Shown piece by piece: positions 1 through 64,000 of a stretch of 64,000 nucleotides of DNA. The stretch covers positions 3,286,001 to 3,350,000 of the forward strand of contig CATNEN010000030.1 in NCBI GenBank assembly GCA_950097015.1, given 5' to 3'. The stretch comes from Macrostomum hystrix (lineage: Eukaryota > Animalia > Platyhelminthes). The position numbers and the translations under genes are program-made. A model generated the notes under the pieces. It ran no database searches and had not been told where the DNA came from. It worked only from the letters and a program-made list of their open reading frames with translations. Position 1 is the stretch's first letter; each line of letters begins with the position of its first letter.

Positions 1-2114
1 CAGAAAAAATGATAGAAGTACCTCTAGAGTTTTAGGCCTATTAGGAAGTGCCATAGGTCTTATCAATACTAGCTTATGTCATAATATGAATTTTTATATT
101 GATTGATTCTACAAAACAATCCACTTGAAAAAATATTTAAACAAGAAATAAATATATAATCTTAAAAAGCTTTATTTTAAGACATAGTATTGTAATATAT
201 AGAAAACATTCTTCCAAAAAGGCTAACACAGTTTGAAAATGTTTAATTACACTTATTTACAACTTTGAACTTGCTTTACCATATTAGAAAGGGAAGATGA
301 ATAGAAACAGCTAGCTATTGTTCAGATGATAAGAGTTTTATTTTAAAGTTTATGCTTCATCCCTTAACATTATTATTGAGTTTTTTACGGTAAAAAACCT
401 CTGGCTAATGGTTCATTATAACCCCAAGATCCAACCATAAAGGGCAGTTGGGCACATTGCAAGACAAAGCTACTGTCTATGCATGGAACAAGCAAAGCAC
501 TATTTGACTCAATTTGAGTCATATCTACAATGACTTTTGTGCTCTAGTCTATACCTAGAGAAGAGCCACTTTGGCAACTTTCTATACTAGATGAGCCAAT
601 ATTACTCTTTTTGATCAACTCTGTCAAACTCAGAACTTTTTATAGTTGTTTTATTATTTGGTAGGCCTAGTATTTTGTAAAATAATGAAATAAATGAAAC
701 TGAATGACTGCCAATTAAACACAGTGGTCATTTATAGTAAACAATGAAGAGATAATTTGTATTTCCTAAGCATATTAGGAAAAATTAATCAGTAAAAGCC
801 ATTTACAATTGGCTAGTCATAGACTTATATAGCCTGGTATATATAGCCATATTATTGTTAAGATTTAGAATCTCATCTAAACATTAGGGGCCAGGCCTAC
901 TAATCTATAAAAACTGTAGTTAGACATGCTAAATAATAATATCTTTAATACAGTTCTTAATTCTTATAATAGCCTAGCTGGAGGCTTAAATTTATTTAAC
1001 TACTTAATTGCTAATATCATTACTCAAAATGGTAGACTAGCTTTATAATTCATTAAATGGGATGATTTAGATATAGGCCTAAAGCCTAAAACATAATACA
1101 TCAGCTAGCGGGTCCTGGGCCAATAAAAATTGACAAATAGGGGCCTACAAATAAACACTTAGGCCTTGCAGCTAGCAAGAAAGAAGTTTCATGGTGTTAC
1201 CAGGCTTAATATTAGCTACTTATACCATTGGCATTAGGTCTATTGCCATATTGGTTTTCTAATACAACAGGATTTTATCTTGAGGCTAGGCCTTACGCCC
1301 AAACATGGCTAGGATACTCTATAGGGACAGAACACAATCACTTTATCAGTGACCTTTCCTGTCTACCTTCTGTATTTTAGTCTGCCTCATTTAAGTAGAC
1401 GAGCCTAAACCAAGATGCGAGTGAAATGTGAAGAGAAATGCATAAAAACGAATAGGGGCCTAGGCCTAATAGATAAAATATAATAATCAGAGTAAAATTT
1501 TGAAAGTCTATTAATGTGGATATGCACTCTAAGTAGATAGTTTAAACGTAAATAAAGTTAGACTTGATAGAAATAAATTATAATTATAAAGATTTTTAAG
1601 TTAGACCATGACTAGGTGCAGTTAGCTATTAGTACTCTATAGAAGTTAGCGCAATTAGCAAAGCAACAAATCCAAATCCGTACATTTGTTTTTATTTTTT
1701 AACTGTTGTGTAACTGAAATTGTTTTCAAGTTTGTAAAAAATATTTGACTGCATATAAAATGCTTAAACTATGCGACTGAAACAAAAAACACTAACTGGT
1801 TGTTAAAAAAGGCAATAGCTTGGCTGAAAATTTTAACTTTAAGTGATTGTGTTTTTTATCACCACGATATTTAAATGATCGGTTACTAACATATCCCTTA
1901 TCATTGAAAGACATTGTATTCTTTCTCCACACTTTGAGTACATAGCTAAGCTAGCCGTATTGTTATATTTTAAATAGCTTACAACGAATCAGCAGTTGTG
2001 TATTGGAAAGATACACTCTAAACATTTTCGCCATTTTCTCGAAGAAGTGAAGGACGGTCCATAGAATAAGTCTTAGGTATTCTTAGACTACGTTAAAGAT
2101 AAGAAAATATTTTA

Positions 2115-5100
2115 ATGCAAGTAGAAGAAGTGAAGGATGATTTCTTATATCAAGGAGAATTTATTATTAGCGAAGGAGATACGAAAATTTATAGGTAAGT
2201 ACTTAAAACTATAGAACTTATTGACTTAGCTCGTAATGCATTGCAAGTTCGTTCTTTCTGCTTTAGTAGATAGATATTAAACAGATATAAGTAATAGAAA
2301 AGTTTATATTTGATTTAGAGTTTTGTGCAATATGAGTAAGATAAGCAGCAGGTAGTTCTAAATTATATTTTTGTTTTGTATATGGAAATAGTATCATTTT
2401 ACTATATCACTAGGCCCTATGTGTCAATTTAGCTATATGTTTCCTTGGGTTTTCATCTAGAAAAAAGAGAATAAAGGGGAATATATTTTTGCATACATGA
2501 AAGAGAGAAGCATTCTTTTTGTTTCTTAAAGAATATATTGACAGCACATTTTCTTAACTGTCTTTCAAAGTTTAAATAAGTTCAGTAGACATTATTACAT
2601 GAACTTCATTATGATTTAACTATTCCCTTATGAGTAATTTACCCTAAAAAACTAGATCTTACTTGACAGATGCCAAGAACATCTATGTAACCTTCTATAT
2701 GTATAAACGCCCATTGCCCTATCATTTTAAGTGCCTATAAGAGTATATAATATATGCCTTTATAATATATGCCTATGTAATATTGGCCCTCATAATTCAT
2801 GGGGTTGTACAGCCTTGAATCTTGATGTCTAGAAGAAGTTATCCTAAATATTCAATGCTATATTGCTAAAACATTGCAACTGGTAGGCTTTTAAAGCCTC
2901 AATTTAAATGTAGGCTTTTAATTTTAAGTGTATGTGCTACTAAGTACTATTGATTTCTCAATGTTAAGAAGCTTGTGTTTGCATTAATTACATAACAAGA
3001 ATGTGACTGAAATGCAAGAGGTGATTTAATTATTTTTGTTCATCTATTAAAAGCCACAACTTCAATTGCTCACACTAGCTATTCATATTGAAAAAAATAT
3101 AATTTGATAAAAAATTAATACCTTAGTTCAAGCTTTATTCTCTTTTGCTTTTTGGCTTGTGTAGCGCGAACCTATTGCAAGTGGATGCACTCATTAAGAG
3201 CTATATTACTCATATTTACTTGTCAGGCATATTGTGCTCGACAATGGCCTCCAGGTGCTGCTAATTCACGAGCCAGACGATGCAGACAACTGGACAACTG
3301 TCAAGCGGCGCAAGTCCACCGTGGAGCCACTGGACGCCATGGTGGAGGCCAGCACCATCCAGTCTGCTGACGAAGACGAAGATGTTGCCAATAACGAAGG
3401 ACCTTCTGAGCAACGCCGTCGGCGAAGGCGCGTTAGAAATGGCGATCAGAACGGAAGCATTGCCGCGGAAGGAAACGCCAGCCCGAAAAACAGCAGCATC
3501 GAGGTGGTCACCTCGGACGGATTTGAGAATACGGAAGTCGATGAAGAGAACGAAGAGATCCCTGCCGAAGAATTCGATCAGGTAATACGCCCATAAGAAA
3601 CCTGATATTGCCTGTAACGAACTGAGCATTCATGTACCTTTATGCAGTCTTCCTACTTCTTGCGCTAAAAATAAAAAAAATGGGCCATTTGTACAGGCAG
3701 TGGCTCAGCCGCAGCTATTAACAGTGGAAAGATCACGCCTTTTTCCTGCCCGGGGAAAGACCACGAAGGTATTTCAAACACCCACTGCCTACTTCACGAT
3801 AGCTCCCAAACCGAATGACCGATGACCGTGAACGTCCACCATTTAAATCAACATTTTCCGCCCTTCACGACGAACTTACTTTCAAAGTTTTGTGATTCTG
3901 GAAGTTTTTTATCATCGAATAGAGGTGGATGTTATGCATTTCAATGGCAATTGGTTGAATATTTTTGGAGATACGAAAACTTCGGGTATTTGAAATACCT
4001 CGAGTGGTATTTTAACTGTAAAGCATGCCTACTATTTTTTCTACTCAATGTCAAATCTTCATATGTCAACTCAAGTTTTCGCAGTTATTAAATTCCAAAA
4101 CTCGCGTTTTTCAATCAGGAGGACGCTGAAGAGGACTCTAGTGCCATTGAAATCGAAGCCGCGGTAGTGCTAGAACGCGGCGATCGCGACAACCTGGCCG
4201 AGGCGCGCCGCAGTCAGCAGGTTCGCAGCGCCAAACTGTCCGCCGCAGCCGTCTGTGTTGGCAGCGGCAACGCCCAGGACGATCCGGACTTGCCCGGCCT
4301 GGCGCACTGCCTGGAGCACATGGTGTTCATGGGCTCGGCCAAGTATCCGGACGAGAACGGCTTCGACTCGTTCGTCCAGGAGTGCGGCGGCAGCATCAAC
4401 GCCTGGACTGACGCCGAACAGACTCTGTTCCATTTTAGCGTTCGGCAGCAGAGCTTGGTGGAGTGCCTGGATAGGTGAGGATGCGACTCGCCTCATTCTG
4501 TTTGCCGTCACTTCAGTAAATGCTCGGAGTATAGAACACCATTTATAGTGCTCTATCTAGGACAAACGGGATCCTTTTTTCATATCTGAAATCCCATCTT
4601 TCCTAAAAACAAATCCCATATAATCGTCGACATCCCAGCCTTGAACAAAAAACTCCAATAAAGAAATCCCGCTTAAATGAACAGAATCCCATCTTGTCAT
4701 AGAAATCCCTTCTCAGACGAACACGATCTAATGTTTCATAGAAAATACCACTTAAGCAACGAAGTTCCCACATTTCATATAAATTCCAATTCAAACGATC
4801 AGGATCCCAAATTTAATAAAAATTCCTTCTAAAACGATCAGGATCCCATCTTTCATAGAAATCCCCGCTCGGATAAGCAGTATCCCATTTTTCATAGAAA
4901 TCCCCGCTCGGATAAGCAGGATCCCATCCTTCATGGAAATCCCCACTCGGATAAGCAGTATCCCATTTTTCATAGAAATCCCCGCTCGGATAAGCAGGAT
5001 CCCATCTTTCATGGAAATCTCCACTTGGATAAGCAGGATTCCATCTTTCATGGAAATCTCCACTCGGATAAGAAGGATCCCATCTTTCATAGAAATCCCC

Positions 5101-8100
5101 ACTCGGATAAGCAGAATCCCATCTTTCATAGAAATCCCCACTCGGATAAGCAGAATCCCATCTTTAATAGAAATCCCCGCTCGGTTAAGCAGGATCCCAT
5201 CTTTCATGGAAATCCCCGCTCGGATAAGCAGAATCCCATCTTTCATGTGAAATGGCTCCATTTTCATGGCTCCATTTGTAGAACTATCGCTTAATCGAGC
5301 AGGCTCACAATCATTCACAAGAATTCATTCACCCAAACTGGGTCCGTAGATTCGCCCACCTGCTAGGCGAGCCGCTGCTACTCGAGTCCAGCCTGGAACG
5401 CGAGGTGCAAGCCGTGCACAGCGAATTCGAACTGGCCTGCACCAATGTCGACTCGCAGATGAACTTTTTCCACGCCTTCTTGGCCGGCCCGGAGCATCCG
5501 ATGGGCGGCTTTAAGTCCGGCAATCGCTTCACCCTCTGGGAGCGGCCGCGCGCCAACGGCATCGACGTGCGCGATCGTCTGGAGAGCTACTGGCATCGGC
5601 ACTACACGGCCGGGAATATGCGGCTGGCTGTGCAGAGCCGCATCGGCCTGGATGAACTCGAAGCCTCGGTGCGCGACTCCTTCGCCTGCCTCCAGCCTGG
5701 CCAACCGCAGCCGCGCAGTCTGGCGCCGCCTTTCGGAGCCGACTGCGACAGATTCTTCGGGCGAGTCTATAAACTCGTCCCGGCCAAGGACATGGACCGG
5801 CTGCGTCTGGCCTGGCCTGGTCCGCCTGCCCGACTGCGCGATCAGCCGCATCGCCTGCTGGCCATCTGTCTGACTCACGAAGGTCCTGGCAGCCTCCTGG
5901 ACTGCATGCGTCGGTCCGGCCTGGCCGCCGAGCTCTGGGCCGGCGTGCGCAATCGCGGCCTAAGCGACAATCAGGCGGCGTCACTCTTTGAAGTTGGCGT
6001 CCGTCTGACGCCAAGCGGCCTGCGGGTCTGGGAGAGGATCGTCCGCCTCATCTATTCCTACGTCGGCATGCTGGGCCGGCGTCTGCCAGAACTGGCCAGA
6101 ATCTACGCCGAGAGGAGGCGAATCTGGCGTACAGCATTTCGCTTTCAAGAGGAAGACGAACCGGCGGACAGCGTGGAATTCGTCAGCTGCAATATGCAAC
6201 GACTGCCGCCCGAGATGTGGCTAATGGGCGATCGAATGGTTCGCCGCTTCAATTTAGAAGCCATCGAAGATTATTGGCGCCGTCTGCGACCGCGGAATTC
6301 TTGCATACTGATCACTTCGCGTTCGTTTGTTCCGCTGTGCCATCGGGTCACTGATGGTCCGGCTGTGCGCTTTGCAGAGCATAGGTCAGTGACTCTCATG
6401 AGCTAATTGCTGTGATTTGCCACGGAATTTAGATGTTTGGGAGGGACGTCACAGTCCCGAATGGAAGCCACAGTCCCGAAAGGAAGCCACAGTCCCGAAG
6501 GAAAGCCACAGTCCCGAATGGAAGCCACAGTCCCGAAGGAAAGCCACAGTCCCGAATGGAAGCCACAGTCCCGAATGGAAGCCACAGTCCCGAATGGAAG
6601 CCACAGTCCCGAAGGAAGCCACAGTCCCGAATGGAAGCCACAGTCCCGAATGGAAGCCACAGTCCCGAATGGAAGCCACAGTCCCGAAGGAAAGCCACAG
6701 TCCCGAATGGAAGCCACAGTCCCGAAGGAAGCCACAGTCCCGAATGGAAGCCACAGTCCCGAAGGAAGCCACAGTCCCGAATGGAAGCCACAGTCCCGAA
6801 GGAAAGCCACAGTCCCGAATGGAAGCCACAGTCCCGAAGGAAGCCACAGTCCCGAATGGAAGCCACAGTCCCGAAGGAAGCCACAGTCCCGAATGGAAGC
6901 CACAGTCCCGAATGGAAGCCACAGTCCCGAAGGAAAGCCACAGTCCCGAATGGAAGCCACAGTCCCGAAGGAAAGCCACAGTCCCGAATGGAAGCCACAG
7001 TCCCGAAGGAAGCCACAGTCCCGAATGGAAGCCACAGTCCCGAAGGAAGCCACAGTCCCGAATGGAAGCCACAGTCCCGAAGGAAAGCCACAGTCCCGAA
7101 TGGAAGCCACAGTCCCGAAGGAAGCCACAGTCCCGAATGGAAGCCACAGTCCCGAAGGAAGCCACAGTCCCGAATGGAAGCCACAGTCCCGAAGGAAAGC
7201 CACAGTCCCGAATGGAAGCCACAGTCCCGAATGGAAGCCACAGTCCCGAAGGAAAGCCACAGTCCCGAATGGAAGCCACAGTCCCGAAGGAAAGCCACAG
7301 TCCCGAATGGAAGCCACAGTCCCGAATGGAAGCCACAGTCCCGAAGGAAAGCCACAGTCCCGAATGGAAGCCACATTCCTGAATTTCTGTTGTTAAAATA
7401 CTTATTAAAAATGGTATTTTTCTAATTAGCATTATAAGTGGCCTATTCAACTCCGCCCAAGGTTATTTAGGGAGTCGTTTAGCTATTCCAAGGCAGCAAG
7501 TTTTTGCTGTTCCTGTTTTCGGCAGAAAAATAAGCACATTTCAATTGCGGCTCGCTTTGCACTGTGCCACCTCGTCAGTGTAGTTAAATTAGCAACTTAG
7601 CCCTGTTAAGCAAACAGTGTGTGTACATTATAAACCTACCTATTGACTTGGGTGGGCAGTGTGAACCCAGCTCTCGTCTCGCCGTGAACTAAATGGTGCA
7701 GAACTTAGATTGAATTTCATTAAACAGCCTGCTAGCCTAGTGGAGTCTCGTTCTGTGACTGCGCAGCGCTTCGTACCACCGTATTGTTTTCCACAGCTTT
7801 TCAGGTTGAAAAACGCTAGATCATTGCTAAATTAAAAGTACGTACTAACCTGTACTATCACTACCACCATGGTAGACCCCTCTGGTGAAAGGGGACTTTC
7901 AATTCTATCAATCCCACACTCCTATCTCACAATCCCACACTCCTATCTCACAATCCCACACTCCTATCTCACAATCCCACACTCCTATCTTACAATCTCA
8001 CACTAATGTCTCACAATCCCACAATCTAATCTCACAATCCCACACTCTAATCTCACAATCCCACACTCATGTCTCACAACCCAACACTCTTATCTCATAA

Positions 8101-11100
8101 TCCCACACTCCTATCTCACAATCCCACACTTCTATCTCACAATCCCACACTCCTATCTCGCAATCCCACACTCCTATCTCACAACCCACACTCCTATCTC
8201 ACAACCCAAACTCTTATTTCACAATCCCACACTCTAATCTCACCATCCCACACTCTAATATCATAATCCCACACTTTTATCTCATAATCGCTCACTCTAA
8301 TCTCACAATACCACACTCTTATCTCATAATCCCAGACTTGTGTCTCACAATCCCACACTCTAATCTCACAATCCCACACTGCTGTCTCACAATCTCACAC
8401 TTCTATCTCACAATCCCACACTCATTACTCGCGATCCCACACTCTTATCTCATAATCCCATACTCTTATCTCACAATCCTTGACTCTAATCTCACAATCC
8501 CACACTCTTATCTCACAATCCCACACTCTTATCTCACAACCCCACACTCTAATCTCACAATCCCACACTCTTATCTCACAATCCCACACTCTTATCTAAC
8601 AATCCCACACTCTTATCTCACAATCCCACACTCTTATCTCACAATCCTCAAAAAACCCGATGCAAGAGTTTTTCAGCACAGAACTTTATAACACCCCTAT
8701 GTGAAAGTATGTGAAAAGTTATGTGAAAGTAACTGAATTCACTCGCTCTCAAAGAGAATTTTATTGATTAAATAAATCAGTCTCAGCGAGGACACAATGG
8801 CAGACTGGGAGCGCTGCGTACTAGAGCCTGACAATGAGCTGCTCAACGCCTGCCCTCTGCACCTGCCGCTGCCAAATCAGTTTGTGTCGGAGAATTTCAA
8901 CGTCCAATCGCCGTCTGACGCCTACAGTGACATGGGCCTGGACTGCGTGCCCGAGGTAAGAGCTCGTTGATCGGAGCTGTACTCGTAGCACAAAATTACA
9001 GTAGGAATTAATTATTTTCCAGAAAAAATAAGAAAATATTTTCTTGATGAAAATTTCAAGCTTTAAGAAAAAATGCTGCTTCGTGATAAACAAGTCCATT
9101 TCTTTGAAAAAAAAGTTCTTAAAGAAATGAATTAGTAAATTTAACTTATAAAATTTCATGTCTTTGAAAATCAAGTTTGTACAAGTACGAGCGTATATAT
9201 ACTTGAACAACTTGATTAAATTTTTAACAATTTAATCCTGGGGGACTTCTAAATATATAAATGGAAAATAATTATACATTCAGGCTACATTTACATAGAG
9301 CAGGGGTCGGCAAACTTATTAGCTAGCGGGCCAAATAGAGAACCTAAAAGACGACAGCGGGCCGCATTGACTGTAAAAATATGAGACAATGTAGAGATGA
9401 GACACGGGAGAGATGAGACACGGGAGAGATGAGACACAGGAGAGATAAGACACGGGGAGAGATAAGACACGGGGAGAGATGAGACACGGGGAGAGATAAG
9501 ACACGGGGAGAGATGAGACACGGGGAGAGATGAGACACGGGAGAGATGAGACACGCGAGAGATGAGACACGGGAGAGATGAGACACAGGAGAGATAAGAC
9601 ACGGGGAGAGATGAGACACGGGGAGAGATAAGACACGGGGAGAGATGAGACACGGGGAGAGATAAGACACGGGGAGAGATAAGACACGGGGAGAGATGAG
9701 ACACGGGAGAGATGAGACACGGAAGAGATAAGACACGGGGAGAGATAAGACACGGGGAGAGATAAGACACGGGGAGAGATAAGACACAGGGAGAGATCAG
9801 ACACGGGGAGAGATAAGACACGGGGAGAGATAAGACACAGGGAGAGATGATACACGGGGAGAGATAAGACACGGGGAGAGATAAGACACAGGGAGAGATG
9901 AGACACGGGGAGAGATAAGACACAGGGAGAGATAAGACACGGGAAGAGATAAGACACAGGGAGAGATAAGACACAGGGAGAGATAAGACACGGGGAGAGA
10001 TGAGACACGGGAGAGATGAGACAGGGGAGAGAAAGGACACAGGGGACAGGGGAGCGATGAGACAGGGGAGAGATCTTACAGGGGAGAGATGAGACAGGAT
10101 ACTGTAGGTGTCGGAATGGGCAACGGGCCGGATTTGGGAGCTTCGAGGGGCGCATCTGGCCCGCGGGCCGGAGTTTGCCGACCCTTGACATAGAGTATGA
10201 ATTTTCTAAGCTTAATGTCACATTTATCCCACCCCGCAGTACCCAATCAGAGTGCTGCTAGGAGACCCGGCTGTGGACAAGTTCGGCCCACTATTCTACT
10301 ACAAAGATAGAAAGTTTAAAACGCCGCGAGGTTAGTTTTCTTGATTAAAGTACATTTCTTGAAGCTCACGAGCAATACTTTTAATATATAGGTACACGTA
10401 TGTATTGCGCTTACTTTAATAAGCGCAACGGTAATTTATCACATAACTGTAATAAAACATTAATCATTCCGTAACGGTAAAATGTAACCATAATAATAAT
10501 AATAAGTGCAGGAGGGCTGCTAGAATTGGCACATCATTTGGTGACACTAGACCTGGAGCCAGCGAGGAGGCAATTTCGCTGACTCCTGAGCACACACGCA
10601 CACAGATACAGTAAGCCCACACAGGTGTGTACATCTGCCTTGACTTTCTCATCGTCAGGCAATTTACACTCTCACCGAGCCTTGGAGGTTGGCCCTCAAG
10701 GGCGTAAATTTCACGTCAAGCCCCAAGCATTCTCTCCGCGGCTGCGCCCCAAATAAATGTGGCCTCGCCGCGGAATCGAGCTCACGGACCTTGGTGCGAG
10801 AGGCAAACGCGTTAACCGCTCTGCCACTCACCCCCCTTATTTAACAATTAAAATAACGGAGGTTTTAGCCAAGTAGTTAGAGCTTTGAAAATCTTACCGA
10901 GAGGTCGCGAGTTCGAATCGTAGCGCAAGGAAAAGAAAGCTATACAAGTAATTTCCTTCTGTTTCGGATCGCCCAGATATAAAACATGGTTTGTACAATA
11001 GCTGCGGCTTTGACACTGACTAAATCTGGCCCAGTTCGACCCAAACTTTATATTTTAAATAACCCTAATTTGTTTCTTATTCCAACTACTAACATTATGG

Positions 11101-14100
11101 TCATAAATATTTTAGCTGTCGTTCGCGTCAGCATAGATTCGCCAGTTATTTGTGAGTCTCTTGAAAAGTAAGTCAAAAAGTTTTTGTGAGTTTGCTTTCT
11201 TTTTACTTCTTCTTTTTACTTCTCTGCTGTCTCTTTCTTCTCTGCCCGATTCACAGGAATCCTGATTCACAGGAATCCTGATTCACAGGAATCCCGATTC
11301 ACAGGAATCCTGATTCACAGGAATCCTGATTCATAGAAATCCTGATTCATAGAAATCCTGATTCATAGAAATCCTGATTCATAGGAATCCTGATTCACAG
11401 GAATCCTGATTCACAGGAATCCTGATTCATAGGAATCCTGATTCACAGGAATCCCGATTCACAGGAATCCCGATTCACAGGAATCCCGATTCACAGGAAT
11501 CCCGATTCACAGGAATCCCGATTCACAGGAATCGCGATTCACAGGAATCCCGATTCACAGGAATACCGATTCACAGGAATCCCGATTCATCGGAATCCCG
11601 ATTCACAGGAATCCTGATTCACAGGAATCCTGATTCACAGGAATCCCGATTCACAGGAATCCTGATTCATAGGAATCCTGATTCACAGGAATCCTGATTC
11701 ACAGGAATCCTGATTCATAGGAATCCTGATTCACAGGAATCCCGATTCACAGGAATCCTGATTCACAGGAATCCTGATTCACAGGAATCCTGATTCATAG
11801 AAATCCCAATTCACAGGAACCCCGATTCACAGGAATCCCGATTCACCGAAATCATTCCAATCCATATTTCCGAAAATTCCTACTTTCCACAAATCCCAAA
11901 TTCACCAAACACACAATTAATTTTCAGTTCCACTCTGGTTCACCTGTGGCTCTACATGTTAAACTTTCAATTGAGCAAAGAACTGTACGCTGCTATCGAA
12001 GCTAGCCTATGGTAAATCAACATTGATAACACATTATTATTCGAACGTAATAAACTTACTTAAACCTAATCTATCTTTACTACAGGTACGAAATAATTCT
12101 TGTTGAACCGTTTTCCATTCGCATCAGAATCGAAGGATTCAACGACAAATTGTTTGTAAGTGGACCTAATCTTAATTCCTAAAAACTGATATATATACAA
12201 GAATGCAATGCGACTTTGTTGCTACCTGCACTCAACTGCTCCCAGCAAATTTTATTTCCCGAATAAAGCAGTTTCTTTTCGTCGCTCATAAATAATTCAT
12301 TTTAGCAAGAAGAAATCGGCCCCATTGGTGCTGGCGCGAGTTGTTGTTGTCACTTTAATTTCTGACTCTCTTTACATGTCAATAGTAAAAAGGCTTTACC
12401 ACTACCAAAAACCCGCAGACTCTTTATTCAACCATCGTTAGAAAGTTGAGACAGTTTGGCGAACTCCTTGAACTGATGGATCAGCGGCTGAATTTCGGCT
12501 TAGCCAAAGAGGAGGTGCGCAAACTGATGGTCAACTCCTTACTGACTCCCGGTAGGCTCATCAGGTGAGTGGGTGTCAGCTTGTTCCGTACTTGCCATCA
12601 GTTAGATAAGAAACTGTCTAACCCATTTGATTGGCTGGCTTAAGTCACGTGATTCTGGTTAAATACGAGCTATGTTGAAAGAGGGATTCCCTCAAAATTG
12701 TTTCTAAATTATAATAGTTGTTTCATCCGTTGGAGTGGAAAATGTTTTCTGGACTTTCATGACGTTTGGTTAAATATTTTAGGAGATACAGAAAATCAAT
12801 TTTGTTATACCCCAGTCTTTTTTTCTGTTAATGTTTCGCATTATGGAAATTCCATGAAATTATAAATAAAGAGTAGGCTTAAAAGTTGTTGATGTATTTG
12901 TAGCAAAAAGTAAAGAAATTCTTATTATTGGAGCCTTATCTACTTTTAGCGAAAACAAACTTTGCTTTAACTCTAATATCAGTTAATGCAATGTTTTGTT
13001 TTTTTCCGGTTTTCGGCGTCAAAGTCGAATTGCGCACTCGAAAAATACATTTTGTAATCTCTGATTATAATTCTTTGTTTTTTTTAACCAAATTTTACTA
13101 GCGAAATGCGCCTCTACCTACTGGAGCGAGATCGCTACTTGCGCAACGACCAGCTCGCCTGCCTCGAGTCACTAACTTTGAAGCATGTTGGAGAATTTCA
13201 TAGACGACTGCTGTCCAGATTGTCTCTTAAAGTCTACGTGCATGGCAACTGTGGAGCTGAGGTGAGACCCTGCTCTAAGGAGTTCAAAGGCTGTGTACAG
13301 CTGTTCAGTCCATGGACTAGTGGCTGTTTAAGTCTGTGTACAGCTGTTCACTCCATGGACTAGTGGGTGTTTAAGTCTGTGTACAGCTGTTCACTCCATG
13401 GACTAGTGGGTGTTTAAGTCTGTGTACAGCTGTTCAGTCTATGTTCACGCCAAGAATTTTTTCTCACTAAGCTCAGGAGATTCGAACTTTGGCTGTCTTG
13501 TTAGCCATCTGGCAGCCACTATTTTGAAATAGAATTTTAGTCAGATGAAGTCAAGAAATATGTTATATTAATTGATTCTTCGAATTGTCTCATTCTACAT
13601 TGCAGGAAGCAAAGAACTATTTCCGTCACATTGTGTCCATTCTGGAGCCGAATTGCGAAGTAGTCAACTGTCAGGTGAGGTTTTACCCATTCTAGCTCAA
13701 TGCTTCGATTGGCCGTATCCATAAAAATTAAGGCAAATTATTCTCATATGACAAAGATTTCACTTTTTCAAAAGTAAATTATTTTTTTGAATTTTGAGAT
13801 TTATTTAAAATTCAAACGTAAATTATAGATAGGGACAAATTTTGCCTTGCAAACAAAAAATTTAAAAGAACAAAATAGTACATTCTCGCTAGTTACTACT
13901 ATATAAGTAGCGCAGTTTGAATTTCTAAGTAAAACAGGAAATTTCTATCATTAAGCTACTATTGAATATGCAAGAACAATTACAAATGAACGATTGAAAT
14001 GAGCACATGTACAGCCTTTCAAAGACACATCCGAAGGCTGCGTACAGCTGTTCAGTCCATGGACTGGGTCGATGCTACGATGCCACCCACCTTTAATTAC

Positions 14101-17100
14101 CCCAGCTAATGCTGGTACCCATTTAATAGCCGGGTGAGCTGAAGCAATGCAAAGTAAAGAGTCTTGCCAAATCACAAAAATTTTTCCTCTGTAGTCGGGA
14201 ATCGAACCCCCGACTTGGATTCGGGAATCGAACCCCCGACTTGGATTCGGGAATCGAACCCCCGACTTGGATTCGAGAATCGAACCCCCGACTTGGATTC
14301 GGGAATCGGACCCCCGACTTGGATTCGGGAATCGAACCCCCGACTTGGAGTCTTGAACTATTGAATCTTGATTAACGCAGAATCTCTATCCTAGCTCAAC
14401 ACATATCGGCTGAGGCTCAGGCCAGAGTCCCCCGCTCCCTATACCAGCCAATGAGCACAGCCATGGCAACAATGCAGCTGGGCAGGCAGACCAGCAGGCC
14501 GATGGCGGCTGAGCCGACTAGCATAGCTACGCACTGCCTCTGCTCGCCAATCTGGGCTAGAAAGCTGGCCAGAATGAAGGCCAGGCCGATGGCCAAGACC
14601 AGCACGTGGGCGGCGCAGGCGGCCAGCTGTAGACGGGCGTTGAGAAACAGGCGGCCGCTCAGGCAGCTGATGCTGACGCTGAGGCCGGCTACTAGAATGC
14701 TGCTAGCGCAGGCCGCGAAGCCGAGACCTGCGCGTCAAGATTTAGGGGGGTTTTCTTTGACAGATTGCTAGTCCACCTGGCTGGATAATGCTGGGAGATT
14801 AGGCACTGATTAGTCCTCTGGCAAGCAAGCGCACCGCCATCGGAAGCCTTATTATCTGTCCCTGCCCGGCCAGACATTCTCATCCGAATCATGAGCTGTT
14901 TCTTGCTTTGATTCTCATTTCCGAAATGTGCCGTTTAGATATATTATAGTTGGAACTGTTGGGCCATTTTGGACCGCATGTACAACCAGTTTGGCGCTTC
15001 CAAAGGCTGTGTACAGTCCATGGACTGGGAGGCATGATACACACTTTACAGCTGGGTGAACCTAAGGCTATGCCAAATTGCGAGTCTTGTCCACGGACAC
15101 AAACAGTTTTTAACTCCTGGCCTGTCTTAGTTAATCTAGTTAGTTAGTTTTCTCTTAAAAATGTTCCATTATTTAAATAATTGATCTAATAATTTTTTTT
15201 ATAATAATAATTTGATTACACCTGCCCCAATTGGGCCAGATGTGCAGCCGACAGCACAGCCGCAGCTATTGCGCGGCGCATCTGAAGGCTGCGTACAGCT
15301 GTTCAGTCCATGGACTGGGGGGACGCCACACCCACCTTCAATTATCCCAGCTGATGCTGGTACCCATTTAACAGCTGGGTGAACTGAAGCAATGCAGAGT
15401 TAAGTGTCTTGCTAAAGGACGCAAATTGTTCCAGTGGAGTCGGGAATCGAACCCCCGACCTTCAAGTTGTGAGTCCGATGCCCTAACCACTAGGCTACAA
15501 CCTCATTATTTAAATGAAAAATATTAGTAAAGGCTTTAGCTATAAGCACTAGCAAATAAAGGGGGGATAAATAAACTAATTTCAGAGTTGTTCAGACAGC
15601 CTGATTGTCAGATGTGCAAATACAGCATATACTGTACAATCCCGCATCAGCCTTCTATCATATCTAGCAGGGGTGATCAGAATTACCAGCCTGTGCTATG
15701 CTGGGATCTTTATAAGAAGCAATCAAAAAACAAATTAGCACTAAAACTATGAGGAAATGGAAGATTGGATTACATTGGATTAATCAGCTTATTTTTGTAA
15801 TACACTTCAATCCATTTTAGTTTAATGAAAAAAAGAAAAAGTAGAAGACCGGTGAAATCAATATATTGAACTCATAATGAATAGAAATGTGTGGTGTGTG
15901 TGCAGTGTTGCTTGGCCAATTAATGAAGCAACTGAACCAAATTAGAGTTAATAGGATTTGCTCTGTTTTTTTCTCTACCGGTTTGAAACCAAGCGCGAAG
16001 GACTATAATCCGTTCCCGAGTCTCATTTCTCTGTGGAGCATTGAGTATAACACAATTGTGTCTGTCCTGAGAGCGAATTTATCGAACTTCGGACCGTCAC
16101 GCTTTTGATTTCTTTACTAAATTACTGCAGCTCGAAATTCGAAACTCGAAACTCGCTTCGAAACTCGAATTTCTGGACTGATTCGATTTTTTATCCTTTT
16201 TTTCGAGGATAAAACTTATTAAATGAATCCTGTACCTGTGTGTGTGTGTGTGTGCGCGGTCCATTGAGCATGTGCTCAGCGGTCAGTGAAATATTCAGAA
16301 CTGTCCAGATTACGAGCTATAATACCTGCATATAGTCCAGATATATAAAACTGAACACCTATCCTCAGCTAATGCTGGTAATAATTTAACAGATGGGTGA
16401 TCTTAATCAACGCATAGTTAATTGTCTTGCTATCGGTCACAAATTGTTCCAGTAAAGTCTGGAATCGAACCTCCGACCTTCAAATTGTAATTCCTACGCT
16501 CTAACCACTAGGTTACAATTCCTCTTTATCTTATTCCTTTGAAATCAAACAAGTCCGCATGATGATTGATTTGTCATACGATCGATGCGACCCTGGCTGC
16601 ATCTCTGAGTTATTATAAAACATCTCTTTTATTCTATAAAGTCTTTCTTGTCATAATTTTTGTTGCACAAGATAAAAGAGAAAATATTACACTATATATT
16701 AATCTAAGTACTGAGCAGTTATTTATGCTTGTAAATCATTTGAGTACGTAGTAAGGCAGTTTGTGTCTCACTTTACTGCATGAAGTCAGCCCCAAGCTCA
16801 TCAAGTTAGAACTGCGAGTATATATGCAGTAGTAGCCAATTTACTAAGTCCATTTCTATTCCTCTCTTGATTCTAGCGTAGAATCTCCTTTAGTCCTAAT
16901 TTTTATAATAGTGGCCAGTCGTGCCTTACCCCCGCTTCTATTCCTTCCTGTCTCCTCATTGCCTGATACGCGCGACTCCTGATAAGAGGGTTCGGCTTGC
17001 TTGACCAAGCGAACTGCTTCAGCCTCCGCGGCACCAACCCCAAGCCGGCTTTCTCCACAATGCTGTCTTAGGAGGCGAATCTTATTAACTAGAGTGACGA

Positions 17101-20100
17101 AGTCAAAGTCCACCCTTGGTTATATACCCTCTTAGATGACGATTTTTACTCGTAGTTTCTGTTACAAGCTATGTTATGCTTTTTCATTTACTAAACTGAG
17201 CTTGTAGCAGACGCACTTCTACCTGCGTTGTCGGGAGTTCGAATCCTGTAGTTAGAGTAGACATTCGGGTGGTTTCGGGTTTCCCAACTAGGTAATTTGT
17301 GATACTATCTTAATATAAACCGTCATACTTGAGTTATTTATAATTTTAATCGGTTCTTTTGCCGTCAAAACTGTTTTATTAAAAATATCCGATCATGACT
17401 AGTAAAATAGCGGACTGACTGTCCAAAAAGTATTGACTTCAGTCGGGCAAGTGCTTCGACTAAATTTTGCAATGTACTTTTGCTGAGCTCAGTAACGTGC
17501 TTTAGCTGACGTGACGTCAGTAATGTACTTTTGCTGACGTGACGTCAGTAATGTACTTAAGCTGACGTGACTTCAGTAGTTTACTTGGCATGATGTGACG
17601 TCATTAGTGTACTTAAACTGAGGTGACGTCATTAGTGTACTTAAACTGAGGTGACGTCATTAGTGTACTTAAACTGAGGTGACGGCATTAGTGTACTTAA
17701 ACTGAGGTAACGTCAGAAGTGTACTTGGGCTGATGTGACGTCATTAGTGTACTTAAACTGTGGTGACGTCATTAGTGTACTTAAACTGAGGTGACGTCAT
17801 TAGTGTACTTAAACTGTGGTGACGTCATTAGTGTACTTAAACTGAGGTGACGTCATTAGTGTACTTAAACTGAGGTGACGTCATTAGTGTACTTAAACTG
17901 AGGTGACGTCATTAGTGTACTTAAACTGAGGTAACGTCAGAAGTGTACTTGGGCTGATGTGACGTCAGTGACGTTGGCAAAAAAATGTTGCTTCTTTTAG
18001 TATGAAGGCTAAAATCCTTTTAAATTTAACTTTTAACTTTTTATTTCACTTTAACTTCCGTGTAGGACCAACCTGTTTTGCACTCCAATAAAAAAAGCAA
18101 TATAGTGAGATGGAACACTGTCGAATGTACTTTCTCTAAATGGTTTTATAAAGTATAGTACAGGTGTAGCTTAGCATCCTATGTGGGATTTTTTATTACT
18201 GTTTCCTTTAAAAAAATCCTGGGACAGATGTTTGAGGCTACTTTTTGTTCATGCATCCGATTCATTTGAGTGCACCGCCCCATTAGCCTTTGAGTACTTG
18301 CTCTTAAGTGCCGTCTACTTTCAGTACAAGGCGAAACCGAGTTAATGTTAAACTACAGTCGCTAGGCTTAACTCGAGCGTTTAAGATGCTCGTACTGAGA
18401 GGCCTTCTTTTCATTCAGCGCTATTCAAGCTTCGTTAACGTTAAGGGAATTATTTACGCTTCAAAAACCGCAGGCTGTCTTTGATTGTATTTTCGGTTAA
18501 AATAATCCCTTTTAGTTGCATCTCCTATCTCGAAGTCTCGATTCAATGTCTTTAAATTCCTTTTTCTCAGATGCTCACAGTGAGCAGTCACCATCTCAGA
18601 TGCTCACAGTGAGCAGTCACCATCTCAGATGCTCACAGTGAGCAGTCACCATCTCAGATGCTCACAGTGAGCAGTCACCATCTCAGATGCTCACAGTGAG
18701 CAGTCACCATCTCAGATGCTCACAGTGAGCAGTCACCATCTCAGATGCTCACACTGAGCAGTCACCATCTCAGATGCTCACAGTGAGCAGTCACCATCTC
18801 AGATGCTCACAGTGAGCAGTCACCATCTCAGATGCTCACAGTGAGCAGTCACCATCTCAGATGCTCACAGTGAGCAGTCACCATCTCAGATGCTCACAGT
18901 GAGCAGTCACCATCTCAGATGCTCACAGTGAGCAGTCACCATCTCAGATGCTCACACTGAGCAGTCACCATCTCAGATGCTCACAGTGAGCAGTCACCAT
19001 CTCAGATGCTCACAGTGAGCAGTCCTAATCTCAGGTCCTCACAGTGAGCAGTCACCATCTCAGATGCTCACAGTGAGCAGTCACAATCTCAGATGCTCGC
19101 AGAGAGCAGTCCTAATCTCAGGTCCTCACAGTGAGCATTTCTTAAAAAACTAGGTTTTGTAACCTTTTTCAGTGTTTGCACGTCAAATGCAACCATGCAA
19201 CCCTAAAAGTGCAGATGGTTTGGTCGAAATTTCTTTGCAACTCAATATATTTGAACTCAGTTCTGGCACAGTGAAGCCTCTATTGATGCTTTGAAAAAAA
19301 CTATTCGCTCCGATAGAAATGCTTCTATTCTAGCTTGTATCAATTGAATTTTAGCTATTTTTGCTCAGTTTTTTTGGGGAGATTGTTTGTGCTCTGTGTC
19401 TCGTTTCGTTATTTTTTAATTATGTCAGATATTCTCTTTGAATTTTCTATTTAAAGAGCTCAGCCTATTTAATTAGAAAATTTGCTATTGCATAATTTAC
19501 AAGTACATTCGGCTGAATTGTAAGACTGCTCATACTATCCTAATCGATCAGTCAGTATGCTCATCAATGCTCATCAACCCGGACACTCATCAATGCCCCG
19601 GACACTCATCAACACACCGGACACTCATGAATGCCCCGGACACTCATCAACACACTGGACACTCATCAATGCCTAGGACACTCATACCGGACACCCCGTA
19701 CACTCATCAATGCCTAGGACACTCATTCCGGACACCCCGTACTCTCATCAATGCCTAGGACACTCATACCGGACACCCCGTACTCTCATCAATACCCTGG
19801 ACACTCATACCGGACACCCCGTACACTCATCAATGCCTAGGACACTCATACCGGACACCCCGTACACTCATCAATGCCTAGGACACTCATACCGGACACA
19901 CCGTACACTCATCAATGCCTAGGAAAATCATACCGGACACCCCGTACTCTCATCAATACCCTGGACACTCATACCGGACACCCCGTACTCTCATCAATAC
20001 CCTGGACACTCACCCCTAACGCCGGTGCAAGAGTTGGCGGCAAAGACGCCGTCAGCGGAGGCGGCCACGGCGCCGTAGAGCAGCACTCCGACGGCGCTGC

Positions 20101-23100
20101 CGGCCAGTTTTCGCTTGTCGGTCAGAACCTTGTCTTCGCGTCCGTCGCCGCCGCCGCCCCCGGCGCTAAGGCCAGTCTGCATCTTTCTGGCCGGCGCAAC
20201 GAATGGCATGGCTGCTGATCAATATTTCCGATTGGAATTAGTCTCACTGCACTTTTAGTATTGCCGTAAATGCTATTTTTTAATTCTAGCATCAAGCCAG
20301 CCAGTGCTGGTTAAATTTAAAGTAGTATCTGGGCGTGATTGGACAAATGATCCTCTGTCCAATCGCCCTGCGCCTACTGAGGCCAGACTGTTGAAAGATT
20401 TAAACAAAAATAAAACAAAAGTACTCGCCGAATCCTCGAAAATTGAATGCTAACAAATTGATGATGCATTCTATCTTTCTCCTGCTTTTTATAGGCAGTT
20501 TTTTTAATACGAGCGTAATATAAAACTCTTTTCATTCTTTTTATTCTACTTTTAAACTGATTGATCGGCTGTAGATTTCTATCCTTCTCCCTGTACCAAC
20601 TCGGATTGATTGATGAATGCCACCTCCGCCTCCGCAGAACACTTGCGCTACCCTGCCGCCCGGCCGAAACGGCCTGCGGGTTCAGAATCTCAAATCTGGC
20701 GATGTTAACAGCTCCCTGGTGGAGTACTTTCAGTTTGAATTCCCGCCTAACCTGCGCGACTATGTGCTGTCTGCCTTGCTGCTGGTGAGTATCCTCAGTT
20801 CTTGACCCACTGATTCTCAGTTCTTGACCCACTGATCCTCAGTTCTTGACCCACTGATTCTCAGTTCTTGACCCACTGATTCTCAGTTCTTGACCCACTG
20901 ATCCTCAGTTCTTGGCCCACTGATCCTCAGTTCTTGACCCACTGATTCTCAGTTCTTGACCCACTATCCCTGATCCTTAGACTTGACCCACTGATTCGTG
21001 ATCCTTGGTTTTTGACCTAGTTTTCTCAGCTTTGCGCCTATGTAGATTTTCTGTGATATCGATTCTACATCCATCTCCAATGCAATTCTAGAGGCTGAAT
21101 ATGACACGATCCAGTCATTTGTAATCCGAAGGTGCACTGGTTAAACTATATGTTGGAATTCGAGGCACATCATGGGAATATAGATGGCTAATCCTTATCC
21201 CGTGAGGATGGCCTACCTGCATTTCAGGTTTTTTTATCTGAGGATTTTACTTAGGTATACTCTCAGTCATTTTATTTGGAATGAGACGGATCGGATAACA
21301 TGTCCATGCTAATTGTACTCACTTTATTCTCGGGCTTCCATCATCTTCCAATTCCAGCCAGTACACACTATAGTTCCCATCGGGGATTTCGCCACTCAGA
21401 AGTGGCTAATTTTTTGCAGCCAGTTTTTGCAACAGGAATGCTGGTATGCTCACTGCTTTAGCAGCAGTGGGAATGGGCATCGGAGAATATTCGTGGACTA
21501 CTAGAACTTTTTAACCCTACAACTTTAACTCCTTATTTCCTCTTATGATTTTGACAGGTGTTATCCCCATTAGGTCATGTCAGGTGTTATCCCCATTCGG
21601 TCATGTCAGGTGTTATCCCCATTCGGTCATGTCAGCTGTTATCCCCATTGGATCATGTCAGGTGTTATCCCCATTGGATCATGTCAGCTGTTATCCCCAT
21701 AGGATCATGTCAGCTGTTATCCCCATTCGGTCATGTCAGCTGTTATCCCCATAGGATCATGTCAGCTGTTATCCCCATTCGGTCATGTCAGCTGTTATCC
21801 CCATTCGGTCATGTCAGCTGTTATCCCCATTAGGTCATGTCAGCTGTTATCCCCATTAGGTCATGTCAGCTGTTATCCCCATTAGGTCATGTCAGCTGTT
21901 ATCCCCATTAGACCATGTCAGCTGTTCTCCAGTCAAACCTGAAGCCCTAATTCGCCCACTCCTCTCCGCCGCCCGCCGATGGCAGCACATTATGTCGGAG
22001 CCTTGCTTCGACTATCTGCGCACCAAGCACCAGCTGGGCTACGCGGTGTTCTGCGACAGTCGACAGACCAACGGCGCCATCGGATTCATGCTGCAGGTGA
22101 GCAGCCAGGCCGACCAGTTCAGCATGGCCCAGCTGCAGGCCAGGGTGGACAAATTCACTGGGTGCCACTTTCTCAAATTGTTAGCGAACATGCCAGACGA
22201 GGTATTCGCTAACTATGCGAGATCCCTGGTGGATCTTGTGCTAGTGGAGGACGTTGGCATGACTCAGCAGGCAGATCGCTACTGGTGCGAGATACTGGAC
22301 AATGGCCCGGCCTGCCCGCCTGCCGCCTTCCGTCGGCACTACGCCGAGGCCGATCTCCTGCTGCACTCGATCACCAAGGCTGAGGCTGTGGACTTTTATC
22401 AGCGCGCACTGCGCTTCCCGGACAGGCGCTCCTTCAGCTTTCAGGTGAGGCGAACTGGATTTTTGATTGGGGAAAGGTATTTTTATTGGGGAACTGGTAT
22501 TTTGATTAGGGAACTGGTATTTTTATTGGGGAACTGGTATTTTGATTAGGGAACTGGTATTTTGATTAGGGAACTGGTATTTTTATTGGGGAACTGGTAT
22601 TTTGATTAGGGAACTGGTGTTTTGATTAGGGAACTGGTGTTTTGATTAGGGAACTGGTGTTTTGATTAGGGAACTGGTATTTTGATTAGGGAACTGGTGT
22701 TTTGATTAGGGAACTGGTATTTTGATTAGGGAACTGGTGTTTTGATTAGGGAACTGGTATTTTGATTAGGGAACTGGTGTTTTTATTGGGGAACTGGTAT
22801 TTTGATTAGGAAACTGGTATTTTGATTAGGGAACTGGTGTTTTGATTAGGGAACTGGTATTTTGATTAGGGAACTGGTATTTTTATTGGGGAACTGGTAT
22901 TTTGATTAGGAAACTGGTATTTTGATTAGGGAACTGGTATTTTGATTAGGGAACTGGTGTTTTGATTAGGGAACTGGTATTTTGATTAGGGAACTGGTGT
23001 TTTGATTAGGGAACTGGTATTTTGATTAGGGAACTGGTATTTTGATTAGGGAACTGGTGTTTTGATTAGGAAACAGGTATTTTGATTAGGGAACTGGTGT

Positions 23101-25320
23101 TTTGATTAGGGAACTGGTATTTTGATTAGGGAACTGGTATTTTGATTAGGGAACTGGTATTTTGATTAGGGAACTGGTATTTTGATTAGGGAACTGGTAT
23201 TTTGATTAGGGAACTGGTATTTTGATTAGGGAACTGGTGTTTTGATTAGGAAACAGGTATTTTGATTAGGGAACTGGTGTTTTGATTAGGGAACTGGTAT
23301 TTTGATTAGGGAACTGGTATTTTGATTAGGGAACAGGTATTTTGATTAATGAAAATTGGCATCTGATTATGATGAAACTGGCATCTGATTATGATGAAAC
23401 TGGCATCTGATTATGATGAAACTGGCATCTGGTTATGAGGAAACTGGCATCTGGTTATGAGGAAACTGGCATCTGATTATGATGAAACTGGCATCTGATT
23501 TTTATGAAACTGGCATCTGATTTTTATGAAACTGGCATCTGATTATGATGAAACTGGCATCTGATTATGATGAAACTGGCATCTGATTATGATTAAACTG
23601 GAATCTGATTATGATGAAACTGGCATCTGATTATGATTAAACTGGCATCTGATTATGATGAAACTGGCATCTGATTATGATGAAACTGGCATCTGATTAT
23701 GATGAAACTGGCATCTGGTTATGAGGAAACTGGCATCTGATTATGATGAAACTGGCATCTGATTATGATGAAACTGGCATCTGATTATGATGAAACTGGC
23801 ATCTGGTTATGAGGAAACTGGCATCTGGTTATGAGGAAACTGGCATCTGATTATGATGAAACTGGCATCTGATTTTTATGAAACTAGCATCTGATTTTTA
23901 TGAAACTGGCATCTGATTATGATGAAACTGGCATCTGATTATGATTAAACTGGAATCTGATTATGATGAAACTGGCATCTGATTATGATTAAACTGGCAT
24001 CTGATTATGATGAAACTGGCATCTGATTATGATGAAACTGGCATCTGATTATGATGAAACTGGCATCTGGTTATGAGGAAACTGGCATCTGATTATGATG
24101 AAACTGGCATCTGATTATGATGAAACTGGCATCTGATTATGATGAAACTGGCATCTGATTATGATTAAACTGGCATCTGATTATGATTAAACTGGAATCT
24201 GATTATGATGAAACTGGCATCTGGTTATGAGGAAACTGGCATCTGGTTATGAGGAAACTGGCATCTGATTATGATGAAACTGGCATCTGATTTTTATGAA
24301 ACTGGCATCTGATTTTGATGAAACTGGCATCTGATTATGATGAAACTGGCATCTGATTTTGATGAAACTGGCATCTGATTATGATTAAACTGGAATCTGA
24401 TTATGATGAAACTGGCATCTGATTATGATTAAACTGGAATCTGATTATGATGAAACTGGCATCTGGTTATGAGGAAACTGGCATCTGGTTATGAGGAAAC
24501 TGGCATCTGGTTATGAGGAAACTGGCATCTGATTATGATGAAACTGGCATCTGATTATGATGAAACTGGCATCTGATTATGATTAAACTGGCATCTGATT
24601 ATGATGAAACTGGCATCTGATTATGATGAAACTGGCATCTGATTATGATGAAACTGGCATCTGATTATGATGAAACTGGCATCTGATTATGATGAAACTG
24701 GCATCTGATTATGATGAAACTGGCATCTGATTATGATGAAACTGGCATCTGATTATGATTAAACTGGAATCTGATTATGATGAAACTGGCATCTGATTAT
24801 GATTAAACTGGCATCTGATTATGATGAAACTGGCATCTGACTGTGGAAAAGTGGTAATCTAGTTAACAAGTTCCGATTTCCACGTCCAGAGTTTTTTTCA
24901 TTCGATATTTTTTAATTAGACATTGTCCCTTTGATCTTTTGCTCAAGGTAAGATAATAATATTGACTATTATATGAGACTCGTATTCAAACTATCTAAAA
25001 ATACTAGTAAATCATCGTGCCTTAACCCTAACTCCTGCACGTGGCTGATACGCAGGTGTGTATAAATTATCACCCAAATATTAACCTATTTAAAGCATAA
25101 TATTGTTCCTAGTATCTACTGTCTATTTCAGATTGAAGGCGCCTTCAAAAAGGTGTCCTGTCGTAACGGTAAAAAAGTATTCGACCTTCCGTTGCACTAC
25201 CTGGACACCGAGCTGTCCTCGAATTCTTCAGCTGCTGTCACGGCTGACATTGTCTGGACTAGCAATCTGCGCGATTTCAAGGCCGGCTTAAAGTTCAACT
25301 TGGCCAGACCAATATTTTAA
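2115..25320 (+). CDS. NRDC: Nardilysin (N-arginine dibasic convertase), M16A/insulinase-family zinc metallopeptidase; 15 exons, about 1155 aa
   Basis: Exons with GT-AG boundaries and matching phases: 2115-2194, 3227-3581, 4119-4474, 5350-6384, 8781-8955 (in-frame alternative acceptor at 8787), 10240-10330, 11116-11167, 11928-12011, 12086-12155, 12419-12564, 13102-13261, 13606-13674, 20638-20784, 21986-22444, 25132-25320. Total 3468 nt = 1156 codons including TAA. Inverted zincin motif AHCLEHMVFMGS, downstream EREVQAVHSE, an acidic insertion after LDNGLQVLLI (nardilysin hallmark), and later family motifs KDRKFKTPR, GFNDKL, HGNC and EPCFDYLRTKHQLGY. Confidence 0.92.
3745..3900 (+). repeat. Dispersed repeat (unclassified), homologous to 55910-56430
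   Basis: GGGGAAAGACCACGA...CTGCCTACTTCACGA..AGCTC...ATTTTCCGCCCTT.ACGA..AACT.ACTTTCAAAG is shared by both loci. Confidence 0.7.
4831..5250. repeat. 39-nt minisatellite, nardilysin intron 3
   Basis: Unit GGATCCCATCTTTCATAGAAATCCCCGCTCGGATAAGCA, about 11 copies. Confidence 0.9.
6450..7377. repeat. 18/19-nt minisatellite, nardilysin intron 4
   Basis: Unit GAATGGAAGCCACAGTCCC and variants. Confidence 0.95.
7910..8645. repeat. 21-nt minisatellite, nardilysin intron 4
   Basis: Unit TCTCACAATCCCACACTCYTA. Confidence 0.95.
9301..10187. mobile_element. hAT (Charlie-like) MITE with an internal minisatellite
   Basis: TIRs CAGGGGTCGGCAAACT / AGTTTGCCGACCCTTG; 8-bp TSD ACATAGAG at 9293-9300 and 10188-10195. 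Confidence 0.88.
9383..10100. repeat. 17-19-nt purine-rich minisatellite inside the hAT MITE
   Basis: Unit GAGAGATRAGACACGGGGA. Confidence 0.9.
10491..10836 (-). mobile_element. tRNA-headed SINE family 2, full length
   Basis: Reverse complement GGGGGGTGAGTGGCAGAGCGGTTAACGCG...GAGCTCGATTCC, then body and (ATT)n tail. Homologous to 48404-48640 plus 50959-51016, and to 47404-47525. Confidence 0.75.
11250..11850. repeat. 16-nt minisatellite, nardilysin intron 7
   Basis: Unit GATTCACAGGAATCCY, with an internal GATTC/GAATC inverted repeat. Confidence 0.95.
13285..13440. repeat. About 42-nt tandem repeat derived from the SINE family 1 3' segment
   Basis: About 3.5 copies of CTGTGTACAGCTGTTCASTCCATGGACTAGTGG.TGTTTAAGT. 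Confidence 0.8.
14027..14360 (-). mobile_element. CORE-SINE family 1 copy with a tandemly amplified B-box segment
   Basis: SINE body at 14030-14190, followed by about 6 copies of the 26-nt unit CGGGAATCGAACCCCCGACTTGGATT. Confidence 0.75.
14417..20209 (-). CDS. Nested antisense gene: 168-aa small four-TM membrane protein of unknown family (MS4A/CD20-like topology, tentative)
   Basis: Exon 1 is 20209-20014 (GCC ATG, in-frame TGA upstream, donor G|GTGAGT, phase 1). Exon 2 is 14727-14417 (acceptor cctaaatcttgacgcgCAG|GT, phase 1, ends TGA). 196+311=507 nt, open throughout, GC-rich like host exons, four hydrophobic Ala/Gly/Leu/Val segments. Confidence 0.75.
15179..15504 (-). mobile_element. tRNA-headed CORE-SINE, full length (family 1)
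   Basis: Reverse complement has A box TAGCCTAGTGG, B box GGTTCGATTCC, a MIR-CORE-like body and an (ATT)n tail. TSD ATTATTTAAAT at 15168-15178 and 15505-15515. Confidence 0.85.
16295..16522 (-). mobile_element. Degenerate CORE-SINE family 1 copy
   Basis: CAGCTAATGCTGGTA...AACAGATGGGTGA...GGAATCGAACC...CTAACCACTAGGTTACAA. Confidence 0.65.
17490..17970. repeat. 28-nt minisatellite carrying 13 perfect TGACGTCA (CRE) palindromes
   Basis: Unit GAGGTGACGTCATTAGTGTACTTAAACT. Confidence 0.9.
18571..19137. repeat. 29-nt minisatellite, about 19 copies
   Basis: Unit ATGCTCACAGTGAGCAGTCACCATCTCAG. Confidence 0.95.
19555..20012. repeat. Composite minisatellite abutting the nested gene exon 1 donor
   Basis: Modules GGACACTCATCAATGCCTA and TACCGGACACCCCGTAC. 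Confidence 0.85.
20790..20990. repeat. 22-nt minisatellite directly after the exon 13 donor
   Basis: Unit TGATYCTCAGTTCTTGACCCAC. Confidence 0.9.
21555..21925. repeat. 26-nt minisatellite before the exon 14 acceptor
   Basis: Unit TGTCAGCTGTTATCCCCATTCGGTCA. Confidence 0.9.
22455..23340. repeat. 20-nt minisatellite
   Basis: Unit GGAACTGGTRTTTTGATTAG. Confidence 0.95.
23350..24840. repeat. 22-nt minisatellite
   Basis: Unit GAAACTGGCATCTGATTATGAT. Confidence 0.95.
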
Positions 25321-26009
25321 ACGGCATCCGGCGTCATAGAGATTTTATTAGTTCATAATGACTTTACAATTCGTTTGCTTGACAAGTATTTTAACAGGTT
25401 GTCAAATCGTTATAACAAGCGTTATTTTATGTGTGACTTATTTTTGTCTTTAGTTTCTCATTCATAATGTTTTTATTCACAATTTATCTTACTAACCAAA
25501 GAAAAAAGTCGTTAAAAAAGGTTTTCCTTCAGTGTCTTCTGCCTTTTTGCTAGTGTGCGTGACAACTTGCACGCATTTGTGCTTTACTTTCAATCAAGAG
25601 TGTCTAAAAATAAGAAACCTGTTTATTTTGCCGCCTCCGCCTGTACTTCAACTTTTGGCTACCTGTCTGCTAGGTTTTTTTTAGCTACATTCTAGCAAAG
25701 TTTTTTTCGCCAAGTTATCAATCTTGGGCTACATTTTTATTGCGAGTTTTTTTCTATCTATCTTTTTCCTACTTTCAATATTTTTCTTTCGATAAACAAT
25801 GCTGAATAACATAATTTTTTTTTGCTACTAATAGTAGTGCAAAAAGTAGTATCTTGGAGTTTTTTATTTGTTTTTGTACTTGTCGATAAATCTTATCTTT
25901 TACAGAAAAAGACAAATATTTTTAATGTAGCGCAGTACATGAGAAGCGAATTCTGTTATTTTGGTTGAGGCAGCATTGAAGGCGGCAATTGTGCAGTTCC
26001 AAGCTGATC

Positions 26010-29000
26010 ATGCTAGTTGTCAGTAGTAGGTACAAACCCGTCAACATTGAATTCCAGGCCACAGCGGTCGGATATCGCAAAGCTTCGTCCGAGGCTTCGG
26101 CTGCAGACGACCTGCCTAGCAACGGGCTGCCGCAGCAGGCCGCCAACGCTAACCCGGCTGCCAGCAATGGCCAAGCCCACCTACCATCAAGTCAATCGTC
26201 ATCGGCTGCTGGCCGGTTGGCTCGCGCCGGGAAATCGCCCGCGCCTCGACCGCCGCCGCGCCAATCGGCTCCGTCGTCTCCCGGCCAGTCTCAGCTTGGG
26301 ACTTCGACGTCGCCGCCGCCGCCTCCGCCTCGGCCAGTGACAACACGAGCAACGGTGACTTTTAACGGCTCCTCGAACATCGCCTCCGCCGCTGTTAGTG
26401 GCGCGCGGCAGCAGATTCGCTCACAATTATCGCCTGAGAAGCAGCAACAATTGGAGCAGCAGAAAGTTGTGCTGCAGCAACAGTATTTGGAGCATCTGCG
26501 CAAGCGAGAATCTTTAGAGCAGCAGCAGCAACAGAAGCAGCAAAATCAGCAACAACAACAATTGCAGCAGCAGGCCCCGCAGCAGCAGCAGCAAAAGCAG
26601 CAGCAACAACAATTGCAGCAGCAGCAGCCGCAGCAGCAGCAAAAGCAGCAGCAGCCGCAGCAGCAGCAAAAGCAGCAGCAACAACAATTGCAGCAGCAGC
26701 AGCAGCAGCAGCAGCAAAAGCAGCAGCAGCAGCAGCAAAAGCAGCAGCAACAACAACAACAATTGCTGCAGCAGCAGCAGCAGCTAGAGTATCCCGGACA
26801 GCCGCAGCGAGGCGAGGCCGTTCGCCAGACGGGGCGATCGCGGCTACAAGCGCACAGGTGCGAAGTGAATGAGAAGATTCACCGGGAGCTGCAGCTAACC
26901 AAAGGCGCCGAGAATATGTTGAAAGTGACGCGTGACAAGCGCGCTAAAGCGCAAATCTCTGTTGAGCTGAAATATGCCTACTCAAATCTGGACCTGCTGC
27001 AGCGGGAACTGGCTGACATTAACGAGGCGCTGGAGGTCTACCAGGACACGAGCGCCTGTTTGCCGATGATTCCGCTGGGCCTCAAGGAGACGCGCCAGCT
27101 GGACTTCGAGCCGGCCCTGGCTGACTTCCTTGAGGAGCACTACAGTGCCAAGCGGGAGGATTTCAGGCACTGCTTTGCCGAGCTGAATCGGCTACGCGAA
27201 GCGGCTAGAAAACCTCTGCGCTCTGAACAGGGCGTGGCCGACATCTACATCTACCTGAATCACCTCTGGTGAGCTTGCCGAGCTCGTCCTTTGTCCTACG
27301 TTTTTACCTGAATTCAGCAACAGGCCGAATTGAGCGCCTCATTCCGCCCCTCCTTCAGACCCCATTCCGCCCCTCCTTCAGACCCCATTCCGCCCCTCCT
27401 TCAGACCCCATTCCGCCCCTCCTAGAGATCCCATTACGCCCTTCCTACAGACCCCATTCCGCCCCTCCTTCAGACCCCATTCCGCCCCTCCTTCAGACCC
27501 CATTCCGCCCCTCCTTCAGACCCCATTCCGCCCCTCCTTCAGACACCATTCCGCCCCTCCTTCAGACACCATTCCGCCCCTCCTTCAGACCCCATTCCGC
27601 CCCTCCTAGAGACCCCATTACGCCCTTCCTACAGACCCCATTCCGCCCCTCCTTCAGACCCCATTCCGCCCCTCCTTCAGAATCCATTCCACCCGTACTT
27701 CAGACTCCATTTCACCTCTGCTTCAGACTCCATTCCGCCCCTCCTTCAGACCCCATTGCGTCCCTCCTTCAGACTCCATTCCACCCGTCCTTCAGACTCC
27801 ATTCCGCCCGTCCTTCAGACTCCATTCCGCCCGTCCTTCAGACCTCATTCCGCCCCTCCTTCAGACTCCATTCCACCCGTCCTTCAGACTCCATTACGCC
27901 CCTCCTTTCCGCATATCTTCCTTCGATTTTGAAACCCTTGATTTTCGCTCGCACTCAATATCGACTCGCCGCCTACCTTGACAACTATTCCTCCAGGTAC
28001 CTGGATCGCAGATTTTTCGCGCCTTGGCGCTCTCACAGCCTATTCTTTCACTGGTTCGACTCATTCACCGGCGTGGCCTTCACCCAGCGCAGCCTGGCAT
28101 TCGAGAAGGCCTGCATGGCCTACAACCTGGCGGCCGTGTGCAGCCAGTTGGCTCTGTCAAACGCCAGGCAGGAGGCGGAGGCCGCCCTGGCATGGCTGTT
28201 GCGCAGCTGGGGCGCTGTGCTATTTGTAGCTGAGAACTACACCAATGCGCCCAGCATGGATATGAAAGCGGCTGTGCTGGAGATGACAGCCAATCTGTTG
28301 CGAGCTCAGGCCTACGAGTGCCAGTTCCAGCTGGACCATCAGCTGCCGGGTAGGTGACAGAGAAATTATTCACGGTATCCAGTGTCGATTATCGATTCTT
28401 GGGCAGATTTTTAGGTGAATGGAATTTACTTTCTGATATATACCATTTTATAGTTAGATAGATCTAGTATCTATTTTCCGTTGGATCTAGTGTCTATTTA
28501 TAGATAGATCTAGTGTCTATTTACAGATAGATCTAGTGTCTATTTACAGATAGATCTAGAGTCTATTTACAGATAGATCTAGTGTCTATTTACAGATAGA
28601 TCTGGTGTCTATTTAGAGATAGATCTAGTGTCTATTTACAGATAGATCTAGAGTCTATTTACAGATAGATCTAGTGTCTATTTACAGATAGATCTAGAGT
28701 CTATTTACAGATAGATCTAGAGTCTATTTACAGATAGATCTAGAGTATATTTACAGATAGATCTAGTGTCTATTTACAGATAGATCTAGTGTCTATTTAC
28801 AGATAGATCTAGAGTCTATTTACAGATAGATCTAGTGTCTATTTACAGATAGATCTGGTGTCTATTTAGAGATAGATCTAGTGTCTATTTACAGATAGAT
28901 CTAGTGTCTATTTACAGATAGATCTAGTGTCTATTTACAGATAGATCTGGTGTCTATTTACAGATAGATCTAATCTATTTACAGATAGATCTAGAGTCTA

Positions 29001-31511
29001 TTTACAGATAGATCTAGAGTCTATTTACAGATAGATCTAGAGTCTATTTACAGATAGATCTAGAGTCTATTTACAGATAGATCTAGAGTCTATTTACAGA
29101 TAGATCTAGTGTCTATTTACAGATAGATCTAGTGTCTATTTACAGATAGATCTAGAGTCTATTTACAGATAGATCTAGTGTCTATTTACAGATAGATCTG
29201 GTGTCTATTTAGAGATAGATCTAGTGTCTATTTACAGATAGATCTGGTGTCTATTTAGAGATAGATCTAGTGTCTATTTACAGATAGATCTAGTGTCTAT
29301 TTACAGATAGATCTAGTGTCTATTTACAGATAGATCTGGTGTCTATTTACAGATAGATCTAATCTATTTACAGATAGATCTAGAGTCTATTTACAGATAG
29401 ATCTAGAGTCTATTTACAGATAGATCTAGAGTCTATTTACAGATAGATCTAGAGTCTATTTACAGATAGATCTAGAGTCTATTTACAGATAGATCTAGTG
29501 TCTATTTACAGATAGATCTAGTGTCTATTTACAGATAGATCTAGAGTCTATTTACAGATAGATCTAGTGTCTATTTACAGATAGATCTGGTGTCTATTTA
29601 GAGATAGATCTAGTGTCTATTTACAGATAGATCTAGTGTCTATTTACAGATAGATCTAGTGTCTATTTACAGATAGATCTGGTGTCTATTTACAGATAGA
29701 TCTAATCTATTTACAGATAGATCTAGAGTCTATTTACAGATAGATCTAGAGTCTATTTACAGATAGATCTAGAGTCTATTTACAGATAGATCTAGAGTCT
29801 ATTTACAGATAGATCTAGTGTCTATTTACAGATAGATCTAGTGTCTATTTACAGATAGATCTAGAGTCTATTTACAGATAGATCTAGAGTCTATTTACAG
29901 ATAGATCTAGAGTATATTTACAGATAGATCTAGAGTCCATTTACAGATAGATCTGGTGTCTATTTACAGATACTCGTAGATCTAGAGTCTATTTACAGAT
30001 AGATCTAGAGTCTATTTACAGATAGATCTAGAGTATATTTACAGATAGATCTAGTGTCTATTTACAGATAGATCTAGAGTCTATTTACAGATAGATCTAG
30101 AGTCTATTTACAGATAGATCTAGAGTATATTTACAGATAGATCTAGAGTCCATTTACAGATAGATCTAGTGTCTATTTGCAGATAGATCTAGAGTCTATT
30201 TACAGATAGATCTAGAGTCTATTTACAGATAGATCTAGAGTCTATTTACAGATAGATCTAGAGTCTATTTACAGATAGATCTAGTGTCTATTTACAGATA
30301 GATCTAGTGTCTATTTACAGATAGATCTAGAGTCTATTTACAGATAGATCTAGTGTCTATTTACAGATAGATCTGGTGTCTATTTAGAGATAGATCTAGT
30401 GTCTATTTACAGATAGATCTAGTGTCTATTTACAGATAGATCTAGTGTCTATTTACAGATAGATCTGGTGTCTATTTACAGATAGATCTAATCTATTTAC
30501 AGATAGATCTAGAGTCTATTTACAGATAGATCTAGAGTCTATTTACAGATAGATCTAGAGTCTATTTACAGATAGATCTAGAGTCTATTTACAGATAGAT
30601 CTAGTGTCTATTTACAGATAGATCTAGTGTCTATTTACAGATAGATCTAGAGTCTATTTACAGATAGATCTAGAGTCTATTTACAGATAGATCTAGAGTA
30701 TATTTACAGATAGATCTAGAGTCCATTTACAGATAGATCTGGTGTCTATTTACAGATACTCGTAGATCTAGAGTCTATTTACAGATAGATCTAGAGTCTA
30801 TTTACAGATAGATCTAGAGTATATTTACAGATAGATCTAGTGTCTATTTACAGATAGATCTAGAGTCTATTTACAGATAGATCTAGAGTCTATTTACAGA
30901 TAGATCTAGAGTATATTTACAGATAGATCTAGAGTCCATTTACAGATAGATCTAGTGTCTATTTGCAGATAGATCTAGAGTCTATTTACAGATAGATCTA
31001 GTGTCTATTTACAGATAGATCTAGTGTCTATTTACAGATAGATCTAGAGTCTATTTACAGATAGATCTAGAGTCTATTTACAGATAGATCTAGAGTATAT
31101 TTACAGATAGATCTAGAGTCCATTTACAGATAGATCTGGTGTCTATTTACAGATACTCGTAGATCTAGAGTCTATTTACAGATAGATCTAGAGTCTATTT
31201 ACAGATAGATCTAGAGTATATTTACAGATAGATCTAGTGTCTATTCACAGATAGATCTAGAGTCTATTTACAGATACTCGTAGATCTAGAGTCTATTTAC
31301 AGATAGATCTAGAGTCTATTTACAGATAGATCTAGTGTCTATTTACAGATAGATCTAGTGTCTATTTGCAGATAGATCTAGAGTCTATTTACAGATAGAT
31401 CTAGTGTCTATTTGCAGATAAAGCTATGCTGTCAGTTTTGATGTATTCAGTGAAAATTTCATGAAACATTTTCGCGCAAAGTTAAGACGCTCCTTGTCTA
31501 TCGCTACAGCC

Positions 31512-31599
<88 letters not shown>

Positions 31600-33727
31600 C
31601 CAAGTCCCAGCCGACTACAGTTCAAGGCCTGGCTGAGCTGCACCTAGTCCGGGCGCAGGCCGCCGAGTTTATCAGCGACGTGTTCAACAATGTCGACACT
31701 AGGCTCTCCGGTGACATCCTGCGCTACTCAGACTTCATACCGGACACCTGGCTCACTCTGGTGCAGCTCAAGACCAACTATTTCAAGGGTTTGGCCAGAC
31801 TGGCCCTGGCCAGTTTTATGGTTGACTCGCTAGCTCTGTCCGGGGCTAGGACTGCGCCAGTGGCGGACATTGTCACCCGGCTTAGCGAGGTTCTGTTGGC
31901 CAAGAATTCTAGGAAGCCTGGAACTGCCGGCGAACTGCGTGCGTTCGGTTAGTGAACTCACTGAATCTCCTATTCACTGAATCACCCATTCACTGAATCT
32001 CCCATTCACTGAATCTCCTATTCACTGAATCTCCCATTCACTGAATCTCCCATTCACTGAATCTCCCATTCACTGAATCTCCCATTCACTGAATCTCCCA
32101 TTCACTGAATCTCCCATTCACTGAATCTCCCATTCACTGAATCTCCCATTCACTGAATCTCCCATTCACTGAATCTCATACTCACTGAGTCTCCCATTCA
32201 CTGAATCTCCCATTCACTGACTTCTCCGATCACTGAATTTCCTGTCTATATAAGTCTCCATTTACCGAGCTCACATTATGCAAAACCAATGCCGCATGGT
32301 TAAAAATTGCAGCCCGCCTGTACGCAGCCGAGGCCATGTCGTGCTTTGAAGAGGCCATTCGACTTATGTCGCTAAATAAAAAGCTGAGCGATCTGGCAGT
32401 TTGTAGCAATACGTTGAATCGGCTGCACTCCAAGTGAGTCTAGATTGTGCTTTTTCATGCAGTCTACGAGTCTCGTAGTATACTCTATAACAGTTTGAGG
32501 CTAGAGGCTATAAACCCGAAGTCAAATCATGGCCAAATCCTATTTAAGCCATACACTAACGGTTGTCAAGCCATAGCATTGACGTTTCCTAGCCAAGCCA
32601 TTGCCAAACCCAAGCCAAGCCAGTGACAACCCTGGTCAAGCTATAAATAATCCTAGCCAAGACATATCCTCACCAAGCCGTGGACAAAACCAAAGCCAAG
32701 CCATAGACAACCCAAGCCACGCTATAGATAATACCCCAGCCCAAGCCATGGACAACCCAAGCCACGCTATAGATAAATCCCTAGCTAAGCCATAGACAAC
32801 CCAAGTCAAGTCATGGACAATCGAAGCCAAGCCATAGACAAAACCCTAGCCAAGCCATAGACAAAACCATGACGTCGACCAAGTCTTAGACAAAACCGAA
32901 GCTAAACCCAAGCCCAAATTTCAATATAGTCTTCCCTAAACCACAACCCAAAGCCACACGAACAAAGTCAACATGCAAATTACGTCAACTCGAAGCTTAA
33001 CTCCCGCCCGCTCCGCAGGGCACGCACGCTGCACCTGGAAATTGAACTGGAGCCGAGCGCCCAGCTAGTCTCATTCTACTCCAGCGGCATTCGAGCTCGC
33101 ATCGGTCGGGTCCTATCCGCCGAGGAGCCGAACTTTCACCGACATCCGGTGCAGGACCTGTTCACCGCCCTCGGCCCCATCGGCTTCTTCAACTCGCGCA
33201 ACGCCTGGTCGCAGCCGCGCGAGATTCGGCTTCAGCGCGACAAAACTGACAAAGGCGACAGCGTCGGATTCGGTTTTAGCGTAGCCGGCGAAGCTCCAGT
33301 CACCGTGGCCTCCGTTGACGACGCCGGCCAGGCGAAGACGCGCGGCCTGCTGACGCGTGACATTGTCATCGGCGTCGGCGAGCAGGACGTCAAATGGGCC
33401 TCGCACGAGCACCTCAGCCGGCTGATTCGAGACAGCGGCCCGACGCTCTGCCTTTGGGTGGTCAGCCCGCTGGAGACGCCGCGTGCGCCAACGGCGACCG
33501 AATCTGGCGAATCGAACGCCACAGGCGGCGGCGGCGGTTCGTTAAGCGGCAGCGTCAGATCCGTTACTGGCGGCGGCCTTCACCAGATGCAGGCGGCCGG
33601 CAAGTCTGGCCAGCAGAGCTGGCGCAAGCGCCTCTCCGGCTCCTGGCTGTTCAGGCGGCGCAAGGCGCGCAGCGAAAGCGCCGGCAGACGCGCCGGAAAC
33701 AAAGAATCAGTGCAGTCCACACTTTAA
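26010..33727 (+). CDS. RHPN2: Rhophilin (HR1 Rho-binding, BRO1 and PDZ domains) with two polyQ tracts; 5 exons, about 959 aa
   Basis: Exons 26010(?)-27268, 27997-28349, 31510-31947, 32313-32433, 33019-33727, phases consistent. HR1: QTGRSRLQ...KGAENMLKV...ELKY...L. MIPLGLKET, BRO1 FHWFDSFTG...FEKAC, QDLFTALGPIGFF, PDZ GFGFSVAGEAPVTV...GLLTRDIVIGV...DVKWASH. Start codon uncertain (first in-frame ATG used). The paralog label RHPN1 vs RHPN2 cannot be resolved. Confidence 0.88.
27340..27900. repeat. 23-nt C-rich minisatellite, rhophilin intron 1
   Basis: Unit CAGACCCCATTCCGCCCCTCCTT. Confidence 0.92.
28450..31420. repeat. 23-nt quasi-palindromic satellite, about 3 kb, rhophilin intron 2
   Basis: Unit GATAGATCTAGWGTCTATTTACA. 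Confidence 0.95.
31515..31598 (+). repeat. Pure (CAG)28 coding trinucleotide repeat
   Basis: 84 nt uninterrupted, in rhophilin exon 3. Confidence 0.95.
31965..32240. repeat. 16-nt minisatellite, rhophilin intron 3
   Basis: Unit TCACTGAATCTCCCAT. Confidence 0.92.
32560..32940. repeat. Degenerate tandem repeat, rhophilin intron 4
   Basis: Recurrent AGCCAAGCCATAGACAA; a related motif recurs at 33810-33860. Confidence 0.7.
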
Positions 33728-36700
33728 GCGCTTAGCCTAGGAGAATAATTGATTGATAAATAACAGGAAACTACACCCTGCATCCCTTAGGGTAAGATGC
33801 ACAGTCTGGGCCACAGACATAGACAAAACCCTAGCCAATCTATAAAAAATCTTAGCCAAGCGTGGCTTCGTGGCTCGTGGCCATATTGGCTCGTGGCTTC
33901 CAAAGCCTGTGTACATTGGAGCAGCTCACGCAAATTTCTACCCCAGCCAATGGCGGAGCCCATTTTACCATTTTATTCTACTGTTAAAATTGAACCAGAT
34001 GTGAATTTATTATGGCGGGAGACACCACAAAATGCTTTGCCTAGTCATTTCTACTGTGCTAGACATTCCATGTGATGTGAAGATTAACGCTTTTTTTCTA
34101 ATGTTCGCCAGACTGATGTTTGACTACTCAGTCACTGCACTCAAGTAGTCTGTGCCGCTTGTTTAGTTCAGTTCAGTTAGTCTAGTTTTATTTCCTCGCT
34201 CATACAGAGATTCTTTGGCTGCCGTGTATTTGAAATAGTTTAAAGTTCTGCTGTTGCCTCTCATTGCTCGGGTTTGGCCCGGTTATTCTGAAATCTCGTC
34301 AACAATTTGTTTTAGTTATTTTTGTTCAGATTGCCTGTTATCCTGAGCTAAAAATAACTAATAGATGAACTGTTGTTGCCTCTCAGAGTTAACAAAGAAG
34401 TGGCTCTGTTTCTGGTCCTTAGTGTCCTCTAAAGTAGTCTCAGCCATCTCATCCCTTATCAAATGAGCTCATGCTTACATCCTTCGCTGCAACAGCTTCT
34501 CCATTCCGTATCATGTAACATTGTTTTATGTAAATTACACCAAATGCTTTTTATGTGAAATTCCGCGGTCCAGCTTTTACTCTATAAAAGTCTTGAATTC
34601 CAAGCGACCAATTGGCCTGCGTTTTTACCTATATCTAGTGTATAGACTGTGATTTTTTATTTAAACTATTCAATTTTCTTCCGATTGGCCTGTTTTGCTT
34701 GCCCCAACTTTGTGCTTAAAAATTGAATCATTTAATATTTTTAAGTCAATCTTTCACCCATACATTCCTGTTTGTCTGACCTGCAGACTGTGTGCTGTGC
34801 TCAAACAGTAGTTCTCACTTTTGTTCAATTTTAACCTCAAACTCTGCACGGAATTTGGTTCAAAAAGTTTTTTGTCACTTTTCATTAGTTAGTATTGAGT
34901 AGTAAATTATGGTGCTTATCTTTCCTACAACAAAAACTCCTACAAAAAGCTGAGCTTTTGCTGAGGTGATATTTTCAGTTTTTGGCATTCGGTTTTTATT
35001 TTAAATAATATTTACAGCTTGTAAAATGAGTCATTTGCTCTAGAATTTTATTTATATTACAAGATGTATATGTAACCTTTAATTCAACTCACTTATTTCC
35101 TTCTTCCTGATAGCGTGGGTGCTTATATACTGCTTATTATCTCCATTGTTACAGTAGAATCTCAGCTTCATTGCTCGCCAGCGTGTAAGAATATATTATT
35201 ATCGCATATTACTTCAGTATTATGTGCAGTGTGTATATAGCACACTTTCATAAAATGGAAATTCATATAATTGATAAATTTTAGACTGATTCTCTTTCAA
35301 ACATTCTGACTGAGTTTTTTTACAATGCATAGAATCAAATCCCATCCTATCCTGTCAAAAATCGGCATCATAAACATGATGTTTGAAGCTTCCTAAACAT
35401 AATTAGCAGAACCATAACTTCGAGCAATTTCACCCTTGTGTGAAAGGGTCTTAAAAAGCGCATTAGCCGGTTTAAATTTAGTTGTGATCACAAAAACTTA
35501 AAAATATAAAATTATAGTACATGAACCAATACATTTGCATCCACACTATCTTTCCAAGGACCACTAAGTAGGAGGTCTACTTCTAATGGTCTTTGTATCT
35601 TTCTTAGATGAACACGAATTCGCACACGAATAATCGCGTTCTGATATTTCGTTCAAATTATATATTATATATATATTATAAATTATATATATTACATATT
35701 ATATATTATAAATTATAAATTATATATTATTGCTCTTATACAAACACGGCTAAGGATTGCAGTCCCGGGATCCCGGAATCCCGTGATTCTCTATCAATTT
35801 ATCAATACATATATTTATATTTGTACTTAATTTTGTGTTGATAACTTGATTTTTTATTTGGCTCAGTAAGTAGACTATCTTTATTTCTTGATTACTTGTA
35901 TTTAATTAACTAAGACAATTACGCAAAAGCGTTATTGTATTTCTACGAAATATTTAATTTTACAAGTTGTTGGTAAGGGGTAAAACACTACCCGAAAAAT
36001 AGGGTAAAAGGCTACCCAATGATTTTAGGCGTCTACCCGCTTCAAATCGTCCAGAAAATGCGCCTAACCTATGCAGCTTCTAGTTTGGAATTTTCTTAGG
36101 TAAAAAACTGAAAGATTATGATGAAATTCACGTTTATTTCTGTTGGTAGTGTTTTACTCCAAAAAGCTACCCAAAACTACCCGACCCCTACCCCCGTCAT
36201 TGAGAATCGAAAATCAATGGCTAAGCTTACTTTTACATCTTCTGCCATAATGTGTAATATCAAGTGGTTTTAACTTGCATAAGCAAAGTTAGGGTAATGG
36301 GTAATTTGTTTTACTGTATTTTACTTTCGCATTTTTTAAACGTATAAATCTTAATCTTATTTAGAAACGCTAAACGAATAATATTGCCAAGATTCATATA
36401 CAATGTTATAAGAAATAATGCAGCTTTTTCAGTTCGAAAGCTACGATACTGCAGGTGTAGTGAAATTGCGATAATCTTTTCTTATCGTGTCAGTGATTTC
36501 TAATCTGAGTGTTGGCCAACAACACACTAAGGTGATATATTATCAAAGTGCATCTAACTTAATAGACTTTATAATTCCGTTAACTAAATAATCTTATATA
36601 AACAGCAATAAAAACTTATGTCCATTTATCTATAGTAATATCAACAGCTATACATATATAAATATAGAACTACAAAAGTAATTATGCCTTATGCACATTG

Positions 36701-37194
36701 TTTTTATGTTATAAATAAAAAATATCAATATACCTTGAGGACATTGAGGTTTCAAATAAATTTATTCAAAGCAATTGAACATATTTTATATAAATTTAAA
36801 CAGTATTTGATTGCTGATTTGATTTGTTTTTCTGTTTTTATATGCATAAGACAACAATTATTTGCTTAAATATTATTAATATATTATTTCTCTTAATATA
36901 ATATATTTTTAGTTGGTGTACAGTTGGCGTCAGTTGGTTTCTCCTGTAGTCCCTATTTGGTTGAGTTGGTGCACAGTTGGCATCAGTTGGTTTCTCCTAC
37001 TGTAGTTCCTTTTTAGTTGAGTTGGTGTACAGTTGGCGTCAGTTGGTTTCTTCTACTGTAGTCCCTTTTTAGTTGAGTTGGTGTACAGTTGGCGTCAGTT
37101 GGTTTCTCCTACTGTACCAGTTTGTTATTTTGACTTCAGTCAGTATAATTCTAATTTTTTGGTACAATCAGTTTTCATTCCCTTTACATTTCAG

Positions 37195-38265
37195 TTGCGT
37201 CTATTGGCATCCAAACCAGAGGCAGCATTGCCTCCTTCTGGGCAAAATGTTCCTTGTCCAGAATCACCATGTATTGTTGTGTTTAAGTCGGATGGTATTG
37301 ATATTTTAGAGGCCTCTCGGCGCCTTTGTAGCTGCATTCGGAACCTAACTCGTCGTAATGTCCGTGTATATTCAGACGCTGGTTATCGTCGATGCGGACG
37401 TGAAAAGGTTGCTGTTATTCAGAATTTGAGTAGCTCGTCAACTTCTGTGTTTTTGCACGGAATCAGTGGGAACGCCACTGTAGATAATGATCATCGCCAG
37501 AATGGCTTCGAATGGCTACAACGTTTTGAAGCCCCGCCTCGCCCTTTTAACCGCGGACAGCTAAAATGGAAGCAGCATCTTTTGGCCACTTTTCGGTGGC
37601 TAATCATGGAAGGCGACCCAGGCACATTAAGAACTTTGTCTGCCCTTTCAAACGCTCTATCTACAACGCTGCGTCTGCGAATTCGTCGTCGTCGTAATCA
37701 ATTAGTACTGCCAAGATCTGACCAGGCAAGTAATCACCAACCGGGACATGAACGTCACGATGAACTCATTGATTTGAATGAGGAACTAGAGGACTCAGAC
37801 AAAACAGCGGATGGCCAGCAGGGCGCTGACAAGCCAGCCAATGAACAGCAGGGCGCTGACAAGCCAGCGGATGGCCAGCAGGGCGCTGACAAGCCAGCCA
37901 ATGAACAGCAGGGCGCTGACAAGCCAGCGGATGGCCAGCAGGGCGCTGACAAGCCAGCCAATGAACAGCAGGGCGCTGACAAGCCAGCGGATGGCCAGCA
38001 GGGCGCTGACAAGCCAGCCAATGAACAGCAGGGCGCTGACAAGCCAGCGGATGGCCAGCAGGGCGCTGACAAGCCAGCCGATGACCAGCAGAGCGCTGAC
38101 AAGCCAGCCGATGACCAGAATTTGGACACGGGAGGATCAAGCCACTCAGAAAATTGTCCGCCGGTGCCACGAAAGAGAGTGCATGAAAGCAAGAAACGGC
38201 CTAAACTTTTAGGAACGGAAAAAGCCGGTCCTCATGTGTCCAAACGACAACTACGACGACGCTAA
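37195..38265 (+). CDS. Transposon-borne ORF of unknown function with a 10-aa repeat (D/N-G/E-QQGADKPA) and a basic C-terminus
   Basis: Open frame 37033-38265. Probable 3' splice acceptor tttacatttCAG at 37194; the 5' part of the ORF is TIR subrepeat and no start exon was identified. 30-nt coding repeats alternate as a 60-nt pair. Confidence 0.5.
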   Translation: MRLLASKPEAALPPSGQNVPCPESPCIVVFKSDGIDILEASRRLCSCIRNLTRRNVRVYSDAGYRRCGREKVAVIQNLSSSSTSVFLHGISGNATVDNDHRQNGFEWLQRFEAPPRPFNRGQLKWKQHLLATFRWLIMEGDPGTLRTLSALSNALSTTLRLRIRRRRNQLVLPRSDQASNHQPGHERHDELIDLNEELEDSDKTADGQQGADKPANEQQGADKPADGQQGADKPANEQQGADKPADGQQGADKPANEQQGADKPADGQQGADKPANEQQGADKPADGQQGADKPADDQQSADKPADDQNLDTGGSSHSENCPPVPRKRVHESKKRPKLLGTEKAGPHVSKRQLRRR

Positions 38266-39689
38266 TTTGCGGTTTCGTGCTTGGCCTTCATGCTTTGAGC
38301 TAGCTCGTATAACTCCGTTAGTGTCAGCGACTTTTAATTTCGCTGACATTGTTATTATTCGGCTACAGCTACTTAAGTATTTTTGTCGAATAAATCACAA
38401 TCTAAATATGTTGCAACAGGCAACCAAATAATTTACTTATTCTGCTTCGTAACTCGTAAGTACAATAAATGATTGCATCAAAGCAAAACGCTGAACTGAT
38501 AACGCCATGTCACGCTGCCATCTAATTAATAAATGAAACTGTCATCGCCAGCAGTCGCTGAGCTGCCTGCCATAAATTAGTTTCGTCAATACCAAGTCAC
38601 ACCATGTTGTGCAGACAAAGTGTAATGTACAAAAAAGTAATTTTAGAGTAAAGTAAAGTAAAGTACAGTTTATTTTCGTTTCTTTGGCGCTTTTCTTAAT
38701 AGCAACTGCTACTTCAAAAAGAGACTGCGGTCGAGCTGTATTAAACTATATTAAACTCAAAAGTTCAATGGAAACTTTTTCAGTCAGTTAAATAATTTTG
38801 CCTTCTATTAAAGAATCAGCGTCTATCACTGACATGTCAAACTTGTCCATTGCAAATATCATATTTTTGCTTTCAGATTCAGATTTTTTGCGCTCAGTTG
38901 AGGCAGACGAATGCCACCTGACAAGATATCCGCCGAGCGTTACGATCTTTTTAAATATTTTCATATTTTTTATAGAACGCAAAATTTCTTTAACTGAGTG
39001 GAATCATTACAGTACAGCGGCAGTGCCGAAAAGCTGCAATAGCAGTAATGTAAAGATGTAACAGTAATAAGCGAGAGAGCAGCAACGAAATTTTAACTCG
39101 AGCCAAATTAACTCAACAAAAAAGTAACTCAATGCGGAGGTACATTTCGTATAACTACTACGTTGGGAATCGTAGGACGTGAACCGGATGGTGACGAAGT
39201 CCCATTACACTTATGTTGCTGTACCGATCTTTCGCCGAAATCAGTCGTAGATCCTGTAAGAAAGCATGGTGGTTGATGCAGAAATAATTAGCGATAAACC
39301 GATAATACGCATACTACGAGTAATCATGCACTGTATGATTCGAGATTTTAGAGTACAACATCAGGAAACGTGCTAAATGTGTCTCCATTGATTAGCAAGA
39401 CTATTTAATTGATAAATTCCAACACGACGCCTATTTATAAATGCGATAAAATTGAGAGGAGATTAATAATGTTACTAATAATTCATGTTATTAATGGATC
39501 GCCTTAAATTTTTGTCGTTTCCCATTACTACTTATTACGTAATCCCTGAGCCTGACCAAGAAGGATATAAACAAAAATGTTTAAGTATTAGTCATCTGTG
39601 TGAATAAATAGGTGAAATACGTAATTAGGTAATTGATTTTATAAGCGACCGAAAAGCAACAATGTCAATCAATTATCAAGGTGCAAACC

Positions 39690-39830
39690 TTACCGAACCG
39701 CCTGACATAAGCGTTACGAACTGTGATACGACGCTTCCTTCCCTTCGGTAGGCCAATAACCGTTTTGTCTGCGTTTTTTGGATGACCACGACGTTCAATG
39801 GGGCGGGAAGCCGAAGGTTACAAGTTTTAG
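39690..39830 (-). pseudogene. Frameshifted remnant resembling the C-terminal region of an animal MULE/SWIM transposase
   Basis: Reads LRLPAPL-[1-nt deletion]-RRGHPKNADKTVIGLPKGRKRR, then a GTAAGG donor. Resembles the LP..KKRGRPKG...TVIGLP motif as recalled; not verified. Confidence 0.4.
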
Positions 39831-39847
39831 ATGTCTGTGGCATAACG

Positions 39848-40300
39848 TCACAATGTAACAATGTAACAATGTAACGTAACAATGGGCAGAAACTGTCCTT
39901 GTAGCGACGCATTCGATTCTATAGCTTGAAAAGAAAACCTTTCTACTCCAAAAGTTTGTATCAGTTGTACTACTTCCACTGACTTTTGAGTAGCATAGTT
40001 TTTAGGTCTAGATTTGACCACAAGATCTTCCATATCTAAAACAGCTCGCCGAAAAATGGGAGTGCCTGTAGTCAAACCATACAAGAGCCTATCCAAGCTC
40101 TTTCGCCAATTAAAACGGTCTCCATGGCCAGTGCAACCAGAGCAAACAAAACGACCTCGCAAGTCGGTGTCATCCAGTCGAATGACGAAAATTGCTACTG
40201 AGTCACATTGAGTGTGCAATTTACAAAGACAATGGCAGCAACTGACAATAGAGTCAGTTACCTTCAGCTGTACACCGCATGCAGTACAGTCAACTTGCAT
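39848..40300 (-). CDS. Transposon-borne PHD-finger ORF, apparently truncated
   Basis: ATG at 40300 with an in-frame upstream TAA. C-x2-C-x12-C-x2-C-x4-H-x2-C-x20-C-x2-C (C4HC3). The frame degrades in a (GTTACATT)n microrepeat near 39880-39845. Confidence 0.65.
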   Translation of the reverse strand: MQVDCTACGVQLKVTDSIVSCCHCLCKLHTQCDSVAIFVIRLDDTDLRGRFVCSGCTGHGDRFNWRKSLDRLLYGLTTGTPIFRRAVLDMEDLVVKSRPKNYATQKSVEVVQLIQTFGVERFSFQAIESNASLQGQFLPIVTLHCYIVTL

Positions 40301-42841
40301 TATCTGCTGTTCTGTTTAAAACCCATGAAGACCTGAAAAGCAATAGAGCAATTATGTGAGAGAAAGAACCGAAATAACGAAAAAAATTGTGAGTGCAAAA
40401 TACAAAAAAGAAGCCAGAACCCAAGCAGCATTAAAATAAACCATAGTGAACTAATCTGGAATAGTTAATAGCAGACTCATATAGAATAGATAAACAAAGA
40501 TAAGTGTCACAGCCAAACACAATCCAAGGTCTGAAACAACCAAATGCCAGGTCTGAAACAATAAATGCCAACTAATGCCAAGTGTCTGCCAACTAATGCC
40601 AAGTGTCTGCCAAGTGTCTGCCAACTAATGCCAAGTACTACCAACTAATGCTAAGTAAATGCCAGGCCTATGACATTTACTTATGCCAGGCTTATTAGGT
40701 AGGAACACATAAAACACGAAATAATGTGTTTTGTGTGTTTAGCTAATTTGTCCTTAACTCAACAGACAAAGTGATTCAGTGAAGCATTCAAGTACTTGTG
40801 ATTGAGCATGCAAATGACAAGGATGCTTATCAGGTAGAAACACATAAAACACGAAATAATGTGTTTTGTGTGTTTAGCTAATTTGTCCTTAACTCAACAG
40901 ACAATGTGATTCAGGAGGATGATTTTTTATTAAGAGAGCATAAGTGAAGCATTCAAGTACTTGTGATTGAGCATGCAAATGACAATGATAAGAAACCAAC
41001 TGACGCCAACTGTACACCAACTTAATTAAATAGAGACTAAAGTGGGAGAAACCAACTGATGCCAACTGTGCACCAATTCAAATAAATAGGGACTACAGTA
41101 GGAGAAACCAACTGATGCCAACTGTGCACCAATTCAACTAAATAGGGACTACAGTAGGAGAAACCAACTGATGCCAACTGTGCACCATCTCAACTAAATA
41201 GAGACTACAGTAGGAGAAACCAACTGATGCCAACTGTGCACCAATTCAACTAAATAGGGACTACAGTAGGAGAAACCAACTGATGCCAACTGTGCACCAA
41301 CTCAACCAAATAGGGACTACAGGAGAAACCAACTGACGCCAACTGTACACCAACTAAAAATATATTATATTAAGAGAAATAATATATTAATAATATTTAA
41401 GCAAATAATTGTTGTCTTATGCATATAAAAACAGAAAAACAAATCAAATCAGCAATCAAATACTGTTTAAATTTATATAAAATATGTTCAATTGCTTTGA
41501 ATAAATTTATTTGAAACCTCAATGTCCTCAAGGTATATTGATATTTTTTATTTATAACATAAAAACAATGTGCATAAGGCATAATTACTTTTGTAGTTCT
41601 ATATTTATATATGTATAGCTGTTGATATTACTATAGATAAATGGACATAAGTTTTTATTGCTGTTTATATAAGATTATTTAGTTAACGGAATTATAAAGT
41701 CTATTAAGTTAGATGCACTTTGATAATATATCACCTTAGTGTGTTGTTGGCCAACACTCAGATTAGAAATCACTGACACGATAAGAAAAGATTATCGCAA
41801 TTTCACTACACCTGCAGTATCGTAGCTTTCGAACTGAAAAAGCTGCATTATTTCTTATAACATTGTATATGAATCTTGGCAATATTATTCGTTTAGCGTT
41901 TCTAAATAAGATTAAGATTTATACGTTTAAAAAATGCGAAAGTAAAATACAGTAAAACAAATTACCCATTACCCTAACTTTGCTTATGCAAGTTAAAACC
42001 ACTTGATATTACACATTATGGCAGAAGATGTAAAAGTAAGCTTAGCCATTGATTTTCGATTCTCAATGACGGGGGTAGGGGTCGGGTAGTTTTGGGTAGC
42101 TTTTTGGAGTAAAACACTACCAACAGAAATAAACGTGAATTTCATCATAATCTTTCAGTTTTTTACCTAAGAAAATTCCAAACTAGAAGCTGCATAGGTT
42201 AGGCGCATTTTCTGGACGATTTGAAGCGGGTAGACGCCTAAAATCATTGGGTAGCCTTTTACCCTATTTTTCGGGTAGTGTTTTACCCCTTACCCAAGTT
42301 GTTGACGAATCGCATGATACTCACTACGATGGATGGATGGTTTCATTGGTTAGCATTTTGTACTTTTTAGTTATAGATAGAAGATACAGGATAGGCTACA
42401 GCATGCATATTACATATGCATACAAGTAGCTACTCTGCATTCTACAACTATTACAGTGCAAATTCTATTTTAGTTTGTTATTAACTTGTTGCTTATTTGC
42501 TATTTGCTTCTCGCTATCGCTGATAGATATAAATATATATCTACACTACTGCACTATCTGCACTTAATGTTGTCGAAGACTGCACCAACACGCTAGTGAA
42601 AAATTCTTTGTTTTTTCTGTGTGAATTAATATACTTTATCGTGTCCTCCCTCACACTACTTTCCTACATACTTTCCAGTTTCCTGATTGTTTTACACACC
42701 CTTTCCCAATTAGTTTTCCACATGATTCATTGGCACCTATTAAAAAATCGCCCCCAACTAACAAGCAACCTAAGAGCCATAGCAAAATCAATGTGGACTT
42801 AGTTACAAAAGCGATTATTAAGTTTGGGCCTAACTTCAAAG

Positions 42842-43520
42842 CCATAGTCAGGAAGGTGGCAGTGTGCGCCAGAACAAATTTGTGCCTATCCCAAAATTGT
42901 GCACCGTGCACCAACACAAAAACCCTAGTGTGTGCCATGCGCTGGCACATCAAACCTCATGTGCGCCATTGTGTGCCCCTCACTACCCCTTGCGGCTTGC
43001 GACAATAAAAAACCTTTCTTATAACATACTAACAACTTTTGTGTGACATAATATTCTCATTTCAGGTTTTATTACTTATGAGAAATTGAGATCTTAAAAC
43101 TGAAACCAAAAATAGAAATAAATAAAATTTAAGTTTAAAATTTGATTTTTAAAACAAAATAAACACAAAAACTAAGCTAATGGCAAAAAGAAATGTAAAA
43201 GAGAAAATGCATATGTTTATTTTAGTGTCTGCATTTTTATTTTGCAAGAATGCAATGTCACACTAGATTCTAGATAGAACAGTGAATAGGGTACTGTAAC
43301 GAGTAACAACTTATATAATTTCATGGTAAATACTGCATGTTGCATGGCAACGGCAGCACCCGTTGCCATGTGCTGGTGTCCTCCAGTGGGCCCACTGTGT
43401 GCTGCTATGCGCTGTTGTGTGCCGCTGTGCACCACTGTGTACTGTCGTGCGCCGATGTGTGCCAAAAAATTGTGTGTGCGCCGGAATTTTCTGACCTAAC
43501 TGCCACCTTCCTGACTATGG
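42842..43520. mobile_element. MITE, 679 bp, 8-bp TSD (hAT or P superfamily)
   Basis: Perfect 21-bp TIR CCATAGTCAGGAAGGTGGCAG / CTGCCACCTTCCTGACTATGG; TSD CTTCAAAG at 42834-42841 and 43521-43528. Confidence 0.85.
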
Positions 43521-43586
43521 CTTCAAAGCAGGTATCACAAGATTCACAACACAGTCATAAAATAAAGATCTTTGATAATCAAATAA

Positions 43587-43903
43587 TAATAATAATAATA
43601 ATAATAATTGATTACACCTGCCCCAATCGGGTCAGATGTGCAGCCGACAGCACAGCCGCAGCTATTGCGCGGCGCATCTGAAGGCTGCGTACGGCTGTTC
43701 AGTCCATGGACTGGGGGGACGCCACGCCCACCTTCAATTATCCCAGCTAATGCTGGTACCCATTTAACAGCTGGGTGAACTGAAGCAATGCAGAGTTAAG
43801 TGTCTTGCTAAAGGACACAAATTGTTTAAGTGGAGACGGGAATCGAACCCCGACCTTCAAGTCGTGAGTCTGACGCCCTAACCACTAGGCTACAACCTCT
43901 TCT
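43587..43903 (-). mobile_element. tRNA-headed CORE-SINE, full length (family 1)
   Basis: Near-identical to the 15179-15504 copy. 12-bp TSD ATAATCAAATAA at 43575-43586 and 43904-43915. Confidence 0.87.
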
Positions 43904-44657
43904 ATAATCAAATAAAGTAAGCAAGTAACTAGTAGCAAGTTGGAATAAGTTTGCCATAAAGGAAAGCATGTAGCAAAATGAAAAAAAAACATTTTTGGTA
44001 TGGTATGGCCATGGTGCAAATAGTGCAACTCATATTCTTTTGTGCCATACTACAGCAAGGCATGGCTTGGCACACCTGCTGCATATGTCATGCCTTGAGT
44101 GTCACTCACTGCCATGTTGCACCACCTTGCTTTTATTACATGGCTACTCACAAGTTTCTAATAGGCCCTAGTGTCAATATCACTAGTCAGTAAGTTGCCT
44201 CAACATTCACAATTTTTCTGAGTGTCATATAACAGTGTGTACTATTAACAGCTAGTTGCTACTGACTAACTAATGTGCAATAATATAGCACAAAAATTGC
44301 ACTCACCATTTTTTATTTCAAGCCCTTCTGTGGTTATGTAGTCTCTCAGGGGCACATATTACAAAATATACCCAGGTAGGCTAACCTTTGGTTCTATGGC
44401 AGCACCCCAAATGGATATGAATTCTTTGTACTCGAGCTTAAGGATGTTAGTGTGATAATGGTATATATAATATAGCTAATTTTTGTTGCAAATATTTTTG
44501 ATATAGCTTTGTTTTACGATATTTTGTTTTGTGTTATCTATTAGCCTAGCTCATTTTGTTCTTTTTGGTAGAAACCTTGTCCTAATATTTTAAATTTAAT
44601 TTAAAACCAAATGATAAACTAAACTTTACTTTCAGATTTGTCCTAATAAAATATTAA

Positions 44658-45685
44658 ATGGACCAAAGCAAACTTTCTACTCTTGGTGGCCAAGAGAATG
44701 TTTTAGGAAAGAAGTCAACGAAGGATGTGCCTAAGCCTGCTCTGCTAAGAAAGAAGACTGCTTTCAAACCATTCGCTGATTCTGTACTCGGGTTAGGCAG
44801 GTATGTTTAACTCTAGTATTTGAAGTTTTTTTATTAAGTATAAGCTTTTTGTATTTAGTCATGTTTTTTAATTTGAAGCTGCATTTCTTTTGAGTAAGGG
44901 GAAAGTAAAATCAATAGTCTAGCATGGAATTTTGTAAAAATTGTTTTCGATTACAATTTCAGTTTTTTATATAAGGTTGCATGCTTTAAGAGGCATTAAT
45001 TGAGAAAAACACTAAATGAAATAATCAGCATAGATTGTTTGTTTAATTATTAAATTCCAATGGCTATCTAATATATTTTCTCTTGCAGACGAATCAACAT
45101 TTACAAGTATAAGAAAATGAACAAGCGTCAACTTTACAGTCCAAATGGGCAGATTAAGGGGCATAATGTTAGGTTGCGAGTTTACTGTTCAGAAAAAAAT
45201 TGTGTGTGAGAAAATATACGCCCGACCTTAATTAAATTAAACAAACAATCAATATAGATGATTTCACTTAGTGTTTTTCCCCAACGAGTGACAATAATTA
45301 TATTCCCCTATTCTCCAACAGCCATCCGCATCGCCAGCCCCGCTCCGCCAACTTTGCGAATGCCGAGGCCGGTGCTCAAACTGATCCGCCTCCGAGTGTG
45401 GCCGAAGCCGCCGTCCAGACGGCCGAACAGCCGTCAGTAGATGACGAACTCGACTGGCTGTGCAGCGATGAGTCACCTGAGTCGCCTGCCTATCTGGCCC
45501 AGCTGGCCGAGAGTCGCCGACTGGCCCTGGCCGAGTCCTTGGAAGAGAACAGCCGTCTGGCTGATGAGAATCGTCGTCTAGCCGACCTGCTGCTGGGCGC
45601 TCTAGATGAGCCAGCCACCGGAAGCGGTCGGTGTCCAAAATGCGGCCATTCTGTTGAATGCGACCTACCAGCTGCGTCTGAATGA
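44658..45685 (+). CDS. GMNN: Geminin-family coiled-coil protein (DNA replication licensing inhibitor-like); 3 exons, about 196 aa
   Basis: Exons 44658-44800, 45089-45172, 45322-45685 (phases 2/2; the exon 2 donor GTTGCG is weak). DWLCSDESPESPAYLAQLAESRRLALAESLEENSRL matches the geminin signature (Y W..AE.RR.AL.EAL.EN..L) as recalled. Confidence 0.7.
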
Positions 45686-46539
45686 CATTATTTTGACTTT
45701 ATTAATCAAGTTTATGCTCAAATCGGTGCTACTTTCTTTAAGCAAAAAATCTTTCCCGTCTACTTTTAGTAACGTGCTGTCAATGTTTACCGCGAACTTT
45801 ATACTATTAGTCGCCGTGTTGTGCTTTTATGTTTGTCTATTTTTATACTCTATTTTCTGCTGTTTTATAAAAAGACTGTTGCATTTTAAAAATATATATA
45901 ATGAATGTAAACTTTTATTAAAAATGCAATATGTTTATTAGGTATCTGTTGTGTGTCCATGATAGTAAATTTGCACAATCCTAATTCTAGTTCCTAAGCT
46001 GGTCATGACCATTGCTTGAATTCCGTTAAATTTTCTTTGAATAAAATAATTATATGCTTTAATAGTTTCGATGTTTATTTCACGTGTCATTTAATAAACA
46101 AATAAACAAATATTTTTATATCATGCGCAGTTTCGCTTCGTTTCGCTTAACGACTGTTTAATTTTGTCGTAATTTGTTATTTGAAAAAAGAACTTTCGTG
46201 TTTCAGTGCTTGAATTCCTTGGCAGCTTAATATTACAGTGAAATATATGCCAGTTTGGCAGTAATTGTTTAGCTTTATGACTTGATGGTAAAACTATAAT
46301 AATCCGTAATCCATAATCCGTAAGATGTAGGTTTCACCCAACGGTGCTAATCCATGTCACAACATTAAACATAAACACATGACTTATTGGCCTGACTGCA
46401 CTTTATGCTAACCTACTTTCCTCAAATAAACTGATGCCACCAACATACACTTTCGTTCATATTCCATCTCAGGATAATTAATGCACTTTTATAATCTCGT
46501 TTTCTACCCTATCAGTGACTTACCCTTTACCCATTACTC

Positions 46540-47360
46540 ATTTCCAGCTCTGTGTCTATCCCTCAGTTTCCACATTTGTCATTGTGTCTATCCGTCAGTT
46601 TCCACATTTGTCATTGTGTCAATCCCTCAGTTTCCACATTGGTCATTGTGTCTATCTCTCAGCTTCCATATTGGTCATTGTGCCTATCCGCCAGTTTCCT
46701 CATTCGTCATTGTGTCAATCCCTCAGCTTCCACATTGGTCATTGTGCCTATCCGCCAGTTTCCTCATTCGTCATTGTGTCAATCCCTCAGCTTCCACATT
46801 GGTCATTGTGCCTATCCGCCAGTTTCCTCATTCGTCATTGTGTCAATCCCTCAGTTTCCACATTGGTCATTGTGTCTATCTCTCAGCTTCCACATTGGTC
46901 ATTGTGTCTATCTCTCAGCTTCCACATTGGTCATTGTGTCTATCTCTCAGCTTCCACATTGGTCATTGTGTCTATCTCTCAGCTTCTACATTAATCATTG
47001 TGTCTATCTCTCAGCTTCCATATTGATCATTGTGCCTATCTCTCAGCTTCTACATTGGTCATTGTGCCTATCCGCCAGTTTCCTCATTCGTCATTGTGTC
47101 AATCCCTCAGTTTCCACATTGGTCATTGTGTCTATCTCTCAGCTTACATATTGGTCATTGTGTCTATCTCTCAGCTTCTACATTGGTCATTGTGCCTATC
47201 CGCCAGTTTCCTCATTCGTCATTGTGTCAATCCCTCAGCTTCCATATTGGTCATTGTGTCTATCTCTCAGCTTCCACATTGGTCATTGTGTCTATCTCTC
47301 AGTTTCCACATTGGTCATTGTGTCTGTCCGTCAGTTTCCACATTGGTCATTGTGTCAACA
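46540..47360. repeat. 32-nt minisatellite between geminin and eag
   Basis: Unit CTTCCACATTGGTCATTGTGTCTATCTCTCAG. Confidence 0.92.
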
Positions 47361-47403
47361 GTGCAGTAATAAATTTCACTGCCGTAGTAATAAAACATCC
47401 GGG

Positions 47404-47525
47404 CAGGTGTACACACTTATGTGTGTGTGCTCAGGATTCTGCTCAAGGGCCAGAGTCGCCTCTTCGCTGGCTGCGGACAGACTTTCGCCAAATGATGCGC
47501 CAGTGCTCCGGTGCCCTGCGATTAT
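47404..47525 (+). mobile_element. SINE family 2, 3' fragment
   Basis: GCAGGTGTACACACTT...GTGTGTGCTCAGGA...TCGCTGGCT...CCAAATGATGCGCC. Confidence 0.55.
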
Positions 47526-48225
47526 CCCTCAGTTCTATTAATAGCGTGAGCGGGCGAATTTATGCCTGTGTGCCGCCGCTGCTATTTGTTTAGTGAGACT
47601 GCATGCTCACAGGCAGCAGCACCCCGCAGTTCTCATTGGCTGGCGACCTATGCCAGCGCGACAGAACGAGTTAATGCAGCTTGAGTTCGTAATGGCAAGT
47701 TTAAGCCAGAAAATGTTGGCAATGCAATAACTGCAGCAGAGTCGCGGTGCTCCACAATGAGATCTTCCCATTGGCTGATCAGCGGAGGCGGTGTGGGGAA
47801 GGGCTTGAAGTCGGCAACTGCACTCCAGCTATATACGCGAGCGTTAGTGCCCGCACAGAATTGCTCCAGTCTTCAGAGCTCCGTCATTCAGGCCCGATCA
47901 GCAGGTGCCAAAAAGGACTCACTCCCCAAAAGCCAACGCCCTTCAATTGTTTGGTATATGGAGAGCAGACTTTCTGTCCGTCCCACCTGTTCGTAAAGTG
48001 GCATCGATCGATTCTTGCTCTAAGTGTGTCGGCCTTCTCCCCTACCCGGCACGCGCCATGCACTATTTGTACTATTATCAAAAAGAAAAACAAATAAACT
48101 AAATGCCTGCCCTTGGTGCCAATCAATCAGTCATTGCCAGTTGGAGCCAGTGAGCCATGCTGGTCCTACTGTCAGCAACCTGAAGGCTGATCATTCTCTA
48201 TCGGAATTAAACAAGCGATTAAGCC

Positions 48226-51200
48226 ATGTCGGGCTCCCGGCGAGGTCTGGTGGCTCCGCAGAACACGTTTCTAGACAATATCATTCGCAGATGCAGCGGC
48301 CAGCGTAAGCAACTGAATTATGTGCAATTATTGCTTATGGATTGCGGACCTGGGGGTAGATTTTTAGGAAAACTACTTTTTCAGGTAGATAGGTACATGC
48401 AGAGGGGGATGAGTGGCAGAGCGGTTAACCCGTTTGCTTCTCGCACCAAGGTCCCTGAGCTCGAATCCGCGGCGAGGCCACATTCATTTAGGGCGCAGCC
48501 GCTGAGAGAAGGCTTGGGGGCTTGTCGTGCATTAATTTACGCCCTTGAGGGCCAACCTCTAGGGCGCAGTGAAAGTGTTCACTGTTTGACGACGAGAAAG
48601 TCAGGTCAGATGTTCACACCTGTGTGAGCGTGTGCCTGCGTAGCTACTCCATAACACTCCAGCTACTCCATGATACTCCAGCTACTCCATGATACTCCAG
48701 CTACTCCATGATACTCCAGCTACTCCATAACACTCCAGCTACTCCATGATACTCCAGCTACTCCATAACACTCCAGCTACTCCATAGCACTCCAGCTACT
48801 CCATAACACTCCAGCTACTCCATGACACTCCAGCTACTCCATGACACTCCAACTACTCCATGATACTCCAGCTACTCCATGATACTCCAGCTACTCCATG
48901 ATACTCCAGCTACTCCATAACACTCCAGCTACTCCATGACACTCCAGCTACTCCATAACACTCCAGCTACTCCATGACACTCCAACTACTCCATGATACT
49001 CCAGCTACTCCATGATACTCCAGCTACTCCATGATACTCCAGCTACTCCATAACACTCCAGCTACTCCATGATACTCCAGCTACTCCATAACACTCCAGC
49101 TACTCCATAGCACTCCAGCTACTCCATAACACTCCAGCTACTCCATGACACTCCAGCTACTCCATGACACTCCAACTACTCCATGATACTCCAGCTACTC
49201 CATGATACTCCAGCTACTCCATGATACTCCAGCTACTCCATAACACTCCAGCTACTCCATAACACTCCAGCTACTCCATAACACTCCAGCTACTCCATGA
49301 CACTCCAACTACTCCATGACACTCCAGCTACTCCATGACACTCCAACTACTCCATGACACTCCAACTACTCCATGATACTCCAACTACTCCATGATACTC
49401 CAACTACTCCATGATACTCCAGCTACTCCATGATACTCCAGCTACTCCATGATACTCCAGCTACTCCATAACACTCCAGCTACTCCATAGCACTCCAGCT
49501 ACTCCATAACACTCCAGCTACTCCATGACACTCCAACTACTCCATGATACTCCAGCTACTCCATAACACTCCAGCTACTCCATAACACTCCAGCTACTCC
49601 ATGACACTCCAACTACTCCATGATACTCTAGCTACTCCATGATACTCCAGCTACTCCAAGATACTCCAGCTACTCCATAACACTCCAGCTACTCCATAAC
49701 ACTCCAGCTACTCCATAACACTCCAGCTACTCCATAACACTCCAGCTACTCCATAACACTCCAGCTACTCCATAACACTCCAGCTACTCCATAACACTCC
49801 AGCTACTCCATGACACTCCAACTACTCCATGATACTCCAGCTACTCCATAACACTCCAGCTACTCCATGACACTCCAACTACTCCATGATACTCCAGCTA
49901 CTCCATAACACTCCAGCTACTCCATGACACTCCAACTACTCCATGACACTCCAGCTACTCCATAACACTCCAGCTACTTCATGATACTCCAGCTACTCCA
50001 TAACACTCCAGCTACTCCATGACACTCCAGCTACTCCATAACACTCCAGCTACTCCATGATACTCCAGCTACTCCATGACACTCCAGCTACTCCATAACA
50101 CTCCAGCTACTCCATGATACTCCAGCTACTCCATAACACTCCAACTACTCCTTGATACTCCAGCTACTCCATAACACTCCAGCTACTTCATGATACTCCA
50201 GCTACTCCATAACACTCCAGCTACTCCATGACACTCCAACTACTCCATGATACTCCAGCTTCTCCATAACACTCCAGCTACTCCATGACACTCCAGCTAC
50301 TCCATAACACTCCAGCTACTCCATAACACTCCAGCTACTCCATGACACTCCAACTACTCCATGACACTCCAGCTACTCCATGACACTCCAGCTACTCCAT
50401 GACACTCCAGCTACTCCATGACACTCCAGCTACTCCATAACACTCCAGCTACTCCATGATACTCCAGCTACTCCATGACACTCCAGCTACTCCATAACAC
50501 TCCAGCTACTCCATGATACTCCAGCTACTCCATAACACTCCAACTACTCCTTGATACTCCAGCTACTCCATAACACTCCAGCTACTTCATGATACTCCAG
50601 CTACTCCATAACACTCCAGCTACTCCATGACACTCCAACTACTCCATGATACTCCAGCTTCTCCATAACACTCCAGCTACTCCATGACACTCCAGCTACT
50701 CCATAACACTCCAGCTACTCCATAACACTCCAGCTACTCCATGACACTCCAACTACTCCATGACACTCCAGCTACTCCATGACACTCCAGCTACTCCATG
50801 ACACTCCAGCTACTCCATGACACTCCAGCTACTCCATGACACTCCAGCTACTCCATGACACTCCAGCTACTCCATGACACTCCAGCTACTCCATGACACT
50901 CCAGCTACTCCATGATACTCCAGCTACTCCATGACACTCCAGCTACTTCATGTATTGCCCAGGTCTAGTGTCACCAAATGATGTGACCATTGCCCGCAGC
51001 CCTCCTGCTATTATTAACATGCAGTGGTTAAAGATTAGGTCTCCTAGTCGTGAGTTCGTATTTTAGCCCAGAAAAAAGGAATTGTGTCCTTTTGCAAGAC
51101 ACTTAATTCGCTATAGTGCTTACAATAGCTCAGCTGTAAAATTTGTACCAACATTTACAATGAACGAACCACCGTTTTAGCCAATCACACAGTTTCTACA

Positions 51201-54200
51201 AAAACTACTAAAAACTAGTGGTAGTCGTAGTAGCCGAAAGCAACCTGGACATTAGCCAGAGCACTTTAGCCAGGAGACCTCTGGTAGTTTCATAGACTGC
51301 AGGCATCAGTCCCGCGCAGAATATTGTAGCGCGGGCTTAATAGTGTAGCACGCCGATGCATCCCCCCCCTGGGAAATCACAAGCCCTCCGACAGCGCCGG
51401 ATCTTCCCAGACGGCACAATGTCCAGTTATCAGTTCGGTCTCCTATATGGCTATGAAAATTATTTCGATAGGGTCAGTATCACTGGTAGAAGGATAAACG
51501 GCTGGGCCATATGGAGCAGGAAACTGTTAGCGCACTACAGAAATTTGCCATTTTTAGCTTAGTCAAATAATTGTAACGTGTATGCAAGTATTTAAAATTC
51601 AAGTGCACTCACTTTTCATCAGTGCCCCAGCTGTGACGCTTCCGTTTCTGCATTCCAACAACTATGTCCTCAAATTTTTATCAGCTTTCTCTTGTAGCTA
51701 TTATGATACATAATAAAGCCTTGGAAATATATTAGCGTTATAAGTTTCTAAAAGTAGCAGCAAATCACACCACTTTTCTGCTGAATGCTTATTTATGGCT
51801 GTAAGTTCTAAAAATAGCAATACATATCTGTCCTTCTTGTTAAATTCATTGGCTGCGGTAAGTCACGTGCCAAGGTTAAGGTAGTAAGATCAGATTTCCC
51901 CTAAGTAAAGTTTCTAAAAATAGCAACAAATCATTACTACGTGTTTTCTTTATATCCAAGTTGATGAGATAAGTCACGTGGTTGCGTTTAGTGTTGTTTT
52001 CTAAAAATAGCAACAAATCAGCCCTCAATTTTAAACAAGAAAAAAATTATTGCGTTCAGATTCATCCAACTCGGAAACCAATTTTCAATTCGCGCCAATG
52101 CAGACAGCAGCTTCCTGCTCGCCAACGCTCGCATAGTGGACTATCCCATTGTCTTCTGCAACGAGGGCTTCTCTCGACTGTCTGGGTTCACTCGGGCCGA
52201 GGTGATGCAGAAGTCCTGCATCTGCAATTTCATGTACGGCGACCAGACCGACACGGAGGCCATTCAGAGAATGGAGCGCTGCCTGGACCAATACGAGACA
52301 GACCAGCTGGAGGTGCTGCTCTACAAGAAGAACAGTTGAGTTTCTGCTTTCAGTAACACTGGTTGGCTTGCTTTAGCTTTCTCTGTGACATGTGCTTGGA
52401 CTGGGGTTGTGATGTGCTTGGAAAAAGGTTGTCACCTGTGTTTAAAACAGGGTTGTCACCTGTGTTTAGAACAGAGTTGTCACCTGTGTTTAGAACAGGT
52501 TTGTCACCTGTGTTTAGAACAGGGTTGTCACCTGTGTTTAGAATATGGTTGTCACCTGTGTTTAGAACAGGGTTGTCACCTGTGTTTAGAATATGGTTGT
52601 CACCTGTGTTTAGAATATGGTTGTCACCTGTGTTTAGAACAGGGTTGTCACCTGTGTTTAGAATATGGTTGTCACCTGTGTTTAGAACAGGGTTGTCACC
52701 TGTGTTTAGAATATGGTTGCCATCTGTGTTTAGAACAGGTTTGTCACCTGTGTTTAGAACAGGGTTGTCACCTGTGTTTAGAACAGGGCTGTCACCTGTG
52801 TTTGGAACAGGGCTGTCACATGTGTTTAGAACAGGGCTGTCACCTGTGTTTAGAACAGGTTTGTCACCTGTGTTTAGAACAGGGTTGTCACCTGTGTTTA
52901 GAACAGGGTTGTCACCTGTGTTTAGAACAGGGCTGTCACCTGTGTTTAGAACAGGGTTGTCACCTGTGTTTAGAACAGGTTTGTCACCTGTGTTTAGAAC
53001 AGGGTTGTCACCTGTGTTTAGAACAGGGCTGTCACCTGTGTTTAGAACAGGGTTGTCACCTGTGTTTAGAATATGGTTGCCATCTGTGTTTAGAACAGGT
53101 TTGTCACCTGAGTTTAGAACAGGGTTGTCACCTGTGTTTAGAACAGGTTTGTCACCTGTGTTTAGAACAGGGTTGTCACCTGTGTTTAGAACAGGTTTGT
53201 CACCTGTGTTTAGAACAGGGTTGTCACCTGTGTTTAGAACAGGGCTGTCACCTGTGTTTAGAATATGGTTGTCACCTGTGTTTAAAACAGGGTTTTCACC
53301 TGTGTTTAGAACAGGGCTGTCACCTGTGTTTGGAACAGGGCTGTCACATGTGTTTAGAACAGGGCTGTCACCTGTGTTTAGAACAGGTTTGTCACCTGTG
53401 TTTAGAACAGGGTTGTCACCTGTGTTTAGAACAGGGTTGTCACCTGTGTTTAGAACAGGGCTGTCACCTGTGTTTAGAACAGGGTTGTCACCTGTGTTTA
53501 GAACAGGTTTGTCACCTGTGTTTAGAACAGGGTTGTCATCTGTGTTTAGAACAGGGCTGTCACCTGTGTTTAGAATATGGTTGTCACCTGTGTTTAAAAC
53601 AGGGTTTTCACCTGTGTTTAGAACAGGGCTGTCACCTGTGTTTGGAACAGGGCTGTCACATGTGTTTAGAACAGGGCTGTCACCTGTGAATACGTGATTT
53701 CATCATGTCACATGATATGCTACACGTGAGTTGTATTGTTCACCACTTTGCCTTATCGCAGTTGGGAATTTTCACCTACCTTTGGCGCAGCATTTGGGCG
53801 CGTTTCCTATCGCCAGTTGTTAACTGCAGCTGCTACTGTGTAGGTTCTAACTGCACTTGACTAGGATAGGACGACAACTACCCTGAGCTGTGGACTCAAT
53901 TGTAGCAATCCCAGATGTTCTTTATTATACACAAAATCAATCTTGACCATTGTGAGTTGATTTAGTTGCCAAGGCACAGCTGGCAAGTTTGAGTCAGTTT
54001 AAACTGTTCTCCATGCACTTTAAACGAGCATCTTAATTCTTGAGTTGCTAGCTTAAATTCCTTACGTGAGTTTTACTCCTTACTTTAGTCGAAACCTTGA
54101 TAAACTGAAATTTTAATCCCGAGCTAAAGTCAGGGAGTTTAATCCCCTTCTTGGGTCTGAGTTTTATTAATCCCCTTCATGGGTCTGGAGTTTAATTAAT

Positions 54201-57200
54201 CCCCTACTTGGGTCTGAGTTTAATTAATCCCCTACTTTGGTCTGGAGTTTAATTAATCCCCTACTTCGGTCTGGAGTTTAATTAATCCCCTTCTTGGGTC
54301 TGAGTTTTATTAATCCCCTTCTTGGGTCTGGAGTTTAATTAATCCCCTACTTCGGTCTGGATTTTAATTAATCCCCTACTTGGGTCTGGAGTTTAATCCC
54401 CTTCTTGGGTCTGAGTTTTATTAATCCCCTTCATAGGTCTGGAGTTCAATTAATCCCCTACTTGGGTCTGAGTTTAATTAATCCCCTACTTTGGTCTGGA
54501 GTTTAATTAATCCCCTACTTCGGTCTGGAGTTTAATTAATCCCCTTCCTGGGTCTGGAGTTTAATTAATCCCCTACTTGGGTCTGAAGTTTAATTAATCC
54601 CCTTCTTGGGTCTGGAGTTTAATTAATCCCCTACTTGGGTCTGGAGTTTAATTAATCCCCTACTTGGGTCTGAAGTTTAATTAATCCCCTTCTTGGGTCT
54701 GAAGTTTAATTAATCCCCTACTTGGGTCTGGAGTTTAATTAATCCCCTTCTTGGGTCTGGAGTTTAATTAATCCCCTACTTGGGTCCGGAGTTTAATTAA
54801 TCCCCTACTTGGGTCTGGAGTTTAATTAATCCCCTACTTCGGTCTGGAGTTTAATTAATCCCCTACTTGGGTCTGGAGTTTAATCCCCTTCATGGGTCTG
54901 GAGTTTAATTAATCCCCTACTTGGGTCTGAGTTTAATTAATCCCCTACTTTGGTCTGGAGTTTAATTAATCCCCTACTTCGGTCTGGAGTTTAATTAATC
55001 CCCTTCTTGGGTCTGGAGTTTAATTAATCCCCTACTTGGGTCTGAAGTTTAATTAATCCCCTTCTTGGGTCTGAAGTTTAATTAATCCCCTACTTGGGTC
55101 TGAAGTTTAATTAATCCCCTACTTGGGTCTGGAGTTTAATTAATCCCCTTCTTGGGTCTGGAGTTTAATTAATCCCCTACTTGGGTCTGGAGTTTAATTA
55201 ATCCCCTTCTTGGGTCTGGAGTTTAATTAATCCCCTACTTGGGTCTGGAGTTTAATTAATCCCCTTCTTGGGTCTGGAGTTTAATTAATCCCCTACTTGG
55301 GTCTGGAGTTTAATTAATCCCTTCTTAAGCCGAGTGGCTCGAGGAGGTTGAAGCCTTGTGGTTAGAGCGTCGGACTCACGACTTGAAGGTCGAGGGTTCG
55401 ATTCCCGACTCTTTTTGTGTCCTTTAGCAAGACGCTTAACTCTGCATTGTTTCTGGCTCAACGCTCACCACTCCAGTTGTTAAATGGGTGCCAGCATCAG
55501 CTGGGGTAATTGAGGGTGGTTGTGGCGTCCCCCCAGTCCATGGACTGAACAGCCGTACGCAGTCAATTACTATTTAGTCAAAGCAACTAGCATTGTTTAT
55601 ATTTAATATTGATTTAAAACTTCATTGTTTCCAAAGAGCCACAATTCTCAAATCGAACACCCTAATTCAACCGGCAGAGGCTCCCCTGTGGCTTCTCGTC
55701 TACATGGCGCCCATTAGAAACGAGAAGGACATTGTGATCCTGTTTCTGTTCACCTTCCGCGACATCACGGCGCTGCGGCAGCCGCTCGAGGACCAGGACG
55801 AGCAGGTCAGGGGCGCACAAACCGCCGGTAAGCCGAACGAATGGCGAACACGTGAAACAGTTCGAACAATTGGAACATTTTTTAACAGTAGAAAGAACAC
55901 GCTATTTTTCCTTTTGGGGAAAGACCACGAGGTAATTCAAATAACCGCTGCCTACTTCAACCCGCTGCCTACTTCAACCCGCTGCCTACTTCAACCCACT
56001 GCCTACTTCAACCCGCTGCCTACTTCAACCCGCTGCCTACTTCAACCCACTGCCTACTTCAACCCACTGCCTACTTCAACCCGCTGCCTACTTCAACGCA
56101 CTGCCTACTTCAACCCGCTGCCTACTTCAACCCGCTGCCTACTTCAACCCACTGCCTACTTCAACCCACTGCCTACTTCAACCCGCTGCCTACTTCAACG
56201 CACTGCCTACTTCAACCCGCTGCCTACTTCAACCCACTGCCTACTTCAACCCGCTGCCTACTTCAACCCGCTGCCTACTTCAACCCGCTGCCAACTTCCA
56301 CCCGCTGCCTACTTCACGACAGCTCAAAAACTGAGTGATAGATATTTTTTTGAAAGTCCAACATCTGAACCGAAATTTTCCGCCCTTTACGATCAACTAA
56401 CTTTCAAAGCTTTGCGAGTCAGTATCGTCGATTTAAACCTTTGTGGCTAATTCATATTGGTTTCAAAATTAAAAAAGGAACAAAGAAATGAATCCAAAAT
56501 AGTCAACAATGATAGCCGACATGGTTACTTGATGAAAGTTTGTCAGCCGAAAAATTATGCATTTTTTCGTGGTTTTTGCCACCTGACAACCCGACGAGAA
56601 TGCTGATGTTTTGTTATTCTGGAAGTTCTTTCATCGGATTGGCTGAATATTTTAGATACAGAAGATTTGTATTTAAGATACAGAAAACGGTTGGTTTTTG
56701 GTACGTTGTTTATAGCCGATTGTAAGGCTGATTTGGGCCTGAGGTACTGGTTTCAGAACATATTTTAGAACATGTTTTAGAACAGGTTTTAGAACAGGTT
56801 TTAGAACAGGTTTTAGAACAGGTTTTAGAACAGGTTTTAGAACAGGTTTTAGAACAGGTTTTAGAACAGGTTTTTATAACATGTTTCAGAACAGGTTTTA
56901 GAACATGTTTCAGAACAGGTTTTAGAACAGGTTTTAGAACAGGTTTTTATAACAGGTTTTTAGAGCAGCTATTGCGCGGCATTTTCAAAGGCTGTGTACA
57001 GTTGTTCAGTCCGTGGACTGGCGGGTTCATTAAATTGCATATCTATTAATAACACATTTTTGAGAAGTGCGGGCCCTGTTACACCTGTTAAACCGGTTTA
57101 TTACCTGTTGAATGCCTTCTAAAGATTTCTAGGCCCTAGAATGCTGAAATTTTCTACTTTATCAGGAAATTATCCATTTGCAGCTGTTATAATTTGGACC

Positions 57201-60200
57201 ATTCAGAACTGCTCGACTTCCTCGGCGCTCTCAACAATAATCAAAATTTCCTCACTCCTTCAAGACGGAAATCCAGTTGATTTCAGCCTCAACATCTCGT
57301 TATCTCCACTTCCTTAATCTCGGGATCAATATTTTTCTTTTCCTAACAGACACGGATGAACAGTAGATAGCTTGTAGCCTAGGAGTCAGAGAATTGGATT
57401 ACTAAATCGGACGTCTGGGGTTCGAATCTCCGAATCTTATTTCAGTTCCCTCAGCTGTGAAATCTGGGGAAAAGCTTGATAGTTCAGGCTGGGGTGTAGC
57501 TCCGTGTAATTAAAGCCCAGATATGCTCGGAGTCTATTCTCGAGCAGTCAAAGGTGAGCAAACTTGGAAACTAGATCTATTATCGTGAGAAACTTCTCAT
57601 CCTGCTTTCCTCCTATTTTAGTAGGCCTCAGCAAGTTCGCCCGCCTGGCCCGCTCCGTCACCCGGAACCGGTCAGTGCTGGTCCAGCTGCCAGGAGCTCC
57701 GTCTGCTTCTTCCGCTGCGGCAGCGGGTGCCGGCGCCTCCCCATCCTCCGTCAGGTTGGAGGACTCGAAATTTGAGCAGCTGGGAACGGTGAGTCTGCTT
57801 AGCTTATGATCAGCTTATGATGAGCTCCGATTTAGGATCAGTGTGAGCTCCGATTTGGTATCAGTATGAGCTCCGATTTGGGATCAGTGTGAGCTCTGAT
57901 TTGGGATCAGTGTGAGCTCCGATTTGGGATCAGTGTGAGCTCCGATTTGGTATCAGTATGAGCTCCGATTTGGGATCAGTGTGAGCTCTGATTTGGGATC
58001 AGTGTGAGCTCCGATTTGGGATCTTTGATCTCTGATACGGGATCAGTGTGAGCTCTGATTTGGGATCAGTGTGAGCTCCGATTTGGGATCTTTGATCTCT
58101 GATACGGGATCAGTGTGAGCTCCGATTTGGGATCAGTGTGAGCTCCGATTTGGTATCAGTATGAGCTCCGATTTGGGATCAGTATGAGCTCTGATTTGGG
58201 ATCAGTGTGAGCTCTGATTTGGGATCAGTGTGAGCTCCGATTTAGGATCAGTGTGAGCTCTGATTTGGGATCAGTGTGAGCTCTGATTTGGGATCAGTGT
58301 GAGCTCTGATTTAGGATCAGTGTGAGCTCTGATTTGGGATCAGTGTGAGCTCTGATTTGGGATCAGTGTGAGCTCTGATACGGGATCAGTGTGAGCTCTG
58401 ATTTGGGATCAGTGTGAGCTCTGATTTGGTATCAGTATGAGCTCCGATTTGGGATCAGTGTGAGCTCCGATTTGGGATCAGTGTGAGCTCTGATTTGGGA
58501 TCAGTGTGAGCTCTGATTTGGGATCAGTGTGAGCTCCGATTTAGGATCAGTGTGAGCTCTGATTTGGGATCAGTGTGAGCTCTGATTTGGGATCAGTGTG
58601 AGCTCTGATTTAGGATCAGTGTGAGCTCTGATTTGGGATCAGTGTGAGCTCTGATTTGGGATCAGTGTGAGCTCTGATACGGGATCAGTGTGAGCTCTGA
58701 TTTGGGATCAGTGTGAGCTCTGATTTGGTATCAGTATGAGCTCCGATTTGGGATCAGTGTGAGCTCCGATTTGGGATCAGTGTGAGCTCTGATTTGGGAT
58801 CAGTGTGAGCTCTGATTTGGGATCAGTGTGAGCTCTGATTTGGGATCAGTGTGAGCTCTGATTTGGTATCAGTATGAGCTCCGATTTGGGATCAGTGTGA
58901 GCTCCGATTTGGGATCAGTGTGAGCTCTGATTTGGGATCAGTGTGAGCTCCGATTTGGGATCAGTGTGAGCTCCGATTTAGGATCAGTGTGAGCTCCGAT
59001 TTGGGATCAGTGTGAGCTCCGATTTGGGATCAGTGTGAGCTCTGATTTGGTATCAGTATGAGCTCCGATTTGGGATCAGTGTGAGCTCCGATTTGGGATC
59101 AGTGTGAGCTCCGATTTGGGATCAGTGTGAGCTCTGATTTGGTATCAGTGTGAGCTCCGATTTGGGATCAGTGTGAGCTCTGATTTGGGATCAGTGTGAG
59201 CTCCGATTTGGGATCAGTGTGAGCTCTGATTTGGTATCAGTATGAGCTCCGATTTGGGATCAGTGTGAGCTCCGATTTGGGATCAGTGTGAGCTCCGATT
59301 TGGGATCAGTGTGAGCTCTGATTTGGGATCAGTGTGAGCTCTGATTTGGTATCAGTATGAGCTCCGATTTGGGATCAGTGTGAGCTCCGATTTGGGATCA
59401 GTGTGAGCTCCGATTTGGGATCAGTGTGAGCTCTGATTTGGGATCAGTGTGAGCTCCGATTTGGGATCAGTGTGAGCTCCGATTTGGGATCAGTGTGAGC
59501 TCTGATTTGGGATCAGTGTGAGCTCTGATTTGGGATCAGTGTGAGCTCCGATTTGGGATCAGTGTGAGCTCTGATTTGGGATCAGTGTGAGCTCCGATTT
59601 GGGATCAGTGTGAGCTCTGATTTGGGATCAGTGTGAGCTCCAATTTGGGATCAGTATGAGCTCCGATTTGGGATCAGTGTGAGCTCTGATTTGGTATCAG
59701 TATGAGCTCCGATTTGGGATCAGTGTGAGCTCTGATTTGGTATCAGTATGAGCTCCGATTTGGGATCAGTGTGAGCTCTGATTTGGGATTCCAGATTTGC
59801 CTCTAGTGTGGCCTCTGATTCTAAATTTTCTCTGTGCTCTGAGCTATTATGTTATATCAAATAAACAGTTTTTTTAATTTTTAAGTAACTGTTTCGGTCT
59901 ATCATTAGCCAAACATGATTGATGTAAGTGTCCTAGTTGCATATTGCTCTGCCTGCAAGCCTAATGGATAACAGCCTAGTGCTTATGTGACTGCTCCTTT
60001 GTCGAGTTAGTTCTTCTCCAAAAACTATTTCTGAACTCATCTGAGTACGGAGGATTCTGAGAATGATAATTGCAACCTGGATCCTCAGCATCTCCAACAA
60101 GCGGCTTGCCGGCTGAAATTCGCGTGACCGCCTGAATTATTAACCAAAATTGGCGCCCTCTGTCTCACGCCGAGGCCCTGCTGGAGTCGGCGAGCTGCTC

Positions 60201-63200
60201 AATTGACGTCAGGCCTTGTCTTGCGCCCCTCTCTGATCTCTAGAGCTATGGAGGGGGGCGGGTTTTGAGATGGGAGCGAATTGCTATGGACACTAATCAT
60301 CATGGTTCCTTACCAAACACTGCTCAAACCTCTTCACCCATCCCTGTACTCACACTGACTGCTCAAACCCCTTCACCCATCCCTGTACTCACACTGACTG
60401 CTCAAACCTCTTCACCCATCCCTGTACTCACACTGACTGCTCAAACCTCTTCACCCATCCCTGTACTCACACTGACTGCTCAAACCTCTTCACCCATCCC
60501 TGTACTCACACTGACTGCTCAAACCTCTTCACCCATCCCTGTACTCACACTGACTGCTCAAACCTCTTCACCCATCCCTGTACTCACACTGACTGCTCAA
60601 ACCTCTTCACCCATCCCTGTACTCACACTGACTGCTCAAACCTCTTCACCGATCCCTGTACTCACACTGACTGCTCAAACCTCACACCCTCTTCAGGCAG
60701 TGTCCCTTCACTCAGACGTGCTGCCGCAATACAAGCAGGAGGCGCCGAAAACTCCGCCGCACATTATTCTGCACTACGCCGCCTTCAAGACCACATGGGA
60801 CTGGATTATTCTGGTTCTAACTGGTTACACGGCTGTCATGGTGCCGTTTAATGTGGCCTTCAAGAATAAGACAATGGACGACGTGGCTTTCCTAGTGCTT
60901 GACAGCATAGTGGACGTGGTGTTCTTCATTGACATTGTGCTCAATTTTCACACCACATTTGTTGGCCCTAACGGCGAGGTGATCTCGGACCCGTCTGTGA
61001 TTAGAGTCAATTACCTGAAAGGCTGGTTCGTCATTGACCTGCTGTCCTGCCTGCCGTACGATGTGTTCAACGCATTCCAACCGGAGTCCTCGGAGGTATG
61101 TCTTTGAAGCGCATGGTTACCGGATTCTTGAAGTAGACTAATTCATTTCTAAAGTACTGCATTCCTGAAGTATTCATAATTTGTACTGCGTGTAACGTAT
61201 TTAATGTCTTTACTAATGTATTCCTGAAGTGTGCTACTTTATCCTGAAGTGTGCTACTCTATCCTGAAGTGTGCTACTCTATCCTGAAGTGTGCTACTTT
61301 ATCCTGAAGTGTGCTACTCTCTCCTGAAGTGTGCTATTCTATCCTGAAGTGTGCTAATCTCTCCTGAAGTGTGCTAATCTCTCCTGAAGTGTGCTACTCT
61401 ATCCTGAAGTGTGCTACTCTATCCTGAAGTGTGCTATTCTATCCTGAAGTGTGCTACTCTATCCTGAAGTGTGCTACTCTATCCTGAAGTGTGCTACTCT
61501 ATCCTGAAGTGTGCTACTCTATCCTGAAGTGTGCTACTCTATCCTGAAGTGTGCTACTCTATCCTGAAGTGTGCTACTCTATCCTGAAGTGTGCTACTCT
61601 ATCCTGAAGTGTGCTACTCTATCCTGAAGTGTGCTACTCTATCCTGAAGTGTGCTACTCTATCCTGAAGTGTGCTACTCTATCCTGAAGTGTGCTACTCT
61701 ATCCTGAAGTGTGCTACTCTATCCTGAAGTGTGCTACTCTATCCTGAAGTGTGCTACCACACTCCTGAAATGATGAAGTAAGTTATGACTACAGAGTTTG
61801 TCAAATTTCAAACGCATTCACTAGTAATGCAAGCTGTAAAGCTCACAAACATCGCCTGACATTAATATTTTGTTAATTTGTAAGTCGCTATCTACTTGTA
61901 CTAAAGGGAGTTTCCTGCTAAGTCAAAAGTGGACACGCCCAATGCTCAAGCTCGGCTTTAAAGCTTGCCGATAATCCGCAGTTTTCCACCTGAGCTGTCT
62001 TTCAAATTAAAAGTCAAAAGAAGTTGCACTGACACTTAAATTGAATTTTTTTTTGCTTTGTAAGTTAAGCACTTTCTTAATGCAATAAAGGCTTATCAGA
62101 TTGGGTCTTATTGAAAATCTATGAAAATAATCGAAACTAATAAGATGACGAGGAATCAGTGGCATATTTTTATGTCGCCCTTTGCCTCGTTAGATAGGAG
62201 GGTGAGAGGGGAAGATAGGAGGATGAGAGGGGAAGATAGGAGGATGAGAGGGGAAGATAGGAGGATAAGAGAGGAAGATAGGAGGATGAGAGGGGAAGAT
62301 AGGAGGATGAGAGGGGAAGATAGGAGGATGAGAGGGGAAGATAGGCGGATGAGAGGGGAAGATAGGCGGATGAGAGGGGAAGATAGGAGGATGAGAGGGG
62401 AAGATAGGCGGATGAGAGGGGAAGATAGGAGGATGAGAGGGGAAGATAGGAGGATGAGAGGGGAAGATAGGCGGATGAGAGGGGAAGATAGGCGGATGAG
62501 AGGGGAAGATAGGAGGATGAGAGGGGAAGATAGGAGGATGAGAGGGCAAGATAGGAGGGTGAGAGGGGAAGATAGGAGGATGAGAGGGGAAGATAGGCGG
62601 ATGAGAGGGGAAGATAGGCGGATGAGAGGGGAAGAAAGGAGGATGAGAGGGGAAGATAGGAGGATGAGAGGGGAAGATAGGCGGATGAGAGGGGAAGATA
62701 GGAGGATGAGAGGGGAAGATAGGAGGATGAGAGGGGAAGATAGGAGGATGAGAGGGGAAGATAGGCGGATGAGAGGGGAAGATAGGAGGATGAGAGGGGA
62801 AGATAGGCGGATGAGAGGGGAAGATAGGAGGATGAGAGGGGAAGATAGGAGGATGAGAGGGGAAGATAGGAGGATGAGAGGGGAAGATAGGAGGATGAGA
62901 GGGGAAGATACGAAGGGGAGTGTGCAAGATGTAATACTCCGGACCCATAGTGTTGAAGTTTTGGCCCCTCTTGTCATCCGGCACCGTGTTTTGGCCTTCC
63001 AGGGCGGCATCAGCAGCCTCTTCAGCGCCCTGAAGGTGGTCCGCCTGCTCAGAATCGGCCGGGTCGCTCGCAAAGTTGACCAGTACCTTGAGTACGGCGC
63101 TGCCCTGCTCATCCTGATGATCTTCGGCTTTGTACTTCTGGCTCACTGGATGGCCTGCATCTGGTACACTATCGGGGTGCGCGACCTGGAGCTGGAGATC

Positions 63201-63414
63201 TGGTACGGCTGGATTCCGCGCCTCGTGAATGACACACTGGCGCCGCAGAACTGGACCAAGGCCACCTACCAGGCGGTGCTGCCGGACAAGTCCATGACCT
63301 ACCTCACATCATTGTACTTCACCCTGTCACTGCTGACTAGTGTGGGCTTCGGTAATGTGGCCGCCTACACCGAGGGAGAGAAAGCTGTGGTGGTAGTGTT
63401 CATGCTGCTCGGAG
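48226..63414 (+). CDS. eag: Ether-a-go-go (EAG/Kv10, KCNH) voltage-gated potassium channel, 5' partial (continues beyond the window)
   Basis: Exons 48226-48304, 52104-52334, 55678-55827, 57625-57788, 60697-61095, 63003-63414, phases consistent. PAS cap [25 protein letters not shown] domain [22 protein letters not shown]...[22 protein letters not shown]4 [17 protein letters not shown], pore TSVGFGNVA (GFG filter). Confidence 0.93.
48404..51016 (+). mobile_element. SINE family 2 copy split by a 2.3-kb 19-nt minisatellite
   Basis: 5' part at 48404-48640 and 3' part CCAGGTCTAGTGTCACCAAATGATGTG...GCAGCCCTCCTGC at 50959-51016 are colinear with the 10491-10836 copy. Confidence 0.75.
48640..50950. 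repeat. 19-nt minisatellite, eag intron 1
   Basis: Unit CTACTCCATRAYACTCCAG; roughly 399-nt (21-unit) higher-order block near 50147 and 50546. Confidence 0.95.
51020..51150 (+). mobile_element. Degenerate CORE-SINE family 1 copy
   Basis: CAGTGGTTAAAG...GAGTTCG...TGTGTCCTTTTGCAAGACACTTAA...CAGCTGTAAAA. Confidence 0.55.
52405..53690. repeat. 24-nt minisatellite, eag intron 2
   Basis: Unit GTTTAGAACAGGGTTGTCACCTGT. Confidence 0.95.
54130..55325. repeat. 29-nt minisatellite rich in TTAATTAA and TAATCC, eag intron 2
   Basis: Unit CTGGAGTTTAATTAATCCCCTWCTTGGGT, about 40 copies. Confidence 0.93.
55344..55562 (+). mobile_element. CORE-SINE family 1, 3'-truncated copy
   Basis: Head GAGGTTGAAGCCTTGTGGTTAGAG...GGTTCGATTCCCG, then the CORE body and CAGTCCATGGACTGAACAG. 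Confidence 0.8.
55947..56315. repeat. 17-nt minisatellite inside a dispersed repeat, eag intron 3
   Basis: Unit GCCTACTTCAACCCRCT. Confidence 0.92.
56750..56960. repeat. 12-nt repeat, eag intron 3
   Basis: Unit ACAGGTTTTAGA. Confidence 0.9.
57810..59790. repeat. 23-nt minisatellite, eag intron 4
   Basis: Unit GAGCTCYGATTTGGGATCAGTGT. Confidence 0.95.
60320..60685. repeat. 39-nt minisatellite ending at the eag exon 5 acceptor
   Basis: Unit ACTGCTCAAACCTCTTCACCCATCCCTGTACTCACACTG. Confidence 0.93.
61225..61770. repeat. 20-nt minisatellite, eag intron 5
   Basis: Unit ATCCTGAAGTGTGCTACTCT. Confidence 0.95.
62195..62910. repeat. 21-nt polypurine minisatellite, eag intron 5
   Basis: Unit GAGAGGGGAAGATAGGMGGAT. 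Confidence 0.95.
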
Positions 63415-63519
63415 GTGAGTAAATAGACCTAACCTGTGCTTAACATTGTGCTCACTTTTCTAGGTGTTCTCGTATTTTTACATGTTCTGACACTGAGGCG
63501 TCTAACCCTCTCTTTGGTG

Positions 63520-64000
63520 TCTCTGTGGTGTCTATGGGGTGTCTGAGTCTCACTTGGGTGTCTCTCGGGTGTCTGAGTCTCTCTGGGGTGTCTGAGTCTC
63601 ACTTGGGTATCTCTGGGGTGTCTGAGTCTCACTTGGGTATCTCTGGGGTGTCTGAGTCTCCTTGGGGTGTCTCTGGGGTGTCTGAGTCTCACATGGGGTG
63701 TCTCTGGGGTGTCTGAGTCTCACATGGGGTGTCTCTGGGGTGTCTGAGTCTCACATGGGGTGTCTCTGGGGTGTCTGAGTCTCACTTGGGTATATCTGGG
63801 GTGTCTGAGTCTCCTTGGGGTGTCTCTGGGGTGTCTGAGTCTCACTTGGTATATCTGGGGTGTCTGAGTCTCCTTGGGGTGTCTCTGGGGGGTGTCTGAG
63901 TCTCACTTGGGGTGTCTCTGGGGTGTCTGAGTCTCACTTGGGTGTCTCTGGGGTGTCTGAGTCTCACTTGGGTGTCTCTTGGGTGTCTGAGTCTCACTTG
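63520..64000. repeat. About 31-nt minisatellite, eag intron 6, runs off the window
   Basis: Unit GGGGTGTCTGAGTCTCACTTGGGGTGTCTCT and variants. Confidence 0.9.

What the first reader, a model, noticed from the sequence alone, without database searches (positions are those of the whole stretch)
14417..20209. Hidden nested antisense gene for a small four-TM protein inside nardilysin intron 12
Two GC-rich islands 5.3 kb apart join through a canonical phase-1 GT-AG intron into one 168-aa ORF: MPFVAPARK...KRKLAGSAVGVLLYGAVAASADGVFAANSCTGVRG/LGFAACASSILVAGLSVSISCLSGRLFLNARLQLAACAAHVLVLAIGLAFILASFLAQIGEQRQCVAMLVGSAAIGLLVCLPSCIVAMAVLIGWYRERGTLA. It has four hydrophobic spans, short loops and Cys in loops 1 and 3, with cytosolic-looking termini. 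I cannot assign a family; MS4A/CD20-like topology is a guess. It explains why this host intron is 7 kb. It may be a lineage-specific, unannotated gene.
Basis: partly seen in the sequence, partly recalled or inferred. Interest (0 to 1): 0.75.

Follow-up and report, generated by a model that had tools for sequence, protein, structure and literature searches.

The report
Nested flatworm small membrane-protein gene
A probably real two-exon gene for a 168-residue, four-pass membrane protein lies backwards inside a 7-kb intron of a nardilysin-like protease gene of the flatworm Macrostomum hystrix. It belongs to a small gene family seen so far only in Macrostomum, and its function is unknown.

Summary
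Minus-strand exons 20209-20014 and 14727-14417 join through GG|GTGAGT...CGCAG|G, phase 1, into a 168-codon ORF. Openness alone proves nothing: 44% of shuffles of exon 2 are equally open.

The evidence is a paralogue on contig C41 of the same genome:
- both exons are conserved (55% and 42% identity)
- it has the same MPF start, the same phase-1 intron position and the same C-terminal end
- dN/dS is 0.43 (bootstrap 0.26-0.63), and the proposed frame is the only one open in both copies

Macrostomum lignano protein A0A1I8G810 is 87% identical to the C41 copy and joins both exons. The A/B duplication therefore predates the species split.

Three single-ORF loci (contigs C3, C14, C12) are probable distant members.

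The genome matches M. hystrix (220 Mb, 42 contigs). The host is an M16A peptidase. Its intron is 6,963 bp here and about 176 bp in the host's paralogue, which lacks the small gene.

Pfam, PDB, 1.8 billion protein representatives, the ESM Atlas and Foldseek find no other relative. The CD20/MS4A guess is unsupported.

"Unannotated" could not be tested, and no transcript data were reachable.

This is a real but ordinary nested orphan gene.

The parts
20014..20209 (-). Exon 1 of the nested gene (copy A): ATG at 20209, 65 codons plus the first base of Gly66. It encodes the N-terminal cytosolic tail with the DKRKL motif, TM1 with Asp53, and Cys61.
   Evidence: The paralogous exon on C41 is 55% identical, with the same MPF start and the same phase-1 donor. 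An in-frame TGA lies 4 codons upstream of the ATG.
14728..20013 (-). Intron of the nested gene, 5,286 bp, GT...AG, phase 1. It is mostly minisatellites (17506-17967, 18565-19137, 19578-20012) plus SINE-like repeats and a tRNA-like element.
   Evidence: The intron position and phase are identical in the C41 paralogue, whose intron is about 8.6 kb.
14417..14727 (-). Exon 2 of the nested gene: the last two bases of Gly66, 102 codons and the TGA stop. It encodes TM2-TM4 and the C-terminal WYRERGTLA.
   Evidence: The C41 paralogue is 42% identical over the whole exon at E 7.6e-17 genome-wide. The M. lignano protein P0001 scores E 2.9e-27 against the exon-2 profile.
20231..20365 (-). Promoter-like stretch upstream of the ATG: an ATTGG...CCAAT palindrome (20363-20338), a TTTAAATTTAA TATA-like element (about 20322-20311), a further CCAAT (20235-20231) and a TCAG acceptor-like site just before the ATG. 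This assignment is inferred, not shown.
   Evidence: Read directly from the sequence. The C41 copy also has a CCAAT about 165 bp and a CATAAAG about 95 bp upstream of its ATG, plus a CTCAG just upstream. No functional test was done.
13800..14416 (-). Putative 3' UTR. Candidate poly(A) signals are ATTAAA at 14127-14122 and AATAAA at 13805-13800. A 26-nt minisatellite lies at 14195-14349.
   Evidence: Read from the sequence. Inferred only.
13606..13674 (+). Host M16A peptidase exon immediately upstream of the hosting intron (donor CAG|GTGAGG at 13675).
   Evidence: Collinear tblastx match to the host's paralogue on C11. Splice context.
13675..20637 (+). Host intron of 6,963 bp that contains the whole nested gene.
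   Evidence: The same intron in the C11 paralogue is about 176 bp and has no copy of the small gene.
20638..20784 (+). Host M16A peptidase exon immediately downstream (acceptor CTCCGCAG|AAC, donor CTG|GTGAGT). It is 147 nt with an open frame.

Best explanation
This is an intact protein-coding gene (copy A) of the flatworm Macrostomum hystrix. It is on the minus strand, with two exons separated by a 5.3-kb phase-1 intron. It is nested antisense in a 7-kb intron of an M16A, nardilysin-like, peptidase gene.

It encodes a 168-residue integral membrane protein with four transmembrane helices and very short loops. Both ends are probably cytosolic: 11 K/R lie on the N-tail, loop 2 and C-tail side, against 2 on the loop 1 and loop 3 side.

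It belongs to a Macrostomum-restricted family:
- a clear paralogue B on contig C41, with an M. lignano orthologue, A0A1I8G810
- probably three more distant single-ORF members, C, D and E

The family signature is a juxtamembrane D-[KR]-x-K-L, an invariant Asp inside TM1, a Cys just after TM1, a Gly at the start of TM4, a Pro inside TM4 and a terminal Trp.

Shown here: the gene structure, the paralogy, purifying selection, and an origin before the hystrix/lignano split.

Inferred:
- Copy A arose by DNA-level duplication, because the intron was retained, and landed or was trapped in the host intron. The host's own paralogue and copy B lack the arrangement, so the nesting is incidental.
- The protein folds as a compact four-helix membrane bundle. 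Its buried Asp, with His in TM3 of A and B or Asp in TM3 of C, D and E, suggests a polar intramembrane contact. The most likely role is oligomerisation, or pairing with a partner membrane protein as a small auxiliary or scaffold subunit. Ion binding or conduction is the less likely alternative.

The biochemical role is untested.
For: Structure of the model:
- Exons, splice sites and frame.

Paralogue B on C41:
- Exon 1 E 2e-11 and exon 2 E 7.6e-17, genome-wide.
- Identical MPF start, GT donor after the same Arg-Gly codon split, AG acceptor, and the same C-terminal W-x-R-x-R-G-x-L-x-stop.

Selection:
- NG86 dN/dS is 0.43, with bootstrap 95% interval 0.26-0.63 and 0 of 400 replicates at or above 1.
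- Codon-position identity is 53/73/49%.
- Of the six frames, only the proposed one is stop-free in both copies, and it has the highest identity and BLOSUM score.
- Only 2% of simulated neutral copies at 0.5 substitutions per site stay open.

M. lignano relative:
- P0001 (UniRef100_A0A1I8G810) contains both exons in one product.
- It is 87% identical to B and 48% to A, so the A/B split is older than the species split.

Distant members C, D and E:
- Collinear matches to both exons.

Four helices:
- Hydropathy. AlphaFold models of members C and D show four long helices with short loops.

Host and nesting:
- Pfam Peptidase_M16, M16_C and M16_M; PDB insulin-degrading enzyme at 2e-26.
- Exon map against the C11 paralogue.

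Genome identity:
- 220,453,370 bases in 42 contigs, against '~220 Mb ... 42 contigs' for M. hystrix (PMC10468722).

Composition:
- GC3 of 0.78 matches the host exons.
Against: - No transcript evidence could be consulted, so neither transcription nor the 20014/14727 junction is shown.
- No orthologue of copy A itself was found. Only B has an outside relative, so purifying selection on A specifically is inferred from a pairwise comparison in which dS is saturated (above 1).
- The M. lignano model lacks two 12-residue stretches relative to B. The first begins exactly at the exon junction, so that public model may itself be imperfect.
- The link to members C, D and E is weak for each exon taken alone (hhalign E 4e-4 and 6e-3, probabilities 36% and 7%). 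Compositional similarity between membrane helices inflates such scores.
- The structure models are of low confidence (pLDDT 60 and 68). They are of members C and D, not of copy A.
- The functional mechanism rests only on conserved residues.
Confidence: 0.85

Rival explanations
1. Copy A is a silent or decaying duplicate. It is a once-functional paralogue trapped in the host intron that is no longer transcribed and merely has not yet acquired a disabling mutation.
For: No expression data were available. No A-type orthologue turned up in any protein search. In GC-rich sequence, open frames persist easily by chance.
Against: - The A/B split predates the hystrix-lignano divergence, since B is 87% identical to P0001 and A only 48%.
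- Even so, A keeps its start codon, both splice sites, its stop and all family-invariant residues.
- dN/dS is 0.43.
- Only about 2% of neutral simulations at 0.5 substitutions per site stay open, before counting indels.
- GC3 is 0.78, like expressed host exons.
Confidence: 0.1
2. The ORF is a chance product of two GC-rich islands (repeat or transposon debris) that happen to be joinable by a GT-AG pair. There is no gene.
For: 44% of shuffles of exon 2 give an equally long open frame. The intron and flanks are full of minisatellites and SINE-like repeats.
Against: - Both exons have exactly one paralogous counterpart each, in the same order and orientation on another contig, with the same intron position and phase.
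- The sequence is not repetitive: the genome holds only 2-3 hits for exon 2 and 2 for exon 1.
- The conservation pattern is frame-specific.
- A UniProt protein from another species joins both parts.
Confidence: 0.02
3. The family is a highly diverged branch of a known tetraspan superfamily (MS4A/CD20, MARVEL, claudin/PMP22-like or BRI3-like) and works as those proteins do. This is compatible with the gene being real.
For: - Same size class and the same four-helix arrangement with both ends inside.
- Faint leads: BRI3 at E 0.03 for P0001 and a MARVEL cluster at 0.80 in the ESM Atlas.
Against: - No Pfam family reaches threshold for any of six members or exons, and the weak hits differ from member to member.
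- A profile search of PDB sequences gives nothing at E<=10.
- Foldseek against the PDB gives nothing at E<=0.001, with best TM-score about 0.4 to GPCR fragments and designed bundles.
- ESM Atlas scores stay at or below 0.86, within the range of shuffled proteins.
- The loops are far too short for the claudin or tetraspanin extracellular domains.
Confidence: 0.12

Closest known systems
Macrostomum lignano protein A0A1I8G810 (UniRef100, 141 aa, automatic name 'G_PROTEIN_RECEP_F1_2 domain-containing protein')
   Same: It is the only public relative found. It contains the equivalents of exon 1 and exon 2 in one product, with the same MPF start, DKRKL motif, TM1 Asp, Cys, TM4 Pro and WHRDRGALT end.
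   Different: - It is the orthologue of the C41 copy (87% identity), not of the window's copy (48%).
- It lacks two 12-residue stretches. The first starts at the exon junction, so it is probably a splice-model difference.
- Its GPCR name is not borne out: no 7tm Pfam hit and only about four helices.
   Same: A small protein with four transmembrane helices, short loops and both termini cytosolic.
   Different: No sequence match at E<=10 in any member, and no PDB sequence or fold match to CD20 structures. CD20's longer second extracellular loop with its disulfide (from general knowledge) has no counterpart in the 7-residue loop 3 here.
Other antisense or same-strand nested genes recorded in this genome by this scan (for example s1-410608, s1-085021, s1-253527)
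   Same: A small, lineage-restricted gene lying wholly inside an intron of an unrelated conserved host gene of Macrostomum.
   Different: The product differs: here it is a multi-pass membrane protein rather than a secreted or SUMO-like one. Those notes report transcript support; none could be obtained here.

Membership tests
Nested (intronic, antisense) gene | The complete transcription unit's coding part lies inside a single intron of a host gene, on the opposite strand. | tested here: met
   The host exons end at 13674 and resume at 20638 on the plus strand. The nested CDS is 14417-20209 on the minus strand.
Macrostomum four-helix membrane protein family (defined here: copies A and B and M. 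lignano A0A1I8G810) | Two coding exons with a phase-1 intron after the Cys-x-x-Arg of loop 1; MPF[VI]AP start; DKRKL; Asp in TM1; W-x-R-x-R-G-x-L end. | tested here: met
Macrostomum four-helix membrane protein family, wider sense (plus single-ORF members C, D and E) | Significant, collinear similarity of both halves to the C/D/E profile. | tested here: inconclusive
   - BLASTP: 3e-6 (exon 2) and 4e-4 (exon 1) against C.
- hhalign: 3.9e-4 and 5.6e-3, with probabilities of only 36% and 7%.
- The matches are collinear and share the invariant residues D, K, L, D, C, G, P and W.
MS4A/CD20 (PF04103) | Match to the CD20 family profile at or above the gathering score. | tested here: not met
   No CD20 hit even at E<=10 for A exon 2, A exon 1, B exon 2, C, D, E or P0001.
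MS4A/CD20 (PF04103) | Fold similarity to solved CD20 structures. | tested here: inconclusive
   Foldseek of the member-D model against the PDB gave no match at E<=0.001 and no CD20 among the top 50. The model has pLDDT 68 and pTM 0.44, so a miss is weak evidence.
Class A GPCR (the automatic name of the M. lignano relative) | Seven transmembrane helices and a match to 7tm_1. | tested here: not met
   The proteins are 141-168 aa with four hydrophobic spans. There is no 7tm Pfam hit at E<=10. GPCR chains appear in Foldseek only at E 0.8-5.
BRI3 (PF10164) | Score at or above the gathering threshold of 25.9 bits. | tested here: not met
   15.3 bits, E 0.03, in P0001 only. It is absent from the scans of A, B, C, D and E.
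Host gene: M16A peptidase, nardilysin-like | Peptidase_M16 catalytic domain plus the inactive M16_C/M16_M domains, with an acidic insert ahead of the zinc-binding exon. The acidic insert is the nardilysin hallmark, from general knowledge. | tested here: met
   - Pfam: PF00675 4e-23, PF05193 5e-14, PF16187 1e-9, PF22456 1.5e-18.
- PDB: insulin-degrading enzyme at 2e-26.
- An Asp/Glu-rich ORF segment at 3234-3596 lies between the N-terminal strand and the M16 exon.
- Orthology to nardilysin rather than to insulin-degrading enzyme was not tested by a tree.

The most novel reading that the evidence does not exclude
The family founds an undescribed class of minimal four-helix membrane proteins. In this reading its invariant Asp in TM1, together with His or Asp in TM3, lines an ion pathway or cation-binding site in an oligomer, giving a very small channel or transporter unique to macrostomid flatworms. 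Alternatively, antisense transcription of copy A through 5.8 kb of the host intron tunes nardilysin expression.
Probability: 0.06. Interest if true: 0.55.

Novelty: new member of a known kind. Interest (0 to 1): 0.3.

Why it matters
- It adds a verified gene model and a small, taxonomically restricted membrane-protein family to an emerging flatworm model genus. The family has at least two members in M. hystrix, probably five.
- It corrects a misleading automatic 'GPCR' name on the only public relative.
- It gives a clean example of intron expansion: about 0.18 kb in the host's paralogue against 7 kb here, where the intron houses a gene.
- It does not open a long-standing question. Nested orphan genes appear frequently in this genome, and the protein's function remains unknown.

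Tried and rejected
Searches that found nothing or nothing useful:
- Pfam scans at E<=10 of A exon 1, A exon 2, B exon 2, C, D, E and P0001. They gave only sub-threshold, mutually inconsistent hits: BacA, DUF7670, Prominin, FTR1, BRI3, Yip1. All were rejected.
- Word-index protein searches with A exon 2, with P0001 and with the 8-row family alignment. Nothing but P0001 was found.
- The full HMMER search of 1.84 billion representatives with the exon-2 profile. It found only P0001 plus a repeat-protein false positive, P0002.
- ESM Atlas with members C and D. Best scores were 0.85-0.86, within noise.
- PDB sequence-profile search: zero hits at E<=10.
- The look-up of encoding contigs for P0001: no record.
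- ARAGORN over the region: no tRNA gene.

Structure:
- AlphaFold of C (pLDDT 60) and of the D core (pLDDT 68) gave four helices. Foldseek against the PDB gave no significant match. I ran no further search on a low-confidence bundle.

Segmental duplication:
- tblastx of the whole window against 40 kb around copy B shows that only the small gene and minisatellites are shared. The M16 paralogue lies on C11, not C41. A large duplication that would explain A and B is therefore rejected.

- The joined 168-residue model was never typed or sent to any search, family scan, cluster look-up, contig look-up or fold tool. All such calls used the exons by reference.
- The joined CDS was assembled only inside scripts, from the window and locus files, for pairwise alignment, the frame test and dN/dS.
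- A junction-spanning DNA pattern search was also left out.

The contig is flatworm, not human.


Full report
**What is in the sequence**

On the minus strand an ATG at 20209 opens a frame that runs to a donor GG|GTGAGT, so the last exon base is 20014. An acceptor GACGCGCAG|G precedes 14727, and the frame then runs to a TGA at 14419-14417. Exon 1 translates to 65 residues and exon 2 to 102 residues plus the stop. The split codon is Gly66, the intron is phase 1, and the product has 168 residues. An in-frame TGA lies four codons upstream of the ATG.

Both exons are GC-rich islands. The CDS has GC 0.66 and GC3 0.78, in surroundings of GC 0.39-0.42. The host gene's exons have GC3 of 0.69-0.83.

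**Is it more than chance?**

The open frame alone is not. With this base composition, 874 of 2000 shuffles of exon 2 keep some frame open for at least 102 codons. The decisive evidence came from the window's own genome.

Exon 2 has one strong six-frame match elsewhere, at C41:3335162-3335464 (E 7.6e-17, 42% identity over the full exon). Exon 1 has one match, at C41:3326403-3326588 (E 2e-11, 55% identity). The two lie in the same order and on the same strand, 8.6 kb apart.

Reading that locus shows:
- the same MPF[VI]APA start
- a donor (GG|GTAAGA) after the same Cys-Thr-x-Val-Arg-G
- an acceptor (CATCAG|GC) that restores the same Gly codon
- the same C-terminal end (WHRDRGALT-stop against WYRERGTLA-stop)

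Joined inside a script, the two products are 168 and 165 residues. They are 47% identical, with one 3-residue gap in the low-complexity N-tail.

NG86 dN/dS is 0.43. The bootstrap 95% interval is 0.26-0.63, and none of 400 replicates reaches 1. dS exceeds 1, so it is saturated and the true ratio is probably lower. Codon-position identity is 53/73/49%. Of the six frames of the aligned DNA, only the proposed one is free of stops in both copies, and it has the highest identity and BLOSUM score.

**A relative in another species**

A profile of exon 2 from the two copies was searched with HMMER against 1.84 billion protein representatives. One true hit came back, P0001 (E 2.9e-27). It is UniRef100_A0A1I8G810 of Macrostomum lignano, 141 aa.

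P0001 carries the equivalents of exon 1 and exon 2 in one polypeptide. It is 87% identical to the C41 copy (B) and 48% to the window's copy (A). Two things follow:
- A public gene model in a congener joins the two exons.
- The A/B duplication is older than the split between M. hystrix and M. lignano.

Copy A has therefore kept its start, splice sites, stop and frame for a long time. In a substitution-only neutral simulation at 0.5 changes per site, only 2% of copies stay open.

P0001 lacks two 12-residue stretches relative to B. The first begins exactly at the exon junction. I read this as a different acceptor choice in that model, or a real deletion. The two could not be told apart.

**Which genome**

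G000 has 220,453,370 bases in 42 contigs. Wiberg et al. 2023 report about 220 Mb in 42 contigs for Macrostomum hystrix (GCA_950097015). They also report an RNA-guided annotation of 34,543 genes, deposited as GFF3 on Zenodo (PMC10468722).

With the 87%-identical M. lignano protein, this identifies the window as M. hystrix. It is not a human contig.

**A wider family**

A weak third hit of exon 2 (C3, E 0.099) proved to be a single 221-residue ORF (member C, L003:1006-1668). It matches exon 1 (BLASTP 4e-4) and exon 2 (3e-6) collinearly.

Searching the genome with C's core found two more single-ORF members: D on C14 (229 aa, 1e-20) and E on C12 (1.6e-14; it has no ATG before the core, so it may have an upstream exon). 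A profile of A, B and C also finds D at 1.7e-6.

Profile-profile comparison of A/B with C/D/E gives E 3.9e-4 for exon 2 and 5.6e-3 for exon 1. The matches are collinear and contiguous, but the probabilities are only 36% and 7%. I treat the wider family as probable (about 0.75), not proven.

The six-sequence alignment has these invariant residues:
- D, K and L of a juxtamembrane D-[KR]-x-K-L
- an Asp inside TM1 (Asp53 of A)
- a Cys after TM1 (Cys61)
- a Gly at the start of TM4
- a Pro in TM4
- a terminal Trp

A and B have a His in TM3. C, D and E have an Asp and a Trp there.

**The protein**

Hydropathy gives four spans. By inspection of A they are:

| Segment | Residues (approx.) |
|---|---|
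| TM1 | 36-58 |
| Loop 1 | 59-66 |
| TM2 | 67-89 |
| Loop 2 | 90-97 |
| TM3 | 98-123 |
| Loop 3 | 124-130 |
| TM4 | 131-160 |
| C-terminal tail | 161-168 |

Eleven K/R lie on the N-tail, loop 2 and C-tail side, and two on the loop 1 and loop 3 side. This fits both termini being cytosolic. It rests on the positive-inside rule; no dedicated predictor was available.

AlphaFold models of members C and D, which are available by reference, show four long helices with short loops at low confidence (pLDDT 60 and 68, pTM 0.33 and 0.44).

Nothing links the family to a described one:
- Pfam gives only sub-threshold, inconsistent hits for every member.
- The PDB sequence profile gives no hit at E<=10.
- Foldseek against the PDB gives no match at E<=0.001.
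- ESM Atlas scores are at or below 0.86.
- Three word-index searches found nothing beyond P0001.

The CD20/MS4A idea is therefore a resemblance of topology only. The automatic 'G_PROTEIN_RECEP_F1_2' name of the M. lignano entry is not borne out either.

**Host gene and nesting**

Plus-strand ORF pieces carry Peptidase_M16, M16_C, M16_M and the PqqF-like C-lobe. They match insulin-degrading enzyme at 2e-26. An Asp/Glu-rich segment (3234-3596) ahead of the catalytic exon is the nardilysin hallmark, as I know it from general knowledge.

The host has a roughly 50%-identical paralogue on C11. tblastx against it maps the host exons collinearly. The exon at 13606-13674 (donor CAG|GTGAGG) is followed by the exon at 20638-20784 (acceptor CCGCAG|AAC).

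The host intron is therefore 13675-20637, 6,963 bp. The nested CDS with its own intron occupies 5,793 bp of it. The ATG is 428 bp from the host acceptor and the stop is 742 bp from the host donor.

In the C11 paralogue the same two exons are about 176 bp apart, and no copy of the small gene is present. Copy B is not inside an M16 gene. Its upstream neighbour is a leucine-rich-repeat gene, and nothing but the small gene is shared between the two regions.

A and B both keep the intron, so the duplication was DNA-based, not retroposition. The nesting looks incidental.

**Signals around the gene (read from sequence, untested)**

Upstream of the ATG lie an ATTGG...CCAAT palindrome (20363-20338), a TTTAAATTTAA element (about 20322-20311), another CCAAT (20235-20231) and a TCAG just before the ATG. 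Copy B has a CCAAT, a CATAAAG and a CTCAG in similar positions. Between 10 and 20% of M. hystrix genes are SL trans-spliced, so the acceptor-like site may matter.

Downstream of the stop are ATTAAA (14127-14122) and AATAAA (13805-13800).

**What I could not do**

No RNA-seq, no other Macrostomum genome and no annotation file are reachable. Transcription, the junction, and the presence of an A-type orthologue in relatives all remain untested.

All searches were exon by exon, by reference. The joined CDS existed only inside scripts for alignment, the frame test and dN/dS.

**Verdict**

It encodes a four-helix membrane protein of a Macrostomum-restricted, undescribed family. The CD20 guess is not supported, and 'unannotated' is undecided.

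Earlier notes of this scan record several other nested genes in this genome. This one is a solid but unsurprising example. Its most interesting loose end is the invariant intramembrane Asp.

Noticed in passing
window 15435-15504 (-); also 14002-14220, 15215-15470, 16416-16487; minisatellite 14195-14349: Rfam tRNA scores 34 bits (gathering score 29) inside the nested gene's intron, but ARAGORN calls no tRNA there. The surrounding 200-250 bp recur at several places near the C11 M16 paralogue. This looks like a tRNA-derived SINE. The 26-nt minisatellite downstream of the nested stop (unit TCGGGAATCGAACCCCCGACTTGGAT) looks like an amplified T-arm of the same element.
   Followed up: partly
L035:1331-3994 (-) = G000:C41:3327331-3329994, inside the intron of paralogue B: An 888-codon open frame carries reverse transcriptase (1.5e-28) and RNase H (5.9e-14). 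It is bracketed by two blocks of one 14/21/42-nt minisatellite about 3.39 kb apart, including a 300-nt stretch repeated at 100% identity (L035 544-843 and 3935-4234). It looks like a young retroelement with repeat-array termini. It is only described here.
   Followed up: partly
window 5405-6355 (+) versus G000:C11:5296395-5298899: One long host exon in the window's M16 gene corresponds to two exons separated by about 1.6 kb in the C11 paralogue. The hosting intron is 7 kb here and about 0.18 kb there. Intron gain, loss and size therefore differ strongly between the two old paralogues.
   Followed up: no
window 13000-26000: There are ten separate minisatellite arrays (periods 20-43 nt, up to 68 copies) in 13 kb of intron. 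Several give long spurious ORFs in many frames, so ORF length is a poor guide to genes in this genome.
   Followed up: no
P0001 (M. lignano A0A1I8G810) versus paralogue B: The public M. lignano model lacks residues equivalent to B 63-74, starting exactly at the exon junction, and B 90-101. It also carries an automatic GPCR name. It is probably a slightly mis-spliced and misnamed model.
   Followed up: partly
L027:1480-2136 (-) = G000:C12, member E: The open frame of family member E has no ATG upstream of the conserved core; the first Met is at residue 111. It may have an upstream exon or be a decaying copy.
   Followed up: no
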